Positions 1-64,000 of a DNA stretch of 64,000 bases are shown here, in pieces. Source of the stretch: Trueperaceae bacterium (GTDB taxonomy: Bacteria; Deinococcota; Deinococci; Deinococcales; Trueperaceae). The position numbers and the translations under genes are program-made. Under the pieces are notes generated by a model. The model made no database searches. It was not told the DNA's origin and was given only the letters and a program-made list of their open reading frames with translations. Where the stretch lies: assembly GCA_965215565.1 (NCBI GenBank), contig CBDCDZ010000004.1, forward strand, positions 768,001-832,000. The letters run 5' to 3'. Every line of letters starts with the position of its first letter. Position 1 is the stretch's first letter.

Positions 1-851
1 CGCTCGTCGTCGCGAACCATCCCTTTTTGGCGGTAGGACTCGCGCAAGCGCAACGACTGGAAGGCTCCGCTGCGCTCGGCGTTCCTATTATCACCTTCGC
101 CACCGAGCCTCTGGACGCGAGCGCGCTCTGGGCTGAGCCCCGTGCGGCACGCTTCGCCGTGCCTTCAGAAGCCGCGCGACGTGACCTCACGCGCATGGGC
201 GTTCCGGGTCACAAGGTGGACCTCGTCGGCTATCCGGTGCAGCAACCCTTTCTGAACGCGCCTAACCGAAGGGAAGTGAGGCGGGCGCTAGGGCTCGCGG
301 ACGCCTTCACCTGCCTCGTATCGCTGGGCGGCGAGGGTGTGGGCGGACAGGTCGTGCAGGTGGTGCGCGCGCTCCTAAGCTTGAACGTACACGCCGTGGT
401 TATCACCGGGCATAATAAGAAGTTGAGGCGGAGGCTCGAGTCCTTGGAGCACCCTCACCTCACCGTCAAGGGCTTCGTCGCAAACATGGCGGACTATTTA
501 GCCGCATGTGACCTCGTGGTGGGCAAAGCCGGACCCGCCTCGGTGATGGAGGCGCTCGCGGTGGGCAGACCCGTCCTCGCCACAAGTTACGCCGGTCTCA
601 ACGAGCGTAAGCTCATCCGTTTTTTAGAGGAGCGGCGCTTAGGGGGCTACGTGCCCGATCTAGAACGCTTAGTACGGGAGGTTGCGCGCTACCGGGCGTC
701 ACCCGAACTGTTGCAGGGCGTGGCGGAGCACTGCGCCGCGCTCGGCTTGCCAGAGATGACCGAGCGGCTCGCGCACTACCTATCGCGCGCGGCGACGCGG
801 GGGCTGAGCGGAAAGGGGCTCGAAGGGCGGGGGTTGGATAGCCTCGACTGA
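1..851 (+). CDS. MGDG-synthase/UgtP-like glycosyltransferase (GT28 C-terminal domain), 5'-partial
   Basis: Frame is open from base 3 (LVVANHPFL). Contains GT28-type motifs [39 protein letters not shown]. Confidence 0.8.
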
Positions 852-859
852 GGTCACGC

Positions 860-980
860 GCACCGCGCCCTGCTCGGACCAGCCCACGGCAATAGGCTTG
901 CCCTTTAGCTCAGGAGTATCTCTCTGCTCGACGTCGGCGTAGAAGGCGTGGCAGTCAACGTGGAGGATGCGGTGGGGCAT
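860..980 (-). pseudogene. dinB: N-terminal remnant of DNA polymerase IV (DinB)
   Basis: [33 protein letters not shown] matches the Y-family N-terminal motif. Similarity ends after about 40 codons, where the frame runs into the convergent glycosyltransferase. Confidence 0.75.
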
Positions 981-985
981 TGGTT

Positions 986-1096
986 TAGCAGTACCACAAC
1001 ACACTGAGACAGAGTGTTGCAGGTATCATCTCTGAATGTGCGTACTGGCGCACGTCGTCAACAGTGGGAGTGTCTCAGACCAGATGATACTTGCTA
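986..1096 (+). repeat. Dispersed TAGCAG...TGCTA miniature element, copy A
   Basis: TAGCAGTACCACAACACACTGAGAC...CCAGATGATACTTGCTA, the same ends and core as copies at 14311, 18996, 25858, 30898, 31168, 33759, 36312 and 38385. Confidence 0.8.
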
Positions 1097-1152
1097 GTTT
1101 ATAGCGGATGCGCTCGTAGGCTGAGGAGTGCGGCTGAGTGTCAGGCGAACTA

Positions 1153-1537
1153 ATACGGCTCCCGATTAGTTACTACATAAACTCCAACGAAGCGCGTAGC
1201 GTCGGAGTTGGAATTTATTCCGTCTCCTTCGGAGGTACTTCGTGAAACTCATCGGAATCCGTATTCTTTTCAGCTTACAGAGAGTCCTCAACCGCTAGCG
1301 GGAGCGAACTAGCCCCAACGGCTAGCGGAAGCGGTTTCCTTCGGTTACGAAGTTTTCGCTCTAGCGAAAAGTGCTACGCGAACCACGCGACGCGGGCACA
1401 GGTTACGGTCACTTCGTGGAACTGCGCGATCACAGACCGGACGCGACTGGCCCAGGTCAAGGCTGAGAGCCTCGGAGCCCTTGGCTCTAACCTGTGCCCG
1501 TTCTAGGGTCCACGCGACTGCGTATCATGCCGTTATA
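1153..1537. repeat. Composite small dispersed repeat (ATACGG...CGGAATCCGTAT family with nested modules)
   Basis: Inverted ends ATACGGCTCCCGAT (1153) and ATCGGAATCCGTAT (to 1264). Backbone GAGAGTCCTCAACCG...GCGTATCATGCCGTTAT is shared with 24886-25072. Internal inverted repeat CGGGCACAGGTTA/TAACCTGTGCCCG. Confidence 0.7.
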
Positions 1538-1667
1538 GATTGCTCAGATTGGCTATTTGTTGATGTTACCCAGGTTAGAACAAAGCTCTATAGACACAGG
1601 TCAGAGCGAAGCTCAAAGGCCTTCAGCCTTCAACTGCTTAGCCTTCACCTCACCAGTTGAAGACTCT

Positions 1668-1704
1668 TTGCTCGGGTTAATTCCTTTAGGAGTTAACTGG
1701 AAAC
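1668..1704 (+). CRISPR. Single orphan CRISPR-repeat-like sequence (no array)
   Basis: CTCGGGTTAATTCCTTTAGGAGTTAACTGGAAAC has a 9-bp hairpin and a 3' GGAAAC. No second copy and no cas gene in the window. Confidence 0.3.
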
Positions 1705-1730
1705 GGTATAAGTTCTTATGCGGCGAACGC

Positions 1731-1915
1731 GCGCATCACACGCCTAATGACTCGTTCACCAAATCCCGCACTCTTCGTGTGATTGAACTCTTTTATCTCT
1801 GACGCTAGACGGTAAAGAAGAACTTGACAACGAATCTAATAAATGCACCAAGAAGGGCTCTGTAGACCACACCACGTTACGTAGGTCATTTGGTAAAACA
1901 AAGGTGCTGAGGCGC
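1731..1915 (+). ncRNA. Candidate rod-shaped structured RNA (6S-like architecture)
   Basis: Hand-folded nested pairings: GCGCATCA/TGAGGCGC, ACCAAAT/ATTTGGT, CTTCGTGTGATT/AATGCACCAAG and a terminal hairpin at 1789-1818. About 185 nt, with TATAAG at 1707-1712. Confidence 0.3.
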
Positions 1916-2065
1916 ACTCCGACACACCCGCGCCTTACAGTTGGACTTGAGTAAGGTACAGCGTCAGGTGCAGCCTGGTTGAAGCTCCCTGCAGAGAGCT
2001 TGCTTCTAACCCAGCAGCCCGTTACACTCTCCATAACTCTATGTTCCATTGGAAAGGCGGCGCGC

Positions 2066-2923
2066 ATGATTCCAACTCAAGTTTTTGGTCGTAGCGAGCA
2101 TAGGAGCACGCGTACGATCTTCGGTGCCGCCGCGCTCAGCGAGGTCACACAAGCCGAAGCGGACAAGACGATGGAGCTTGTGATGCACTACGGCGTCAAC
2201 CACATCGACGTAGCAGCTAGCTACGGCGAGGCGGAGGTGCGCTTGGCTCCTTGGCTCGAGCAGCACCGCAAAGACATCTTTCTCGCCACCAAGACCGGCG
2301 CGCGGGACTACGCGGCGGCGCGAGACGAGATCAGGCGCTCGCTCGAGCGCCTACGGGTAGACCACGTCGATCTCATCCAGCTTCACAACCTTGTTGACCC
2401 TAAGGAGTGGGAGGTTGCGCTCGGACCAGGCGGAGCCTTAGAAGCCTCTATAGAGGCGCGTGACGAGGGACTGGTGCGCTTTATCGGCGTGACGGGGCAC
2501 GGCGTTGAGGTCGCGGCGAGGCATAGGGCGAGCCTAGAACGCTTTGACTTCGACTCGGTCTTACTGCCTTACAGCTATATCATGATGCAAAATCCTCGCT
2601 ACGCCGCCGACTTTGAAGCGCTCGTGTCCCTGTGCGAGGCGCGGAACGTGGCGGTGCAAACTATCAAGGCGGTGACGCGGGCACCGTGGGGCGACAAGAC
2701 GCAAACGCGCGCCACCTGGTACGAACCGCTCGAAGAACAAGTTGATATCGATACGACCGTGCACTGGGTACTCGGGCGCGCCGGGTTTTTTCTCAACACC
2801 GTAGGCGATATTCAGGTTTTACCTAAGGTGCTGGACGCGGCAAGCCGTTTTGAGACGGGGCCGACCAATGCAGAGATGCAGGCAGTGGTGGAGAAGCAGA
2901 AGATGGAGCCACTGTTCACCTAA
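2066..2923 (+). CDS. Aldo/keto reductase
   Basis: [52 protein letters not shown] at 2066 preferred over the upstream TTG. Confidence 0.9.
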
Positions 2924-3120
2924 ATTTATCTAGCCACCGTTCTCCCTTTCGAGCAGGGGCTCAAAAGGGGATGGTCTGCATCCTGACTTGCGGCAATTTT
3001 CTGCAGAACAGTGTGTAACTGGCTGGCGAGCGACGTGGCGAAAAGTTTGGTAGATAAAGAGGATGTGGTGGAAACGGCGTATGGGTTAGCAAAAAGGACG
3101 TATAAATCAGGAGAGGGTTG

Positions 3121-3567
3121 ATGTTGAAACTTATAGATGTACCTGCTGCTCAAAACGAGCCTGATAAAGTTCGCCTGACGCTTCCCGACATCTCGCAACG
3201 GCTCAAAGCCGCGCTTTCGCAGCTACCTGAATGTGAACTCGTGGTGGGCATCGCGACGGGCGGTACGGTTTTGGCGAGTCTGGCGGCGCATGAACTCGCG
3301 CTACCCCTTAAACTTATCCGCATCAACTACCGCGCCGAGGACAACACGCCGCAACGCGCAAAGCCGACGCTACTCCAACCTTTTGAGCTAACGGGACAGC
3401 CGCGCATTCTACTTGTAGACGATGTCAGTGTGACGGGCGCGACATTTCGGGTGGCGATCACTTTGCTCGAGGTTTACGAGGTTACAACGTTAGTCCTTAA
3501 AGGTCGGGCGGATAGCGTGCTCTACCCCGAGGTGACGCGCTGCGTGTTGCTGCCGTGGCGCGACTAA
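3121..3567 (+). CDS. Type I phosphoribosyltransferase-family protein
   Basis: PRPP-binding loop ILLVDDVSVTGATF and VVGIATGG. Confidence 0.8.
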   Translation: MLKLIDVPAAQNEPDKVRLTLPDISQRLKAALSQLPECELVVGIATGGTVLASLAAHELALPLKLIRINYRAEDNTPQRAKPTLLQPFELTGQPRILLVDDVSVTGATFRVAITLLEVYEVTTLVLKGRADSVLYPEVTRCVLLPWRD

Positions 3568-3703
3568 AGTAGATGTGGTCATTTTTTGGTAACTCTACGG
3601 GCCCTTTGTGTCGTAAACCCTTCTGCGAGAGATGCGCGCGTTCGTCGCACAACAGTTCATCTTGAAAATTCGCTGCATATCAATTCAGCTCTCTACCCTC
3701 TTA

Positions 3704-4768
3704 GAGGGTGTCTGGGAAGGGTCTATCTCTTGGATTTTGCGAGCCTTGTCAACATCGAACGTACCATAGCAGCGTAGATCAAGGCTTCACTACTTTGGGG
3801 CAGGCGCTCGTAGTCTTTGCTGTGGCGTCTATGACGGCTAATCCCAGGTTAGGTACATCGTGCCAGCACTCGAACGGGCAAAGCCCGCCCCTTCGGGGCT
3901 AGTTCTCTGTGATGCTCACCTGTACAAAGGTTCTTTCTACCACCTAGCGTCTAGGCAAGACCTTAAAGGTGCGGTTGCCCTTGAGCATAGCAAGTTGTTC
4001 AGGCGTGAGTTCTTGTCCTTCGGGAAGCCAAAAGCCTCGGATGCCTGCGTAAGCATGTTGCACAATCTCGATGGTCCAGCCTAAGGAGTCCGTGACCCAC
4101 TCTTGGAAGGTGCGCTCCCCCGTCAATAAAGAGGTGGCGAAGTCTACCGAAGCGCCCCTGTAGTGCTTCAAGCAGTTGCTCGCCTCCGGCTGGGTCACTG
4201 ATGTTGGCGGCAAGCACAAGTACGCCCAGAAGTAGCCCTTGCGTATCAACCAGGATGTGTCGCCGTCGCCCTTTAACTTTCTTGCCCCCATCGCACCCTT
4301 TGACGCCGCCTGCTTCAGTGGTCTTAACTGACTGGCTATCAATGACAGACGCGCTTGGCTCAGCCTCTCGCCCTACTCTGACGCGGAGTTGTTCTCGTAA
4401 TTGTCGGTTCATCTCTGCCCATCGTTCATCCAGCTCGACTGGACGTCCCCTCAATGCGCCAAGTGCGGAAGTAGTCATAGACAGTTTTCCACTTCGGCAA
4501 GTCGTGAGGCAACGTCAGGCGTGGTCGCACCCGCTACATACGCCACGCGCAACCGCTGCGCAGCACGTAGAAAATATCGTTCAAGACCTCCCTCACATCA
4601 ACTGAACGCGGTCGTCCACCCGGTCTAGCACTCGGGATAAGCGGCTCGAGGAGTTGCCACTCCCTATCCGTTAGGTCGCTGGGGTATGCTGGTCTGGTCA
4701 TAAGCTGAGTCTAAAAGACTCACGCTGACGCCGCTTTCTTCCTCAATTTGGGCTTCCCAGACACCCTC
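3704..4768 (-). mobile_element. Decayed IS5-family insertion sequence (transposase pseudogene)
   Basis: Perfect 16-bp TIRs GAGGGTGTCTGGGAAG / CTTCCCAGACACCCTC flanked by TA. Transposase from ATG 4701 (MTRPAYPSDLTDREW...IDSQSVKTTE...DGGKKVKGRRRHILVDTQG...R*VVERTF) is broken by stops, frameshifts and a ~78-bp insert at 3845-3922. Confidence 0.9.
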
Positions 4769-5017
4769 TAAGTCCAAATAGACTCGAGTAAGTCTCGTCC
4801 CTCACGTAAGGTGGGCTTGCGAAAAGTGTCCGAACCCATCGATCATATAGGGTTGATGCTCCTTGCTCATTCGGCTTTTTGCTCATTCGCTGGTAGAGGG
4901 CTCGAGCCTGGTTTCGCGCCACAACCAGGATGCCTCCATGAGTATGAGTTGCAAGACTCTTGTGATACGTGTTTTCGGCGTTCAGTTAACTGAACACTCG
5001 AGAGAGAACACTCGCAG

Positions 5018-5533
5018 CTACCTCGCGGGCTCCCACACGACGCCGATATTTTTCAACCGCTCCGAGAGGTCTGACGCCGAGAGAGGACCCGATTTGATCT
5101 CTCGCACTACACCTTCAGCGTCTATAAAAATAGTAGTCGGGACGCCGAACACCTCGTAGCGACGCAGCACATCCGCCGTGGTGTCGAGGTCCAGTTCGGC
5201 GCGTTCGCGGCGAGTGGGCTCGAGTCCCGCCCTTACTGTAATCCCGTGTTCTTCTAAATATGCCGCTGCCGCCTCCGCACTCTCGCTATTGTTGACCAGC
5301 AAAAACGCAACTTCCCCTAAATCGCTGCTCACCCTCTGGAAAGTAGGGAGTTCCTCCAGGCAGGGCAAGCACCACGTCGCCCAGAAGTTGAGCACGGTGG
5401 GCGTACCCGTGAAGTCAGCCAGCGAGACCCTCCTCCCCGCCCGGTCAAGGAGCGCGAAGTCGGGTGCGGGCTCACCTACCTCTTGCGCGGATACGGACGC
5501 GAAAACGAAAAGGATAAGTAGGGAGCGGCGCAT
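5018..5533 (-). CDS. TlpA/ResA-family thiol-disulfide oxidoreductase
   Basis: Signal peptide, APDFAL, LNFWATWCLPC (CxxC), GVPTTIFID. Confidence 0.9.
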   Translation of the reverse strand: MRRSLLILFVFASVSAQEVGEPAPDFALLDRAGRRVSLADFTGTPTVLNFWATWCLPCLEELPTFQRVSSDLGEVAFLLVNNSESAEAAAAYLEEHGITVRAGLEPTRRERAELDLDTTADVLRRYEVFGVPTTIFIDAEGVVREIKSGPLSASDLSERLKNIGVVWEPAR

Positions 5534-5536
5534 ACC

Positions 5537-7240
5537 TTACAGGTGCTCTAGCGGGCTCCGCCGCGCCGCCCTCAGCGCAGGTAAAAGCGCGAAGAGCACA
5601 GCTACGGGCAAGAGGACGAGGCCACGCAACCAGTCCGCACGGCTCAGCTCGGGTGTCGGTAAGGTCAAACTCGCTTGAGTTTGAACCGCTTGCCCGACTA
5701 AGGTGACGCCTAAGTACGCCGCGAACACACCTAGCACAATGCCGATGACACTCAACAGCGCAGCCTCTAAGAGCACGCTCCCCGCGACGACGCGCCGCGA
5801 CACGCCCACCGCACGCAGCACCGCCAAGCTCTTCTGCGCCTGCACCGCGCCTGCGTACGTATTGAGCGCCACCGTAATGACTGCTAGTGCCAAGATGATG
5901 TTCGCCAAGAGCCCGTAGGTTTGCCGCCCTTGGCCGAGCAAGCTCAAAAGCCCGTTGATAACGCCGCCCGGAAAGACCGCCTGCACGCCGGGAAGTTCAT
6001 CTAACACGCCGGCAATTTGGTAGAGCGCGCCGAGGTTTTCGGTGGCGTAGAGCACGGCGGTGACCTCTCTGGAGTCGTCGTCACTAAGCGGCGCGTCCGC
6101 GAGGTCGGTGAGCGCCGCGACCTCTTCGGTGCGCGTTTCACTTTCACGCCCAACCTCTTCGAGGGTCAGGGCTAGCGTCTCGCGTTCAGCCGCGTTGATC
6201 TGTAAGAGGTAATCGCCGGGTTCGGTGCGAAACACGTGCGCCGAGAAAATATCTAAGCAGCCCTCGATCTCGTCCTCGCCGAGAGCGAGTTCGGGGCTGA
6301 GCGTTTCGCCGTTCTCATCTGTGAGCGTGAGAATCGCGCTCTGGTCAGCGAAAAAGGCGTAGTCCGCTGCCTCGTCCGCCGTAAAGCGCAGCGCGCCGCC
6401 CCTGTCCGCGCCCACTAGCGCCGACAAAGTCACTTCGTAACGGGTGTGGACCTCACCAATTACATCCAAACTTTCAGGCTCGAGCTTCGCCGTACGCGCT
6501 TCGCCCGCCCCACCCGTCATGTGTGCGCACGCATGGTCCGCGTCTACCGTGCCCGCTTCGGGTAAAAACTGCCCGTGCGAACTCCAGATGGACTCGGTGG
6601 AGGTGTAGACCGCCCGGTCCGAGGGTCCACCCGTCGGCTCCAAAATCCCGACGACGCGGTACTCGTCGGCGTGCATGGTGGGCTCGAAGGTCTGGGTTAC
6701 GCCGTGCGCACTCCTAAAGGTGTCACCTAAACTAAAGCCCGTCTCTCTAGCAACTTGTGCGCCCAAAACAGCTCCAAAGGGGGCTGAGAAGATGGCACCT
6801 CGCTCGAGTTGATAGTAAAGCGGCGCTTGCGGCGCGGTGCGCAGTGCGAAGTACGCGGGCGTCGTGCCGACGAGCGGATAGCCCTGAACGCTGTCGCCAA
6901 AGCCCACAGGCACTGCCCGCTCGGTACGCGGATCGTCTCTTAGCGCGGCGTAGACGCGGTACGGGATGTTACCGACAGGCGCATTCTGGTAGTAGATCGT
7001 ACTCAAGACCGCCTGCGTCTGCGAGCCCTCCGCCGTCACGAGCAAGTCGAAAATCTGCGCTGCCTCGGTTGCGCCGCGTTGAAAGGCGCGGAGGCTCAAG
7101 GGGACGACGAGCGCCAAGCCGACGCCTAAGAGCACGGCGACGACGGTCAAGACGTTGGCGAAGAGGCGCATTCGCAAGGAGCGCAGGAGCACCCAGAGGG
7201 TGAGGCGCAAGTGCTTCAGTCCGGTGGAGAGGCTGGACAT
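5537..7240 (-). CDS. MacB/FtsX-type ABC transporter permease with an extra extracytoplasmic His/Cys domain
   Basis: One N-terminal TM, large loop (AVPVGFGDS, HG...H, VVGILEPTG), C-terminal TMs with LAVLRAVG. ATG 7240 has a GGAG RBS. Confidence 0.85.
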   Translation of the reverse strand: MSSLSTGLKHLRLTLWVLLRSLRMRLFANVLTVVAVLLGVGLALVVPLSLRAFQRGATEAAQIFDLLVTAEGSQTQAVLSTIYYQNAPVGNIPYRVYAALRDDPRTERAVPVGFGDSVQGYPLVGTTPAYFALRTAPQAPLYYQLERGAIFSAPFGAVLGAQVARETGFSLGDTFRSAHGVTQTFEPTMHADEYRVVGILEPTGGPSDRAVYTSTESIWSSHGQFLPEAGTVDADHACAHMTGGAGEARTAKLEPESLDVIGEVHTRYEVTLSALVGADRGGALRFTADEAADYAFFADQSAILTLTDENGETLSPELALGEDEIEGCLDIFSAHVFRTEPGDYLLQINAAERETLALTLEEVGRESETRTEEVAALTDLADAPLSDDDSREVTAVLYATENLGALYQIAGVLDELPGVQAVFPGGVINGLLSLLGQGRQTYGLLANIILALAVITVALNTYAGAVQAQKSLAVLRAVGVSRRVVAGSVLLEAALLSVIGIVLGVFAAYLGVTLVGQAVQTQASLTLPTPELSRADWLRGLVLLPVAVLFALLPALRAARRSPLEHL

Positions 7241-7334
7241 AGACTCCAAAATAGCGTTTTTGTGTCAGTGGGGCGTCAGTCTTGAAGTGAAAACGAACCC
7301 GCACCCCCCCGCGGCACCGCGTGCGTTAGGATGG

Positions 7335-7595
7335 CTATCTCGAGTAATGGTAACGAAGCGATGCAGGCTGCAGTTCGTCACCCTTGATTCGGTAAACCAT
7401 CCGGTGCTCATCGGTGATGCGCCGAGACCACCAGCCAGATAGGTTGTGTTTGAGGGCTTCGGGCTTGCCGATACCCTCGAAAGGAGAACGTTCGACATCT
7501 TTAATCAAGAGGTTGATACGTTTAAGTATCTTCTTGTCTTGCGCGAGCCAGTACAGGTAATCTTCCCAAGCGCTCTCGTGAAAAACGTACTTCAC
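7335..7595 (-). CDS. yoeB: YoeB/Txe toxin
   Basis: AWEDYLYW...PFEGIGKPEALKHNLSGWWSRRITDEHRMVY...RYHY. Confidence 0.95.
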   Translation of the reverse strand: MKYVFHESAWEDYLYWLAQDKKILKRINLLIKDVERSPFEGIGKPEALKHNLSGWWSRRITDEHRMVYRIKGDELQPASLRYHYSR

Positions 7596-7849
7596 TCAAG
7601 GAGTGACGTTTTAGTGGTGAGCTTTCGATCTTCGTCGAAATCTTCAGTTGCTCGCAGCAACCGCTCGGCATTTGCAGGACTACGTAAGAGGTACATCGTC
7701 TCCTGCCAAGCGTTCCAATCGTCCAAACTCATCATAACGACGGCTTTGTCGCTCCCTTTCGTGATGATAAGGGGGGTATGGTCATCAACGACATCGTCTA
7801 TCGCGCTAGCTAGGTTTTGCCGTGCGGTTGTGTAGTTTAGCGTTCTCAC
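7592..7849 (-). CDS. yefM: YefM/Phd antitoxin
   Basis: NYTTARQNLA...VMMSLDDWNAWQETMYLLRSPANAERL. Overlaps the toxin by 4 bp. Confidence 0.95.
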   Translation of the reverse strand: MRTLNYTTARQNLASAIDDVVDDHTPLIITKGSDKAVVMMSLDDWNAWQETMYLLRSPANAERLLRATEDFDEDRKLTTKTSLLE

Positions 7850-7850
7850 A

Positions 7851-7868
7851 TGTACATTCTACTGTACG
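7851..7868 (-). promoter_or_regulatory. YefM-type autoregulatory operator
   Basis: TGTACA (7851) and TGTACG (7863), 12 bp apart, directly upstream of yefM, as in the paired TGTACA cores of E. coli yefM-yoeB. Confidence 0.65.
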
Positions 7869-7910
7869 TTCGCGAATTGCACAAGCCTTAAACCACTCAC
7901 GCCTCGAGCC

Positions 7911-8570
7911 TCACCCAAGCTCAACCACCTCTTCGAACGCCTCCCTCACCGCCGGGTCATGCGTCGAGACAATTAGAGCAGCGCCGGAGCGCCGCGCCGC
8001 CTGGCGCAAGAGGTCTAAAGCCGCCGCGCCCCGCTCACGGTCGAGGTTCGCCGTAGGCTCATCCGCCAAGAGAACGACGGGGTTTGCAGCCGTCGCCCGC
8101 GCAATCGCCACGCGCTGCCGCTCGCCTGTGGAGAGGCGTCTGGGGAGATGGTTCAACCTGTGCGCTAAGTCGAGGTCGCTCAAGAGGTCTCGCGCCCGCT
8201 CCTTCGCCTCGCCGAGCGGCACGCCAGCGGCAGCGAGCGCGACGATGATGTTTTCTAAGGCGGTGTATCCGTCAATGAGATGTAAGTCTTGAAAGACCAA
8301 GCCGATGTGCTGAGCACGAAAGCGCTCGAGGCGGCGTTGCGGCATCGTCGTTAGACTTTCGCCTGCAATCTCGACTTCGCCCCGCGTCGGCTCTAGAAGC
8401 CCGGCAAGCACATGTAAGAGCGTCGTCTTACCCGAACCACTTGGACCGACTAAAGCGAGTTCTCGGTTCGCGTTCAAGGTTAAGTCGGGCAGTTCGATGT
8501 GGGCATCTTGGGCGTAGTAGACTTCCAAACCTCTTGCCCGCACCCTTACGGAAGCCGAGTCTGTGCTCAC
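7911..8570 (-). CDS. ABC transporter ATP-binding protein (LolD/MacB-like)
   Basis: GPSGSGKTT, LSTGERQR, LLADEPT, STHD. GTG start at 8570 is inferred. Confidence 0.9.
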   Translation of the reverse strand: MSTDSASVRVRARGLEVYYAQDAHIELPDLTLNANRELALVGPSGSGKTTLLHVLAGLLEPTRGEVEIAGESLTTMPQRRLERFRAQHIGLVFQDLHLIDGYTALENIIVALAAAGVPLGEAKERARDLLSDLDLAHRLNHLPRRLSTGERQRVAIARATAANPVVLLADEPTANLDRERGAAALDLLRQAARRSGAALIVSTHDPAVREAFEEVVELG

Positions 8571-8681
8571 CTCTTTACTTGGCCCGCGTGTTTTCACCGT
8601 AGGAAACATCATTATGACCACCTCGAGCTGAAGGGAGCGCTTACAAGACTCGTTGCGTTGATAACCAGATAATACCTGCTG

Positions 8682-9101
8682 CTAACCAGCACGCTCCACC
8701 TTGTCCGCCTGAATGCGGATTTTTGAGACGAAGCCGGTGTCGGGGTCTTTGGCGGTGCCAACTTCCAGGGTGCCTGTGACCTCGAGCGCCCCGAAGATAA
8801 TCGTATCTGTACCGCCCTCGGGTAGTTTCACGTAAACGATATCGGGCGGCCAGTCCGCCTCGGTCTCGCAGAAGGGGCACACGTCCATCGGGTATTTGGT
8901 CAGGACGAAAAAGTCGGCGTCAGGCTTTAAGGGTGGGGCAGCGAAGCCGAGCATCGTGACCGTCTCGCCTGAAGCCGCCTGGAGTTCGGGGGTGAATTCT
9001 TGCGTGTCCATGTCCGCGTAGAGGTCGCCGAAGGTAAAGGTGGGCTGAGCGAAGGACAAACTGAGCGCTAAGAGCGCGAAAGGGAGGGCTAACCGGAACA
9101 T
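8682..9101 (-). CDS. Exported DUF3299-like protein with CxxC
   Basis: Signal peptide, GFAAPP...FFVLTKYPMDVCPFC...WPPDIVYV, typical partner of this ABC type. Confidence 0.65.
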   Translation of the reverse strand: MFRLALPFALLALSLSFAQPTFTFGDLYADMDTQEFTPELQAASGETVTMLGFAAPPLKPDADFFVLTKYPMDVCPFCETEADWPPDIVYVKLPEGGTDTIIFGALEVTGTLEVGTAKDPDTGFVSKIRIQADKVERAG

Positions 9102-9232
9102 CTCATCACCTCTTCTTCATTGTAAGAAAATTCGCGGACGCTTTGGTCATGTGGGGCTCATGTAGGCAAAAGGAGAACCTGAGAGCGCGAAACTCCCAGG
9201 TTTCTTGAGTCAGGTTTCTCGAGTAACAAGGC

Positions 9233-11311
9233 TTAGTTGCCCGACGCCGCCCCCGAGAGGAGTTCACCTAAGCGGCGCACCGACTCGGCTTGCTGACCCT
9301 CCAAGCCCTCCGCGTACTGCGTGGTCTCTTCGCCCAAGCGGGAGAGGATGTCGGCGGCTTGCGCGCTGCCCGTGCCGAGCGCTGTCCCAAGCTGCTCTAA
9401 AGAGGTCACGATGGGCTGCAAGTCGGGATCGTCTAAGCTGCTGAGGCGCTGCTGCCAGCCCCGGATAACCTCGATAGCGGTGTCCTCGTCTAAGTTCTCC
9501 ACGCCGCCTTCTAAAGCGGAGATCGTCTCGTCTAAGTTCGGCGTGCTCACGGTGGAGTCGCCAGCGGGTGCGTCGATGGCTTCGCCGCCCGTCATGTCGC
9601 CGCCCGTCATGCCACCGCCGGTTACGTTGTCTTGGACGCTGCTCGAGAAGCTGGTGCTGCTCGCCAACATCGAGAGGTCGGTCATGCCCGTCTCGACTTG
9701 CGGCGCGTCGGCTTGCGCCTCACCGCTCACTCCGGCTTGCTCCGCCAAGTTGCCTAGAGCGTAGTTCATCACATGGAAGAGGTAGTTCTGCTCGACGGTG
9801 CCGCGTACTAAGTGCGAACGCGGACCGATGGCGTAAGCGGCGATGTCCGTGCCGTCGTGCGTCTCGCTGCTCAGGGGCACGAGCGCCTGCTGGAAGAAGT
9901 CTTTCGCCTGCGTGTCCGTATCAGACAGGTCGGGGCGTTCGCCGATGACCGCGCCGGGACCATTGAGGTAGCCCAGGGTGGTGTAAGGCTTGCCGTCCGC
10001 GGCGAGGGCGAGTTCGTCCACCGGCTCGCCTTGGTCGTCGAGCCCTCTGACGAGACCTAAAATCGGGTTGCCGCGCTGCGGGTAGCCCGCGATGTCCATC
10101 GTGTGCGCGTGGTCGGCGGTGACGATGATCAGCGTGTTCTCGGTGTCCACCTTGTCCAGTGCCGCCTGCACCGCGTTCGCGAACGCGATGTTGTCGGTCA
10201 GCGTGCGAAAGGCGTTCGTGCCGTGGCTCGCGTGGTCCACGCGCCCCGACTCAACCTGGAGGATGTAGCCCTCTTCGTTCTGCGACAACACGTCGATGGC
10301 TTTAGAGACCATCTCGGAGAGCGCGGGCTCGCCGCCCGTGTCCTCAGCGCGGTCGGCTTCGTACTCCATGTGCGACTGATTGAAAAGCCCTAAAACTGGA
10401 CCGGTGGAAGCTGGGTCGATGGCGTCAAAGTCCTCTTGGTTCCAAACGTAGGTCGCGCCTTCGCGCCCCTGAACCCACTCTTCGGTCAAGTTGCGCCCGT
10501 CGGTACGGCGGCCCGTTTCATCCTCGTCTTCGGGGTCTTGCACGTCTTCGGGGAGGAAGTGGCGGCGTCCGCCACCCATCGCAACCTCTAAGCCGTCGCC
10601 GTAGGGGAAGTCGATGAGCTGCGAGGCGATGTCCGTGCAGCCTCCCTGGACCGCCTCTTCGGGCAGCGCGGAGTTATCTTCCCAGTTGCGGTCGGCGGAG
10701 TGTGCGTAGTTCGCAGCGGGCGTTGCGTGGGTAATGCGGGCGGTGCTGACCGTGCCCGTCGCCATGCCAACTGTCTCCGCGAGTTCGAAGAGCGTAGTAA
10801 GGCGGTTTTCCTGGGCTGAGGCGCAGTCGCCGCGCAGCACGTCCGGGCCGACACCTAAGACGCCCTGCTTCGTCTTGATGCCCGTGCTCCACGCCGTGCC
10901 CGTACCCGCTGAGTCAGGCACTTGCGCGTTGGAGTTGTAGGTCTTGATCAGCGCGACGTTCGGGAAGGTGTCATAAGGGAGGATGTTCTCTTCGCCCTGC
11001 AAGCCCTTCATCTGCCCCGCCAAGATGCGCGTCGCCGTGACCGTCGTAGGCCCGGCACCGTCCGCGACGAAGATGATGACGTTTTGCGCCTCGTTATTAT
11101 TGGGCTGCACCTCCAACATCTGCTCCAGAGTCTGCTGACCTAGCGCGTAGTACGGGTCGCTCGTCTGTGACATGGAGAGGTCGGCTGAGCCCCCCGTTTC
11201 CATGCCTCCTGTTATTGCGCCGCCTGTCGCGCCACCCGTCTGCGCGAAGCCTACGCCTGTGAGCGCCGCGCCGCTGAGCGCCACGTAACCAAGAAGTCGT
11301 CCTAGTCGCAT
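9233..11311 (-). CDS. phoA: Alkaline phosphatase (PhoA-type, Zn/Mg) with a C-terminal extension
   Basis: NVIIFVADG, VPDSAGT (catalytic Ser), THATPA, VESGRVDHASH, VTADHAH, ETH. Signal peptide. ATG 11311 with GAGGA RBS. Confidence 0.9.
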   Translation of the reverse strand: MRLGRLLGYVALSGAALTGVGFAQTGGATGGAITGGMETGGSADLSMSQTSDPYYALGQQTLEQMLEVQPNNNEAQNVIIFVADGAGPTTVTATRILAGQMKGLQGEENILPYDTFPNVALIKTYNSNAQVPDSAGTGTAWSTGIKTKQGVLGVGPDVLRGDCASAQENRLTTLFELAETVGMATGTVSTARITHATPAANYAHSADRNWEDNSALPEEAVQGGCTDIASQLIDFPYGDGLEVAMGGGRRHFLPEDVQDPEDEDETGRRTDGRNLTEEWVQGREGATYVWNQEDFDAIDPASTGPVLGLFNQSHMEYEADRAEDTGGEPALSEMVSKAIDVLSQNEEGYILQVESGRVDHASHGTNAFRTLTDNIAFANAVQAALDKVDTENTLIIVTADHAHTMDIAGYPQRGNPILGLVRGLDDQGEPVDELALAADGKPYTTLGYLNGPGAVIGERPDLSDTDTQAKDFFQQALVPLSSETHDGTDIAAYAIGPRSHLVRGTVEQNYLFHVMNYALGNLAEQAGVSGEAQADAPQVETGMTDLSMLASSTSFSSSVQDNVTGGGMTGGDMTGGEAIDAPAGDSTVSTPNLDETISALEGGVENLDEDTAIEVIRGWQQRLSSLDDPDLQPIVTSLEQLGTALGTGSAQAADILSRLGEETTQYAEGLEGQQAESVRRLGELLSGAASGN

Positions 11312-11404
11312 ATTTCCTCCTCTGAGGTCACAGTCACGAATCCGTCCGCGAGTCACGCCGCCGATACCGTTATGAAAAACCTCACGAGCAACTTAGCGTA
11401 GCAA

Positions 11405-11451
11405 TGTCATGGCTTTGTAAAACAGTAAGATATTTGGTGAGATGCTGTGAA
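11405..11451 (-). promoter_or_regulatory. Possible PhoB/PhoP-type direct repeats
   Basis: Minus-strand TTCACA, CTCACC, TTTACA, ATGACA at roughly 10-11-bp multiples upstream of the phosphatase. Confidence 0.35.
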
Positions 11452-11469
11452 GTGCTTAGTGGGGAAGAT

Positions 11470-11540
11470 AGCGATGAGCAATGAGCGACGAGCAATGAGT
11501 AGAAAGGCTCTAGTCTTCTCTTATTGCTTATCGCTTGCTT
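11470..11540. repeat. Inverted GAGCAAT heptamer array, copy 1
   Basis: Tandem GAGCAAT/GAGCGAC units followed by inverted ATTGCTT units. Related arrays at 24091-24189 and 33497-33614. Confidence 0.7.
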
Positions 11541-11587
11541 TTGATACCGTTTCTGTCCCAATAAGAACTACCCCGAGTGTAAGGAGT

Positions 11588-11628
11588 AGAAAAGAGTACG
11601 GATTTCGCTGATAGCGAAATCCGTACTC
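11588..11628 (-). terminator. Intrinsic terminator of valS
   Basis: Perfect 16-bp stem GAGTACGGATTTCGCT/AGCGAAATCCGTACTC followed by TTTTCT on the minus strand. Confidence 0.8.
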
Positions 11629-11656
11629 GAGATTGTCAGCGGCGCGGAAGGATGCC

Positions 11657-14293
11657 CTATTCGAGTTGCGCCAGACTTCCTTTCACGCCTTCGATGAGCG
11701 ACTTCGCCTCCTCTAAACGCCTGCGCTCCTCCGCCACCACCTCATCAGGTGCGTTCTCGACGAACTTCGCGTTGCTGAGTTTCTTCTCGCTCTTCTGGGC
11801 GTTCTTCTCCAACTCAGCTAGGCGCTTCTCCTGGCGCTGCCGCCACTCGTCCACGTCCACGAGCCCTTCGAAGGGAAGTTTTAGCTCAATTCCCGGTACG
11901 ACCTGCGACAAGGATGCGCCCTCCGGCTGGGTCTCTAGGAGCGTCGCCCGCGCCAAACTCTCCACCACCTCTTTATTCGCGTAGAGTACACCTGCCGCGT
12001 CCCCTTCGGCAAAGAGGTTGATCCTCTGCGTCGGGTTGAGGTTCGCCTCGGCGCGGAGGTTGCGCGCCGCCGTGACCGCGTTTTGCAGGTGCGTGAAGTC
12101 GCGCTCGGCGTCTCTATCTAAGCGCGTTTCATCGAAGGTGGGATACTCGGCGTAACCGAGTTGCTCTTCATAGCCTAACGCCTCGTAAAGCTCAGAGGTG
12201 ATGAAGGGGACGATGGGGTGTAAAAGCTCGAGGATGGCGGTGAAGACGTGGCGCAAGACCTCTTTGGTTTGCGCGTCTCCCGCGTAGAGCTGCGGCTTCG
12301 CCGCCTCCAAATACCAGTCGCAGAACTCGGACCAGACGAAGTCGTAAAGCGCGCGGTTCGCGCCGCCCAGGTCATAGGCCTCCAACCTCTCCGTCGCCTC
12401 TCTCGTAGCGCGTTGCAGGCGGCTTAAAATCCAAGCGTCGGCGAGGGTATTCGGTTTCACCTCAACATCGTTCGTCGATGACGAGATGCCACCTCCAAGA
12501 TTCATAAACGTAAACCGCGCCGCGTTCCACAGCTTGTTGTTGAAGTTGCGCCCCATCTCCACGCGGCGCGCGTCCCAGCGGATGTCTTGCCCGCCCGTCG
12601 AAGCGTAGCTCGTCGCGAAACGCAGCGCGTCCGCGCCGAACTGCTCGATGACCTCTAAGGGGTCGATGCCGTTGCCCTTCGACTTGGACATCTTCTGACC
12701 CTGCTCGTCCAAAACGAGCCCGTGCAAAAAGACGTGCTTGAAGGGCGCTCGGTCCGTAAACTGATAGCCCGCCATCTCCATGCGCGCCACCCATAAGAAG
12801 AGGATGTCGTAGCCCGTGACTAAGACCGAAGTCGGGTAGAACTTCTCGTAAAAAGGCGCGTCTGTGTCGGGCCAGCCGAGCGTCGAGAAGGGCCAAAGGT
12901 TACTGGAGAACCAGGTGTCGAACACGTCGGGGTCTTGGATCAAAGCGGCGTCTGTTTTTTCTGTCGGGTCGGTGTAGGGATCGTCCGCGCTAGGCACGTA
13001 GACGTTACCCTCGTCGTCGTACCAGGCTGGAATTTGATGACCCCACCAGAGCTGGCGCGAGATATTCCAGTCGCGCAGGTTCTCCAACCAATCCCTATTC
13101 ACCTTCGCGTAGCGCTCGGGAAAAATGCGGATGTCGCCTTCGTCAAGTCCGCGGAGCACCCGCTTGGCAACCTCTTCCGTTCTATAGAACCACTGTTTGG
13201 ACAAGAGAGGTTCGACGGGCTCGCCCGTGCGCTGAGAGAGCCCCAACGCCACCGTGTAGTCGCGCTGCTCGAGTAAGTCACCATTCTCTTCTAGTGCCCG
13301 CACCACCTCTTTCCTCGCCTCGAAACGGTCTAGCCCGCGAAAGGTCTTGGGCACGAGGTCGCCGAAGAGCTTGGCGTCTAGGTCGATGACGCTGGGACGC
13401 TCTAAGTTGTGCCTCTCCCCTATCTCAAAATCGGTGGGGTCGTGCGCCGGGGTGATTTTGAGCGCCCCTGTCCCAAAGTCCATCTCGACGGCTTCGTCGG
13501 TGATGATGGGCACCCAGCGCTCGGTGAGGGGGATGCGCGCCTTCGTACCAATTGAAGAGGTAAAGCGCTCGTCGTCGGGGTGCACGGCAATCGCTTGGTC
13601 CGCAAAGATGGTTTCGGGGCGCACGGTGGCGATGTGGATAGCGCCGCCACCCTCCAGTTCATACGCCAGCGTGTAGAGCTTCCCCTGGCGCTCCTCGCGG
13701 TCCACCTCTAGTTCCGAGAGCGTCGTCTGGCTCGCCGGGTCCCAGTTGACGATGCGTTCGCCCCGGTAGACGAGCCTCTGATGGTAGAGGTCCACGAACT
13801 GCTTGCGCACCGCGCGCGACAGCCCCTCGTCCATCGTGAAGCGCGTGCGCGTCCAGTCCGCCGAAACCCCTAAGCGCTGAAGCTGTCCTAAGATAATGCC
13901 GCCGTAGCGCTCTTTCCATTCCCACACGCGCTCTAAAAACTGGTCCCGTCCGAGATCATATTTAGTCTTGCCCTCTTCACGGAGCGCGCGCTCGACTTGC
14001 ACCTGCGTCGAAATACCTGCGTGGTCGGTGCCGGGCTGAAATAGCGCTTCAAAACCCTGCATCCGCTTAAAGCGAATCAGCGTGTCGATAATTGTGTTGT
14101 CGAAGGCGTGACCTAAGTGCAGGTTGCCCGTGACGTTGGGCGGCGGGATGACGATGCAAAAGGGTTCTTTATCTGAGGTTGCGTCGGCGGTGAAGGGCTC
14201 TTCAGCCCAGCGCTCGACCCACTTCTGTTCGACGTCAAAGGGGTTGTACTGTTTGGCAAGCTCCGGCTGCGGTGTGCTCAAGGTATCACTCAT
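11657..14293 (-). CDS. valS: Valine--tRNA ligase
   Basis: PPPNVTGNLHLGH (HIGH), KMSKS, DWNISRQLWWGH, C-terminal coiled coil. Confidence 0.98.
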   Translation of the reverse strand: MSDTLSTPQPELAKQYNPFDVEQKWVERWAEEPFTADATSDKEPFCIVIPPPNVTGNLHLGHAFDNTIIDTLIRFKRMQGFEALFQPGTDHAGISTQVQVERALREEGKTKYDLGRDQFLERVWEWKERYGGIILGQLQRLGVSADWTRTRFTMDEGLSRAVRKQFVDLYHQRLVYRGERIVNWDPASQTTLSELEVDREERQGKLYTLAYELEGGGAIHIATVRPETIFADQAIAVHPDDERFTSSIGTKARIPLTERWVPIITDEAVEMDFGTGALKITPAHDPTDFEIGERHNLERPSVIDLDAKLFGDLVPKTFRGLDRFEARKEVVRALEENGDLLEQRDYTVALGLSQRTGEPVEPLLSKQWFYRTEEVAKRVLRGLDEGDIRIFPERYAKVNRDWLENLRDWNISRQLWWGHQIPAWYDDEGNVYVPSADDPYTDPTEKTDAALIQDPDVFDTWFSSNLWPFSTLGWPDTDAPFYEKFYPTSVLVTGYDILFLWVARMEMAGYQFTDRAPFKHVFLHGLVLDEQGQKMSKSKGNGIDPLEVIEQFGADALRFATSYASTGGQDIRWDARRVEMGRNFNNKLWNAARFTFMNLGGGISSSTNDVEVKPNTLADAWILSRLQRATREATERLEAYDLGGANRALYDFVWSEFCDWYLEAAKPQLYAGDAQTKEVLRHVFTAILELLHPIVPFITSELYEALGYEEQLGYAEYPTFDETRLDRDAERDFTHLQNAVTAARNLRAEANLNPTQRINLFAEGDAAGVLYANKEVVESLARATLLETQPEGASLSQVVPGIELKLPFEGLVDVDEWRQRQEKRLAELEKNAQKSEKKLSNAKFVENAPDEVVAEERRRLEEAKSLIEGVKGSLAQLE

Positions 14294-14310
14294 GTAGGGT
14301 CTCCTTTTTC

Positions 14311-14453
14311 TAGCAGGTCTCAGGCAAAGCCTAGCGGGATTTCATCTGGTTTGAAACACTCTCACCTCATTAGAACATCGCGCAGCACGCACATTCTGAA
14401 ATGAGGTTCCGTTAAGCTGCGCTCATCTGTCTCAGTATGTTTTGGAACTGCTA
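14311..14453 (-). repeat. TAGCAG...TGCTA element, copy B, overlapping the methyltransferase 3' end
   Basis: TAGCAGGTCTCAGGC...GTCTCAGTATGTTTTGGAACTGCTA, flanked by TC on both sides. Confidence 0.8.
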
Positions 14454-15184
14454 TCAGTGTCGAGTTCAGCGACGAGAATGGCTCGAGGGCTGTCCAGCGT
14501 ATAGGGGCTGCGCTCGAGCGAACCGAAACACCCCGTAATGCGCAGCCCCGCTCGTTCGAAAAGATTGACGAGTTCTCGCATGGTGTAGTGACGGCGCTTA
14601 AAGGTGTGCGTCTGGACCTGCCCGTCAGGGAAAATATAGTGTTCGGTGTGGTGCTGATCACCCGTGTGAACGTCGAAGCGTGATTCGCGTAGGAGCCAAG
14701 GCAAGTCGTCCGAAGGGCGCTGCCAGCTCTGAGAGACGCCACCTTTAGCCACCCGTTCACGGTTCGTCGTGTCGAACAGAAAGCGCCCGCCCGGTTGGAG
14801 CGAAGTTGCAACGCCGCGCAAAATGCTCAGATGCGTTTCGTCGTCCCAGGCGAAGAGCGTGTTGTAGAGGCAGTAAGCTGCGTCGAATGCTGAGTCGAAA
14901 GATAAGGTCCTAGCATCTTTTTCTACTAAGGTGGCGTCAAAAGACGCCAAACGCTCCGCCGCCCGTTCCAAAAACTCCACTTGCGCGTCCACCCCGACGA
15001 GCGGTCCGAAGCCGCGCCGCGCCAGTTCTGCAAGGTGCACGCCCCAACCACATCCGAGGTCTAAAACGCGCTGACCCGTCGAGAGGTCTAGGGCAGAAAC
15101 GAGCCCGTCCACCTCTTTTTGGGTGCGCGCGTCGGACTGGCGCACCTCATGAAACTTTCTGTAAAGCTCACCGAATTCATCCAT
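14432..15184 (-). CDS. Class I SAM-dependent methyltransferase
   Basis: VLDLGCGWG motif I, VGVD, FDAAYC, LQPGGRFLFD. Confidence 0.9.
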   Translation of the reverse strand: MDEFGELYRKFHEVRQSDARTQKEVDGLVSALDLSTGQRVLDLGCGWGVHLAELARRGFGPLVGVDAQVEFLERAAERLASFDATLVEKDARTLSFDSAFDAAYCLYNTLFAWDDETHLSILRGVATSLQPGGRFLFDTTNRERVAKGGVSQSWQRPSDDLPWLLRESRFDVHTGDQHHTEHYIFPDGQVQTHTFKRRHYTMRELVNLFERAGLRITGCFGSLERSPYTLDSPRAILVAELDTDSSSKTY

Positions 15185-15535
15185 AAAAACACCTCCTCCA
15201 CATGACGTTTATTCAACGTCTGCGGACGAGGCTCTTCCCCGCGTTACCACCGCAGTTCCCTACCTTGGTAGATAGAGCACTTCATTGCGTCGCGGCTGAC
15301 GGGGCGACTCGAACACAGCGACAAGGTCTGTATTCGCCGGAGGGTCTAGTCGGTTGGGGCTATTGGCCTTCAAAAGCTGGCAAACCTCTCAACCTTTCTT
15401 CCTCAACAGGTGGCATCTTTTGATGGATGATACCCTTCTAGGCGACCTTCACTCGCGGCACTCCGCTCGGACTTTCAGCGCACCGTCCGGGCTCTCTTAT
15501 GAAGCGAGAAGCGAGCTACTCCTCCTACTTAGAGT
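15185..15535 (-). ncRNA. Valine T-box riboswitch leader
   Basis: Minus strand: GGAGGAGTAG, AGAGAG box, GCTGAAAG, specifier GAAGG-GTA-TC (15431-15433, Val codon), T-box AACTGCGGTGGTAACGCG...CTCGTCCGCAG. Confidence 0.9.
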
Positions 15536-15652
15536 GTAGCAAAGCGCGAGGTAAGACGCAAAGAGGTCAAAGAACAGTGGCGAGGTTTTCAGTGGAAGAA
15601 GACCGAGGAATGAAAGTATCAAAGTCGTTTCTCAAAACCTCTTCTTCTAACT

Positions 15653-16651
15653 TCAAGGACCTTCGCCGCCCGTCTCTCCTACACTTACAGACGGGTCCAG
15701 ATACTCGTTGCTGAAAAATGTGTCCGCCGGGAGGTCCGTTTGGGCGCGCCCGACCTCTTGTAAAAAGGTGAGTGCGTCGTCCCAGCGCGCCGGGTCAGTG
15801 GAGCCTACGCCGTTGGCCTCGCTGTAGGGCGAGGTCAAGAGGGGCAGCGTCGCCTCTAAAACCGCCAAGCGGTCCTCGTCCAAGTTCTCGACGTATTCCC
15901 TCGACGCCTCGAACGCCCGCCTCGGCTCCTCCAAAGTCAGCGCAAGACCTCTTTGCGACGCGCTTAAAAAACGCCGCACCAGGTCTTCGTCCTCCAAAAC
16001 CGCTTCCGTCGTGACGACGCCCGCACCGGGTGCGGGGTTGTAGTCACCGGCGGGGATGACGTTCACCTCGACGCCGCGCTGCGCCAAGACTAGGGGTTCG
16101 TTGTTGATAAAACCCATCGCCACGTCTACGCGCCCGCCGAGTAAAGCTTCCAACTGCGTGAAGCCGATCTGCTCTACGGTGAGGTCGTCTTCCGTCAAAT
16201 CTGCTGCTTGCAACACCCCTTGAAACGAGGTGTACGACGAGCCGAAGAGCCCCGGCAGTCCTACCGTCTTACCTGCTAAGTCCTCAATTTCAGTAATGTT
16301 CGCTTCCGGCAGCGAAAAGAGCGCGCTCGGCACGCGCTGGAAGAGCGCCATGAGGTAGACGAAGCGCGTGCCCTCCGGGTCTTGAGCACGTAAGCTGATC
16401 ACGTCCTCGGCGTCGCCTACGACGAAGTCGAGCCTGCCTTGGGCTAAGAGCGGGTAGAGTTCGCTGACGAAACCGTGCTGGAACTCCACCTCTAAACCTT
16501 GTTCTTCATAAAAGCCCGCTACCGCAGCCGCATAGAAGGGCGCGAACTGCACGTCGGGCAAGTAGCCGAGCCCTACGCGGACGCTCTGGGCGTTCGCGGA
16601 GAGAGTCAACAGAAATAGCGTCAAAACTGTGTAGCGTAAAAGCGTAGTCAT
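15653..16651 (-). CDS. NMT1/THI5-like ABC substrate-binding protein (RibY/ThiY-like)
   Basis: GLGYLPDVQFAPFYAA...GFYEEQGLEV, DLAGKTVGLPG, signal peptide. Confidence 0.85.
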   Translation of the reverse strand: MTTLLRYTVLTLFLLTLSANAQSVRVGLGYLPDVQFAPFYAAAVAGFYEEQGLEVEFQHGFVSELYPLLAQGRLDFVVGDAEDVISLRAQDPEGTRFVYLMALFQRVPSALFSLPEANITEIEDLAGKTVGLPGLFGSSYTSFQGVLQAADLTEDDLTVEQIGFTQLEALLGGRVDVAMGFINNEPLVLAQRGVEVNVIPAGDYNPAPGAGVVTTEAVLEDEDLVRRFLSASQRGLALTLEEPRRAFEASREYVENLDEDRLAVLEATLPLLTSPYSEANGVGSTDPARWDDALTFLQEVGRAQTDLPADTFFSNEYLDPSVSVGETGGEGP

Positions 16652-16786
16652 CGGAACGGACACACCTCCAGAATGAAAGCTTAGAAGAAAGCCAAGCTGT
16701 ACGATACCGAATGCGTTAGAAGAAACCGTGAGCAGCGCGACAAGACATGTTCATCGGCGCTTCAGGTTTCTTAGCTCCTCAGACTT

Positions 16787-18304
16787 TTACCTGCGGCGGT
16801 AGCTCAGCGCCCACTTCTCAAGAAGTCCAACTGCGCCGTAAAGCAGCAAGCCTAATGCGACGTTCACGCCGACGGCGGCAACCGCGTTCGCCACGCGAAA
16901 ATTGAGCCGCTCACTGTTGGCGAACGCGCCTAAACCGGGTCCGCCGAAGACGAACTCGCCCACCACCGTGCCGATGAGTGCCAGTGTCACGGTGAGGCGC
17001 AAACCGCCCAACACGACGGGGAGCGCGCCGGGCAGCTCGAGCCGTGAAAAGTTCCCCCACGCCGTTGCGCCGATTGTCCTAAAGACCTCCCTATAAACCC
17101 GCCCGACTTCGCGCACGCCCACCACCGTCGAGACGAGCACCGGGAAAACCGAGATGAGCGAGGTCACGGTGAGCTTCGCACTCAAGCCGTAGCCGAGCCA
17201 GAGGACTAAAAGCGGCGCGATGATCACGGTGGGTACGGCTTGAAGCGCGACGATGAAGGGAGACAAAAGGCGCTCTAAAGGTTTCGAGCGTCCCATAAGG
17301 TAGCCTAGCGGCACACCCAGCCCAAGCGCCACGAATACGCCGAGTAAAGTGACGCGCAAGGTGGCGAGCGTGTGACCTGTGAGCACAGCGGCGTTGTCTA
17401 GGAGCGCGCGCCCTACGGTGAGCGGCGAGGGCAAGAAAAGCGGCGACACGCGGCTTGCGAGCGCACTCCAGCCCGCTAAGAAGAGGACCAAGAGCGCCGC
17501 CGCGCCGAGGAGTTCCCAGGGGGCACGCGCCGGCGTGCGCGCCCGACGAAGCTCCGTCGAATCGGCGACGCCCAAGCGGGCGCGCAGGTCCGCCTCGAGC
17601 CCTGCCTCATACGCCGTGATGCGCCCCTCGCTACGGGCGTCCAGCACTGTTTCGATGCGCCCGTCTTTTAAGACCACTACGCGGTCCGCCATGTAGACCG
17701 CCTCGCGGATACTGTGCGTGACGAAGAGAACGGTCTTCTGCGTCTTCTGGTGGAGGCGTTTGAGTTCTAAGTTGAAGCGTTCGCGCACGAGCGCGTCCAG
17801 AGCGGCGAAGGGCTCGTCCATGAGCAGCACTTCGGCGTCCTGGGCGAGCGCCCTGGCGATGGCGACGCGCGCCTGCATCCCGCCTGAAAGCTGATGCGGG
17901 TAGCGCGCGGCGTGCTCTTGCATCCCCACCTGCTTTAAGACCTCGTCCGCGTCCTCGCCGCGCCCGGTGAGGTCACGGGGCAACGAGACGTTGCGCCGCA
18001 CCGTGCGCCAGGGCAAAAGGCGATAATCTTGGAACACGACAGCGGGACCGCCCCGGACCTCTACCTCGCCCCTGTCCGCTTTGAGAAGCCCTGCAATCAC
18101 GCGCAAAAGTGTACTCTTGCCGCCGCCTGACGGACCGATGAGCGCCACGAACTCGCCGCGCTTAACCTCCAAGTCCACGCTCTGCAACACCGGATTGTCC
18201 TGAAAGGTGACGCACACACCCTCTAAACGGATAACGGGCGGCGCGGATTCAGCAGTAGGCTCGGACGGACGAGATGGCAGAGAGAGACTCACGACCTCCA
18301 GCAT
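16787..18304 (-). CDS. Fused NitT/TauT-family ABC ATPase-permease
   Basis: GPSGGGKST, LSGGMQAR, LLMDEPF, VTH, then a BPD-type permease (LPSP, QAVPTVIIAPL, ELPGALP, GTVVGEF) in one frame. Confidence 0.85.
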   Translation of the reverse strand: MLEVVSLSLPSRPSEPTAESAPPVIRLEGVCVTFQDNPVLQSVDLEVKRGEFVALIGPSGGGKSTLLRVIAGLLKADRGEVEVRGGPAVVFQDYRLLPWRTVRRNVSLPRDLTGRGEDADEVLKQVGMQEHAARYPHQLSGGMQARVAIARALAQDAEVLLMDEPFAALDALVRERFNLELKRLHQKTQKTVLFVTHSIREAVYMADRVVVLKDGRIETVLDARSEGRITAYEAGLEADLRARLGVADSTELRRARTPARAPWELLGAAALLVLFLAGWSALASRVSPLFLPSPLTVGRALLDNAAVLTGHTLATLRVTLLGVFVALGLGVPLGYLMGRSKPLERLLSPFIVALQAVPTVIIAPLLVLWLGYGLSAKLTVTSLISVFPVLVSTVVGVREVGRVYREVFRTIGATAWGNFSRLELPGALPVVLGGLRLTVTLALIGTVVGEFVFGGPGLGAFANSERLNFRVANAVAAVGVNVALGLLLYGAVGLLEKWALSYRRR

Positions 18305-18396
18305 AACGTTACCGCACTTAGGAACGGGTTATCTCGAGGCGTATGGGTGCCACCGGTCTCCTTTCGCCACCTTCTCCCTAAATCTCTTTTCTTCTC

Positions 18397-18879
18397 TTAG
18401 TTCTCTCTAGGAGCGTGCGTCACCTCAGTTAGCGTCTGCGTGAGCGTCCGTAAAAACAAGAGCACCGCTCCACGTTCAGCGTCGCTCATGGCGTCGGTCT
18501 CGCGCTTGACCGTCTCCAAGATGGTATAGAACTCCCCCACTGCCTGCTCCGACTGTGGCACGTAGTGAATCATGATGCTGCGCCGGTCCGTGGGGTGCGG
18601 CTCACGCCGGACGAACCCGTGCGCCTCCAAGCGGTCTACGAGCGTCGTCATCGCGCCCGAGGTCAAGCTAACACGCTTTCTAAGCTCGCCTAAAACGAGC
18701 GGACCGTCAAGCCGCAAGTGTTGCATCGCCACCATCTCCGACGGGTTGAGCTTGGTGTCACTCGCGATTTTGGTGCTCATAGAGAGTATTGCCGCACTAA
18801 GACGCATGAAGGCTTCTTGAACTGGCTCGAGCCTAAAGTTTGATTCTCTAGTATCTTGATTTTCGTTCTTCTTTACCAT
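18397..18879 (-). CDS. MarR-family transcriptional regulator
   Basis: LTSGAMTTLVDRLEAHGFVRREPHPTDRRS. Confidence 0.9.
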   Translation of the reverse strand: MVKKNENQDTRESNFRLEPVQEAFMRLSAAILSMSTKIASDTKLNPSEMVAMQHLRLDGPLVLGELRKRVSLTSGAMTTLVDRLEAHGFVRREPHPTDRRSIMIHYVPQSEQAVGEFYTILETVKRETDAMSDAERGAVLLFLRTLTQTLTEVTHAPREN

Positions 18880-18995
18880 ATAGTTAGTATAGCTCAGAGA
18901 GGAGTGGCCTATGGTGTGTTCTTCGGTGGTTAGGTGAGTCAAATTTATTTGCGACGCGAAACTCTCAACATAGAGGAGAACTACGCTCACCTTCG

Positions 18996-19130
18996 TAGCA
19001 GTTCCAGAACATACTGAGACGGATGAGCGCAGATCTCAGTTCGAAGGACTAGCGGGATTTCATCCCAGAATGTGCGTGCTGGACGATGTTCTAAAAAGTG
19101 AGAGCGTCTCTGACCAGATGATACCTGCTA
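18996..19130 (+). repeat. TAGCAG...TGCTA element, copy C
   Basis: TAGCAGTTCCAGAACATACTGAGAC...GACCAGATGATACCTGCTA. Confidence 0.85.
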
Positions 19131-19170
19131 TCGGTTGTTTCTCAATCTCTCGGCGTAAGGAGCATAGAAC

Positions 19171-19956
19171 ATGAACGAAAAAGCTAAGCAAATTCTGACC
19201 CTCGTCGCCACCTTCTTCGGCGTGCTCGCCCCCTCCCTCACTTCGCTCACACCAAGTAGCTCGAGTACCGGCGAAATTTCAGGGCGATACTTTAGAGACG
19301 TATTCATCGTCCCCGCAGATTACGCCTTCGTCATCTGGGCACCTATCTATTTAGGTTTACTCGCTTTCGCGGTGTATCAAGCCCTACCTGCGCAGCGGCA
19401 CAACCCGCGCATTGCTAAAACGCGCCTCTGGCTAATCGTAAGTGCGCTCCTCAACACCGCTTGGATCACCGCCTTTGACAACCTCTTCTTCGCCCTCTCA
19501 CTCGTCATCATCGTAGGAATGCTCATCACCGCGCTCGTCATGCACCGCACGCTAGAGATTGGTCGAACGCAGGTATATGGGCTCGAGCGCTGGCTCCGTA
19601 TCCCTTTTAGCCTCTATGCGGGCTGGCTCACCGTCGCCACTATCGTCAACGCGGCAGGCGTGCTCGTGGTGAGGGACTGGGGCGGTCTCCCCTACTTCTA
19701 TCCGGTGTGGGGTGTCGCGACGCTGCTAGTCGCCGCTTTCATCGGTCTCTACACCCGCTTCTACTGGCGTGACCCCGTGTACGGCGGCGTTTTTGTGTGG
19801 GCACTTCTTGCTGTCGCTCTTAAAACGGATCAACCTCTTGTCATTGTCGTGACCTCGAGCGTTTTGGCGCTCCTCTTTTTGCTCTCGCTCTTTCCCGGTG
19901 CGTTTAACGTGCTCAAGGTGGGAGGTGGAGGCTCGAGGCAGACAGCCTCGCAGTAA
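19171..19956 (+). CDS. TspO/MBR-like tryptophan-rich membrane protein
   Basis: PADYAFVIWAPIY, PFSLYAGWLTVATIVN, multiple TMs. Confidence 0.65.
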   Translation: MNEKAKQILTLVATFFGVLAPSLTSLTPSSSSTGEISGRYFRDVFIVPADYAFVIWAPIYLGLLAFAVYQALPAQRHNPRIAKTRLWLIVSALLNTAWITAFDNLFFALSLVIIVGMLITALVMHRTLEIGRTQVYGLERWLRIPFSLYAGWLTVATIVNAAGVLVVRDWGGLPYFYPVWGVATLLVAAFIGLYTRFYWRDPVYGGVFVWALLAVALKTDQPLVIVVTSSVLALLFLLSLFPGAFNVLKVGGGGSRQTASQ

Positions 19957-20088
19957 CCCCTGACTTGGTAGTGGTTTTAAGTCGAATGTCGCTACAAGCT
20001 TCTTCCGCCATTTGCCCATGATGAACAAGGGGTTGCAACCCCTTGTTCATCCTCTGCGTCATTCTGAGTAAAGCCACTACCCTTGCCT

Positions 20089-20661
20089 TCATTTGGCACG
20101 CTCTCCCCGCGCCGCTAGCTCTGCCGTTCTCTCTATCCGCGCTCGCCTCGTCTCGTCGCGCTTGGCGGTTTTAACCCAGAGGAGAATCTGCTTTTTGGAA
20201 CCGTCCGAAAACGCGCTGAAATTCTCCAAAGCCAGGTCACGCTCCCGCAGCGCGTCCATGAGGTCATCGGGAATTTCCAAGTTTTCCACCGAATCTAAAA
20301 AGGTCCACGAGCCGTCCGCTTTTGCCCTATCGATCTTCGCCTGCCCCGCCGGGGTCATCTTGCCGTCCGCGATGAGGTGAACAAGGCGCGCCTTGTTCAC
20401 CTTCGACCAGACGCTGCCCGCTTTACGTGGGGTAAAAATCTGCTTGTAGCGCGCTTCGTCTACGCGGTTCACCTTGGAGTCTATCCAGCCGTAGCAAAGC
20501 GCCTCTTCCACCGCCTCGTCCCAGGTGACGCTCGGCGCGCCGCTGCCCTTCTTATAGTAGACGAGCCAGACGCCGAGGCTTACCGCGTGGTTTTCACGTA
20601 GCCATTCACGCCAGGCGGTCTGGTTGGCGGCGTAGACCTCTTCGAAGTCGTTAAGGCTCAT
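20089..20661 (-). CDS. YdeI/OmpD-associated family protein
   Basis: WREWL..NH, EEALCYGWIDS, FTPRKAGSVWSKVNK, AKRDETRRARI. Confidence 0.85.
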   Translation of the reverse strand: MSLNDFEEVYAANQTAWREWLRENHAVSLGVWLVYYKKGSGAPSVTWDEAVEEALCYGWIDSKVNRVDEARYKQIFTPRKAGSVWSKVNKARLVHLIADGKMTPAGQAKIDRAKADGSWTFLDSVENLEIPDDLMDALRERDLALENFSAFSDGSKKQILLWVKTAKRDETRRARIERTAELAARGERAK

Positions 20662-20762
20662 CCTTTCATCCTTGGATACGCACTTTAGCACGTGCGCCAC
20701 GTCTCGGAATGAGCGCGACACGCCCCTAACACCGCCCTTAGATTTGCGGTAGCATAGACCTC

Positions 20763-21932
20763 TTGCGCGTTCTCATCTTCCTCCTCCTCTCGAGCCTCGC
20801 TAGCGCCCAACCCGCTGAGCCCGTGGCTGATGCCGCCTTCCAGCCCGGTCTCTCGTTTGGTCCTGTGCTCCGCTTCGGGGCATTTGACGACTTTTCGGTG
20901 GGGCTCGAGCTGCGCGGTGTGACGGTCTATGGTGAGCGTATTACGACGACGCTCGCGGCGGGTCCCAACCCGGAGGGACAGCTCGCGAGCGCGGGCCTAC
21001 TCTACGAGCAGCCTTTTCTTGATCTCTCCTTCGGTGAGGACGCTACGCTGAGCTTTTTTGCCCGCTCGAGCTTCGCGCAGAGCTATCCTCTAGTGCTGGA
21101 CGCCGAACCGGACGCACCCGGCTCAGAGCCGGAAACGCGGCCCTTTACCGAACGCCTCAACGAGTTAGGGCTAGGGCTAGCGCAACCCTTTGGCGAGATT
21201 GAGGTGGGCGTGGAGGGGCGCGTCGTGGGTTCGGAGGCGTTTTTAGAGAGGCGCGGTGCGCCTGGAGACACCAGAGATGACGCGGGACGCGAACTGCTCC
21301 CCTCGAATTCGCTGAGCGCGGTTGTCGAGGTCAGCGCGCGCTACGAAGGTGTTGCAGAAAACACGCCCGTGCCACCTTCAGGCGGCGCGGCGTCGCTCAG
21401 CTTTGGCTACGGACTCGGACGCTCTAGCGCGCCGCTCTCGTGGGCGCAGGTCCAGTTAGGGGGGCGCGGCTATCTCACGCTAGATGACCTCTTGGGTATT
21501 CAGAGCGCAGACGGAGGGACGCCGAGCGTTACACTCGCGAGCCGAGCGAACGCGGGCGCGAACTTAGGGCGAGCCCCCGCGTGGCGACGCCTCGCTCCGA
21601 CGCTGCGCGGCTACGACGCCTTCGACCTCGTCGGTCAGCGCTACGTTGACCTCTCGCTCGACTTGCGCCTCTACACAGGCTTAGACGCGGCGCTAGGCGG
21701 ACCCTCGTATCTGCGCGGCGTGACCCCGTATGGCTTCGTGGACGTGGGCAACGCTTGGGGCGACGAAAGTGCGAGCTACCGCGCGCCCGGCATAGGCGAG
21801 GGGGTACGGATTGGCTTCGGGGCAGGTTTGCAACTCGATTTAGAGACCCAGTACTTCAGGCTGCCGCTCAACCTCTGGTACGCGCGCGGAGCGAGGGGCA
21901 AGGTGGGGTTCGCGCTCGAGTACCCTTATTAG
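20763..21932 (+). CDS. Omp85/TamA-like outer-membrane beta-barrel, apparently without POTRA domains
   Basis: Signal peptide, alternating beta-strands, LRGY lid-loop motif, FVDVGNAW, GFGAGLQL, aromatic C-terminus. Confidence 0.65.
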   Translation: MRVLIFLLLSSLASAQPAEPVADAAFQPGLSFGPVLRFGAFDDFSVGLELRGVTVYGERITTTLAAGPNPEGQLASAGLLYEQPFLDLSFGEDATLSFFARSSFAQSYPLVLDAEPDAPGSEPETRPFTERLNELGLGLAQPFGEIEVGVEGRVVGSEAFLERRGAPGDTRDDAGRELLPSNSLSAVVEVSARYEGVAENTPVPPSGGAASLSFGYGLGRSSAPLSWAQVQLGGRGYLTLDDLLGIQSADGGTPSVTLASRANAGANLGRAPAWRRLAPTLRGYDAFDLVGQRYVDLSLDLRLYTGLDAALGGPSYLRGVTPYGFVDVGNAWGDESASYRAPGIGEGVRIGFGAGLQLDLETQYFRLPLNLWYARGARGKVGFALEYPY

Positions 21933-21992
21933 CGCCCTAGTTTAAGCACGCCGCCACACCTTTTAGGCGAGCGTATAGGGGTACACTTTAGC

Positions 21993-23531
21993 GTGCCAGA
22001 CTACGACGTGATCACCATTGGCGCGGGACATAACGCGCTCATCTCGAGCGCCTACCTCGCGCAAGCGGGCTACAAAGTGGGCGTGTTCGAGCGGCGCGAT
22101 ATCGTCGGCGGCGCGGTCTCGACTAAGGAGATGGTCCCCGGCTACAAGTTCGACTTGGGCGGCAGCGCGCACATCCTCATCCGCCTGACGCCTATCGTCG
22201 AGGAGTTGGGGCTTGAAAAGTACGGGCTCGAGTACATCGACATCGACCCGCTCTTCTTCGCGCCCTACCCGGACGGCGACAGCGTCTTTTTCTACCGCAG
22301 CGAAGAGAAAACGATTGAGCATCTCGAGCAGAAGTTTCCCGGCGAGGGCGAAGCGTATAAGCGCTTCATGGACGAGTGGCGTCCCTTCTCGCAGGTGGTT
22401 AAAGACCTCTTCCTGAGCACGCCGAGTCCCTTCAACCTGGGCAAAAAGATGATGTTCGGCAAAGCCATCCAGGGCGACTGGAAAGACGCTTTGCCAAAAA
22501 TTTTGAAGCCGTATGGCGACATCGTGGACGACTACTTTTCTGAAGAGAAGGTCAAGACGCCCCTGGTGTGGATGGCAGCGCAGTCGGGTCCGCCACCCTC
22601 CGAGCCGATGACCTCGCCCTTTTTACTGTGGCATCCCTTGTACCACGAAGGGGGCATGGCGCGTCCCAAGGGCGGCTCGGGGATGCTCACACAGGCGCTC
22701 AAGAACCACATCGAGGCGCACGGCGGCGAAGTCTTTACGAATGCGCCCGTCGAGGAGATTTTAGTCGAAGGGAAGCGGGCAGTGGGCGTCAAGGTAGACG
22801 GACAGACCTACACCGCCCGCACCGTGATGGCGGGCGCACACGCGCTAGAGACGTTCGGCAAGCTCCTGCCCGAAGAACACCGCCCTAAAGGTGCTAAGAA
22901 TATGCGCGTCGGCAACGGCTTCGGGGCGATCTTACGCCTCGCGCTCGATAAGCCCATCCGCTATCCCGCCCACCCCGGCAACGAGGCGCGACGGGCGCTG
23001 CAACTCGTCTGCCGCGACCGCAAACAGCTCTCCGCCGCCTACGGCGACTACCTGGCAGGGCGTCCCGCCACGGACCCGCCCATCGTCGCCATGAGTTTCA
23101 GCGCGGTGGACGACACGCTCGCGCCGCCCGGCGGCGAGGTCTTGTGGCTGTGGGCGCAGTACTTCCCCTACGAACTCGCGAACGGCGCAACTTGGGACGA
23201 GGTGCAAGAAGAGGTGGCGGAGCGCATTTTAGATACCTTCGAGTGTTACGCGCCAGGCACCAAAGAGAGCGTCGTCGGCGGGCTCTTTCAGCACCCGGAG
23301 TGGCTGGAGCGCAACTTAGGGCTCTACCGGGGCAACGTCATGCACTTAGAGATGAGCCTAGACCAGATGTTCGCGTTGCGCCCCTTTTTAGGCATGGCGG
23401 AATACAAGACGCACCTCAAGGGGCTCTATTTGACGGGCGCGAGCACGCATCCGGGCGGCGGCATCATGGGCGCGTCGGGGCGCAACGCGGCGCGGGTGCT
23501 CCTCAAAGATTTGGACAGGCGCAGAGTTTAA
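21993..23531 (+). CDS. crtO: CrtO-type carotenoid ketolase (phytoene-dehydrogenase superfamily)
   Basis: [29 protein letters not shown] as in the Deinococcus CrtO I recall, [24 protein letters not shown]. Confidence 0.75.
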
Positions 23532-23582
23532 TTTTATGGTTTTTAGCATACAAGGGGCGCGCGCTTTTTGTATGCTAACTTC

Positions 23583-24089
23583 ATGATTCGAACCGCTATC
23601 TTGACCTCGAGCGACAAGGGCGCGAAGGGCGAACGCGCCGACACCTCCGCCCTGGAAATTCGCAAGCTCTTAGCCACCGGCCCCTTCACCGAGGTAGACT
23701 ACCAGGTCGTCCCCGATGAGCAAGCCGTGATCCGCTCTAAACTGCGCGTCTGGTCAGAGTCGGACGCGGTCGACCTCATTTTGACCACGGGCGGCACGGG
23801 CTTAGCGCTCCGCGACCGAACACCGGACGCGACGTTGGAGGTCATCGAGCGCAGCGTGCCGGGCTTACCCGAGCTGATGCGCCTCACCGGGATGCAGCAA
23901 AACCGCAAGGCGGCGCTCTCGAGGGGCGTCGCAGGTGTACGCCGCCAGACCTTGATCGTCAACCTGCCGGGCAGCCCGAAAGGGGCGCAAGAATCATTAG
24001 AAGCGATCATCGACATCTTGCCGCACGCCGTCGACCTCATTAAAGGCAATAAGCGCAGCGAGCTGAGCGCGCCGCAGGATTGGCATTAA
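23583..24089 (+). CDS. MogA/MoaB molybdopterin adenylyltransferase
   Basis: ILTTGGTG...RDRTPDAT, ALSRGVAGVR, LIVNLPGSPKG. Confidence 0.9.
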   Translation: MIRTAILTSSDKGAKGERADTSALEIRKLLATGPFTEVDYQVVPDEQAVIRSKLRVWSESDAVDLILTTGGTGLALRDRTPDATLEVIERSVPGLPELMRLTGMQQNRKAALSRGVAGVRRQTLIVNLPGSPKGAQESLEAIIDILPHAVDLIKGNKRSELSAPQDWH

Positions 24090-24090
24090 G

Positions 24091-24189
24091 GAGCAATGAG
24101 TTAAAAGCAACCCAGTCGAGCTGGGCGAACGGTGAGCAACGAGTCTGAAGGTTGTCAACTTTCAACTCATTGCTCGTTGCTCATTGCTC
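24091..24189. repeat. Inverted GAGCAAT heptamer array, copy 2
   Basis: GAGCAAT units, an embedded CCAGTCGAGCTGG hairpin (24112-24124), then ATTGCTC units. Confidence 0.75.
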
Positions 24190-24257
24190 TCTAAAAAGAT
24201 TCTCCGCTCTACCTCTCCTAGTAGACACCCGGCCGCTGCATCTGCCATGCTGGGCGC

Positions 24258-24740
24258 ATGGACATCCTCGCAGCGGTCATCTTTATCCTCTTCTATCTTG
24301 TGAGCATCGTAGGTATCATTCTGCCGGTTGTACCGGGGATTCCGCTCGCGGCGCTCGGCGCGCTCCTGGCGGGCTGGATGACGGGGTTCGAGCAAATTAC
24401 GGTCTCCGCTGTCGTCATCGTCACTGCGTTCGCTGTGCTCGCGCAAATCATCGAGTACGTCGCGGGCGTGGTTGGGGCGCGGCGCTACGGGGCGAGTCAA
24501 GCGGGGGTGTGGGGCAGCGTCATCGGCTCGGTGGTGGGCATCTTCTTCTTTCCGCCTTTCGGCTTCTTGATCGGCGCGGTGGTGGGCGCGGTCGGCGCGG
24601 AACTTCTCTATAAGCGGACCTTCAAGGAGGCGCTTCGCTCGGGCTTGGGCGCATTTGTAGGTACGCTCGGCGGCGTGTTCGCCAAAATATTCATCGTCAT
24701 CGCGATTGGCATCACGGTATTTCCCAGATTTTTCTCGTGA
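24258..24740 (+). CDS. DUF456-family membrane protein
   Basis: GIILPVVPGIPL, GARRYGAS..GVWGSVIG, GAVGAEL. Confidence 0.85.
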   Translation: MDILAAVIFILFYLVSIVGIILPVVPGIPLAALGALLAGWMTGFEQITVSAVVIVTAFAVLAQIIEYVAGVVGARRYGASQAGVWGSVIGSVVGIFFFPPFGFLIGAVVGAVGAELLYKRTFKEALRSGLGAFVGTLGGVFAKIFIVIAIGITVFPRFFS

Positions 24741-24885
24741 ACGGCGCTGTTTGTGCGTTTGTCAGAATTTTGTCAGACCCCTTGTCCTAAAGTACGTTCA
24801 GGCAGGGCGACACCGTGAACCATCGTCCATCACACCGTACATCACCTAAGCCCTGCCTCTCCTCTCTCCCCCCTACTCCCCTGTC

Positions 24886-25072
24886 ATACGGAATCCGTAT
24901 CTTTATTCCTACTCGCAGGAGAGTCCTCAACCGGGCGTATCATGCCGTTATCAACACGCTGCGTTTATGACCAGATGCGTCGCGCGTGGACCGCTCCCAC
25001 TAGACCTGCTGCTAAAGGCTCTTTTCCGCTCGGATTGATTCGCTAACATAGCGAATCAATCGGAATCCGTAT
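24886..25072. repeat. ATACGG...CGGAATCCGTAT family repeat, second copy
   Basis: CATACGGAATCCGTAT...GAGAGTCCTCAACCGGGCGTATCATGCCGTTAT...ATCGGAATCCGTATG shares blocks with 1153-1537. Confidence 0.7.
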
Positions 25073-25168
25073 GAGTAGGGCTTTTCTTTTGCCTCCTCTG
25101 CTCTTTAGCTTCCACTACAGAAGCCTCCACTACAGAGGGAAGTAGGCGGCGTCTCCTATTCTTTTAGG

Positions 25169-25411
25169 ATGACCAAGTCCCCTACGTCAGACATGTCTGA
25201 GCAAATAGAATCCGAAAGAGCTTCGCAAGAGGAGTTCGAGCGTGAGGTCAAGCGGATGCAGAGCCTCATCGCGCAGGTTCAGCTTCGCGCGTCACAACTC
25301 AAGGAAGTCGAAGGTGTGCCCGGCGAAGCCGCCAAGAAGGTAGAAGAGGTCGAGGAGCTTTTAGAGCAAGCGGAGGAACTGTTGGAGGAGGCAGAAGAAC
25401 TTCAGAAGTAA
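25169..25411 (+). CDS. Small acidic coiled-coil hypothetical protein
   Basis: 80-aa E/Q-rich helical ORF with host-like codon use. The start could be the second Met. Confidence 0.55.
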   Translation: MTKSPTSDMSEQIESERASQEEFEREVKRMQSLIAQVQLRASQLKEVEGVPGEAAKKVEEVEELLEQAEELLEEAEELQK

Positions 25412-25857
25412 TCACCGGAATCTATATGGCGATGTGGCTCACAAGTTGCTCTCTCCCTCCACAACAGACTGATCGAGAGGTGTTTCTCGAGCCTTTGCAC
25501 CCATCTTTTTGACCTTTTGTCCTAACACAACGCTTCGCGGTGCAACGTGAGCTATTCCTCTTTGGTATGGTTCTCGCAAGGCTTTGCTGGGTGGCATCGC
25601 CTTCAGAACCCCGGCTTGACCGGGGTCTTTTGGTGTAAGAATCGCGTAATAATACGAGGTTGCACGGCATAGTTTGCAAAACTATGCCGTACCCATCTGT
25701 GATGGTAAGCTCTAACGCCCTTGGCAAGAGTAAGTAAACCGTGCAATTCCGTATAAGTACTTCGGCCTCAATAATCTAAACTATCTCGAGGAAGTTTTTG
25801 CGCTTAAAATGAACTTCGTTGACATTCTCTAATTTAGATTATTTCAATGCACCTACT

Positions 25858-26117
25858 TAGCAGTTCCAAAATATACTGAGACAGAGTGCCGCTTTCTAAA
25901 AGCCCGCAGGGACGAAGTTTTGCCTTTCGCCTTGTCGCTTCGCTGTCGCACACGCTCCCACTAGCCACTAGGCGAAAATTTCATAACCGGCAAGGGTATC
26001 ATCTCCGAAAGTGGGTGCTCATCAATGTTCTCTACAATGAAAGTGTTTCAGACCAGATGAAGTCGCGTGGTCCCGCCCTCACGCATGGCGCGTTCCCGCT
26101 AGCCGCTAGACCTGCTA
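25858..26117 (+). repeat. TAGCAG...TGCTA element, copy D (expanded by internal modules)
   Basis: TAGCAGTTCCAAAATATACTGAGAC...AAAGCCCGCAGGGACG...GACCAGATGA[module]ACCTGCTA. Confidence 0.8.
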
Positions 26118-26151
26118 TAGGAATAAGGTGAGCGCTTCTCGGCTCAACAGA

Positions 26152-26880
26152 TTAGGTGCTGAGTGACGCCACTCGCGCCTCGAGTTGTTCCTCATCCGTA
26201 AGGTCTAGGCGCAAGGGCGTCAGCGATACGAAGCCCTGCTCGAACGCCCAGCGGTCTGTGCCCTCTTCGGCTCCGGTGAGCGGCTTGGCGGCGAACCAAA
26301 AGTGCTCGCGCCCCATCGGATCTTTTCCCGGCACGACGTCGCCTTCGTAGTGCCGCACCGATTGGCGCGTCCAGCGTAGACCACGCGGCGAGGTGGGCAA
26401 GTTGACATTCACGAGGCTGAGTGAATCGTCAGCGAGAAACAGCTTCAACACCTCCGCGACATAGGGTTTGAGTGCGTCATAGTCGGGTGCTGCGCCGTCA
26501 AATGGGGCGCTGAACGCGATCGACGGGATGTTCAGAAAAGCCGCTTGCTTAGCCGCCGCCACCGTTCCCGAATGCCAAACGCTGTTGCCCAGATTCGTCC
26601 CCAAGTTAATACCCGAGAGCACCAAATCCACAGTGTCCCACCCGTACACGCCCAAGGCGACACAATCCGCCGGCGTGCCGTCGACACGGTAGCCCTCGAA
26701 AGGACCGATAGGTGTCGTTTGATAGTGCAGTGGACGCAAGATGGTGATGGCGTGACCCACTCCTGACTGCTCGGCGGCGGGCGCGACGATGCGCACGTCG
26801 CCGAAGTCGGCGGCGACGTCAGCGAGCGCGCGGATGCCGGGGCTATAGATGCCGTCGTCGTTAGAAACGAGAATGCGCAT
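26152..26880 (-). CDS. surE: 5'/3'-nucleotidase SurE
   Basis: MRILVSNDDG, EQSG, VDGTPADCV, SGINLGTN, SGTVAAA. Confidence 0.95.
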   Translation of the reverse strand: MRILVSNDDGIYSPGIRALADVAADFGDVRIVAPAAEQSGVGHAITILRPLHYQTTPIGPFEGYRVDGTPADCVALGVYGWDTVDLVLSGINLGTNLGNSVWHSGTVAAAKQAAFLNIPSIAFSAPFDGAAPDYDALKPYVAEVLKLFLADDSLSLVNVNLPTSPRGLRWTRQSVRHYEGDVVPGKDPMGREHFWFAAKPLTGAEEGTDRWAFEQGFVSLTPLRLDLTDEEQLEARVASLST

Positions 26881-27060
26881 GGGGCAGTATAACGTAGACG
26901 TTTCGGTAGGGCTAAGGGCGTTTCTGCGCGGTACAGTTTTCTGTGCAGTGCAGTTTGGGAACGCGGCGGTGAAGAGGATGAGGTGGGGTTAGGCACCTCA
27001 TCCCTGAGCTATCCAACCGCACCTACAACAAAACCTCCCGCTATCGACACTAGTACTATC

Positions 27061-27603
27061 TTACTGCGACGTTTCGGGGTCTCGGTTCTCCGTTGTGCGC
27101 TTGTCTAGCCTGCGCCGCAAGATGCTGATCGACCACGCACAGACCGCGATGGTAAAGGTGAGAATACCTAACTCGCCTAGAAACACGATAGGAAGCTCTT
27201 CGCCTGAGCTTATGTATTCAGCGCTCTCCGCGCTGATGACCAGAAGCCTGCGCACGCTCGCGATGATGCCAACCACTAAAAACGGGACCGGGTTAAAGAC
27301 GCCGTCGCTCAAAAACGAGCTGACTGTCCCGATGATCTCGGCGATCATCAAAGCCAAGAGGATGTCCGACAACACGGTGGTGAGCGAATACTCGGCGCTG
27401 CCCGTGACGCCGTGCCAGAGTTCCACGCCGCTCTTCCACAAGATGAGCGCCGACGCGACGATGAGCATCGCGACGACCGCCATGACGATAACGCGCTCAG
27501 CGAACTCGTTCGCCTGAATGAGCCGCCGCGTGCCGCCGCTGCGCTCTTTCTCTTTGCGCAGCGACTTTCCTACGTTTGTGCGGTTGTCGGAAGTGTCAGC
27601 CAT
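27061..27603 (-). CDS. PsiE-family membrane protein
   Basis: Four TMs, LLALMIAEI, PFLVVGIIASVRRLL. Confidence 0.7.
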   Translation of the reverse strand: MADTSDNRTNVGKSLRKEKERSGGTRRLIQANEFAERVIVMAVVAMLIVASALILWKSGVELWHGVTGSAEYSLTTVLSDILLALMIAEIIGTVSSFLSDGVFNPVPFLVVGIIASVRRLLVISAESAEYISSGEELPIVFLGELGILTFTIAVCAWSISILRRRLDKRTTENRDPETSQ

Positions 27604-27726
27604 GAGCTAAGCGTAGCGGAAACGGCGCGACCAAACTGCAAGAGAAGGTGACATTGAACACATCAGCCTAAACGCGCCTTTCGAAACCTCTCTCAAGAAC
27701 CATCACGTCTCGTCCCGCCGCGAAGC

Positions 27727-28470
27727 TCAACCTCCCAGCAGAACCTGAAACACGGTCATCGCGGCGACGGCTACCGTGACGACGATGCCCACGTGGTTCC
27801 CCGGCGCGTTCTCTAAAGATTCGGGCAGAAGTTCAGAAAACGCCATCCAGATCATCGCACCTGCGGCTAAGCCTAAACCAACCGGCAAGAAGGGCTCGAA
27901 CACCTCGACGAAGAGGTACGCTGGGACCGCCAAGAGGGGTTGGGGAAGGCTCGAGACGACACTCCAGAACGCCGCGCGCCGCGCCGAGACCCCTTCGGGC
28001 ACGAGCACGAGCGAGATTGCCAGACCTTCGGGCACGTTGTGCAAGGCTATTGCCGCCGTGATAAAGACGCCGAACGCCTGCCCGCCGCCAAACGACACGC
28101 CGACGCCGATGCCCTCGGCGAAGGAGTGCAGCGTCATTACCCCTACGATGAGGAGCGAGCGCAACGCGCCCGCGCCGTGTAACTCGCCGATATTCGGCTC
28201 GCCGCCGCGCCTTTCTAGTAGCCAGCGCGTCACGACGATAAAGGCGAGCCCCAAGAGGATGCCAAGCACCACGCGGGGCATCCCGTAGGCGAGACCCTCG
28301 TAGATGAGGTTAAAGCTCGCCGCGAGCATGAGCCCGGCTGCGCCCGCGTTGGCGAGCCCTAGCGTCCTTTTGGATACCTCTTTGACAAAGAAGAAGGGGA
28401 GCGCACCTAGCCCCGTCGCAACTGCTGTAAGTGAGGCGTAGAAAAAGACCGTCCAGACCGAAATGTCCAT
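27727..28470 (-). CDS. ZIP-family divalent metal transporter
   Basis: ATGLGALP, TLHSFAEGIGVG, ALHNVPEGLA, ELLPE. ATG 28470 with GGAG RBS. Confidence 0.9.
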   Translation of the reverse strand: MDISVWTVFFYASLTAVATGLGALPFFFVKEVSKRTLGLANAGAAGLMLAASFNLIYEGLAYGMPRVVLGILLGLAFIVVTRWLLERRGGEPNIGELHGAGALRSLLIVGVMTLHSFAEGIGVGVSFGGGQAFGVFITAAIALHNVPEGLAISLVLVPEGVSARRAAFWSVVSSLPQPLLAVPAYLFVEVFEPFLPVGLGLAAGAMIWMAFSELLPESLENAPGNHVGIVVTVAVAAMTVFQVLLGG

Positions 28471-28819
28471 ACAACTCCTCGCGTCCGACCTCTTCAGCTC
28501 GAGCCCCAAGCCACACCGAGTCAACGCTTCAAGCCCGACGAACCCGACGAAGAGGTCAACGTCACAACTATAAGTCGGAACCATTATGATTTCAATTTGC
28601 ATTAAAGCGATGGGAATACTCAGGATTGAGAGGAGCAGAAGCAAGGAGCAAGAAGTGAGACTTAGGAAAGGCTAAGTCCTGCTCTCTACTTTAGGGTAAG
28701 CACACCGCCACATTGTCGACGAGGTCTTGACGCCTAGTTTTCTATGTCGCTCCGTTTACGAAGTCGGACACTCCTCGCTTCCCACTTCCAGTAGCACCTG
28801 TGCTACACTGCTCTCACAC

Positions 28820-29329
28820 ATGTTGCATCTGGAGGAAAAGCAAGTTTACGTCGTGATGGGCGTCTCCGGCTCCGGCAAATCAGCCGTCGGCGCGCGCTTA
28901 GCTGAGCGCTTGGGCTGGCGCTTCCTCGACGCTGACGACTTTCATCCCGAGGCGAACGTCGACAAGATGTCGCGCGGCGAACCCTTGGATGACGCCGACC
29001 GCGCGCCCTGGCTGACGCGGCTGCGCGAGCTTATCGAAACGCATCTGGAGGAGGACGCGCCGCTCATTCTCGCCTGCTCCGCGCTTAAAGAGCGCTACCG
29101 GGAGCGGCTGCGCTTCGACAGGCGCGTGGGGTTCATCTATCTGGAGGGAGACTTTGATCTCATTCAGGAGCGGATGAACTCGAGAGGCGATCACTTCATG
29201 AAAACGGAGATGTTGGAGAGTCAGTTCGAAGCCCTAGAGGAACCCGACCCCGGCGACGCGGTGCGCGTGGATGTTTCGCCCTCTTTAGAAGAGGTCGTGG
29301 AGAACGTGGCCTCGAGGTTGAGAGGTTAA
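28820..29329 (+). CDS. gntK: Gluconokinase (GntK/IdnK type)
   Basis: VMGVSGSGKS, DADDFHPEANV.KM, ACSALK, HFM...LESQF..LEEP. Confidence 0.9.
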   Translation: MLHLEEKQVYVVMGVSGSGKSAVGARLAERLGWRFLDADDFHPEANVDKMSRGEPLDDADRAPWLTRLRELIETHLEEDAPLILACSALKERYRERLRFDRRVGFIYLEGDFDLIQERMNSRGDHFMKTEMLESQFEALEEPDPGDAVRVDVSPSLEEVVENVASRLRG

Positions 29330-29380
29330 GGGGGCCTTTAAGTTAAGCTCACGCACAGCTTCAACTATCAGAAACTTCAC

Positions 29381-30835
29381 ATGTATCACATCGTCAGCGG
29401 GCGCTACGGCGCTACAATGGTGAGGATGCTTTTGTCAAGGTGCCACCTAAACAGGCTACTCCTCATTCTGCTGACGCTCCTTAGCGTAAACGGGGCGGCG
29501 GCGCAACTCAGCGGCGAGGCGCTCGTAACGCTGCAAGAGGGGCAAGCGGCTGCTGAGAAGGCCAGGGCGACGTACGTGGGCGTGAGCAGCCCTGACCAAC
29601 CGCTGTGGCGCGAGGCGATCCGCTTCGGCGAGCAGGCGCTGAGGCTCCAACCGGGCGCGCCCGAGGTGCTCCGCTTCCTCGCGGAGACGTACAGCGACCT
29701 CTCCTGGGACGTGCGCGCCTGGGACTACGGGCAGCGTTTTTTGGAGGCGGGTGGCGAACTCGACGGGGCGCTTGTAGAGGACTTGCTCGGGGCGGGCACT
29801 CAACTCGGCTACGCCCGCTACAACGCCGGTGATTTGGCAGGCGCGGCAAACTATTTCGAAGAGGTCTTAGCGCTCGACGCACAAAGCGCCGTGCCGAACG
29901 TCTGGCTCGGGCGCATCTATCTGGAGCAGGGCGAGCCTACGAGGGCGCTTCCCTACTGGCAGGCTGCCGCCGAACTCTCACCGGATGACGAAGGCGTGCA
30001 GTTCTACCTCTCGCAGACCGAGGCGCAGCTCGAGTTCGGCGCAGCCGCAGGTGGCGCGTTTCAAAGAGGTCTGCAGGCCTATGACGAAGGGCGCTTAGAG
30101 GACGCGCTCACCCTCTTTGAAGAGGCGACTAGGGCGAATCCCGACTATAAGCAAGCCTTCGTATGGGCGGGGCGCACGAGTTTAGAGCTTGGCTATTCCG
30201 AAGCGGCGAAAGAGTACTGGCAGCGCGTTTTAGACCTCGATCCCGAGGAGAGCCGTGCGCGCTACTTCATTGCGCGGGCAGACGACCAGCTCAGGTGGGG
30301 CGCGGAAGCCGTGCTGACCTTTCAAGAGGGGACGCGCCTCTACAGCGAGGGCAGCTTAGAGGCGGCGGGCGACGCCTTCGCCGAGGCGAGCCGCGCGAAC
30401 CCGCAGTACCAAGAGGCGGCGGCTCGGGCGGCGCAGAGCTACCAGGAGGCGGGCAAGCCGCAGCAAGCCGTCCCCTTCTGGGAGCGCGTCGTCACCCTCG
30501 ACCCGGACAACACGAGAGCCGCGTACTTCTTAGACCTCGCCCGCAACCAGAGTGGCTACGGAGCGGAAGCGGTAAGCGCCTTTAACCGGGGCGTCAGCGC
30601 CTACCAAAACGTGAACTTAGAGGCGGCGCAAACGGCGTTTGAGGCGGCGGTGGCGGCGCGCTCTACCTACGCCGACGCCTGGGCGTGGCTCGGGCGCATC
30701 CACTTCGACAGAGGTGAATACAGCGCCGCCGCGAGCGACTACCGCCGCGCTTTAGCGCTCGTTCCCGACGACAACTCATACCGCTTTTTTGCAGAAGAGG
30801 CGGCGCGACTCGCCGACGACGAGGCGAGTAATTAA
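29381..30835 (+). CDS. Exported tetratricopeptide-repeat protein
   Basis: Signal-like hydrophobic stretch and repeated ~80-aa modules of TPR pairs. Start codon uncertain. Confidence 0.8.
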   Translation: MYHIVSGRYGATMVRMLLSRCHLNRLLLILLTLLSVNGAAAQLSGEALVTLQEGQAAAEKARATYVGVSSPDQPLWREAIRFGEQALRLQPGAPEVLRFLAETYSDLSWDVRAWDYGQRFLEAGGELDGALVEDLLGAGTQLGYARYNAGDLAGAANYFEEVLALDAQSAVPNVWLGRIYLEQGEPTRALPYWQAAAELSPDDEGVQFYLSQTEAQLEFGAAAGGAFQRGLQAYDEGRLEDALTLFEEATRANPDYKQAFVWAGRTSLELGYSEAAKEYWQRVLDLDPEESRARYFIARADDQLRWGAEAVLTFQEGTRLYSEGSLEAAGDAFAEASRANPQYQEAAARAAQSYQEAGKPQQAVPFWERVVTLDPDNTRAAYFLDLARNQSGYGAEAVSAFNRGVSAYQNVNLEAAQTAFEAAVAARSTYADAWAWLGRIHFDRGEYSAAASDYRRALALVPDDNSYRFFAEEAARLADDEASN

Positions 30836-30897
30836 GGCTGACCTCTTAAACTCGGCACAACATTTGTCTGGTGCTCTAGTAGAATTACGAATATTAG

Positions 30898-31298
30898 TAG
30901 CAGGTATCAAAGTCTGTCTCGCAAAGCTCGGTTCACGTTAGTACTCGCGCAGCGATGGTGGTTTGAAACACTCGTACTTTTGAGAATGTTGTGTAGCACG
31001 CACATTCTGAGATGAAATCCCGCAACGGCAGGGCGGCCTGCCCGTAACGCTAGTCCTTACGGACAGAGATCTGCGCTCATCCGTCTCAGTATGTTCTGGA
31101 ATTGCTGTAGGATGAAGCATCGGAAATCCGTGGGGCACTGTAGAGAATTCGCGCACGTCCCCTCTGTTAGCAGGTTACTTCGTATAGCTTCGCTCAATCA
31201 TCTGGTTTGAAACACAACCACTTGAGAGAACATAGTGGAGCACGCACGTTCAGGGATGATATCCGCGGCACTTTGTCTCAGTATGTCGTGGAACTGCT
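30898..31298 (-). repeat. Two adjacent TAGCAG...TGCT elements, copies E (30898-31107) and F (31168-31298)
   Basis: Both carry TAGCAGGT...TGGTTTGAAACAC...AGCACGCAC...GTCTCAGTATGT...GGAA(T/C)TGCT. Confidence 0.8.
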
Positions 31299-31387
31299 GC
31301 GTAATTTAGCTTTTGTTCCCCTGAGTAACCCGAGACGTTATAAAAATTCCATCTCGTTATCGCCGCACGTAGTGATAGCGTGCCTCT

Positions 31388-31900
31388 ATGCGTACGATTG
31401 CCCTGCGCGTGGCTGCCCTCGCACTTCTCCTCCTCCTTACCCTCGTTTCTGTAATTACGGTTCGGATGCTCAACAGGCTGCCTAACAGCATCGTCTACTA
31501 CGTCAAATCGCAAGAGACTGCCTTCACCTTGGAGGGCGTGCGCCGCCGTTTCGACGCGGACACGCCCGAAAAGAGGTTAGAAGCGGCGCTACAGGCGTTA
31601 ATCGAGGGGACAGATGAGGCGGGGCTCTGGGGCGCTTTTCCAGCCGACACAGAGGTGAGGAGGCTCGAGTTGGACGGTAAAACCGTCACCGTTGACCTCT
31701 CGGAAGCGTTCACTGAAGGCGGCGGCGCGTCAATGCTCGGGCGGCTCAACCAGCTTTTTTACACGCTGACGCAGCCGACAAACGTTGAGCGCGTCTCTTT
31801 ACGCATCGAAGGCGAAAGCGTAGAGGCGCTAGGCGGCGAAGGCATCCCCGTGCCGCAACCTTGGATAGAGCCAGAGGAGAGGACGCTGCCGACGTGGTAG
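31388..31900 (+). CDS. Membrane-anchored GerMN-domain protein
   Basis: N-terminal TM, ALQALIEG, VTVDLSEAF..GG..M..RLNQLFYTLTQ, V.LRIEG. Confidence 0.85.
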   Translation: MRTIALRVAALALLLLLTLVSVITVRMLNRLPNSIVYYVKSQETAFTLEGVRRRFDADTPEKRLEAALQALIEGTDEAGLWGAFPADTEVRRLELDGKTVTVDLSEAFTEGGGASMLGRLNQLFYTLTQPTNVERVSLRIEGESVEALGGEGIPVPQPWIEPEERTLPTW

Positions 31901-31942
31901 GCGTGCCTCTCCTCTGAGTTTGCTCATTCACCTGTCACGCGC

Positions 31943-32689
31943 TTAAAGCTGGCTCATCCCCCCGTCCGCCGTGATTTCTGTGCCCACAATAAAAGGGGCG
32001 TCATCCGAGGCTAAGAAGGCGACGATGTTGGCAATCTCCTCGGGTTTGCCGAAGCGCCCTACAGGGATTTGCTCCAAGATGCCCGCCGCCATCGCCTGCG
32101 TTTGCACTTCGTCCATGCCGAGCTTGCCGAAAATGGGCGTTTCCACCGGACCAGGGCTCACCGCATTGACCCGAATATTGCGCTCTAAAAGCTCCGCCGA
32201 GAGGGTGCGAATCAGGCTCGAGAGGGCCGCTTTGCTAGCGGCGTAAACCGTCGAGCCGGGCATCCCGATATGCGCGTTGATAGACGTGTTTAAGATAATG
32301 GACGCACCGTCGTTGAGATAGGGCAACGCCTTTTGCACCGTGAAGTACGCGCCTTTGAAGTTCGTGTTCATGACTGTGTCGAAGTTTTCTTCGCTCATCT
32401 CGCCTAGAGAATCGAAGATGACCAGCCCTGCGTTAATAAAGAGGATGTCGACCTTGCCGAAGGTACGTTCCGTTCGTTCGAAGAGACCGTCCAAATCATC
32501 TAACTTGGTCACGTCTGCGCGTACGGCGAGCGTTTCGCCGCTTATTTGCTCCACACTCCTCGCCAACGCCTCCTCGTCTCGTCCTGAAATGACGACTTTC
32601 GCACCTAAATCCGCCAATGTTTGCGCCGACGCCAGACCGATACCGCTGTTGCCCCCGGTGATGACGGCGACTTTATTCTGTAACTCCAT
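31943..32689 (-). CDS. Short-chain dehydrogenase/reductase
   Basis: TGGNSGIG, INAG, YAASK, IRVNAVSPG. Confidence 0.95.
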   Translation of the reverse strand: MELQNKVAVITGGNSGIGLASAQTLADLGAKVVISGRDEEALARSVEQISGETLAVRADVTKLDDLDGLFERTERTFGKVDILFINAGLVIFDSLGEMSEENFDTVMNTNFKGAYFTVQKALPYLNDGASIILNTSINAHIGMPGSTVYAASKAALSSLIRTLSAELLERNIRVNAVSPGPVETPIFGKLGMDEVQTQAMAAGILEQIPVGRFGKPEEIANIVAFLASDDAPFIVGTEITADGGMSQL

Positions 32690-32754
32690 ATCCTTCTCCT
32701 TACGTTTCTCTGAGGTGTAAAAACTGAGTGACGACTGGGGGTGAGTGTTCTAAT

Positions 32755-32776
32755 TTATGTACTTTCAAGTACAAAA
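32755..32776. promoter_or_regulatory. Putative TetR operator upstream of the SDR gene
   Basis: TTATGTACTTTCAAGTACAAAA, near-identical to the palindrome at 33403. Confidence 0.7.
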
Positions 32777-32793
32777 CTTCCAAATAAAAAAGT

Positions 32794-33369
32794 TTAGTCC
32801 AAGACGGACAGGGCGAGTTGGGCGATGGTTTCTAATTCCGCCTGGCGGTCGCCCGCTTTGGCACGTAGTTGTAGCCCTGCAACGGCGCTGTAAAGATAGA
32901 GCGCTAAGGCTTCGGGGTCTTTGTCCGAAAGCTCCCCCTTTCGTTGCGCGTCGGCTAGAAAGGCGGTAAAAGCGCGTTTAGACGCGGCGTCGGTCTCCTT
33001 GACAAACGCGGCAACATCCTCGCTAGTCGCGCACGTTTGGACGGTGCTATTGACGATCATGCAGCCAGCGCAGCAGCCTTCGGTGGCTTCGGCGATAAGG
33101 TCATCAAAGATACGCGCGAAGCCCGCTTTGACGTTGGGCGCACGCCCTAGTGCCGCTAACATCTTGCCGCTATACAGTTCGCGGTAGCGTGCTAACGCCT
33201 CCATGTAAAGGGCGTGCTTATCGCCGAAAGCGTTGTACAAACTTGGTCGGTTGATGCCCATCGCTTGGGTCAGGTCGTCTAAAAAGGTCGCCTCGTAGCC
33301 CTTTTGCCAAAAGACCAGCATCGCCTTATCCAGCGCTTCACTGCGGTCAAACTTGCGCGGTCTCGCCAC
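32794..33369 (-). CDS. TetR/AcrR-family regulator
   Basis: MARPRKFD...FWQKGYEAT..DDLT.AMGINRPSLYNAFGDK. Confidence 0.95.
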   Translation of the reverse strand: MARPRKFDRSEALDKAMLVFWQKGYEATFLDDLTQAMGINRPSLYNAFGDKHALYMEALARYRELYSGKMLAALGRAPNVKAGFARIFDDLIAEATEGCCAGCMIVNSTVQTCATSEDVAAFVKETDAASKRAFTAFLADAQRKGELSDKDPEALALYLYSAVAGLQLRAKAGDRQAELETIAQLALSVLD

Positions 33370-33402
33370 GGTTCACCTCCTCTCTTAAATGGACTATAGA
33401 GG

Positions 33403-33424
33403 TTATGTACTAGCAAGTACATAA
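33403..33424. promoter_or_regulatory. Putative TetR autoregulatory operator
   Basis: Perfect 9-bp-arm palindrome TTATGTACT-AGCA-AGTACATAA. Confidence 0.75.
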
Positions 33425-33496
33425 CCTAGCTTACATAAGATTGAGGTTATGCGCCCGAGAAGTTTGTGGGAGGAAGGCTCGAGGATTTGCTAAAGA

Positions 33497-33614
33497 AGCA
33501 ATGAGGAACGAGCAATCCAGTTGAGCTGGTTACGTAGTCTCCCGAAGGGAACGAACAGTGAGCAATGAGTAAAACCCTTTAGACTCATTGCTCGGAACTC
33601 ATTACTCATTGCTC
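33497..33614. repeat. Inverted GAGCAAT heptamer array, copy 3
   Basis: Same layout as 24091-24189, including CCAGTTGAGCTGG (33517-33529), plus an extra TCCCGAAGGGA hairpin. Confidence 0.75.
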
Positions 33615-33758
33615 GAGTCTCCCCATAAATCCCAAATCCGCAGAGAAATCGAGCCTACGCAAAGCTGCCAAATGTGAAGAAATTACGAACGCATTCTCAG
33701 CTTGGCTTTAGCCTTTGGGTGAGGCAGGCGTGTTAGACTCTTCTCTGTTTGGCGTGAG

Positions 33759-33840
33759 TAGCAGGTATCATCTGGTCATAAACGCTCTCACAATAGTAAG
33801 CACGACTCAACGTTCACATTCAGAGATGATACCTGCGATA
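33759..33840 (-). repeat. TAGCAG element core, copy G
   Basis: Perfect 13-bp inverted repeat GCAGGTATCATCT / AGATGATACCTGC around the family core. Confidence 0.7.
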
Positions 33841-33892
33841 CTTTATCTCGGCATACTGGAGCGTTTTTAGCGGTTGAGTCTCTAAGAAGAAG

Positions 33893-33966
33893 TGCGCCCG
33901 GCAGGATTCGAACCTGCGACCTTTCGCTCCGGAGGCGAACGCTCTATCCGGCTGAGCTACGGGCGC
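33893..33966 (-). tRNA. tRNA-Arg(CCG)
   Basis: GCGCCCG acceptor stem, TAGCTCAG D-arm, anticodon arm TTCGC-CT-CCG-GA-GCGAA, GGTTCGAATCC T-arm. CCA not encoded. Confidence 0.97.
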
Positions 33967-33970
33967 ATGT

Positions 33971-34119
33971 GCTAGAGGTGGCATCTGTAGTGCGTGCTAG
34001 AGGTAGCATCTATAGTCTACTGCTACACACAACTTTAAGGTTATCATCTTTAGCGCAAAGGCGCTAGAGGTAGCATCTTGTAGAAGACGCTAGAGGTAGC
34101 ATCTTGTAGAAGACGCTAG
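33971..34119. repeat. 25-26-bp direct repeats between divergent tRNA and PPIase genes
   Basis: GCTAGAGGT(A/G)GCATCT at 33971, 33996, 34063 and 34089, with partial units at 34022 and 34115. Confidence 0.8.
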
Positions 34120-34143
34120 TATTTTTAGGAGGACGACAAGAGG

Positions 34144-36204
34144 ATGAAGTTAAGTAAGAGAACCAACGCCATTATCTTATGGATTATTTCGATCGGGCTG
34201 CTCGTCAGTATGGTCATCGCCTTTACGCCGGGGACGTTTTTCGGTGGCAACCAGGGACCGAGCGACGGCGGCACCGCTTTAGAGGTCAACGGGCAACCGA
34301 TCAGCGAACTCGAGCTTTCCCGCGTGCAACAAAACCCGCCCTTTAACGCGGTGCAAGAGGGACCCGTCGCCGAGGACTTGGAGCGGCTCGCCTTCGATCA
34401 GCTCATTCAAAACGAGGTGCTGCGCCAAGCGGCGGCGGACGTGAACGTGTCGCGGGGCGAGGTGAGAGCCGAGGTCAACGAGTTTCGTGAGGCGCGCGGC
34501 GTGGCGGGCTCCAATAACGACCGCGCCTACCAAAACCTCCTCGGCGGCGCAGGCTACACCGACGCGACGTTTCGCGACCTCATCCGGCAGCAGCTCAAGC
34601 AGGAGAAATATTTAGAGCGTTTAGTCGAAGACACCCAAGTCACAGACGAAGAGGTGCAGACCTTCTTCGCGGCGAACCGGGGCGCTTACACCACCGATCC
34701 GCAGATCACGGCGCGCGAGATTGTCGTTACGGATGAAACGCTCGCGAACACCCTTTACGCACGGGCGCGTGCGGGCGAAGACTTCGCGAGCTTGGCGCGG
34801 GAGTTTAGCGAAGAACGCGCCGAACAAGGTGGCGCGCTCGGCGCGGCGCAAGGCGAGTCGGAGCCGCGCCCCGTCGGACGTGTTGCGCTGCCGACGCCCG
34901 TCGCTGACGCTGCCTTTGGCTTGCAGGGTCCGGGCGTCACGCGCCCCGTGCAAGCGGGCGGCGCGTACCACATCGTCAAGGTTGAGCGCTTCACGTCGCC
35001 CGAGCAGCAACCCTTCGAAGAGGTGCAGGAGCGCGTGCGCGAAGACGCGCAGCTCGCGAAGGAGGCGGGCGTCCAGGCGCAGGCCTTGGAGACTCTACAA
35101 AACGAAGCGAACATCGAGCCGAGCGGCTCGTACAGCTACGACAATCCACCTGTCGCTTACGTCGGCGAGGACGAGATTCGCGCAACCGCGTTAGCGGAGG
35201 AAACCTACCTCAACCAGCAGGTGCAGGGATTTTTGAACCCGAACAGCGCCGACATCATCCTGAATTTCTTTAAGCCCACTGTTCTAGAGCAGCTCATCGA
35301 GCGCGAACTCGCAGCGCAGGGTGCGGCCGCCTTGGATGGTAACTTCGTCGGACCACCCGCAGGCGTGGCGCAGAGCGCGCTGAGCTTCGTGAGCAGAGAC
35401 GCCGAGGTGACAGACACGCAGATTAGGGAATACTACGACGCCAATTTAGGACGTTTCACCGAAAGCGCGGTAGCGGTGGCGACGCGGGTGAACTTCTCCG
35501 ACGAAGCTTCGGCGCAGAACTTTCGTCAAGCGCTCTTGGAAAACGAGAACGTGGACCGTGACGCTATAGACGTCGCGGCAGACGCAGCAAACGGTGAGGT
35601 GGTCCGCCTCGGACCGGTCTCGCCCGGTGAGACGGAAGAGGTAGTGGACCAGGCGCTGTTCAACTTCGAGTCGGGCGACTTCGCGGCGCTCAACGCCGAA
35701 AGCGAGACCGAAGTCTCGAGCGTCCTCACGCTCGCCCAGCCCACCGATACTCAAACGGGTGGCGCAGGGACAGGGGGCGCAGAGACAGGCGGCGCGGGGA
35801 CAGGCGCTGAGACGGGTGGCGCTCTCGGTGTTTCACAGACCTACGTCGTGCTCGTCGCGACGCGCATCCCCGAGCGCGTGCGCCCCTTAGAGGAGGTGCG
35901 CCCGCAAGCCCGCGACGCGGTGCTCGCCAACCAACGCGAGGAGCTGCGCCAAACGTGGCTGAGCGGTCTGCGCGAAGAGATCACCGTCGAGAACCTGCTC
36001 GTATCCGCGCAAGGCGAAGCTACAGGTGGCGCGAGCCCCGAGGCTGGTGGCGAAGCTACAGGCGAAAGTGAAGCTACGGGCGAAAGCGCTGATGGTGCCG
36101 AAGGAAATACAGAAGGGCTAGAGGAGCAAGTTGACGTTCCCAACGACACCGAACTCGTGCCCGCTGAAGAGGGCGTGCAGGAAGCGCCACAAGAAGGGCA
36201 GTAA
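34144..36204 (+). CDS. SurA/PpiD-like parvulin peptidyl-prolyl isomerase
   Basis: N-terminal TM, SurA_N region, rotamase motif GEDFASLAREFSE...GGALG...YHIVKV, low-complexity acidic tail. Confidence 0.85.
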   Translation: MKLSKRTNAIILWIISIGLLVSMVIAFTPGTFFGGNQGPSDGGTALEVNGQPISELELSRVQQNPPFNAVQEGPVAEDLERLAFDQLIQNEVLRQAAADVNVSRGEVRAEVNEFREARGVAGSNNDRAYQNLLGGAGYTDATFRDLIRQQLKQEKYLERLVEDTQVTDEEVQTFFAANRGAYTTDPQITAREIVVTDETLANTLYARARAGEDFASLAREFSEERAEQGGALGAAQGESEPRPVGRVALPTPVADAAFGLQGPGVTRPVQAGGAYHIVKVERFTSPEQQPFEEVQERVREDAQLAKEAGVQAQALETLQNEANIEPSGSYSYDNPPVAYVGEDEIRATALAEETYLNQQVQGFLNPNSADIILNFFKPTVLEQLIERELAAQGAAALDGNFVGPPAGVAQSALSFVSRDAEVTDTQIREYYDANLGRFTESAVAVATRVNFSDEASAQNFRQALLENENVDRDAIDVAADAANGEVVRLGPVSPGETEEVVDQALFNFESGDFAALNAESETEVSSVLTLAQPTDTQTGGAGTGGAETGGAGTGAETGGALGVSQTYVVLVATRIPERVRPLEEVRPQARDAVLANQREELRQTWLSGLREEITVENLLVSAQGEATGGASPEAGGEATGESEATGESADGAEGNTEGLEEQVDVPNDTELVPAEEGVQEAPQEGQ

Positions 36205-36221
36205 CCTTCCCAGTGAAGACC

Positions 36222-36253
36222 ACCCCTCGAGCTAACTAGAGGGGTTCTTCTTT
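36222..36253 (+). terminator. Intrinsic terminator
   Basis: ACCCCTC...GAGGGGGT stem followed by TCTTCTTT. Confidence 0.6.
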
Positions 36254-36311
36254 GGCGTAGCGGTTTAGCATAGGTGTTGAGTCGGAACAGCGAAATTATC
36301 GCTGCTAGGTA

Positions 36312-36682
36312 TAGCAGTTCCAAGACATATAGCAAGTATCATTTGGTTTGAGACGCTCACGATGTAGAACACCGTGCAGCACGCACACTTGAGAATGATA
36401 CTTGCGCTATTCCAATCAATACTTATGTTAATTGCTATACTGAGGCAAAGTGCCGCTTTCTGAAAGCCCGCAGGGACGTAGTTTTCGCTCCGCGAAGGGC
36501 ATCATCACCGAACGTGCGTGCTAATCACGCAGTTTGCTGCCTAGCAACGTCGCTTCGGACGGTAAGAGTATTGCTTCGCTTACGAAGTTTCCCTTTCGCA
36601 GACGCGAAAACGGTGTAACCGGGAACAACTTCGTACACTCAAACCAGATGAAATCCCGCTAGGCTTTGCCTGAGACCTGCTA
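36312..36682 (+). repeat. Nested TAGCAG element, copy H (inner element 36330-36437)
   Basis: The outer end ...AGACA-TA-CTGAGG is interrupted by an inverted 108-bp TAGCAAG...TTGCTA copy with TA duplicated at 36328-29 and 36438-39. Confidence 0.85.
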
Positions 36683-36785
36683 GTAGTAGTGGAACTTTAT
36701 CCCCTGACGTTCATGAAGGCTTGTTTTCTCAAGCAAGCGTGTTGGTAACCAGATGCTACCTGCTTTCCTGGGTTACATTGCCCCT

Positions 36786-38300
36786 ATGCCAAGAGCACTC
36801 CTCAGCGTATCGGACAAAACGGGCCTGGAAACTTTCGCCCAAAACCTCTTAGACGCGGGCTTTGACCTCATCTCGACGGGCGGCACCTTTCGCACTTTAC
36901 GAGCGGCTGGCTTAGCGGTTCAGCAAGTTTCCGACGTGACGGGCTCGCCCGAGATTTTAGAGGGACGGGTCAAGACGCTGCACCCCAAAATCCACGGTGG
37001 CATCCTCGCTAAGCGGAACGCTGAGCATTCCAAAGAACTGGAAGAACAAGGCATCGAGCCAATCGATCTAGTCGCCGTCAACCTCTACCCCTTCCGCGAA
37101 ACGGTGGCACAAGAGGTTGACCTAGAAACGGCTTTAGAGAATATTGACATCGGCGGACCGACGATGCTCCGCGCGGCGGCGAAGAACTTTCCGCGCGTTT
37201 TAGTCGTGAGCGACCCGGCGGATTATGGGCGCGTGGCTGAGGCGCTTAGGGAGGGTGCGGATGAGGCGTTGCGGCTCGAGCTAGCCCGTAAAGCATTCGC
37301 CCACACCGCCGCGTACGACGCGGCGATCATCCGATATTTAGGCGACCAGATGGACGGTCACTGGACGGACGAGACCGCTTTAGAACTCCACAAGGTGCGC
37401 AGTCTGCGCTACGGCGAAAACCCCCACCAACGCGCCGCCTTGTGGCGACTCGGCAGCGAAAGGGGTCCGGTTCTTGACGCGGAGGTGCTGCACGGAAAGG
37501 AAATGTCCTTTAACAACTACAGCGACGCGGAAGCCGCTTGGAACCTGCTCAGCGAACTGCCTACCCCTGCCGCCGTTGCCGTCAAACACGCTAACCCCTG
37601 CGGCGTGGGAGTGGCGGACGAACTTTTGGACGCCTACAAGAGGGCGCACGCCGCCGACCCCGTGAGCATCTTCGGCGGCATTGTGGCGGTCAATGAGACC
37701 GTGACGGAGGCGCTAGCGGACGAACTCGCCAAAACATTCCTGGAGATCATCCTTGCACCCGACTACGAGGCTGCGGCTTTAGAGCGGTTGCAGCGCAAGA
37801 AAAACCTGCGACTACTTAAAGTGACGACGCCTGCGACTTCTAGGGGACGCGACATCCGCAGTCTGCGCGGTGGGCTGTTGGTGCAGGATTTGGATGAAGG
37901 AACCCTAAATGACGCCGACCTGCACGTCGTCACGAAGCGTGAGCCTTCCGAGGCGCAGTGGCGCGACCTCCGCTTCGCCTGGACGGTCTGCAAGCACGTC
38001 AAGTCGAACGCCATTGTGCTGGCGAAAGAGGGCGTTACGGCGGGCATCGGCGCGGGGCAGGTCTCGAGGATTTGGGCGGCGGAGGGCGCGGTAGCGAGAG
38101 CCGGTGAAGCGGTGAAGGGCTCCGTGATGGCGAGCGACGCTTTTTTCCCTTTCGACGACGTGGTGAGGATGGCGGCGGACGCGGGCGTGGCGGCGGTCAT
38201 TCAGCCCGGCGGCTCGGTCCGTGACGAAGAGGTCATCGCGGCGGCGGACGAGCTGGGTGTGGCGATGGTCTTGACGGGGATGCGGCACTTTAAGCACTAG
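36786..38300 (+). CDS. purH: Bifunctional AICAR transformylase/IMP cyclohydrolase
   Basis: [59 protein letters not shown]. Confidence 0.98.
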
Positions 38301-38384
38301 GCGTTCGTTGCAAGCAAAGCTCACGACCGTGCCGCAGACTCAACCGTTCTGCCGGGTGAATTTGGATGCCCTCTTGAGAGAATA

Positions 38385-38495
38385 TAGCAAATATCATTTG
38401 GTTTGAGCCAGTCTCACGTTAGAGAACTTGGGCGAACACGCACATTCTTAAATGATGCTTGCGCTATTCCAATTCAGTACTTCTGTGAACTGCTT
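38385..38495 (-). repeat. TAGCA element, copy I (same subfamily as inner copy H)
   Basis: TAGCAAATATCATTTGGTTTGAG...CACGCACA...TTGCGCTATTCCAAT, flanked by TA on both sides. Confidence 0.75.
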
Positions 38496-38743
38496 TAGTT
38501 TAGAACTCGAGACGCCTCTACGACCTCTTTTATTGAACTGTCCAGCAAGCTTCTAAATCTGGCAAAATTCTGTGTGAATTTTGCCACACTTTTACCTCTC
38601 TAAACGCTTCGCGAATGTCTTGCAGACCTCTTTCTGCCGACTCCATCTTTAAGGTATAGTCCTCTATCCCCAAGTTAAAAGCTCGTCATGGACGTTGCTT
38701 CTCTTCAACTATCTATACTACTGATTGTACCTCTTGCTCATTA

Positions 38744-38891
38744 GGCACATCATGTGGTACGTTTTGCGAACACAATCGTGTATGAACTTTTCGTGCTCGA
38801 GACTTGACGTCGCACATCAGACGCATTAAGATGTTTTTGTGTAAGTGCAACAATGTGTGTAATTGGCTCGTAGCCATACAAGATGTAGTCA
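38744..38891. promoter_or_regulatory. Putative NrdR boxes
   Basis: CATACAAGATGTAGTC (~38875-38890) and GCACATCATGTGGTAC (~38745-38760) resemble acaCwAtATaTwGtgt upstream of nrdJ. Confidence 0.5.
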
Positions 38892-38924
38892 GAAGCCGCC
38901 CCACTCGCTCCCCGGAGGACCCTC

Positions 38925-41900
38925 ATGGATAAGCCCGCATCTGCACGCCCCTTAAACTTCGACGACCACGCCGTCGCCATCGCCAAACGGCAGTACTTCC
39001 AACCGGGGGACGAGGGCTTAGAGGGTCTCTTCGGGCGTGTCGCGTCGTGGGTGGCGAGCCCAGAAGGTACGAAGTTTTCTGAAGGAAAGGGTGAGAATCA
39101 AGCGCACTACGAGGGTGCATTTTACGACCTCATGGCGTCGAAGCGCTTCTGCCCCGGCGGGCGCGTCTTAGCGGGCGCGAACACGAGCCACGGCAACGTG
39201 CTCAACTGTTTCGTGCAAGACGGCAGCCCCGAAGCGCCCGGCACGGACGCCTGGGTGCTCGGTCTCGCGACGAAATTGGCGCTCGTCACCAAAGTCGGCG
39301 GCGGCAACGGGCTCTGCTTGGACCCCTTGAAGCCTAAGCGTCCTTACACCCAAGCGGTGGGCAACCTCTTCGTTACGGTGTCGTCTTCGCACCCTGACTA
39401 CGCCAAGGTCAAGTCGGGAACGTACATGGACCTCGTGCACGGCAAATATGTAACGAAGGGGTACCGGTACGCGGAGTTTCTCGAGCTAGACGACGTGGAC
39501 GCTGGGATGAATGTGCGAGAGGTGGGCGACTCCGTCGAGAGCATCTGGCAGGGCGCAGGTGAGATGATTCAGACGCTCCTCCGCGGCGAAGATGTGGTTT
39601 TGGACCTCTCCCGTTTGCGCTCGGAAGGGACGCCCGTCAAGGGCTCGGGCGGCACGAGCAGTGGACCTTCATCCTTTGCCGTCGAGGTTTTCGACAACTT
39701 CGCGTACTGGGCGTCGTTGGGCGGGGCGGAGTACGCGGGGCCGATTGCGACGCTGCGCTATATCTTCGCACCGACTTTGCGCGTCATTCGGCAAGGCGGC
39801 TGCTTGCACCCCGACACGCTCGTGCATACAAGTCGGGGCACGCTTCGCCTGAGCGAACTCGTGGATTCTTACCAGTATGGTTGGCAAGACCACGCCCTCA
39901 AAGTCGCCACCGATGAGGGTTGGAAAGACAGCCCGAGAGGGTTCAATAACGGCAACGCGGAGACGCTCAAAGTCACGCTCGGCAACGGTCAAGAGATTCA
40001 GGGTACGTCCAACCACAAGCTCAAGGTGATGTGCGAAAATGGCGAGCGGCAGTGGGTGAAGCTGGAAGATTTACGCGAGGGTGACTTCGTGATTCAGGTG
40101 CTCGACCAGCATACGGGGACGAGCGTCACGCTGTCGTCCGTGGAGGCGTCTACGCTCCATCACAACGCCAAACGCATCACCACGCCTGAAACGCTGAACG
40201 AGCGCTTGGCGTTTTTCCTCGGCTATCTCTGGGGTGACGGGTTCGTAAGCGGGAACCGCGTGGGCTTCGCTGTCTCCCACAACTCACCGATGATAGAGGA
40301 GACGCCCAAGCTCTTTGCCGAGCTGTTCGGACTAGAGGTCAGGCTCGAGCAAAAAGAGAATGACAAGAGTGCCATTTTTGTTGCGAGTAGCGCGGCGCTC
40401 GTCCAGTGGTTAGAGAGAAATGGCTTGGTGAAAGGGAGAGCGAAAGACCTGGTCCTGCCCCGCGCGATTCGCCAAGCGCCGAGACCTGTTCTAGGCGCGT
40501 TTCTGCGGGGGCTCTTCGAGGCAGATGGAACCGTAACAGTCGGTTATCCAACGCTCGCGAGCGCTTCTAAACAGCTTGTGCAAGAGGTGGCGGTGATGCT
40601 GGGTGGCCTGGGAATTCCTACCACGCTAAGAGGTGTCGCCGCTCGCACTGACCGCTACTCTAAGGGTCCTTACTACCACGTCAAAGTCGTGAGCGCGAAA
40701 GGACACAAGCGCTTTTTAGGGCGTATCGGTATGATGGCAGGCTCGCGCTTTGAAGCGCTCAAAGCTTTCCAGCCAAATACCGCTAGGGAATCATCCTGGG
40801 CGCTGCCCCATGCGAGTGCGCTGTTGCAAGGGGCGTTTGACGCTCTGCCCGCAGGCGTAAAAGGGCGTCCTTCACCCTATACGCAGGCGCGTAAAACGCT
40901 GTCACGTTATATACGCGGCGAGCGCCAACTCACCGCTACGGGATTTGAGCGGCTGGAGCAAGATACGCTCATTGCGGACAAACTTCCCGAGTTTGCCTTT
41001 GACGAGTTTTACACGCCGGTCAAATCCATCCAAATAGGTGGGCGCATCCTTACACTCGACCTTTCGGTAGACGAAAACAGGACGTACTTAGCCAATGGAA
41101 TGGTCAGCCACAACACGCGGCGTGGCGCTGGGATGGCGACGATGTCCGCCACGCATCCCGACATCCAGGACTTTGTCACCTGTAAGGATTTAGCTCGAGA
41201 AGAGGCTGAGGGCGACATCTCGACTTTTAATATCTCGGTTTTAGTCACCGATGACTTCATGAGGCGCTCGAAAGGTAGAAGTGGCGGCACTTTACACGAT
41301 GTCGCCGAGCACGCTTGGCAAACAGGTGAGCCGGGGCTTATCTTCATCGACCGCATCAACGAATTTAATCCGGTGCGGGAGAGCTTGGGGGATATTAAGG
41401 CGACCAATCCGTGCGGCGAAATCCCCCTCTTCCCCGGCGAACCCTGCGACTTGGGCGCGATCAACTTGGCTCAATACGTCGAGACACCCAGCCAGGGCAC
41501 GAACGGCTTTAACTGGACGGACTTCCGTCAAGACGTCAAAACTTGCATCCGCTTTTTGGATAACGTCTTGGAGGTCAATAAGTTCGCCCTGGAGGACAAC
41601 CGTACCATGAGCATGAAGCTGCGCCGCTTGGGACTGGGCGTGATGGGCTTGGCGGACGCGCTCATCAAGATGGGGCTCACCTACAACTCGCAGGCAGGGC
41701 GTGACGCGGTAAAAGAGGTCATCACCGAGCTGCGTGAGAACGCTACGGCTGCCAGCCAAGAACTCGCCGAAGAGCGCGGCGTTTTCCCGGGCCTCGCTTC
41801 AAGCAGCGTGGCGGAGCCGCGCCGCAACATTGCCCTGTTGACGGTTGCGCCAACCGGCACGACAAGTATGCTCATGGGCGTCTCCTCGGGCGTCGAGCCG

Positions 41901-42890
41901 ATTTTCGCGCCCTTCATCTACCGCAAAATCGGCGACTCGTACGCCGCTCTGATCTCTCCTCTCTTCAAGGAGATGCTAGAAGCGCACGAGCCGCATCCCG
42001 ATTACCGACAAGGCGACGCCTGGGATTGGGATAAAGTCGTGTCGAAGGTGCAAGAGCAGCACGGCAGCGTGCAAGGTCTGGACTTCATCCCGCAAGAGGT
42101 CAGAGACGTGCTAGTCTGCGCTCACGACATCTCACCCGAAGACCACGTCAAGATGCAGGGCACCGTGCAGAGCGCCTTTGATGCGGGCGGCGAGATGGTG
42201 GCGAACAGCATCTCGAAGACGATCAACATGCCCAACGAGGCGACCGTGAAAGAGGTCTATAACGCCTACAGCTTAGCCTTCGAGACGGGCTGTAAAGGGA
42301 TCACGGTCTATAGAGATGGCAGCAGGCAGTTCCAAGTCCTGAGTACGAAAAAAGAGGAGAAGAAAGCCAAGACTGCTTCAGCGAAACCTAAAGCTGCACC
42401 TGCAAATGCGCCTGTTACCAAGGACTCCCGCTTACCCGGCGAGCCCCTCTTCGACCGCCCCTGCCGTTTAGTCGGCTTTACCGACAACGTCAAGCTTACG
42501 ATGTCCTCGGGCGAGCGCCGGAGCTTTTACATCACCATCAACAAACAAGATGACCTGCCGACTGAGGTTTTCATTCAGTCGGGCAAAGGTGGCGAAGAGA
42601 TCATGGCGGACTCCGAGGCGCTCGGTCGACTCGCCTCGATTGCGCTTCAGTACGGCGTACCCGCCGAGGCGATCGTGAAGACGCTGCGCGGTATCAACGG
42701 CGGTATGTACGGCACCTATCAGGGGCGCATGGTGGCGTCGAAAGCGGACCTCATCGCGGTGGCGTTAGAGAGCGCTGGTGTCGCAAATGAGCTAAACAAA
42801 GGGCTCGCTTGCCCCGACTGCGGCGCTCCCCTGCGCTTCGAGGAGGGGTGCCAGAAGTGCGAAAGCTGCGGTTACAGCAAATGCTCATGA
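38925..42890 (+). CDS. nrdJ: Class II (AdoCbl-dependent) ribonucleotide reductase with intein, C-terminal TSCPD and Zn-ribbon domains
   Basis: PGGRVLAGA, LNCFV, RRGAGM, GEPG, TNPCGE, CDLGAINL, APTGT, SISKTINM, KGITVYRDGSR, CPDC...CESCGYSKC. Confidence 0.95.
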   Translation: MDKPASARPLNFDDHAVAIAKRQYFQPGDEGLEGLFGRVASWVASPEGTKFSEGKGENQAHYEGAFYDLMASKRFCPGGRVLAGANTSHGNVLNCFVQDGSPEAPGTDAWVLGLATKLALVTKVGGGNGLCLDPLKPKRPYTQAVGNLFVTVSSSHPDYAKVKSGTYMDLVHGKYVTKGYRYAEFLELDDVDAGMNVREVGDSVESIWQGAGEMIQTLLRGEDVVLDLSRLRSEGTPVKGSGGTSSGPSSFAVEVFDNFAYWASLGGAEYAGPIATLRYIFAPTLRVIRQGGCLHPDTLVHTSRGTLRLSELVDSYQYGWQDHALKVATDEGWKDSPRGFNNGNAETLKVTLGNGQEIQGTSNHKLKVMCENGERQWVKLEDLREGDFVIQVLDQHTGTSVTLSSVEASTLHHNAKRITTPETLNERLAFFLGYLWGDGFVSGNRVGFAVSHNSPMIEETPKLFAELFGLEVRLEQKENDKSAIFVASSAALVQWLERNGLVKGRAKDLVLPRAIRQAPRPVLGAFLRGLFEADGTVTVGYPTLASASKQLVQEVAVMLGGLGIPTTLRGVAARTDRYSKGPYYHVKVVSAKGHKRFLGRIGMMAGSRFEALKAFQPNTARESSWALPHASALLQGAFDALPAGVKGRPSPYTQARKTLSRYIRGERQLTATGFERLEQDTLIADKLPEFAFDEFYTPVKSIQIGGRILTLDLSVDENRTYLANGMVSHNTRRGAGMATMSATHPDIQDFVTCKDLAREEAEGDISTFNISVLVTDDFMRRSKGRSGGTLHDVAEHAWQTGEPGLIFIDRINEFNPVRESLGDIKATNPCGEIPLFPGEPCDLGAINLAQYVETPSQGTNGFNWTDFRQDVKTCIRFLDNVLEVNKFALEDNRTMSMKLRRLGLGVMGLADALIKMGLTYNSQAGRDAVKEVITELRENATAASQELAEERGVFPGLASSSVAEPRRNIALLTVAPTGTTSMLMGVSSGVEPIFAPFIYRKIGDSYAALISPLFKEMLEAHEPHPDYRQGDAWDWDKVVSKVQEQHGSVQGLDFIPQEVRDVLVCAHDISPEDHVKMQGTVQSAFDAGGEMVANSISKTINMPNEATVKEVYNAYSLAFETGCKGITVYRDGSRQFQVLSTKKEEKKAKTASAKPKAAPANAPVTKDSRLPGEPLFDRPCRLVGFTDNVKLTMSSGERRSFYITINKQDDLPTEVFIQSGKGGEEIMADSEALGRLASIALQYGVPAEAIVKTLRGINGGMYGTYQGRMVASKADLIAVALESAGVANELNKGLACPDCGAPLRFEEGCQKCESCGYSKCS
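39801..41114 (+). mobile_element. Intein (438 aa) with LAGLIDADG homing endonuclease
   Basis: RQGG|CLHPDT...GTSNHK...FLGYLWGDG...FLRGLFEADG...TLDLSV...YLANGMVSHN|TRRGA. The +1 residue is Thr. Confidence 0.95.
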
Positions 42891-42898
42891 ACTTCGGA

Positions 42899-42964
42899 TG
42901 TAGCGAGGGAATAAAGTCCGATACACGGGAATAAAGTCCGATACAAAGTAAAAAAGTCCAATAC
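42899..42964 (+). repeat. Tn7-like end with three TnsB-binding sites
   Basis: 8-bp TGTAGCGA, perfect GGGAATAAAGTCCGATACA at 42907 and 42927, degenerate AGTAAAAAAGTCCAATAC at 42947 (20-bp period). Confidence 0.9.
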
Positions 42965-43168
42965 GGACTTGAGAGAATGATGAGCGCTTTTCAGTTGGCG
43001 AACCAAGTTGTGCATAGTTCATCGTTAGAGTTAAAAGCAGTCTACCTTCTTCTCAACTGAAGGGGTAGACTGCTCGCTAGTAATCTGTAGGTCTGCCGAA
43101 AGGTATAGCCGTTCAAGGAGCTCAAGGAGATTGTTCGGAAACCTACCACTTAGGGGCAAGCGCCATTT

Positions 43169-46100
43169 ATGAATGTGGACGAAACCAGAATAGTTAATCT
43201 GAAACCAGCCATTGATCAAATTAGGCAACGGCTCCATAGCGGGCAGGCGGCAGCTATGGTCGGAGCTGGCTTCAGCCTCAACGCCACAAAGAAATCAAAG
43301 GATGCCCCGAAGTTTCCGCTATGGAGCGACTTAACGGATCAAATTTTCCATCAGGTATATCCAGATTTTCCTAAAGACAACGACCATTTGAGCCACGAAC
43401 AGATCGCGTCCAAAGCGCGAAAGACATCTGATTTCTTGAGGCTCGCCCAAGACTTTGAGAATAACGATAGAAGTAAGTTAGATGCATTTCTCGAAAAAGC
43501 TATACCTGACAGAGACTACAACCCGGGAGAGCTACATAAGCAACTCCTGAACTTGCCCTGGGCTGACATCTTCACGACAAACCAGGATACGTTGCTCGAG
43601 AGAACCACTGGCTTCATTCAGCGGTATTACAGCGAAGTTTTGTCAGAAAAAGCCTTATCTTCTGCCGCACCCCCGCGAATTGTCAAGTTGCACGGAACTC
43701 TAGGGCACAACAATTATATCTTCACGGAACGCGACTTCGACAACTATCCTACCCACCATGAAGCGTTCGTCAGCTACGTCCAGACTTCACGGGCGATCAA
43801 TACGTTTTGCCTTTTTGGTTTTTCTGGTGATGACCCTAACTTCAAGAAGTGGAACAATTGGGTCTTGAATGTTATGGCAAATCACGCACCTCAGGTGTAC
43901 CTCATCGGCCTTCTTAACCTAAGTAAACAGGATAAAAATTACTGGCGAGACAGGAAAGTCGTTCCAATAGACCTCTCAGTCCTTTTCCAGCCAGGACAAA
44001 AGCCAGACCATGCGCTTGCCCTCGAATGGTTTCTAAACGAACTCCGAGACGAAAAGGGAGGGTCAGTCGTTGAAAAAGACGGCACGGAAGAAAGCGAAGA
44101 TGATGCGCCACTTCTCTCTTGGCCTAATGTACCGGGAGCGGCCAACACTAGACTTTACATGCCTGAGCCTTACGGAAAGGACCTGACGCATGATCAGCTA
44201 AAGGAGATTGCATTGCACTGGCGTAAGCAGCGGTTGTCCTATCCCGGCTGGCTCATTACTCCGCGTGCAAATAGAGAAAATTTGTGGTCTCTAACAGAGA
44301 TGTGGGTTGATCCAGTCTTCCAAGCTGCGCAAGATATGGATGTATCCGAAGCTATCTTAGTGCTTCATGAACTGTGCTGGCGTATTCGTCAATCGCTATT
44401 CCCTTTTCTTATCGATCATGCCAAAATCATTGCTGACAGGCTCGAAACTCTTAATCCGTTTCCTGATAACCCTGAATTAAGCGGCTCTGAAGTTGTACGC
44501 GGCAACGAAGCATTTGCTGAGCTGGACTGGAAGGTGTTGGAAGAGGCTTGGCTCGAGCTTGCTTTCGTGGTGGCGCAAGAGGCTAGAGAGGACCTAGACG
44601 AGCAGAGATTCACTGTATGGATGACAAGATTGGAGAGCGTCATCCCTAAAAATGGCGACTGGTATCACCGTTGGCACCACGAACAATGCTTAATGGCGCT
44701 CTATAAGTTAAACCAGAACAGCCTCGAGCAGCATCTAGGTGAATGGATCGTTCCCGAAGCAGATTTCGTTTGGTCACTCAGGAAGTCTGCCCTCTATGCT
44801 GAGCTAGGGCAAATCAAAACGGCAACGAAGTCTTTGGAGAAGAGCCTAACGACAATTGAAGAGGCCAATGAGAAGGAAGAAGACATACACATAGGACTTC
44901 TTTCTGCGGAAAGTTGGACACTATTCGCCCTCAACGGTATAAAACGGGCTGAAAGAATTTTTCCTAATGACACAGAGTGGCAATATAAATATTCCGCTCG
45001 CCGAGAAGCACTCAAAGCGTACAGATGCGACCCCGGTGACGAGATAGATTTCCTAAGCCAAAAGGTAAGCGGCCTGCTCCCTCAGGAGAAACCAGAAGAG
45101 ACCATCAAGCATGAATTTGACCCTGGAAGGGTGACAACGACAAAGCACTTCGGACATCCATCGTCTATCGTAGATAGGCGTCACGCCTTTGCGCTGCTAA
45201 CCCTACCTGAGCACGCTGGTATTCCTGTGCGCAGCGGCAGCGTGCGGTTTTTGAAGAATGCAGAGCAAGCGGCACAGTGGATTTGGCCTTCTGCCCCTTT
45301 GTGGGCGTTAAGTGCATATATCCGTAATGGTTACGACCACAATAAGCGGGTTGATCAGTGGCTTACACGGGTTGAGGTTGCGGGTATAGCGCAAGGTGTC
45401 GCTGATGCCAGCTTCCGCATGTTCGTCCCTGCACTAAAGCAAGTGATAAGATTATTGCCTACCGAACCGCCGAGACGGAGCAGCTTTTCAGAAGAGATAG
45501 TTGTCGCCCTTGGGGAAGTGCTTTCTCGCTTAACGGTCCTCTTCTCTCCGCAGCAACTTGAAGAGCTTTTGGATGTCACTTTAGCGATGTACGAGAGCCC
45601 GGCGTTCCAAAAGGATTTTCGCCTTTACAGTGTAGTTGAGAAGTTTTTAAGGCGTGTCTTGCTAGCCCTCCCGAATACCGAACTTACCCAGCGCCTACCG
45701 GAAATTCTAAGCCTCACCTTTCCTGGAGATAAACACTCCCTAGTTGACGACATGGCGTCAGGAAACTGGCCCGAGCCCGTCAATTACATCCAATGGGATT
45801 TGCTAAATGAAGAGCTCATTGATAAGAAGGGTTCCGAGTGGGTTAGCGTGATAAGCAAGCTCACGACTGACGTTGAACATGGGTCTTCTCAAGTTAGGTC
45901 TCGAGTGGCGAGCAGGTTAGAGAAGCTTTCAAGTGCAAACCTATTGACCTCCGACCAGAAACAAGCCTTTGGCAAAGCGCTCTGGTCAAGGACATACGAG
46001 ACCCTAGACCTTCCTTCAGAAACGGAGTTCACCCCTTACGGTTTTATGGTCCTGCCAGCTCCCGAGCCCAGACGCGCAGTTGAAAGCCTGCGCTCCTACA

Positions 46101-47101
46101 TAAAGGACAACGATTTCCCTCGACTCTTCTCCTATGAGGAACCTAAAGCATCTCCCGTTAGTCATTTGACAAGGGAGGGCAAACCCGACCTCTACTACAG
46201 CCGTAACCGTAAAACAGAGAATCTCATCAATGCTTGGAAATATGCTTCAAAACGTCCCATAGATACTCTCGTGAGAAAAGATGCTTACCTTATCGAATGG
46301 TCGCCTGAGGAAGCCAGCGAACTCTTCGATAAGATTCTCACCTGGTGGCGGTGCGAAAAAGATGACGTTTTAGAAGCGAAGGTAAAAATCGCTTTTAAAG
46401 ACGAAATTCAGAATAGGATTCATGAGGTTCTTTATATCGTCGGGCATACGATTCTTCCACATTTCAAGGCGAGTGAAGAGAGCGAGAAAAGCAAGGTTTT
46501 CGACTTTTTAGAGGACCTGGAGAATTCTGATTTCGTTGTTCTCTCACCTCTGCCGATGACACTCTATCTAAACAGTTCGAAAGAGCGGCAAAGGCAATTA
46601 ACAGACAAACTCCGTAGGGGTATTCATAGCCAAGCTAAAGAAGAAGTCAGTGAAGCTCTGCAAAGTACGATGGATTGGTTAGCCTACGCCGCACTTGGTG
46701 AGCTTCCCGAAGCACCCCAGACTGTCCTCGAAGACGTCGCTCTAAAATTGGTTGCTCGGCGTGGACCTAAGCTTCGGTCTACAATTCAGATACTGACTTG
46801 GATTATCAGATTTGTCCCGCAAGTTCTAGGTGAGGTTTCGCTGAGATACATTCTCATTGCCCTTCAGTTTTTGCTCGAGGAGACGACAACCGCGCACGAG
46901 ATAAAATCAGCTCACACCCCTATTTCGGCTGAAGAGATACCTCACCTCCGAGTAGAGGCGGCTAAATTAGCGAGTGAGCTTTACCGCTATTACGGCGAGT
47001 GTGGAAGAGAAATGCCTGAGATACTGCAAGAGTGGCAGCAGATATCTTTTGAGGACCCACTTCCAGAAGTAAGAAAAGCTTTTTCTACGACTCAGAACTA
47101 G
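43169..47101 (+). CDS. Large SIR2-domain protein (DSR-like candidate anti-phage NADase)
   Basis: MVGAGFS, IFTTNQD, IVKLHG, FGFSGDDPNF in the first ~290 aa, then ~1000 aa of helical sequence with no Walker A seen. Confidence 0.8.
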   Translation: MNVDETRIVNLKPAIDQIRQRLHSGQAAAMVGAGFSLNATKKSKDAPKFPLWSDLTDQIFHQVYPDFPKDNDHLSHEQIASKARKTSDFLRLAQDFENNDRSKLDAFLEKAIPDRDYNPGELHKQLLNLPWADIFTTNQDTLLERTTGFIQRYYSEVLSEKALSSAAPPRIVKLHGTLGHNNYIFTERDFDNYPTHHEAFVSYVQTSRAINTFCLFGFSGDDPNFKKWNNWVLNVMANHAPQVYLIGLLNLSKQDKNYWRDRKVVPIDLSVLFQPGQKPDHALALEWFLNELRDEKGGSVVEKDGTEESEDDAPLLSWPNVPGAANTRLYMPEPYGKDLTHDQLKEIALHWRKQRLSYPGWLITPRANRENLWSLTEMWVDPVFQAAQDMDVSEAILVLHELCWRIRQSLFPFLIDHAKIIADRLETLNPFPDNPELSGSEVVRGNEAFAELDWKVLEEAWLELAFVVAQEAREDLDEQRFTVWMTRLESVIPKNGDWYHRWHHEQCLMALYKLNQNSLEQHLGEWIVPEADFVWSLRKSALYAELGQIKTATKSLEKSLTTIEEANEKEEDIHIGLLSAESWTLFALNGIKRAERIFPNDTEWQYKYSARREALKAYRCDPGDEIDFLSQKVSGLLPQEKPEETIKHEFDPGRVTTTKHFGHPSSIVDRRHAFALLTLPEHAGIPVRSGSVRFLKNAEQAAQWIWPSAPLWALSAYIRNGYDHNKRVDQWLTRVEVAGIAQGVADASFRMFVPALKQVIRLLPTEPPRRSSFSEEIVVALGEVLSRLTVLFSPQQLEELLDVTLAMYESPAFQKDFRLYSVVEKFLRRVLLALPNTELTQRLPEILSLTFPGDKHSLVDDMASGNWPEPVNYIQWDLLNEELIDKKGSEWVSVISKLTTDVEHGSSQVRSRVASRLEKLSSANLLTSDQKQAFGKALWSRTYETLDLPSETEFTPYGFMVLPAPEPRRAVESLRSYIKDNDFPRLFSYEEPKASPVSHLTREGKPDLYYSRNRKTENLINAWKYASKRPIDTLVRKDAYLIEWSPEEASELFDKILTWWRCEKDDVLEAKVKIAFKDEIQNRIHEVLYIVGHTILPHFKASEESEKSKVFDFLEDLENSDFVVLSPLPMTLYLNSSKERQRQLTDKLRRGIHSQAKEEVSEALQSTMDWLAYAALGELPEAPQTVLEDVALKLVARRGPKLRSTIQILTWIIRFVPQVLGEVSLRYILIALQFLLEETTTAHEIKSAHTPISAEEIPHLRVEAAKLASELYRYYGECGREMPEILQEWQQISFEDPLPEVRKAFSTTQN

Positions 47102-47107
47102 CGAGGG

Positions 47108-49651
47108 TCAAGCGAGAAGGCGGTGCACCACCGCATCGAGCAACTGCTCCGCGTCCCCCTGCGCCCGCTTTAGCCCCTCCTCCAGCGCGTCAATCAGCCC
47201 CATAAGCTCATCCACCTTAGCAACGATGCGTTTTTGTTCGTTGAGGGGCGGGAGAGGAAATACAAAGTTTTTTATGGACTTAACACCTACGTTTGCCTGA
47301 GTGGTTTTATTAGGCTCTGTTGAAATTCTTCAGTACTAGTTGTTAGAAAAGGGCATGAGCGACGTAAGAATCAAGGCTAAGCAGTGGACTAAAATCAAGG
47401 CATTCTTAGATGAGAACCCGCAGGTGTATGTAGGACAGGAGAAGCAGTGCCGTAAATTTGTTGAAGGGGTACTGTGGATGTTGCGTTCGGGTGCACAGTG
47501 GCGACTTCTCCCCCCGAGGTATGGCAATTGGAACAGTGTGTATAAGCGTTTTGACAGATGGAGTGAACGAGGCATCTGGAAGGAAATGTTTGAGCACTTT
47601 GCTGATGATCCCGATATGGAAAGTGTGATGATGGACGGCAGTGTCGTGCGAGCCCATGCGTGTTCGGCAGGTGCGCCCCATAAAAAAGGGGTCAAGAAGA
47701 ACAACACCTCGGCTATAGTCGCGGCGGGTTCAGTAGCAAGATACACGTCTTAGTCGATGCTTTAGGCAATCCGTTGCGGCTCTTACTCAGTGCCGGACAA
47801 GCGCACGAAGCGCCTTATGCCAAAGCCTTACTCGCAGACTATGAGGTTGAATTTGTGTTTGGTGACAAAGCCTATGACGCTGAAGCTATCCTCACGACTA
47901 TCGCTGAGATGGACGCCGAAGCGGTCATTCCACCCAAAAGCAACCGCAAAGAGCAGCGCGATTATGACGAAGAACTGTACAAAGAGCGTCACCTAGTTGA
48001 ATGCTTTTTCAACAAGCTCAAGCAGTATAGGCGCTGCTTCTCACGCTTCGATAAGTTCGCTCGTAACTACCTCGGCTTCTTACACTTCGCCTCGGCTCTC
48101 ATCTGGTTGCGGTGAAATGTCAACACAACCTAGTATATCTTGCGATCTCATTTTTTACAAGTCCAGACAACGAATAAAAGTAGATATATCTTGGCTCTAC
48201 GTGTCCCTTTAAGTTCTTGACAACTGCGCACGAGTAAGACGCAAGAAAGTCTATATCCGTTTCAACGAGTCCATTCTCTCCAATAGTGCCATAACGGGGG
48301 AAATGATGTCATCTCTCTTAGGCTGTATCTTACGACTCAACCGCTCAAAGTCGGTATTAGAAATTTTCTTTGCTGTTGAAAAGTTGATCTCGTTGTCCCC
48401 CGTAAAATCTCGAGGAGATACATAAGGTACGCCTTCTCTTACCTCTTCCGGCATCTTATGATCTACATCTCCTATTTGAAGCGAAACTTCATCCCATCTA
48501 CACCAGCGCCAAGTATTTGGTATTCGTATGGAAGTTTCGTCAGAACTAACTGGAGTTAAACCCTTTGTTTTTCGTATCTTTCCCTCTTCAACTAATTTTG
48601 CTTTCTCAGCTTCTATGCTCTCGAGCAACACTCCCGCCGGTTCATCCTCCGGGTCTTGGGGCACGAGCTTCCCCTGCACCGCCAGTTGCAACACCGCCTT
48701 GCGCAACGCCGCGACGCCCCCCGGCGCAGCGCACAAGAGGTCGAAGTTGTCCCGCACGCGCCGCCAGCTCCCCGCAAACGTATCCGCGTCCTCTGCGCTC
48801 AGGAGAGAGCTTAGCGCCGCGCCGCCGAACCTCATGCGGGCGTCCCTTTTGGCGCGTCCTTGCGCCTCGAGCCTGTCTATAAGCCCCATAAGCTCGTCCA
48901 CTTTGGCGACGATGCGTTTTTGTTCCTCGAGGGGTGGGAGGGGGAACAGAAGTGTATTTAGCTTGCCCTGATAAATCGCTGCAACATTAGTCGTATTTGA
49001 TTTGAGAAGGTCTAGTAGACTTTTACCCGAGGGAGACTGAAACCAGAGATTAGCAAAAGCATTATTAACACCCGGTCCGAAAATAACTTTAAGAATATTG
49101 TTGTTGAACAGCCAAATTTCTCCTGTCGGATTGAGAAATACACACGTTTTACCTACCAGCTCGAAGCTATTTCTCGTGTTGAAAAGAAAATCACCTTCAG
49201 ATAACTTGTACTTCTCAAGCTCTTCCTGGCTGGCATCGACTTTGGTAATGTCGCTAAAATCACACAACCCTGTTGTAGAAATATTGTTCATTTTGAAATA
49301 TGGGTAGTTGTTGCTTTCAGATTGTAAACGTTTTGCGCGTTCTAAGCCTGTGTGAGAATCGAGTTTTATAGATTCGAAATCTACCCAAACCCAAGATTGT
49401 GGAAGACAGAATGGACCATCAACCGACTCTGGAGTGAATAACTTTGATTTCCGAATCTGCTTATTCTGTATCTGGTTATATTTCTCTAACGTTAGTTTGC
49501 GAACTAACGCTGAGGCAGACTCATCACTCGGGTCTTGTTCGACTAACTTCCCCTGCACCGCAAGCTGCAACACCAGCTCGCGCAGCTTCTTGGCGGCGTT
49601 GGGCGCGTCGGTCAAGAGGTCGAAGTGGCGCTCTAAGGTCTCAGGCGTCAT
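47108..49651 (-). pseudogene. hsdS: Type I R-M specificity subunit, interrupted in TRD2 by a 1-bp frameshift (~48300) and an IS5
   Basis: Repeated LQLAVQGKLV.QDP.DE and PLPPL.EQKRIVAKVDELM. The second frame continues PRYGTIG...EIARY, then after the IS NKTTQANVG...VHRLLA* ending at 47108. Confidence 0.9.
47313..48130 (+). mobile_element. IS5-family (IS427-like) element, apparently intact
   Basis: TIRs GGCTCTGTTGAAATT / AATGTCAACACAACC with TA duplication (47311-12, 48131-32). Transposase 47355-48115 is in two frames joined at A6G4 (47682-47691). Motifs MDGS, GDKAYD, RHLVECFFNKLK. Confidence 0.92.
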
Positions 49652-50006
49652 CGTCAGCGCGTCCTTCTTCAGTTTGGTCTAACGCGCTTTGCAGCTCGGG
49701 CAAGAGCACAGGGATTTCGTTCTCGACCACATCCCACACGGTCTCCAAGCGGATGCCGAAGTAGTGGTGCGCCAGCACGTCACGAAACCGCGCTAGGCTG
49801 CGCCAGGGGATAGCGGGGTGCTGCTCGCGCACCTCGGCGGGGATGTTTTTGGCAGCTTCCCCCATGATTTGCAGGTTGTGAAGGGTCGCGTCTATGACCT
49901 GTTCGTCGCCTCGGAACCTCTCAAAGTCGTAGCCCTGAGTATAGCGCTGTACCTTTTGCGCTGCGCCCCGCATGTCCTCCAAAAAGAGGCGGGTGCTACG
50001 CGGCAT
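49641..50006 (-). CDS. HEPN (DUF86/HepT-like) RNase toxin
   Basis: LQIMGEAAK, IPW, RDVLAHHY (RX4HXY). Confidence 0.9.
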   Translation of the reverse strand: MPRSTRLFLEDMRGAAQKVQRYTQGYDFERFRGDEQVIDATLHNLQIMGEAAKNIPAEVREQHPAIPWRSLARFRDVLAHHYFGIRLETVWDVVENEIPVLLPELQSALDQTEEGRADDDA

Positions 50007-50307
50007 GGATGGTCAGTAAGTCCTGCTGTACCTCTTCGGTGACGTGAGGGTTCAGCGTGCCTTGCGTCGCCAAGTCCACCTTGCAGCCTAAGAGGTCTTC
50101 CAGGTAGAGCAGTGCGCCCGTGTACTGCCGAAAGGTCGGAGCGCTGCCGAAGTCCGCCAAGAGGTCTACGTCGCTCTCGGCGCTGCGCTGGTCTCTAGCG
50201 GTTGAGCCGAAGAGCGACAAGCTGCGAACGCCGTAGCGGGATTCTAGGACGTTAAGGTGTTCGCGCAGCGTTTGGATGATGTGTTCGCGCTTTAGCTCAC
50301 CTGTCAT
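49996..50307 (-). CDS. Minimal nucleotidyltransferase (MNT) antitoxin
   Basis: LFGSTARDQRSAESDVDLL (GSX10DXD), LEDLLGCKVDL. Confidence 0.9.
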   Translation of the reverse strand: MTGELKREHIIQTLREHLNVLESRYGVRSLSLFGSTARDQRSAESDVDLLADFGSAPTFRQYTGALLYLEDLLGCKVDLATQGTLNPHVTEEVQQDLLTIHAA

Positions 50308-50536
50308 AATTTGTGCGGCGCTCCATCCCCCTTAGCAGTTCCTTCTGCGCCTTCGGGTCGTGCATAGGCTCCGCGAACGCTTCCCAGAGGGCGATGGTCT
50401 CTTCGATGCGTTGCGCCTCTGTATTCTGGTCTATGTCCTGACCCGCTTCGATGTCTTCCAATGCAGCGGCGAGTCTGAAAAGGGCACTATCGTCAAGCTG
50501 GTCTATCTTTCTGCGTAACTGTTCTCTCACGGTCAT
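50297..50536 (-). CDS. Small hypothetical protein coupled to hsdM and MNT
   Basis: 79 aa, overlapping both neighbours. Antitoxin-like helical N-terminus MTVREQLRRKIDQL. Confidence 0.6.
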   Translation of the reverse strand: MTVREQLRRKIDQLDDSALFRLAAALEDIEAGQDIDQNTEAQRIEETIALWEAFAEPMHDPKAQKELLRGMERRTNYDR

Positions 50537-52002
50537 AACGCTACCTCTTCACCCTCCATCTTACCCGCTTCGGGCTCCAACGCCGCCATCAGCTCCCGTT
50601 TAAGCGCGTCCCGCGTCTCAGCGAGGTCGGCTAAGTGGGCTTGATACTCCGCTAAGAGGTCGTCGGGGTCGCCTAGAGCTTCCTCAACCGTATGCGGGTT
50701 CTTGATGTCCAGGTTGTAGCCGTTCGCCTTGATGTCCTCCACCGGAACGCGCCAGGCGTGGGCGTTCTCTTCGCGCTTATCCCACCACGCCTTCTCCGGG
50801 GCAAACTCGTCAATACGCATCGGCTTGGTCTTGGAGTACGACTTATAGCCCTTGGGGTAGGGGTGCTCGTAGTACCAGACCTCTTTCGTGGGTCTGCCTT
50901 TGGTGAAGAAGAGCAGGTTCGTCTTGATGCCCGTGTAGGGGTTGAAGACGCCATTGGGCAACCTCACGATGGTGTGCAGGTCGCACTCGTCCAAAAGCCG
51001 CTCTTTGATGCGCGTCTTGACGCCCTCACCGAAGAGTGTGCCGTCTGGCAAGACGAGCGCGGCGCGTCCGCCAGGTTTCAAGAGGTGCATGATGAGGACT
51101 AAGAAGAGGTCCGCCGTCTCGCGGGTGCGGTAGGTCGCGGGGAAGTTCTGCTCGATGCCGTCTTCCTCGGTGCCGCCGAAGGGTGGGTTGGTGAGCACCA
51201 CGTCTACGCGCTCGCTCGGGGCATAGTCGCGCAGAGGACGGGCTAAGGTATTGTCGTGACGAACTGAAGAGGGCACGTCAACGCCGTGCAAGAGCATGTT
51301 CGTCACGCAGAGCATGTGCGGAAGTTGCTTCTTCTCGACGCCGTGAATGGAGGCTTGTAGGGTCTCCCTATCTTCTGGTGTTTGGACGTAGGTGTCGCGC
51401 ACGTGCTCGAGCGCCGCCGTCAAGAAGCCGCCTGTACCGCACGCCGGGTCTAAGACCGTCTCGCCCAGCTTAGGGTCGGTCATGTCCACCATGAACTGTG
51501 TCACGGCTCGAGGTGTATAGAACTCACCCGCGTTGCCCGCGCTCTGCAAGTCTTTGAGGAGTTGTTCGTACAAATCGCCGAAGAGGTGCTGGTCTTTGGA
51601 GCTGTTAAAGTCGATCTCGTTCAGTTTATTGACCACTTGGCGAATCAGCGTACCGTTCTTCATGTAGTTGTAGGCGTCTTCGAAGACGCTACGGACGACG
51701 GTGGCTCGAGCGTCCCCGGCGGGCAAGTTCTTCAGCGCCGGGAAGAGGTCGGCGTTGACGAAGTCCAAGAGGGCGTCACCCGTGATGCCCTCGTCGTCGC
51801 TCGCCCAACTCTGCCAGCGCAGCCGCTCGGGGATGGGTGAGGTGTAGGCGTCGTCGAACATTTCGTGCTCTTGTTCGCGGTCGTCGAAAATTTTTAAGAA
51901 GAGCAGCCAGACGAGTTGGGAGATGCGCTGGGCGTCGCTATCTACCCCGGCGTCCCGGCGCATGATGTCTTGGATGCTTTTGACGGTGGTGCTGAGGGAC
52001 AT
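50533..52002 (-). CDS. hsdM: Type I R-M methyltransferase subunit
   Basis: GEFYTPR, LDPACGTGGFL, TNPPFGG, LPDGTLFG. Confidence 0.95.
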   Translation of the reverse strand: MSLSTTVKSIQDIMRRDAGVDSDAQRISQLVWLLFLKIFDDREQEHEMFDDAYTSPIPERLRWQSWASDDEGITGDALLDFVNADLFPALKNLPAGDARATVVRSVFEDAYNYMKNGTLIRQVVNKLNEIDFNSSKDQHLFGDLYEQLLKDLQSAGNAGEFYTPRAVTQFMVDMTDPKLGETVLDPACGTGGFLTAALEHVRDTYVQTPEDRETLQASIHGVEKKQLPHMLCVTNMLLHGVDVPSSVRHDNTLARPLRDYAPSERVDVVLTNPPFGGTEEDGIEQNFPATYRTRETADLFLVLIMHLLKPGGRAALVLPDGTLFGEGVKTRIKERLLDECDLHTIVRLPNGVFNPYTGIKTNLLFFTKGRPTKEVWYYEHPYPKGYKSYSKTKPMRIDEFAPEKAWWDKREENAHAWRVPVEDIKANGYNLDIKNPHTVEEALGDPDDLLAEYQAHLADLAETRDALKRELMAALEPEAGKMEGEEVAL

Positions 52003-52097
52003 GGGGTATCTTATAACGTGGGCTCGAGGTATGATCGCGACTTCTTTTTGTAGTGTGAAAGCGCTTGCTGGCTCACGTATAATTGAACCTATCTGCT

Positions 52098-55000
52098 ATG
52101 GACGGCTCTTTAGATCAACTTGTCAACTTCCCTCCCGAAGTGCGCGAAGCGCTTCAAAACGGCGCTCTCAGTTTCGCAGTCAACGTTCTCAGTAATGACT
52201 ATGTGAAGCAGCGTGCGTACATGCAGGACGAAAGGCTCAAACGCCTCAAGTTTGAAGCGGTTCCTGGAGACTACGATATTGAACGCGGCGTCCGAAAGGC
52301 TCAACTTTGGGCTACCTATAAGGTTGCTAGACATGCCGCAGAGACAGAGCCTCGTCACCAAGACTACTTCAACGGCATTGCAGACATGCTCCGAAGCGAG
52401 ATAGATAAGGTTGATAGAGACGACTATACCTTTACGAACATGCCGAGCCTCGACAAAGGAGAGATCAAGAAACTTCTACCTGGCGTCAGTATCGGTGAAG
52501 ATGAATTAGGCTGGCGACTCAAACTCACCACGTTGGCTGAACTCAAACAACGTTTTGGTTCAGAGCAAGCATTTGATACCTTGCAGCGACTTCTTCTCGG
52601 CGGATGGCAGGAGGGGGAACGTTCATTCGATTGGTTCGGTACTTTTTCAACATACTTTGCTGAGGAACGCAAAGACAATCCTGATCTAAGAGCCGCATTC
52701 GATGGATATGTATTAACCGAGATGGCGAATCAGCTCGAGCTAAACCATAGAGATGTACTCGCTCGATTAGAAGGAATCACCGACCGCTTAGCGCAAGTTA
52801 TACGGGAAGACGGTGCATCAACTCGCGCCGAGCTAAAACGCACTGCCGAGGGTGTAGGTACGCTTCTCGAGCAATCAAAGCCGAACGAGTGGTTTTTACC
52901 CCCCGGTGCATTGACGCCTGACGCCTCTCACCTCCCCCGGATTAAATCTGATTTCGTTTTTCCCCTTTCGCTAGGGGTTGAGGAAACGAATCACTCTACC
53001 CGCGATGGTGTCCAAATACTAACTGAAACTCGTACGTACGGCGAAAGCAGGGAGTTATACCGGAGGCGGCGCGTTCCCAAGCTCGCTGACACTTTTTTAG
53101 GTGAATGGGCAAGACAGCCGGGGTTATATGTAGTCACTGGAGAGCCAGGTGGTGGTAAGACCACGCTGCTAGGGTACTGGGCTAAAGAGCTGCATCAAAC
53201 TTATTTAGAAGATGACTCTCGAGCTTTCCCCCTCTATGTTTCCCTGCGGGAAATGCGTGGCACTGATAAAACTATTCTTCACGACCAGGGGGTACAACGG
53301 TACTTCAATCGTAAAGGATTGTGGGGCTACGAGATAGATGTGAGTCCTTACTGGAGCGGCGAGCGCAGAGCAATTTGGCTTCTTGACGGTTGGGATGAGC
53401 TAGAACCAACCGAGCAGGAAGATTGGCTAACTATCGCACGGTCGCTAAAAGGAACTGTGATTGTTAGCTGCCGAGCAGCCCAGTACCAAGGCAACTTAGG
53501 TCCTGACCACCTCATTATAGGGCTGAGCAAAGAGGAACAAGCGCGGTTCCTCAAAGGGCTCATACCTTCTCTTCGTATAGAAGACTCTACCGCCTACGCT
53601 AACGCTGACACAAGCTGGCGTGACGAGTTACTAGGCGAGGTTGAAAAACACCATCATCTACGCGAATTAGCTAGTAACCCCTTGCTACTTACTTTGATTG
53701 CACGGACGAATCCACCCGGCAAGGTTCAATTGCCTAGAAACCGAGAAGCATTCTACGGAGAAACGTTCGACTATATAGTGAAGCGACGCTTACCCGACCT
53801 AAATTATCGGGAGAAGCGCGACCTCAAAGCTGCACTCAAAGCAGTTGCAAGCCGGGCGCAGCTTGACCTTGTGATCAGTGAAGATGTTTTCTGGTCAGCG
53901 CTTGATGAGGTAAATGCATCTTCAAAAGTCGAGGAGCGGGCAAAAAGTTGCGGTATTCTTCAACCTAAAGGTAGCGGATACGAGTTTCTACACGCTACTT
54001 TTCAAGAATGGTTTTTAGCCCAAACCCTAGCCCAAAGTGGCGCATTAGTTGATGCTTTAGAAGCTCATTGGCGGAAGCCGAATTATGAGGAAACGTTAGC
54101 GCTCTTGTGGAGTATGGAAGCACCAGATGAGCGCTTCGCTGCCACAAAGTTTTTGCTTAACGTAGGGTGCCAATCTCAGGTCAATCAAGGTGAAGAAACA
54201 CAAGGTAAATATAAACGTAGTGGTATACGTACAGCTTTACACCTATGGCACCGAAGCGGGCTTCCCGTCGAGTCAAAGAGTCTGGAGCAGCTTTGGAACG
54301 AATTGCTAAGTAGTAATACTCCCAACAATCTTCGCGTCCTTGCAGCGGCAAGAAATGATAGGACACCCGTCGAAATACTCAAGCTAATGAAAGATAAGGT
54401 TGAGGAAGTGCGTTTGGATGTCGCTAGCAACCCAAACGCTACCGAGATGATGTTGTTAGAGCTAATGAAAGATGAGATCGCGATGGTGCGTCGGCGTGTC
54501 GCTAGCAATTCAAACGCCACTGAGCTGATGCTATTAGAGCTAATGAATGATAAGGATATGATGGTGCGTCGGCGTGTCGCCAGCAACTCAAATGCCACCG
54601 AACCTATACTGCTTGAGCTTATGAAAGATGAAAATGGAGGGGTGCGCCAGTATGTTGCCAGTAACCCAAACGCTACCGAGGCGGTGCTGTTAGAGTTGAC
54701 GAAAGATAAGGATAAACACGTACGTCAGAATACAGCCAGCAATCCAAACGCTACCGAGGTGGTGCTGTTAGAGCTGATGAATGATGAGGATGTGATGGTG
54801 CGTTGGCATGTTGATCGCAATCCAAACGCCACCGAATCTATGCTGCGTGAGCTTGTGGAAGACGGAGGAGTGCATTGGAGTATAGCCCGCAATCCAAACG
54901 CCGCCGAAGCAGTTCTGCTTGAGCTAATGAATGATGAGGATAAGCATATACATCGGAATGTCGCCCGCAACTCAACTACCACCGAGGCAGTGCTGTTAAA

Positions 55001-55310
55001 GCTGATAAAAGATAAGGACAAATATGTACGTCGGGGTGTCGCCCGCAACCCAAATGCTACCGAGACAGTTCTACTTGAGCTAATGAATGATGAGGATGAA
55101 TATGTGCGTCAGAACGTCGCCAGCAACTCGAACGCCACCGAGGTGGTGCTATTAGAGTTGACGAAAGATAAGGATACGATGGTGCGTCGGAATGTCGTCA
55201 GCAACCCAACCACTACCGAGGCAGTGCTGATCAAACTAACAAGAGATGAGAATAAGCATGTGCGAGAAGCTGTGGCTACTAATCTAAACACCTGCCTCGA
55301 GTGGCTCTAA
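52098..55310 (+). CDS. NACHT/STAND NTPase with C-terminal LRV/HEAT-like repeats (bacterial NLR-like)
   Basis: Walker A GEPGGGKTT, Walker B WLLDGWDE, VSCR, NPLLLTL, YEFLHATFQEWF. Repeats from 54408. Confidence 0.88.
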   Translation: MDGSLDQLVNFPPEVREALQNGALSFAVNVLSNDYVKQRAYMQDERLKRLKFEAVPGDYDIERGVRKAQLWATYKVARHAAETEPRHQDYFNGIADMLRSEIDKVDRDDYTFTNMPSLDKGEIKKLLPGVSIGEDELGWRLKLTTLAELKQRFGSEQAFDTLQRLLLGGWQEGERSFDWFGTFSTYFAEERKDNPDLRAAFDGYVLTEMANQLELNHRDVLARLEGITDRLAQVIREDGASTRAELKRTAEGVGTLLEQSKPNEWFLPPGALTPDASHLPRIKSDFVFPLSLGVEETNHSTRDGVQILTETRTYGESRELYRRRRVPKLADTFLGEWARQPGLYVVTGEPGGGKTTLLGYWAKELHQTYLEDDSRAFPLYVSLREMRGTDKTILHDQGVQRYFNRKGLWGYEIDVSPYWSGERRAIWLLDGWDELEPTEQEDWLTIARSLKGTVIVSCRAAQYQGNLGPDHLIIGLSKEEQARFLKGLIPSLRIEDSTAYANADTSWRDELLGEVEKHHHLRELASNPLLLTLIARTNPPGKVQLPRNREAFYGETFDYIVKRRLPDLNYREKRDLKAALKAVASRAQLDLVISEDVFWSALDEVNASSKVEERAKSCGILQPKGSGYEFLHATFQEWFLAQTLAQSGALVDALEAHWRKPNYEETLALLWSMEAPDERFAATKFLLNVGCQSQVNQGEETQGKYKRSGIRTALHLWHRSGLPVESKSLEQLWNELLSSNTPNNLRVLAAARNDRTPVEILKLMKDKVEEVRLDVASNPNATEMMLLELMKDEIAMVRRRVASNSNATELMLLELMNDKDMMVRRRVASNSNATEPILLELMKDENGGVRQYVASNPNATEAVLLELTKDKDKHVRQNTASNPNATEVVLLELMNDEDVMVRWHVDRNPNATESMLRELVEDGGVHWSIARNPNAAEAVLLELMNDEDKHIHRNVARNSTTTEAVLLKLIKDKDKYVRRGVARNPNATETVLLELMNDEDEYVRQNVASNSNATEVVLLELTKDKDTMVRRNVVSNPTTTEAVLIKLTRDENKHVREAVATNLNTCLEWL
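54408..55307 (+). repeat. In-frame 78-bp (26-aa) tandem repeat array
   Basis: Eleven units of VRxxVA(S/R)NPNATExxLLELxxD(E/K)Dxx (one is 24 aa) plus a partial twelfth. Confidence 0.92.
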
Positions 55311-55342
55311 CCCCATCTAATTTACCAGCGCACTTAACATCT

Positions 55343-57691
55343 CTAAGCCGCGTAAAGCTCCATCTCCAATCCCTGCAACGCCGCCAAATACTGCTGCTTC
55401 CCCCCAAAGTGCTTGATAAGCTCAACAGGCGACCCCAACGCACTAATCGGCTGCACCTTGAGCACACTGAAGTCTTCAATGCTCTCAATCCCAGCGTCCG
55501 CATACTTCTCCAAAAGCGCGTCCAACACCTTCCGCGCCTCTTCGCTGTACGACGAGAAGTACCCCCGTTTGCGGACACTCTCCGCCCGCTCACGCCGCGT
55601 CAAGGGCGGCTGGTCGTAGACGATATGGCAGATGAGGTCGAAGGGGTCGTAGTCCTTGCCGACCTTCTTCTGAAGCTCTTCGAATAGGATGCCCTGCTCT
55701 TCTAGCTCAGCGATGATGGCGTGTTTCTGCTCGGTGCGCGTCCAGGACTGTAAGAAGGACTCCAAGGTGCTGTACTCGCGCCTCACCGCCTTGCGGGTGT
55801 AGTCGGTGAGCGACTCGGTGATGAGCTTGCCGCCCGGTCCGTAATACTGCACGCGCTCGGCGATGACGGACACGTCGATGTCACGCACCGTGTACTTCCT
55901 GCGCCGTTCACCCTCGCCGATGGAGAAGGCGATGTCGGGCTCGAGTTCCTGCGCTTCCTCGCCCTGGTCTTCATCCTCGGGCGGTACAGGCGACTCGTCC
56001 GTCTCAGGCTCGTAAATCTGCACGGGCTCCCCGTCGAAGTCGGGGTCGGCGAAGAGTTCGGTCGCCTTCTTGAAGTCCATGATGGTGAAGAACTGTTTGC
56101 CGTAGTCCTCGGCGACCCGCGTGCCTCGTCCGATAATCTGCTTGAACTCGGTCATGGAGTTGATGCGCCTGTCTAAGACGATGAGCTTGCAGGTCTGCGC
56201 GTCTACTCCGGTAGTCATGAGCTTGGAGGTCGTGACGATGACCGGGTAGGGCTCCCAGGGCAAGATGAAGTTGTCCAGCTCGGCTTTCCCCTCGGCGTCG
56301 TCCCCGGTGATGCGCATGACGTACTTGTAGTTCTCGGCGACCTTATCCATGTTCTCGTTGATAAGCGCTTGACGCATCCTGCGGGCGTGGTCGATGTCCT
56401 CGCAGAAGACGATGGTCTTACCCATGCGGTCGGTTTGTCTGAGGTAGTCCGAGACCTTCTTGGCGACGAGGCGGGTGCGGGGCTCTAAAACGAGGTTTCG
56501 GTCGTAGTCCATCTGGTTGTAGATGCGGTCCTCTATTTCCACGCCGTAGGAGTCGCGCTGCCCCGCCTCGGGTCGCCAGCCCGTAAGGTCCTTGTCGATG
56601 TCGATACGCACGACCTTGTAGGGCGCTAAGAAGCCGTCGTTGATGCCCTCTTTGAGCGAGTAGGTGTAGACGGGCTCGCCGAAGTAGTGGATGTTCGATA
56701 CGTCTGCCGTCTCTTTGGGTGTCGCCGTCAAGCCTATCTGCGTCGCCCCGGAGAAATACGCCAAGATTCTGCGCCAGTTCGAGTTCTCCTTAGCACTCCC
56801 TCGGTGGCACTCGTCAATCACGATGAGGTCGAAGAAGTCGGGGGAGAACTGCGTGTAGATGTCGGCGTCGATCTCGTTGCCCGTCACCGCTTGGTAGAGC
56901 GAGAGGTAAATCTCGTAGCTCTTGTCCACCGTGCGGTTGCTGATCTTCGTCATCGCCCCGCCGAAGGGCTTGAAGTCGTTCGTCTTGGCTTGGTCTACCA
57001 AGATGTTGCGGTCGGCGAGGAAGAGGATGCGCTTCTTCGTGCCTGACTTCCACAAGCGCCAGATGATTTGGAAGGCGGTGTAGGTCTTGCCCGTCCCTGT
57101 TGCCATGACGAGGAGGATGCGGTCTTGCCCTTTGGCGATGGCTTCGACGGTGCGGTTGATGGCTTTGACCTGGTAGTAGCGCGGCGCACGCCCCGAGCCG
57201 TCGTCGTAGTAGGGCTGCACGGCGACGCGCTCGACCTCAGTGTCCTCCAAGCCCTTCCAGGCTTTGTAGCGCCGCCAGAGTTCGTCGGGGGAGGGGAACT
57301 GCTCCAAGGTCAGCTCTTGCTCTGGTATAGCAGCATTACCCATGCGGTCATGGAAGATGAACCCATCGCCGTTGGAAGTGAAGATGAAGAGTACGCCCAG
57401 CATCTCGCCGTATCTGAGGGCTTGCTGCATCCCGTCGCCTACACCGTGCGTGTTGTCCTTCGCTTCCACGATGGCGAGCGGGATGTTGGGGCTGTGGTAG
57501 AGGATGTAGTCGGCGCGTTTGGTCTCACCGCGCTTGGCGGTCTGTCCCCGCACGATGATGCGCCCTTTGGTAAACGTGACCTCTTCGCGTATTTGCGTCT
57601 GCACGTCCCAACCCGCCTGCTTGATAGCGGGGGTGATGTACTTGGTGCAGATGTCGCGTTCGGATAGGGCTTGTTTGTTGATGTGCGTCAC
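55343..57691 (-). CDS. hsdR: Type I R-M restriction subunit (EcoAI/EcoEI-like)
   Basis: ADY...IVEAK nuclease motif, [29 protein letters not shown], EcoEI-type C-terminus. Confidence 0.95.
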
Positions 57692-57923
57692 GTGAGGGTC
57701 TATCCTACCGTGTTGGACGTTAAAGGGTTAGAGATTAGGTCACGGCTGTGTGCCTTACAGCAGGAGAACGCTTGCTTTACTGTCGAGCACGGTTCGCTTC
57801 GGCATAAGAAAAGAGTTGCGAAGCGTTCCACCTACGTGTTTGCACAAGACTTGACAGCAGTGTCTAAAACCACAGCAGACGTCTCATCGCAAATCCTTCT
57901 CCCTCTCATCAAACATAAGATGG

Positions 57924-57941
57924 TGTGTACTAACGTACACA
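57924..57941. promoter_or_regulatory. Palindromic operator upstream of the Xre pair
   Basis: TGTGTAC-TAAC-GTACACA immediately before the AAGGAGGT RBS. Confidence 0.6.
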
Positions 57942-57956
57942 TAAGGAGGTAGGGGA

Positions 57957-58205
57957 ATGGCTCATAGTTTGGAACTCGACGAAATGCTCGTCACGGTTGC
58001 CTGCCGCGTTAAGACCATGCGCACACAGGGTGGCATGATGCCTGAAGACCTAGCCGATAAAGCGCAGATCGACTTACCTGTCGTACACGAGATTGAGGCG
58101 GCGCGGCGCAACATGACCTTAACGGAACTCTACCGGCTCGCCAGGGCTTTCGACGTCTGGCCCAGCGACCTCGTTGCAGACTTTCCGGGGGATGCGTCAC
58201 AATGA
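57957..58205 (+). CDS. Xre-family HTH protein (divergent recognition helix)
   Basis: RVKTMR...EDLADKAQID...HEIEAARRNMTLTELYRLARAFDV. Confidence 0.8.
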   Translation: MAHSLELDEMLVTVACRVKTMRTQGGMMPEDLADKAQIDLPVVHEIEAARRNMTLTELYRLARAFDVWPSDLVADFPGDASQ

Positions 58206-58209
58206 CGTC

Positions 58210-58461
58210 ATGGCTAATCAAAAGAGGGCGTTCAGTCCCGAGTTCGAGGCGTTTAGAGACGCAGTGGGCGTGCGCGTCGCAGAAGTTCGTAGAGACAAAG
58301 GACTGACCCAAGCTGAACTCGCAGAGAAGACGGAGTTACAGCGTACTCACATCAGCCGCATCGAGAACGGTCAGAAGGACCTGAACCTATCGACGCTCTA
58401 CAGATTGGCGAAAGAACTCGAGGTGCGCCCTAGCTACCTTATCGACGTAGCCTTTCCTTAG
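58210..58461 (+). CDS. Xre-family HTH protein (C-protein-like)
   Basis: GLTQAELAEKTELQRTHISRIENGQKDLNLSTLYRLA. Confidence 0.9.
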   Translation: MANQKRAFSPEFEAFRDAVGVRVAEVRRDKGLTQAELAEKTELQRTHISRIENGQKDLNLSTLYRLAKELEVRPSYLIDVAFP

Positions 58462-58522
58462 AGGAGGGAGGGACGAGTCTCGAGCGCTGCTATTTCGACA
58501 AGGTATCGTAAGGGAGAGAGCT

Positions 58523-59056
58523 TTGCCGATAACGCTCAACGGTATTTCCGTTCATGCCCGCTCTGACGACGTTGAACGTCGAGCGCTCGCACGATGCGGT
58601 CATCTCTTCTTGAGGAAGCCGATAACTTTGTTGCTCGATGATCGACCCGGCTACGCTTTAGAGGCGCTTCCTTCGCTAGCTAGACCCATATTGCTTGTCA
58701 CCGCGAACCGCTCGCCCCACTACCTCCTGGACCTGCTTGACGAGCAGCCGGAGGGTCTGCTGGTGACGCGAGCACTGCCGCCGAATCTAATTTGCCACCT
58801 TATGCGGGTAGCAGCAGGGGAGCGTTTCTACGAGGGTCCGCCGCCTAGTCAAACGCTCCTGACACCGCGCGAGCGCGAGGTGCTGCGACGCACGATGTAC
58901 GGGGAGAGCATCGAGGCATTGGCGCGGTCGCTCGGCATCATTCCCTACACCGCAGGAGAACACCTCAGGCACATCATGGAGAAACTCGGTGTGGAGCGCA
59001 GTGTCGAACTGGCTTTGGCTTACTTCGCTGGGGACACAGCCCAGCTTGTCGTATGA
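58523..59056 (+). CDS. LuxR-type HTH regulator with degenerate receiver-like N-terminus
   Basis: VAAGERFY...LTPREREVLR...HLRHIMEKLGV. No canonical receiver signature seen. Confidence 0.7.
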   Translation: MPITLNGISVHARSDDVERRALARCGHLFLRKPITLLLDDRPGYALEALPSLARPILLVTANRSPHYLLDLLDEQPEGLLVTRALPPNLICHLMRVAAGERFYEGPPPSQTLLTPREREVLRRTMYGESIEALARSLGIIPYTAGEHLRHIMEKLGVERSVELALAYFAGDTAQLVV

Positions 59057-59328
59057 GGAAAACGACGAAGAACACCCCAGAGGTACAGGACTATCGCCTT
59101 AGCGAACTCGAGCGTGATTACGAAGCTATGACGAAGCAGATTTACCGCATGGCGCTGCGCCACGAAGATATCAGGCAGGAGGTCAGACAATCGAGGGAGG
59201 AGACAAAACGGGGATTGGATGATTTAGGTGATCTTCTACGTAGCCGCTCTTTCTGGACGATATTTACGCTCCTAGCTGGCCTCTTTTTTCTCGCTATCCT
59301 GATCGTTGAAATTCGCATGAGCCTGTAG
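59053..59328 (+). CDS. Small coiled-coil protein with a C-terminal TM helix
   Basis: Heptad-rich N-terminus, then FWTIFTLLAGLFFLAILIV. Overlaps the upstream gene by 4 bp. Confidence 0.6.
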   Translation: MRKTTKNTPEVQDYRLSELERDYEAMTKQIYRMALRHEDIRQEVRQSREETKRGLDDLGDLLRSRSFWTIFTLLAGLFFLAILIVEIRMSL

Positions 59329-59430
59329 CATCTGTACAACACCACCCACGCCGCTACAAAGCCCAACGCTCTTCTGAGGTGAACGTGAGCTGATTGAGTT
59401 GTGTCACTCCGATAAAGCAAAACTCTTTAC

Positions 59431-60432
59431 TTAGCCTACTTCTTCCTCTCGCTCGCGCATCTGTAAAATTGTCTCAAAAATAATGTCTTCATCGTCATCG
59501 ACTTGGATGTTTTGGCTTTCAAGATGGCAGACGGCTTCACGGAACTCTAACCCGCTCACCACCGGAAGAGATTTGGGTGCGCAAGGGAGAGGGAGGTAAA
59601 TGCGTAGTTTAGGTTCGAAATACCAATCGCGGTTCTCAATTCGTTCGTCGCCGCGGATGGTAAATCTACGCTTTTTGGTTTTAGAGTAGGGCGCGTCTAT
59701 CCAAGGTCTTATAGGATTGCGAAAGTAATCAACGTAGTTAAAGCGGGTGCTGAAACTTTGAGGCCGAGGCGCGCTAGGATACGCAAAAATAGCGTTCCTA
59801 CGGTAATTAGGGTTGTGATATCTATTAGATTCAGTTACCGGTTTCCGTCTTGCCAGATATCTGTAAAAGCTAGCTCGACTTATCCTCCATCTCCGACACA
59901 TTTCTTCGATAGAGAACCCCATGAACTTGTTTTGGTGGATTATATATCGATAGAGGTCCTCCCCAAGAGCTACTGGACGACCTCGGTTTCGAATATTCCA
60001 TCTTTTCTGGGTCAATAGACGATTGAGTCTTCTTTTCTCTCTTCGTCTCATTAACTTGAATAAGACTAGCGGCTTAGGTCCACTAACACCGCTCGGCAAC
60101 CACTTAGAAGTCAGATGAGTTAGGCACCGCCTAGCTCTTTGCTTTCCCAGCCTCTTCTTGATGCGGCCAAGTACCCAGACTTCAACCCGCTCAATTGTGC
60201 GACTCACTGTAGAGACCGCAACGCCGTATTGAGTTGCAAGCTCCGACAGAGAAGCAGGCTGCATCCAAAAGCGGTGTGTGAGCTTCGCCTGTTCAAGCGG
60301 GTCGAAAACAGACTGAGTTCCCCTCGTACCCTGTTGGCGAGCTTCAACATACTCATCGAGAAGTCTTTCTGCCTCCTCAACCGCTTCGGAGTAAAGATCA
60401 AATTCCCAAATTGCCATTCGTGGGCCCAACAC
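59431..60432 (-). CDS. Hypothetical basic protein with two HTH-like motifs
   Basis: SLSELATQYGVAVSTVSRTI and GRP...FSIEEMCRRWRISRASFYRYL. AT-rich; the ATG at 60417 may be the true start. Confidence 0.6.
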   Translation of the reverse strand: MLGPRMAIWEFDLYSEAVEEAERLLDEYVEARQQGTRGTQSVFDPLEQAKLTHRFWMQPASLSELATQYGVAVSTVSRTIERVEVWVLGRIKKRLGKQRARRCLTHLTSKWLPSGVSGPKPLVLFKLMRRREKRRLNRLLTQKRWNIRNRGRPVALGEDLYRYIIHQNKFMGFSIEEMCRRWRISRASFYRYLARRKPVTESNRYHNPNYRRNAIFAYPSAPRPQSFSTRFNYVDYFRNPIRPWIDAPYSKTKKRRFTIRGDERIENRDWYFEPKLRIYLPLPCAPKSLPVVSGLEFREAVCHLESQNIQVDDDEDIIFETILQMREREEEVG

Positions 60433-60959
60433 ACAACGATTCTACTAGATACTAGTCTTATGTGCAAAATAAGAAACTTTTCGAGACATATTGGAGAAGT
60501 CGTTTATCCACTCTCAAACTCGAAAACTCACTTAATAACGTAGTAATTTCAAGTACCACGCGGCAGAAAAGATGAGAGTAAGTACGTCCTAGACGCATTT
60601 GACAGCGTTTATGGAAGTCTGCTATGACTGTGTTAAAGGGCTAGGTGAAAAGAATGTAATAAGTACTTTTAGCGGCTTTTCAATATAGGAAATCTCGGTT
60701 ATTTGCAGTAACCGAGAAATCCAGATGATCTAATTTGCTTCCGACCTAGTGAGCAGCTTAGACCATCTGGACAGGTGCCGTCAACCCTCGAGAAAGGGAG
60801 TAAGGATGCTGTCCAAGTTAGGAAAAAACTTTTTCGTAGACGCTAATCTCAAGCAAAACGGAGTGCAAATTTACCAAGGGCTCGTTGCTGACGCCTCCAT
60901 TGCTGCTGTAAATGCGGCCTCGCGCGGGTGCAAACCTCTACGGCAGGACCAGGGGCGTC

Positions 60960-61790
60960 ATGCCACAAGGTAAGAAGCGTATGGATGCTGCAGAAGCGCA
61001 AGCAGCCCAGGATAAGGCGATTGCGAAGTGGCGTAAGACAGGCGATGGTCATGGTCAAAACTACGAACCGTGGCTCACCGTTAGAAGAGTGCCGTCGCAC
61101 GGCCGCGTCAGCCGGGTTCTTGGGCGAGTCACAGGCCGCGTGCACCACCTGATGAGCGACCTGGAGACGAACACGTTTTACGTCCTCGACGCTAGCGACA
61201 ACGTTCTCGACATCCGTGAGCAGTACCCCTTATTGCCGTTGGAGGAAACTCTCGAGATTGCAGAAGCCAACACCCTCAAGCATCCCAAACACCCCCGTTG
61301 GAAAGGACCAATTATCATGACGACTGATTTTCTAGTTACACGTGGCGGCGACCTCGGAGATTATCAGGAGGCGTGGTCCGTTAAGCCTTCGTCGGTGCTC
61401 AGTAACAAGCGAGCGCTCGAGAAACTTGAAATCGAAAGGCTGTTCTGGCAAGCTCGGTCAACACCTTGGTATCTGATTACAGAGCGTGAACTGCCCAAAG
61501 GACTGCTGCACAACCTGCGCTGGCTCGCCGCCGCGAGAGACCTGAGCGACTTCCACGTTCCTGCCGACAGGCTCGAGGGTGTACTAGACGAACTCTACCT
61601 CACAATCACTGTCTCCGACGAGCCGCTGGCTAGTTTGTGCAGCCAAATGGACGGGCGGCTCGGGTTACGTGCCGGGACGTCTCTGACAGCGGTGCGACAC
61701 GCTCTCGCGACGAAACGCTGGCACGTAGACCTCACGAAGGCGATTGACCCCGACCGGCCCTCACTGGGTCTCACCCGTATCGATGGATAA
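60960..61790 (+). CDS. tnsA: Tn7-like TnsA endonuclease
   Basis: G.G.G..Y.PWLTV..VPSHGR, TGRVHHLMSDLE, DIREQYPL, MTTDFLV, VKP, EKLEIER.FW. Confidence 0.93.
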   Translation: MPQGKKRMDAAEAQAAQDKAIAKWRKTGDGHGQNYEPWLTVRRVPSHGRVSRVLGRVTGRVHHLMSDLETNTFYVLDASDNVLDIREQYPLLPLEETLEIAEANTLKHPKHPRWKGPIIMTTDFLVTRGGDLGDYQEAWSVKPSSVLSNKRALEKLEIERLFWQARSTPWYLITERELPKGLLHNLRWLAAARDLSDFHVPADRLEGVLDELYLTITVSDEPLASLCSQMDGRLGLRAGTSLTAVRHALATKRWHVDLTKAIDPDRPSLGLTRIDG

Positions 61791-64000
61791 ACCCACTCTG
61801 TCGCCCTCGGTGAACGCCGGAACGAACGACCTTCCCGCAAAGCGCGATATCTTCGCGCTTAACGCCCTTTTCTATATCGTCGATCTCTCTCCCCCCGAAA
61901 AGGATAAGGAAAAGGAACACAAGTTCCAGCGTCTGCTCTGGGCAGTCCCGGATACCGAGCAACTGGTTATGATCGACGTGCCGACCACGAGCCCACCCTT
62001 CTGGATAACACGCAGCGCCCTGCTCTACGAACTCGACGAAGGCAACCTGGTGCTCCAAATGCAGGACCCGTTCGCGCCCCCATCTGTGCAGGAGGAGGAC
62101 CTCACGGAGAAAGAGCGCAACATCCGGGACCGCCGCTGGGCGCTTATCGAGCCACTCGTCACCGACGCGAAGCGCCGAATTTTCTATCCCGAGCACAGCG
62201 GGGCGCTCATCGCCGAGGCGAGTCGGGCGGGCAAAACCTGTCGCACCAACATGCACAAGTTCCTTCGCCTCTACTGGCAGGGCGGGCAGGTGCCAAACGC
62301 CCTCTTACCAGCATTTCACCGATGCGGTGGTCGGGGAAAGCCTAAGACGATTGACGAGGACAAACGAGGCCGACCGAGCAAATTGGCGTTGGTTGATGCG
62401 ACGCGCATCGGCATCAACATTACGAAGGAGCAAGCGGTAAAGTTGGTCGCAGGAGGGCGTAAGTTCATCGAAAAGATGGGTCTTTCGCAAAAGGCTGCCC
62501 ACCGCGAGACGATCCGCGTTTATTTTAGCGAGGGACTCGAGTGGCAAGACGGGAAGCTCGTCGCTATATTGCCAGAGGCGCACCTGCTGCCCACGTTCGA
62601 CCAGTTCATTTATCACTATGGAAAGGTGCGGTCCAACACGGACGCCGTGCGCATCCGTGTCGGGTCGAGGCGCTTCAACCTCCAACACCGGCCCGTGCTC
62701 GGTTCCTCAACAGATAACACGTTTGGTCCTGGTTCGGAGTACCAGGTTGACGCGACCGTCGGTGACCTTTACCTCCTGAGTAGGATTCTCAAGGGGCGCG
62801 TTATCGGGCGTCCTGTCATCTACCTCGTTATCGATAGCTTCTCTCGCATGGTCGTGGGCATCCATGTCGGTCTCGAGGGGCCGAGTTGGTTAGGTATGAT
62901 GCTCGCGCTCGAAAATGCCTTCACCGGCAAAGTGGATTTCTGCCGCCGCTTCGGGCGTGACATCACCGAGGACGAGTGGCCCTGTCATCACTTCCCCGAA
63001 ACCCTCTTAGGAGACCGCGGCGAGCTGATCAGCAAGCACGCGGATCAGCTTGTGAAAGCCTTCGGCATCCGCGTACCGAACACCGCGTCGTGGCGACCGG
63101 ACTGGAAACCCATCGTCGAGAGGAGCTTTCGGACGCTGAACGACGAGGTCATCGACTGGCAGCCCGGCGCGGTACATGAGGTGCGCGAGCGCGGCGAACC
63201 CGACTACCGGCTCGACGCGACCCTGACCCTCGAGGACTTCACCGAAATGCTGATCGTCCTTATCCTGCACTACAACCACAATCATTCCATCCAGGAGGAC
63301 ATGCTTCCCCTCGGGTTCCCCTACCCGGAGCACGGGAACCCGACGCCCATCGAGCTTTGGAACTGGGGCATCGAGCACCGGAGCGGATACCTGAGGATGG
63401 CGGACAGGACACGTGTACGCGCCAACCTCTTGCCCGCGAAGGAGGTCTCGGTGACGTCTCGCGGATTGAACTACCACGGCCAGCACTACGCGCCGCTCAG
63501 CCTCTTGGAGAATTACGGCGACGAGGACCCGGATGCGGCGCACTTCGAGAACTGGTTCCTGCGTAAGTTGGGGCGCAAGACCCGTAAGGTCGAACTCGCC
63601 GTCGATCCGCGTGACGTCTCTTTCGCCTATATCCGTCTCGAGCGTGGCCGCGTTCTCGTGCCCTGCGGCCTCCTGCGCGGCGACCGGCGCTTCGCCGGGA
63701 TGTCGTTCCAAGAGGTGATGGACGCGCGTGCTGTGAAAGCTATCAGCAACCAGGTGAATCAGACCGAAGTGCTCCGCGACTGGGCGGCGTTCCGCGCCGA
63801 GGTTGAGGCTATTGAAGAACGCGCCTGCAAGCAGCGGGACGACGCCTTGGGCAGCGCGAACACCCCTGCGAACGTCAAGAACATCCGCGAAACGCGCAGC
63901 GTCGAGCGGCGGGAGCTTCAGCGCGAAGGGGTCTGGTACTTGGGCGACGTCCCTCATACGGATGATGCCCCTGACGCAGCAGAAAACCCAGATCATCAAG
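61783..64000 (+). CDS. tnsB: Tn7-like TnsB DDE transposase, 3'-partial
   Basis: ATG 61783 overlaps tnsA and the frame appears open to the window end, so it is absent from the ORF track. Motifs GPGSEYQVDAT, IGRPVIYLVIDSFSRMVVG, LLGDRGE, WKPIVERSF. Confidence 0.93.
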   Translation, partial: MDKPTLSPSVNAGTNDLPAKRDIFALNALFYIVDLSPPEKDKEKEHKFQRLLWAVPDTEQLVMIDVPTTSPPFWITRSALLYELDEGNLVLQMQDPFAPPSVQEEDLTEKERNIRDRRWALIEPLVTDAKRRIFYPEHSGALIAEASRAGKTCRTNMHKFLRLYWQGGQVPNALLPAFHRCGGRGKPKTIDEDKRGRPSKLALVDATRIGINITKEQAVKLVAGGRKFIEKMGLSQKAAHRETIRVYFSEGLEWQDGKLVAILPEAHLLPTFDQFIYHYGKVRSNTDAVRIRVGSRRFNLQHRPVLGSSTDNTFGPGSEYQVDATVGDLYLLSRILKGRVIGRPVIYLVIDSFSRMVVGIHVGLEGPSWLGMMLALENAFTGKVDFCRRFGRDITEDEWPCHHFPETLLGDRGELISKHADQLVKAFGIRVPNTASWRPDWKPIVERSFRTLNDEVIDWQPGAVHEVRERGEPDYRLDATLTLEDFTEMLIVLILHYNHNHSIQEDMLPLGFPYPEHGNPTPIELWNWGIEHRSGYLRMADRTRVRANLLPAKEVSVTSRGLNYHGQHYAPLSLLENYGDEDPDAAHFENWFLRKLGRKTRKVELAVDPRDVSFAYIRLERGRVLVPCGLLRGDRRFAGMSFQEVMDARAVKAISNQVNQTEVLRDWAAFRAEVEAIEERACKQRDDALGSANTPANVKNIRETRSVERRELQREGVWYLGDVPHTDDAPDAAENPDHQ

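Follow-up and report, generated by a model that had tools for sequence, protein, structure and literature searches.

A Tn7-like transposon behind the class II ribonucleotide reductase gene nrdJ of a Trueperaceae genome, with nrdJ as a likely attachment site

The window analysed in this study is a stretch of 64,000 nucleotides of a Trueperaceae genome (G000:C4:768001-832000); features localized past its end are given in window-equivalent positions, obtained by subtracting 768000 from the C4 coordinate. The gene nrdJ, which encodes a class II (B12) ribonucleotide reductase with an intein, occupies positions 38925..42890 of the forward strand, and its product matches the NCBIfam model TIGR02504 (NrdJ_Z) with 508 bits for a cut-off of 400. 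The reading frame terminates in EEGCQKCESCGYSKCS-TGA and the sequence TGTAGCGA begins at 42899, 8 bp past the stop codon. An earlier sequence-only reading had placed the nrdJ stop at 42890 and a transposon terminus at 42899, and both coordinates were recovered. The intein, which carries a LAGLIDADG domain, covers about 39800-41115 of the window (nrdJ residues about 293-730). The open frames of the nrdJ genes of the family range from about 880 to more than 1700 aa, a spread that suggests a patchy distribution of inteins.

The Tn7-like element has a length of 25,753 bp, from 42899 to window-equivalent 68651; the part 42899..64000 lies within the window and the remainder beyond it. Its two ends are inverted and identical at 24 of 26 positions, which is the top score among all TGT/ACA pairs of a 45-kb region, and the inverted far end (...ACA) that the sequence-only reading had looked for is present at C4:836651. 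The nrdJ-proximal end (42899..42970, forward strand) is of the Tn7 right-end type, with a TGT terminus and three TnsB sites. The first bases of these AATAAAGTCCGATAC-type sites are at end positions 12, 32 and 52, with 0, 0 and 2 mismatches respectively, and the sites so display the 20-bp period reported earlier. Since only 39 sites of this type (up to three mismatches) occur in the 4.49-Mb genome, the array is beyond chance. At the distal end (about window-equivalent 68513-68651) the three TnsB sites are spaced apart, at end positions 12, 70 and 125. The element thus has 8-bp TGT/ACA termini and several TnsB sites in an asymmetric arrangement, and both ends look intact.

A strong hairpin is found within the proximal end, at 43037..43073 of the forward strand (z -3.9). 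It receives no terminator score and may act as a replacement for the displaced hairpin of nrdJ. A second one (window-equivalent 68727-68759; z -4.55) is localized 75 bp past the element and is probably the original nrdJ hairpin; the congener G002 has a hairpin close behind its nrdJ stop. Past the distal end and before carA (L001:10067-12800), we observe an ORF cut by an IS, without Pfam or NCBIfam match and with what we take to be a recombinase-like motif, together with an Mrr-type nuclease fused to an IrrE-like domain. By its gene content, this region may represent more mobile debris behind nrdJ.

The assignment to the Tn7-like transposons made in the sequence-only reading is borne out by the genes of the element, which include tnsA, tnsB, tnsC and a long TniQ-TnsD gene in the order tnsA-tnsB-tnsC-tnsD, reading towards the distal end. 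The last two had been expected past position 64000 and were indeed found there. Pfam matches cover TnsA, AAA/TniB, TniQ and TnsD; the element encodes TnsA, TnsB (DDE), TnsC (AAA+) and a selector with a TniQ domain, tnsC and tnsD being broken in this copy. The gene tnsA (60912..61790, forward strand) matches PF08722 and PF08721. The gene tnsB (forward strand) covers 61744..64000 and runs on to window-equivalent 64116; its product has invariant DDE residues and matches Tn7 TnsB (7PIK) with an E value of 1e-89. The gene tnsC (window-equivalent 64113-66561) is split by an IS (about 65338-66159), and tnsD (window-equivalent 66561-68477) contains an in-frame TGA at codon 452. The TnsD homologue P0003 matches Tn7 TnsD (8GLU). 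Because of the IS in tnsC and the stop in tnsD, the present copy is non-autonomous and no longer able to move by itself. Cas and TnpB selectors had also been suggested as things to look for past 64000; neither these nor TnsE was detected among the main ORFs of the element that were scanned. Any special status for the zinc-binding insert of TnsD was dropped, a second zinc finger being described for AvTnsD in the accessible part of PMC13251919.

From the nrdJ side, the cargo consists of a Dsr2-like sirtuin, an IS and a type I restriction-modification cluster, followed by the tns genes. The sirtuin (43169..47101, forward strand, 1310 aa) scores 715 bits with the PADLOC Dsr2 model and 708 bits with NCBIfam Dsr2, the latter below the cut-off of 1400. 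The IS, of IS4/IS5 type (47311..48132, forward strand), is 85% identical to the copy inserted in tnsC. The genes hsdR, hsdM and hsdS occupy 48251..57691 on the reverse strand; the cluster includes a HepT/MntA-like pair, both members of which are below cut-off. Beside the IS, hsdS (48251-49651) seems to have a frameshift or a truncation close to its 3' end. Between hsdM and hsdR, on the opposite strand, a 1075-aa protein with NACHT and HEAT/LRV-repeat domains is encoded at 52083-55310; it has no PADLOC match and its gene is a candidate for an undescribed defence gene.

The occurrence of similar ends behind nrdJ was surveyed in related genomes. The terminal nrdJ motif is present in 26 of the 30 nrdJ loci fetched (one of these 26 rows, G035, is marked unpublished and no claim leans on it alone). 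Among these 26 loci, a full end was detected only in G000 and a remnant in the congener G001, and the same result was obtained, among the matches listed, for 128 genomes of the family, 102 of which match the nrdJ-end pattern. The G001 remnant retains 13 of 14 end bases, 5 bp past the nrdJ stop (about 2e-6 per stop), and continues like a variant end from the metagenome records X2 described below, with five bases missing. The search for empty sites in relatives, suggested by the earlier reading, was successful: the nrdJ site of the congener G002 is empty, with the hairpin and no end. The genes following nrdJ differ between congeners, and for this reason the empty allele of G000 itself was not recovered. 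Downstream of the empty site in G002 (L038:1000-9600), we observe a cluster of IS elements, accompanied by two presumed features, a pair resembling a toxin-antitoxin system and a cyclase-like gene together with a small membrane protein.

At the scale of the phylum, the 14-bp end pattern was found in 6 of 364 genomes, with 8 matches (4 for the reversed control). Five matches, in G018, G284, G027 and G305, are localized away from nrdJ and without repeated sites, and were set aside as chance. The trinucleotide TGT occurs 2-14 bp from the nrdJ-end pattern in 13 of the 128 family genomes; four of these were judged non-nrdJ from the peptide, and among the others TnsB sites are present only in G000. 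A terminus-like word in G014 was discarded, being part of a palindrome. In G293 (L126:1771-1830), an 8-bp terminus-like word stands 8 bp past the nrdJ stop without TnsB sites; it is possibly the trace of a lost element, unsupported by other features.

Metagenome sequences were also searched for junctions between nrdJ and the end (likeness 80); the junctions given here are those among the matches listed, and their number is therefore at least this. In X1 (study P1), the diverged records 5 and 7 (about 85-88% alike) span the junction from nrdJ to the end, each flank being longer than 70 letters; a loose end belongs to a different nrdJ allele, whose stop is followed by the end after 7 bp. In X2 (study P2), a third nrdJ allele has the end 8 bp past the stop, and another record displays a variant end whose own sites have a period of 20 bp; on the element side, the alignment of the X2 records extends over 0 and 20 bases, and what follows is read from 30-letter loose ends, which fall short of the 31-letter bridging rule. 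The X2 allele shares with G002 the same last codons and 6 of the 8 spacer bases. The runs X3 and X4 probably correspond to the source sample and were left out of the count, and the run X5 gave nothing useful for junctions. The spacers from nrdJ stop to end are therefore of 8, 8 and 7 bp, with 5 bp for the remnant, and would correspond to independent events. The related ends in X1 and X2 have the same orientation as in G000: the tightly spaced end faces nrdJ in all of them.

On the basis of the limits and genes of the element, its end anatomy and orientation, its repeated juxtaposition with nrdJ and the one empty site of a congener, all of which are observed, we consider with a probability of roughly 85% that nrdJ is the attachment site of TnsD and that the element homes to the 3' end of this gene. 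Homing to the nrdJ end had been put forward in the sequence-only reading, and it is favored by the related ends that diverged contigs from two further studies carry 7-8 bp past the stop of nrdJ. Several facts limit this confidence. The TnsD clade described below is tied to the nrdJ junctions of X1 and X2 by end sequence alone, since the collection scans and genome samples yielded no further complete element of the clade in which the tns genes share a contig with nrdJ. Occupancy is also low (one full end and one remnant in 128 family genomes) and the spacer varies (8, 8, 7 and 5 bp). Finally, all junctions apparently stem from closely related members of a single genus. Repeated insertion seems the best explanation for a terminus that is conserved while the spacers and end types differ. 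The close relationship of the hosts nevertheless leaves a small share of probability to a single old insertion behind nrdJ in a common ancestor of the genus, whether fortuitous or due to a different pathway, which would have been inherited without any nrdJ-specific selector. This improbable history agrees with junctions confined to G000, G001 and metagenome contigs 85-88% alike, and with their absence from the other genera of the family, but it accounts poorly for spacers and last codons that differ fully among alleles while the termini are near-identical, for the different end types, and for G002 being cleanly empty where its X2 look-alike is filled. It also leaves aside the full-length TnsD of the element, a protein that normally defines a fixed site.

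If the element homes to nrdJ in the manner of Tn7 and AvCAST, its TnsD would read, roughly, the EEGCxKC codons that lie 27-47 bp ahead of the last base of the stop codon, and would load TnsC; TnsAB would then insert the element between the nrdJ stop and the nrdJ hairpin, which spares the enzyme and brings in the anti-phage cargo. For AvCAST, the accessible part of PMC13251919 reports base contacts at positions -31 to -11 of glmS and ends joined 24 bp downstream. Shifting this geometry by 16 bp, the predicted base-contact window of TnsD would be 42844..42864 (forward strand; codons for EGCQKCE), in which the 26 loci share 9 invariant positions out of 21, partly by construction as the rows were chosen by that motif. 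By this geometry, TnsD may bind the codons of the zinc ribbon.

Close homologues of this TnsD fall at 63-65% and 35-42%. They form a clade of 11 sequences with an SH-aLRT value of 99, in a quick tree of 45 rows (13 of its 41 inner branches being open), apart from the glmS-adjacent TnsDs of G108, G167, G282, G394 and G469. The metagenome contig L081 encodes a TnsD of the clade (39%) and a TnsC (64.5%), and the same terminus and sites are found at its end; with 3.8 kb, it is the only contig of the clade with enough DNA and it ends before any attachment gene. Scans of the collections with the TnsD alignment recovered 13 loci in genomes and 23 in metagenomes; apart from L081 and L082 all are distant, and nrdJ is absent from the DNA fetched at each of them. 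The best TnsC of the plasmid scan is at 46-48%, and the viral scans yielded nothing relevant. Among 301, 221 and 216 genomes (two other phyla) and the 128 family genomes, a TnsD of the clade or a TnsB with the insertion described below was found only in G000. In the phylum, PF15978 is matched in 10 of 364 genomes, 8 of them above cut-off. None of the 7 other genomes above this cut-off has an element near nrdJ, and the elements of G282, G108 and G167 adjoin glmS. The TnsD elements of these other phylum genomes belong to other clades and speak neither for nor against homing to nrdJ.

The flanks of the element differ from what the sequence-only reading had predicted, namely a 5-bp duplication TCGGA (42894-42898) and, at the far end, ACA followed by TCGGA. 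The far flank reads ACA/CTTCGGA, and the same 7 bases precede the proximal end: the direct repeat is CTTCGGA, with its left copy at 42892..42898 (forward strand) and its right copy at window-equivalent 68652-68658, past the window. Among repeat lengths of 3-11 only 7 fits, with a chance of 6e-5. The single downstream match to ACA plus TCGGA lies inside a cargo gene and was rejected as far end. This copy thus departs from a 5-bp target-site duplication. The same kind of search in control elements (n=5) gave repeats of 5, 5, 5, 5 and 4 bp; both ends were found in 4 of 23 regions with other elements (5, 5, 5 and 4 bp), to which one further element (5 bp) was added. In the region that provides the 4-bp control (G282:C2:1233000-1277100, L127-L129), two Tn7-like elements stand in tandem at glmS; the proximal one, of 37 kb, is flanked by a repeat of 4 bp and not of 5 bp. 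No 7-bp duplication in Tn7-like elements was found in the literature searched, subscription papers being outside its scope.

A clade-specific insertion of about 12 aa was detected in the C-terminal barrel (Mu-transposase C-terminal) of TnsB. In the alignment of 119 sequences (from the best 120 of 906 matches, the partial P0159 being omitted), the segment has exactly 11 residues in 110 sequences and 20-31 residues in the 9 closest ones, of which P0045 is itself short; it has 11 residues in 9 of 9 control TnsBs, and Tn7 TnsB is without the insertion. By sequence alignment, the insertion falls within PF09299 at about residues 432-445 of ShCAST TnsB, and would thus be placed in a target-contacting barrel; according to the part of PMC9371665 consulted, it is domain II-beta that stabilises the bent target.

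Three readings of the 7-bp repeat can be weighed. The TnsB of this clade may stagger its strand-transfer attacks by 7 bp, possibly through the insertion in the barrel, a tentative reading that we hold to be rather unlikely; the repeat is perfect and bounded by canonical TGT/ACA termini, and the length of the segment, its position in PF09299 and the role of domain II-beta point the same way. The stagger is fixed mainly by active-site geometry. A surface insertion need not alter it, and a single element is concerned. Possible, though short of even odds, is that two ordinary 5-bp insertions, separated by 2 bp, were joined into a hybrid repeat by recombination of chromosome copies or strains, in which case the left and right junctions would stem from different events. 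The left flank (...TCGGA) and the right flank (CTTCG...) are the exact remains expected of two such events, the junction position shifts by 1-3 bp among alleles, and the group presumed to include the host is polyploid and recombinogenic; this explanation nevertheless demands two events on the same allele. Just as possible is a one-off aberrant strand transfer, or a slippage of 2 bp after insertion. One of the five control elements, that of G282, also deviates from 5 bp, but here the two extra bases must match the adjoining target bases (1 in 16 if random). The complete proposal, of a distinct clade combining a TnsD that reads nrdJ (7-8 bp past the stop) with a barrel-insertion TnsB that makes a 7-bp staggered join, is accordingly held as doubtful and on the unlikely side, separately from homing to nrdJ as such.

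If homing to nrdJ is true, the selectors of Tn7-like elements use genes of all three classes of ribonucleotide reductases (nrdB, nrdD and nrdJ), and the nrdJ end would be a safe integration site in hosts dependent on the class II enzyme. If a 7-bp duplication were a trait of the clade, it would break the 5-bp hallmark used for boundary calls, and such elements would be missed or mis-delimited. A 7-bp stagger would likewise make the clade an exception to the 5-bp rule that is given for every relative of Tn7, one with a candidate structural cause, and would offer a natural handle on how TnsB sets the stagger, of relevance to transposon-based insertion tools.

Ribonucleotide reductase genes have already been described as attachment sites. 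In the part of PMC11014353 available to us, nrdB is the attachment site of Tn7-like elements of Acinetobacter and Guyparkeria; these elements also insert downstream of a ribonucleotide reductase gene, that of the class I beta subunit, whereas the enzyme is of class II here. The main text of bioRxiv 10.1101/2025.07.27.667033, as far as accessible, describes nrdD, the gene of a class III enzyme, as attachment site in archaea, Agathobacter and Fusibacillus, with several independent origins proposed, and contains no occurrence of nrdJ. The consulted parts of PMC10293859 and PMC8649781 make no mention of a ribonucleotide reductase, and nrdJ, attachment site and transposon were not found together in the literature searched (excluding subscription papers). 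The candidate attachment site of the sequence-only reading would therefore be new, within the literature searched, for nrdJ at most and not for ribonucleotide reductase genes in general.

With Tn7 at attTn7 and AvCAST, the element shares tnsA, tnsB, tnsC and a long TnsD, the TGT/ACA termini, a position past the stop codon of an essential gene, and closely spaced sites on the end facing the attachment gene (accessible part of PMC11406308). It differs from both by its attachment gene (nrdJ instead of glmS), its tns genes localized at the end distal to this gene, its 7-bp flanking repeat, and the lack of TnsE or Cas, no second pathway (TnsE or CRISPR effector) being encoded among its main ORFs. 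The distance from the stop is 7-8 bp, whereas it is about 25 bp for Tn7 (at glmS, 25 bp in G000 and 26 bp in G394). The glmS locus of the present genome holds a different, decayed Tn7-like element (G000:C4, about 1895780-1901200), which begins 25 bp past the glmS stop and has frameshifted tns genes. The element behind nrdJ is not a prototypic Tn7 (glmS, TnsE), given its place and its separate TnsD clade; it probably works like a TnsD-homing Tn7 element and has homologous machinery, and the separate TnsD clade, the short spacing and the TnsB barrel insertion appear to be particular to it.

Follow-up and report, generated by a model that had tools for sequence, protein, structure and literature searches.

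The 64,000-nucleotide stretch of DNA analyzed here (the window), from a Trueperaceae bacterium, encodes an NLR-related STAND protein whose gene is antisense to its hsd neighbors and occupies the cargo hotspot that is found between hsdR and hsdM. We predict that this protein is a standalone abortive-infection sensor, a reading to which we give a little better than an even chance. Diversification of its repeats, a defense setting that includes MNT-HepT and Dsr2, and mobility of the gene support the sensor reading, and the N-terminal domain is probably a new, non-enzymatic helical effector that possibly targets the membrane.

Three-part architecture of the protein

The NLR gene (52098..55310, + strand) encodes 1,070 aa from an ATG at 52098 to a TAA stop codon at 55308-55310; the longest version of the ORF (52083..55310, +) starts with TTG and gives 1,075 aa. 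A promoter-like site, GTGAAA-17-TATAAT (52055..52083, +; 10/12 matches), is found 15 nt upstream of the ATG. It is weak evidence for a promoter because such sites were not enriched in the region (4 versus 3.1 in shuffles), and terminator-like sites were absent within 51800-55600. The product consists of an all-helical N-terminal domain, a NACHT NTPase and an LRV/HEAT-type repeat solenoid. The first-pass annotation had proposed such a layout, with an unrecognized N terminus of about 270 aa, a NACHT module and at least 11 repeats, and Pfam, the repeat spacing and the structural model all agree with it. When the full-length model (mean pLDDT 78) was searched with Foldseek, the top matches were NLRP9 (8.1e-10), NLRP3 (3.6e-9), NLRC4 (4.1e-9) and NOD2 (5.6e-9), each with a probability of 1.00, and Avs4 was also among the fold matches (E 2e-7). 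At the level of sequence, phmmer found 0 matches for the protein in PDB sequences, and PADLOC and NCBIfam scans of the whole protein gave 0 families each. Lacking a PADLOC match, the protein lies outside every defense family tested, which counts against the sensor reading.

The NACHT module (aa ~325-720; 53070..54257, +), with P-loop NTPase, helical and winged-helix parts, was delimited by Pfam, relatives and the fold match. Pfam NACHT (PF05729) matched aa 345-441 with an E value of 2.8e-8 and 34.2 bits (cut-off, 26.7). Walker A motifs have the form GxxxxGK[ST], and Walker B motifs of the NACHT type have the form hhhhDGxDE. Indeed, the protein contains GEPGGGKT (aa 348-355; 53139..53162, +) and WLLDGWDE (aa 427-434; 53376..53399, +), and residues G348, G351, G353 and K354 of Walker A and D430 of Walker B were invariant in a 26-sequence alignment. 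The pLDDT was 75-96 across aa 330-720. The module also includes an LHATFQEW motif, the histidine of which (H632; 53991-53993) may be equivalent to H443 of NLRC4. With a Pfam score above the cut-off, both Walker motifs and the fold of animal NLRs, the protein is a NACHT-clade STAND NTPase, and any anti-phage activity would be expected to depend on NTP binding.

The C-terminal part is an LRV/HEAT-type solenoid of about 12.5 two-helix repeats (54330..55307, +), as judged from Pfam, TRF, repeat anchors and the model. Pfam matched HEAT (66.8 bits; cut-off, 23.5) and LRV (PF01816; 55.5 bits; cut-off, 21.6), plus HEAT_2 and LRV_2, and TRF detected a 78-nt period in 10.8 copies (54382-55220; 70% matches). 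Twelve repeat anchors between aa 778 and 1062 are spaced by 26 aa (10 times) or 24 aa (once); the solenoid comprises 11 full 26-aa units (aa 778-1061) and a C-terminal cap ending in CLEWL. In the full-length model, 25 short helices cover aa 745-1060, and the HEAT scaffold of the PP2A A subunit was among the fold matches of the solenoid (Foldseek). The 26-aa repeats had been described as variable, and in fact, the variation between units is concentrated at 5 of the 26 positions (1, 11, 22, 23 and 26; 1.7-2.5 bits), while N5, E10, L13, L16 and D19 of the scaffold are fixed.

The N-terminal domain

The all-alpha N-terminal domain (N-domain; aa 1 to ~270; 52098..52907, +) was delimited by the models and by homologous N-domains on NB-ARC+TPR proteins. 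It matched nothing in Pfam, PADLOC, NCBIfam or the PDB, and Pfam had no match anywhere in aa 1-~320. With respect to the libraries searched, the N terminus stays as unrecognized as it was in the first-pass annotation. The model is that of a plain helical bundle: a low-charge, moderately hydrophobic segment modeled with low confidence (aa 1-57; pLDDT <50) precedes the helical-bundle core (aa 58 to ~210), and one long helix spans aa 195-259. The N-terminal segment was rich in Gly, Ala and Ser and low in charge in 8/8 family members, and its most hydrophobic 18-mer had a KD value of 0.65-1.39. A transmembrane helix would be more hydrophobic than this segment.

Language-model searches, which we treat as leads only, pointed to the NACHT N-terminal helical (NNH) families NNH3, NNH1 and NNH2 (0.81-0.87) and to NNH2 (0.92 with 168 features). 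Membership of the NNH group is not supported by the profile HMM searches, which were empty: the NNH Pfam models did not match any of 6 N-domains at E<=10, NNH3 gave no match in genome G000, and a search with NNH2 (E<=1) of the N-domain loci in 5 genomes was likewise negative. A weak match to HetE-N (E 0.02) in a single N-domain member was set aside, and hhalign revealed no relation between the N-domain profile and P0157. A second copy of the N-domain, as a homotypic partner, was not found in the organism's own genome.

Across 7 N-domains, R66, E148 and R152 were the only invariant polar residues. Since almost no polar residues are conserved, we read the N-domain as a non-enzymatic helical effector that would be activated by oligomerization. 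If, on the other hand, these three residues build a binding or catalytic site, the domain could have a new fold and work as an enzyme or by binding nucleic acids or proteins, and the protein would still be a standalone defense NLR. The limited hydrophobicity of the N-terminal segment is in line with this alternative, and HeLo, MLKL and CC-type folds were not among the N-domain matches listed by Foldseek or VIA. However, three conserved polar residues are very few for an enzyme of ~200 aa, and a plain helical bundle was modeled. Therefore, we consider a new-fold enzyme or binding module rather unlikely.

For a non-enzymatic effector, membrane attack in the manner of HeLo, Bell and CC domains would be the most likely mode by analogy, a suggestion that we put forward tentatively and with clearly less than even odds. 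A domain of this type is a helical bundle cupping a hydrophobic N-terminal helix that lines a pore. Like the HeLo/Hell/Bell/CC/MLKL-4HB domains (Daskalov group, bioRxiv 10.1101/2024.11.07.622273), the N-domain is all-helical and stands at the N terminus of an NLR; its first helix is low in charge and hydrophobic, and activation by oligomerization may apply to it as well. The resemblance to the domains described there is one of kind only, since the N-domain is ~270 aa long, compared with ~80-120 aa for HeLo-type domains, and matches them neither in sequence nor in fold.

Relatives of the NACHT-LRV chassis and of the N-domain

At E<=1e-3, the NLR protein has 1120 relatives, which mostly cover aa ~280-661. 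Scanning of 29 of these revealed that the ones with NACHT and LRV carry CHAT, XRE-type HTH, Trypsin_2, Peptidase_C14, DUF676, TIR_2 or DUF4062 N termini. The N-domain, in turn, is joined to another type of STAND chassis, NB-ARC+TPR, in G005, G277, G009 and P0155. With N termini being swapped on NACHT-LRV and the N-domain present on a second chassis, the N-domain behaves as a portable output module. This pattern of swappable effectors agrees with Kibby et al. (bioRxiv 10.1101/2022.07.19.500537), according to whom related bNACHT modules keep their sensors and vary their effectors. The N-domain is rare and was otherwise seen only in a few Trueperaceae NB-ARC+TPR STAND proteins and two or three metagenomic NACHT-LRV proteins. 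The closest full-length homologues of the NLR were P0003 and P0004. In the genome contigs searched, no NACHT-type homologue was found and only two Trueperaceae NB-ARC loci matched; the metagenome contigs searched gave nothing, and a search of the literature yielded nothing that dealt specifically with bacterial proteins combining NACHT with leucine-rich repeat variant (LRV) repeats.

The first-pass annotation had linked the gene to its hsd and SIR2 neighbors, but neither was seen with the N-domain at its other genomic loci: none of the other genomic N-domain loci (G005, G277, G009 and G024) is in an hsd operon (0/4), and no SIR2 gene was found at these four loci in the scanned ORFs (30/46 with PADLOC, 19 with Pfam). 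The loci of the NB-ARC+TPR relatives are only weakly defense-like, which also counts against the sensor reading: in G005, a fragment of a type IIG system and two Uma2/PDC-S03 genes are present, and the locus in G277 has a YhcG nuclease with otherwise metabolic neighbors. These contexts, which are not clearly defensive, and the HTH N termini on some NACHT-LRV relatives would fit a signaling STAND protein outside defense, for example, a regulator, that arrived in the hsd operon by chance. We regard this as improbable, since TIR, caspase, CHAT and trypsin effectors are found on relatives of the NACHT-LRV type, the repeats have a diversified face, and the gene shares an island with Dsr2 and a hotspot with other cargo that is largely defense related, as described below.

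Location of the NLR gene within a type I restriction-modification operon

The genes on either side of the NLR gene are hsdR (55343-57691, -; Pfam ResIII, EcoEI_R_C and HSDR_N; PADLOC REase_I, E=0) and hsdM (50533-52002, -; Pfam N6_Mtase, 4.4e-79, and HsdM_N), and hsdS follows at 48251-49651 (-; Pfam Methylase_S). An mntA-hepT toxin-antitoxin pair (49641..50307, -; Pfam NTP_transf_2 and HepT-like; MntA is PADLOC PDC-S09) is located between hsdM and hsdS, and the same pair occupies the identical place in genome G334. The NLR gene is antisense to the hsd genes, being convergent with hsdR (stop codons 32 bp apart) and divergent from hsdM (start codons 95 bp apart). Its GC content is 0.493 (GC3, 0.486) and similar in all three parts, compared with 0.592 for hsdR, 0.595 for hsdM and 0.581 for the genome. 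Both the opposite-strand nesting and the lower GC content noted earlier are thus confirmed, and the composition of the gene is foreign.

The gene is contained in a strain-specific island of ~88 kb. In a contig from sequencing run X1, 38 letters of different sequence link position 52006 to 55373, an arrangement that resembles an empty site. A joint in run X3 (52002->55625) was discarded as unreliable, the shorter side having 24 letters only, and runs X4 and X5, which have the same species label, contained next to none of the words of the window, which is no proof of absence. Direct or inverted repeats of at least 8 bp flanking the insert were not found.

Related hsdR-hsdM junctions were compared across the phylum Deinococcota (n = 17). 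The two genes were contiguous in 7/17 (gaps of 27-254 bp) and separated by cargo in 10/17, the cargo being this NLR, DarTG, IetAS, PDC-S11, HEPN-like proteins or a protease with a STAND-like ATPase. Since 10 of the 17 junctions hold varied cargo, the slot between hsdR and hsdM is an insertion hotspot, and the NLR gene is embedded cargo of the type I R-M operon in this variable slot. This matches "guilt-by-embedding" as set out by Payne and colleagues (bioRxiv 10.1101/2024.01.29.577857), who report that type I R-M systems often contain embedded defense genes. Other defense genes found inside such operons are PrrC, TgvAB and Ronin (10.1101/2024.01.29.577857; PMC11411939). In contrast to these, the cargo described here is an NLR gene that is antisense to the operon; NACHT is not mentioned in the main text by Payne and colleagues. 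Functional dependence on Hsd, as in PrrC and Ronin, is not known for the NLR.

The physical position of the gene inside the operon suggested, in the first-pass annotation, a guard of the R-M system. In such a role, the NLR would watch the Hsd complex or sense anti-restriction proteins such as Ocr or ArdA, and the cell would die when restriction is blocked. PrrC and Ronin are precedents for such hsd-linked backup effectors (Silas et al., bioRxiv 10.1101/2023.04.06.535777). In a variant, the HEAT-like solenoid, which might in principle be able to bind a DNA mimic, would detect anti-restriction proteins or a disabled Hsd and act through a new helical executioner, as the NLR counterpart of PrrC/Ronin. 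However, the NLR gene was absent from 16/16 other junctions, with unrelated cargo in 9 of these, and none of the 363 further genomes of the phylum had the NACHT-LRV module, including 20 with the same hsdM type. The gene is also foreign in composition and on the opposite strand, and the other N-domain loci are not hsd loci. The guard is therefore not borne out and is distinctly improbable; the variant is very improbable. In related bacteria, this junction is occupied by other defense genes, so the more likely role of the NLR is that of an independent anti-phage sensor and not of an R-M guard.

Hardly credible is signaling to the SIR2 protein encoded nearby (43169-47101, +) as the effector of the NLR: both genes are in one island, 5 kb apart, and an external effector is conceivable for an N-domain without evident catalytic residues, but the neighbor is a full-length Dsr2 (PADLOC E 3.8e-215, residues 10-1303) with its own sensor, IS fragments and the hsdS-hepT-mntA-hsdM block separate the two genes, and SIR2 genes were not seen among the scanned ORFs of the other N-domain loci. 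Dsr2 is a self-contained sensor-effector that works alone; the NCBIfam Dsr2 score of the product was 708 bits, under the 1400-bit cut-off. Of the first interpretation, the NLR-like NACHT protein, the tandem-repeat sensor, the N terminus not recognized by the libraries and the defense setting stand, while the guard and the signaling to SIR2 are not supported.

Proposed mechanism and comparison with known systems

For a standalone sensor, we infer the following sequence of events. A phage protein would dock onto the variable face that the 26-aa repeats of the solenoid present, and binding would release the NACHT module, allowing nucleotide exchange and oligomerization. The N-domains, brought together in this way, would cause cell arrest or death, possibly at the membrane.

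For bNACHT, Kibby et al. (bioRxiv 10.1101/2022.07.19.500537) describe the same single-gene tripartite layout, in which an effector stands at the N terminus, NACHT in the middle and a set of tandem repeats at the C terminus, with HEAT repeats among the sensor types and NNH domains among the N termini. Unlike in the bNACHT NNH proteins, the N-domain described here matches neither a Pfam NNH model nor a defense model of PADLOC or NCBIfam. A likeness to Avs/AVAST proteins is indicated by the fold match to Avs4. However, none of the PADLOC or NCBIfam models for Avs1-5 matches the protein, which combines a NACHT-type NTPase with LRV repeats and has an effector outside the known nucleases, SIR2 domains and proteases.

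Since the general architecture and the embedding are already in print, the NLR extends a known principle and does not establish a new one. If the proposed reading is true, bacterial NLRs would gain an uncharacterized output domain, one that is shuffled between NACHT-LRV and NB-ARC-TPR proteins in one bacterial family. Being shuffled between two sensor types, the N-domain would offer a clean case for how non-enzymatic NLR effectors kill. In the Deinococcota, defense cargo has landed repeatedly at the point where hsdR and hsdM of this type I R-M lineage meet, and therefore, the 176-aa ORF, the 264-aa ORF and the nSTAND3-like protein found in this slot are candidates for new defense genes.

An NLR-like protein with an undescribed N terminus

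The open reading frame extends from 52083 to 55310 on the forward strand, and its first ATG, at 52098, gives a protein of 1,070 amino acids. Pfam placed a NACHT domain at aa 345 to 441 (E = 2.8e-8; score, 34.2 bits; cut-off, 26.7) and HEAT, LRV, HEAT_2 and LRV_2 repeats in the C-terminal part; the first ~320 residues had no Pfam match, and no PADLOC or NCBIfam family matched the protein. Thus, the first-pass annotation had described coordinates, length and architecture accurately, and its claim of an undescribed N terminus also holds, since this part was unmatched in every library searched (Pfam, PADLOC, NCBIfam, PDB profiles and Foldseek). The key residues of the Walker A motif, GEPGGGKT (aa 348 to 355), and of the NACHT-type Walker B motif, WLLDGWDE (aa 427 to 434), were unchanged across a 26-sequence alignment. 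A full-length AlphaFold model (26 sequences) had a mean pLDDT of 78 and a pTM of 0.67, with pLDDT values of 75 to 96 in the NACHT and repeat parts. Its top PDB matches in Foldseek were the animal NLRs NLRP9 (8.1e-10), NLRP3 (3.6e-9), NLRC4 (4.1e-9) and NOD2 (5.6e-9), and HEAT scaffolds (PP2A A subunit) and Avs4 (2e-7) were matched as well. When the NACHT part was compared with PDB sequences in a plain search, nothing matched.

The repeat region has 12 anchors between aa 778 and 1062. They are spaced by 26 aa in ten cases and by 24 aa in one, which makes 11 complete units; a cap ending in CLEWL closes the C terminus. The 25 short helices in the model (aa 745 to 1060) point to one or two degenerate units further upstream. 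At the DNA level, the period is 78 nt (10.8 copies, 70% matches in TRF), and the units share a mean nucleotide identity of 68%. Variation between units is focused on unit positions 1, 11, 22, 23 and 26 (1.7 to 2.5 bits), with N5, E10, L13, L16 and D19 constant in all units, as expected of an invariant scaffold that bears a diversified face. The homologue P0003 has several units with one and the same sequence, suggesting that units were duplicated recently.

N-domain and NACHT-LRV chassis

These two parts of the protein have separate histories. With aa 1 to 661 as the query, an exhaustive search with HMMER retrieved 1,120 proteins at E ≤ 1e-3, of which 95 reached E ≤ 1e-10 and 21 reached E ≤ 1e-30; the alignments of almost all of them start only at aa ~275 to 345. 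When the N termini of 29 relatives were scanned with Pfam, NACHT-LRV proteins were found to begin with CHAT (P0010), XRE-type HTH (P0014, P0015, P0017 and P0019 to P0021), Trypsin_2 (P0018), Peptidase_C14 (P0025 and P0029), DUF676 (P0033), TIR_2 (P0037 and P0043) or DUF4062 (P0060). Among the 364 genomes of the Deinococcota sample, only the window's own gave a match to the NACHT-LRV module (E ≤ 1e-15). The whole architecture is common to only P0003 (57% identity) and P0004 (50%) in a database of 5.8 billion clusters. A profile search with the N-domain (aa 1 to ~270) added two TPR-STAND proteins, P0154 and P0155, and the fragments P0005 and P0123 are also among its relatives. In the phylum sample the N-domain is rare (5 of 364 genomes, all Trueperaceae): in genomes G005, G277 and G009 it is joined to NB-ARC and TPR proteins, and in G024 it is on a 389-aa ORF that ends just past the P-loop. 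Another NACHT-LRV protein, P0008, has as its front a shortened N-domain that matches aa 113 to 280 (hhalign probability, 97.5%; E = 4.9e-12). Because the N-domain moves between unrelated STAND chassis, into a slot taken elsewhere by TIR, caspase, CHAT or trypsin domains, it is most simply read as a putative output (effector) domain.

The neighbourhoods of the N-domain genes in the other genomes were also inspected (PADLOC on 30 of 46 neighbour ORFs). The gene of G005 adjoins two Uma2/PDC-S03 genes and a type IIG fragment, and that of G277 adjoins a YhcG nuclease and metabolic genes. In G009, the region just upstream of the N-domain STAND gene is taken up by a 3,121-aa ORF (G009:C37, 41 to 9406) to which Pfam assigned nothing at E ≤ 1e-3.

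Models of the N-domain and of the full-length protein gave the same N-domain layout: a poorly defined segment (aa 1 to 57; pLDDT < 50), an all-alpha core (aa 58 to 210; pLDDT mostly 70 to 94 in the domain model) and a long helix (aa 195 to 259) that connects to the NACHT module. Six members searched against Pfam at E ≤ 10 gave no recognised family, and neither the PDB profile search nor Foldseek recognised the domain. A protein-language-model search gave a weak pointer to the "NACHT N-terminal helical" families: NNH3, NNH1 and NNH2 for the window's N-domain (0.81 to 0.87) and NNH2 for that of G005 (0.92; 168 shared features, likewise weak). The NNH3 and NNH2 HMMs had no match in the N-domain loci.

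The invariant polar residues in seven N-domains are R66, E148 and R152 only; L70, L149, F153, F187, A200 and G203 are also invariant. A second N-domain copy, as would serve as homotypic adaptor partner, was absent from the genome in an N-domain search. All eight members open with a low-charge segment rich in Gly, Ala and Ser, whose most hydrophobic 18-mer has a Kyte-Doolittle mean of 0.65 to 1.39. Given these few invariant polar residues, the lack of a second copy and the low-charge segment, we favour a non-enzymatic effector that is switched on by clustering. Clustered N-domains may then attack the membrane as HeLo, Bell, CC and MLKL domains do, which have an N-terminal hydrophobic helix (bioRxiv 10.1101/2024.11.07.622273). 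Membrane attack is the leading guess, although a tentative one that is drawn from analogy and not from evidence.

Gene setting and genomic island

The NLR gene lies antisense between hsdR (55343 to 57691, reverse strand; convergent, 32 bp between stops) and hsdM (50533 to 52002, reverse strand; divergent, 95 bp between starts), and mntA-hepT and hsdS come downstream in the operon. Its GC content is 0.493 (GC3, 0.486), with 0.592 for hsdR, 0.595 for hsdM and 0.581 for the genome. Since this low value is uniform over its three parts, the gene probably came in one piece from a donor of lower GC. Pieces of the gene within 52149 to 55029 were also present in X3, a marine metagenome run of a separate study (2019), with 0 to 18 differences per 200 to 350 bases (0 and 1 in the repeat-region pieces 54242 to 54566 and 54695 to 55029); thus, the gene or its host exists beyond the source sample.

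Synteny with the congeneric genome G002, the one comparison genome, stops where the ribonucleotide reductase gene ends (window position 42883) and returns at G000:C4:898710, so that ~88 kb (G000:C4:810883-898710, running past the window end) correspond to ~3.7 kb in G002. Therefore, the whole region is a strain-specific island. It contains Dsr2 (43169 to 47101; PADLOC E = 3.8e-215), which together with IS fragments is 5 kb from the NLR gene, the hsd operon with the NLR gene, and a TnsA/TnsB-like pair.

Other genes in and beside the island were noted. The reductase at its edge (38925 to 42890) is class II-like and split by an intein that carries a LAGLIDADG homing-endonuclease domain (Intein_splicing and LAGLIDADG_3 in Pfam). 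Between Dsr2 and hsdS (47340 to 48115), an IS4/IS5-family transposase is split over two adjoining ORFs (DUF4096, then DDE_Tnp_1; Pfam); in sequencing run X1 its contig depth was far above that of the flanks, as for a multi-copy IS. Two small XRE-family HTH genes, divergent from hsdR (57957 to 58461; HTH_3, 3.2e-6 and 5.8e-15), and a LuxR-type regulator (58523 to 59056; GerE, 1.1e-10) may regulate the operon or the island. At 60912 to 63999, a TnsA-like gene (Tn7_TnsA-like_N, 2.9e-17; TnsA_C, 1.6e-12) is followed by an open-ended 752-aa ORF with a weak Mu-transposase C-terminal match (8.4e-4, below cut-off); a Tn7-like element may start here, with its cargo past the window end.

The hsdR-hsdM junction as a cargo slot

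An HsdM search of the 364 genomes (E ≤ 1e-100) matched 21, the window's own included. Loci were taken from 17 of the 20 others, leaving out G018, G182 and G188 (partial matches or very short contigs); the G139 locus had no hsdR in the stretch, hence 16 junctions and that of the window, 17 in all. Seven were contiguous, with gaps of 27 to 254 bp (G009, G327, G173, G155, G037, G119 and G082), and 10 had inserts of 0.7 to 3.9 kb. Antisense to hsd were the NLR gene in the window (insert of 3341 bp), DarT and DarG in G334 (~1.8 kb; PADLOC, 3.7e-66 and 3.1e-131), a weakly matched Gp49-like and HTH pair in G115 (826 bp; E ~1e-3) and a 176-aa ORF without family match in G190 (824 bp; L052, 5386 to 5916). 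On the same strand as hsd were IetA and IetS in G095 (3925 bp; PADLOC, 3.4e-73 and 1.7e-29), a HEPN-like protein and PDC-S11 in G066 (1896 bp; PDC-S11, 6.6e-139), a 213-aa HEPN pEK499_p136-like protein in G113 and G097 (719 and 713 bp; E = 1.5e-5, just below cut-off, from the G113 copy alone) and a 264-aa ORF without family match in G128 (1030 bp; L054, 4786 to 5580). The insert of G060 (2901 bp; L059, G060:C1, 5450 to 8253) encodes a 501-aa nSTAND3-like P-loop protein, antisense (4.9e-5, below cut-off), and a 283-aa trypsin-like protease on the hsd strand (Trypsin_2, 1.1e-16). Therefore, the junction is a repeated landing site for diverse, mostly defence-related cargo, and the NLR gene is one occupant of many. 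Run X1, which has the window's stretch in full, also has one contig that links 52006 to 55373 via 38 other letters, as would be seen in a relative whose site is empty; since the run has many variants, this is no more than a hint.

By their embedding, the uncharacterised cargo genes of G060, G190 and G128 are candidate new defence genes. A second embedded slot of the same operon is the hsdM-hsdS gap, which holds an MNT-HepT toxin-antitoxin pair in the window (49641 to 50307) and in G334 (L022, 3999 to 4638) at 55 to 59% identity; MntA matches the PADLOC candidate PDC-S09.

It had been proposed that the NLR guards the restriction-modification (R-M) complex. Since the slot is promiscuous, the hsd operons at the 16 other junctions are without the NLR gene and the relatives of the N-domain in the phylum sample are located elsewhere, this idea is unsupported. 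Signalling to the SIR2 protein, the other proposal, likewise finds no support, since that protein, Dsr2, is a complete defence system by itself.

Embedding of defence genes in type I R-M operons has been described (Payne et al., bioRxiv 10.1101/2024.01.29.577857), TgvAB is a published case (PMC11411939), and PrrC and Ronin have been published in this context (10.1101/2023.04.06.535777). Such embedding is already known, as are tripartite bacterial NLRs, HEAT-type sensors and helical N-domains. Three points are new: the N-domain family itself, with its shuffling between proteins of the NACHT-LRV and NB-ARC-TPR types; the presence of an NLR in antisense orientation among the cargo of hsd operons; and the documentation that the hsdR-hsdM junction is, in Deinococcota, a hotspot for cargo.
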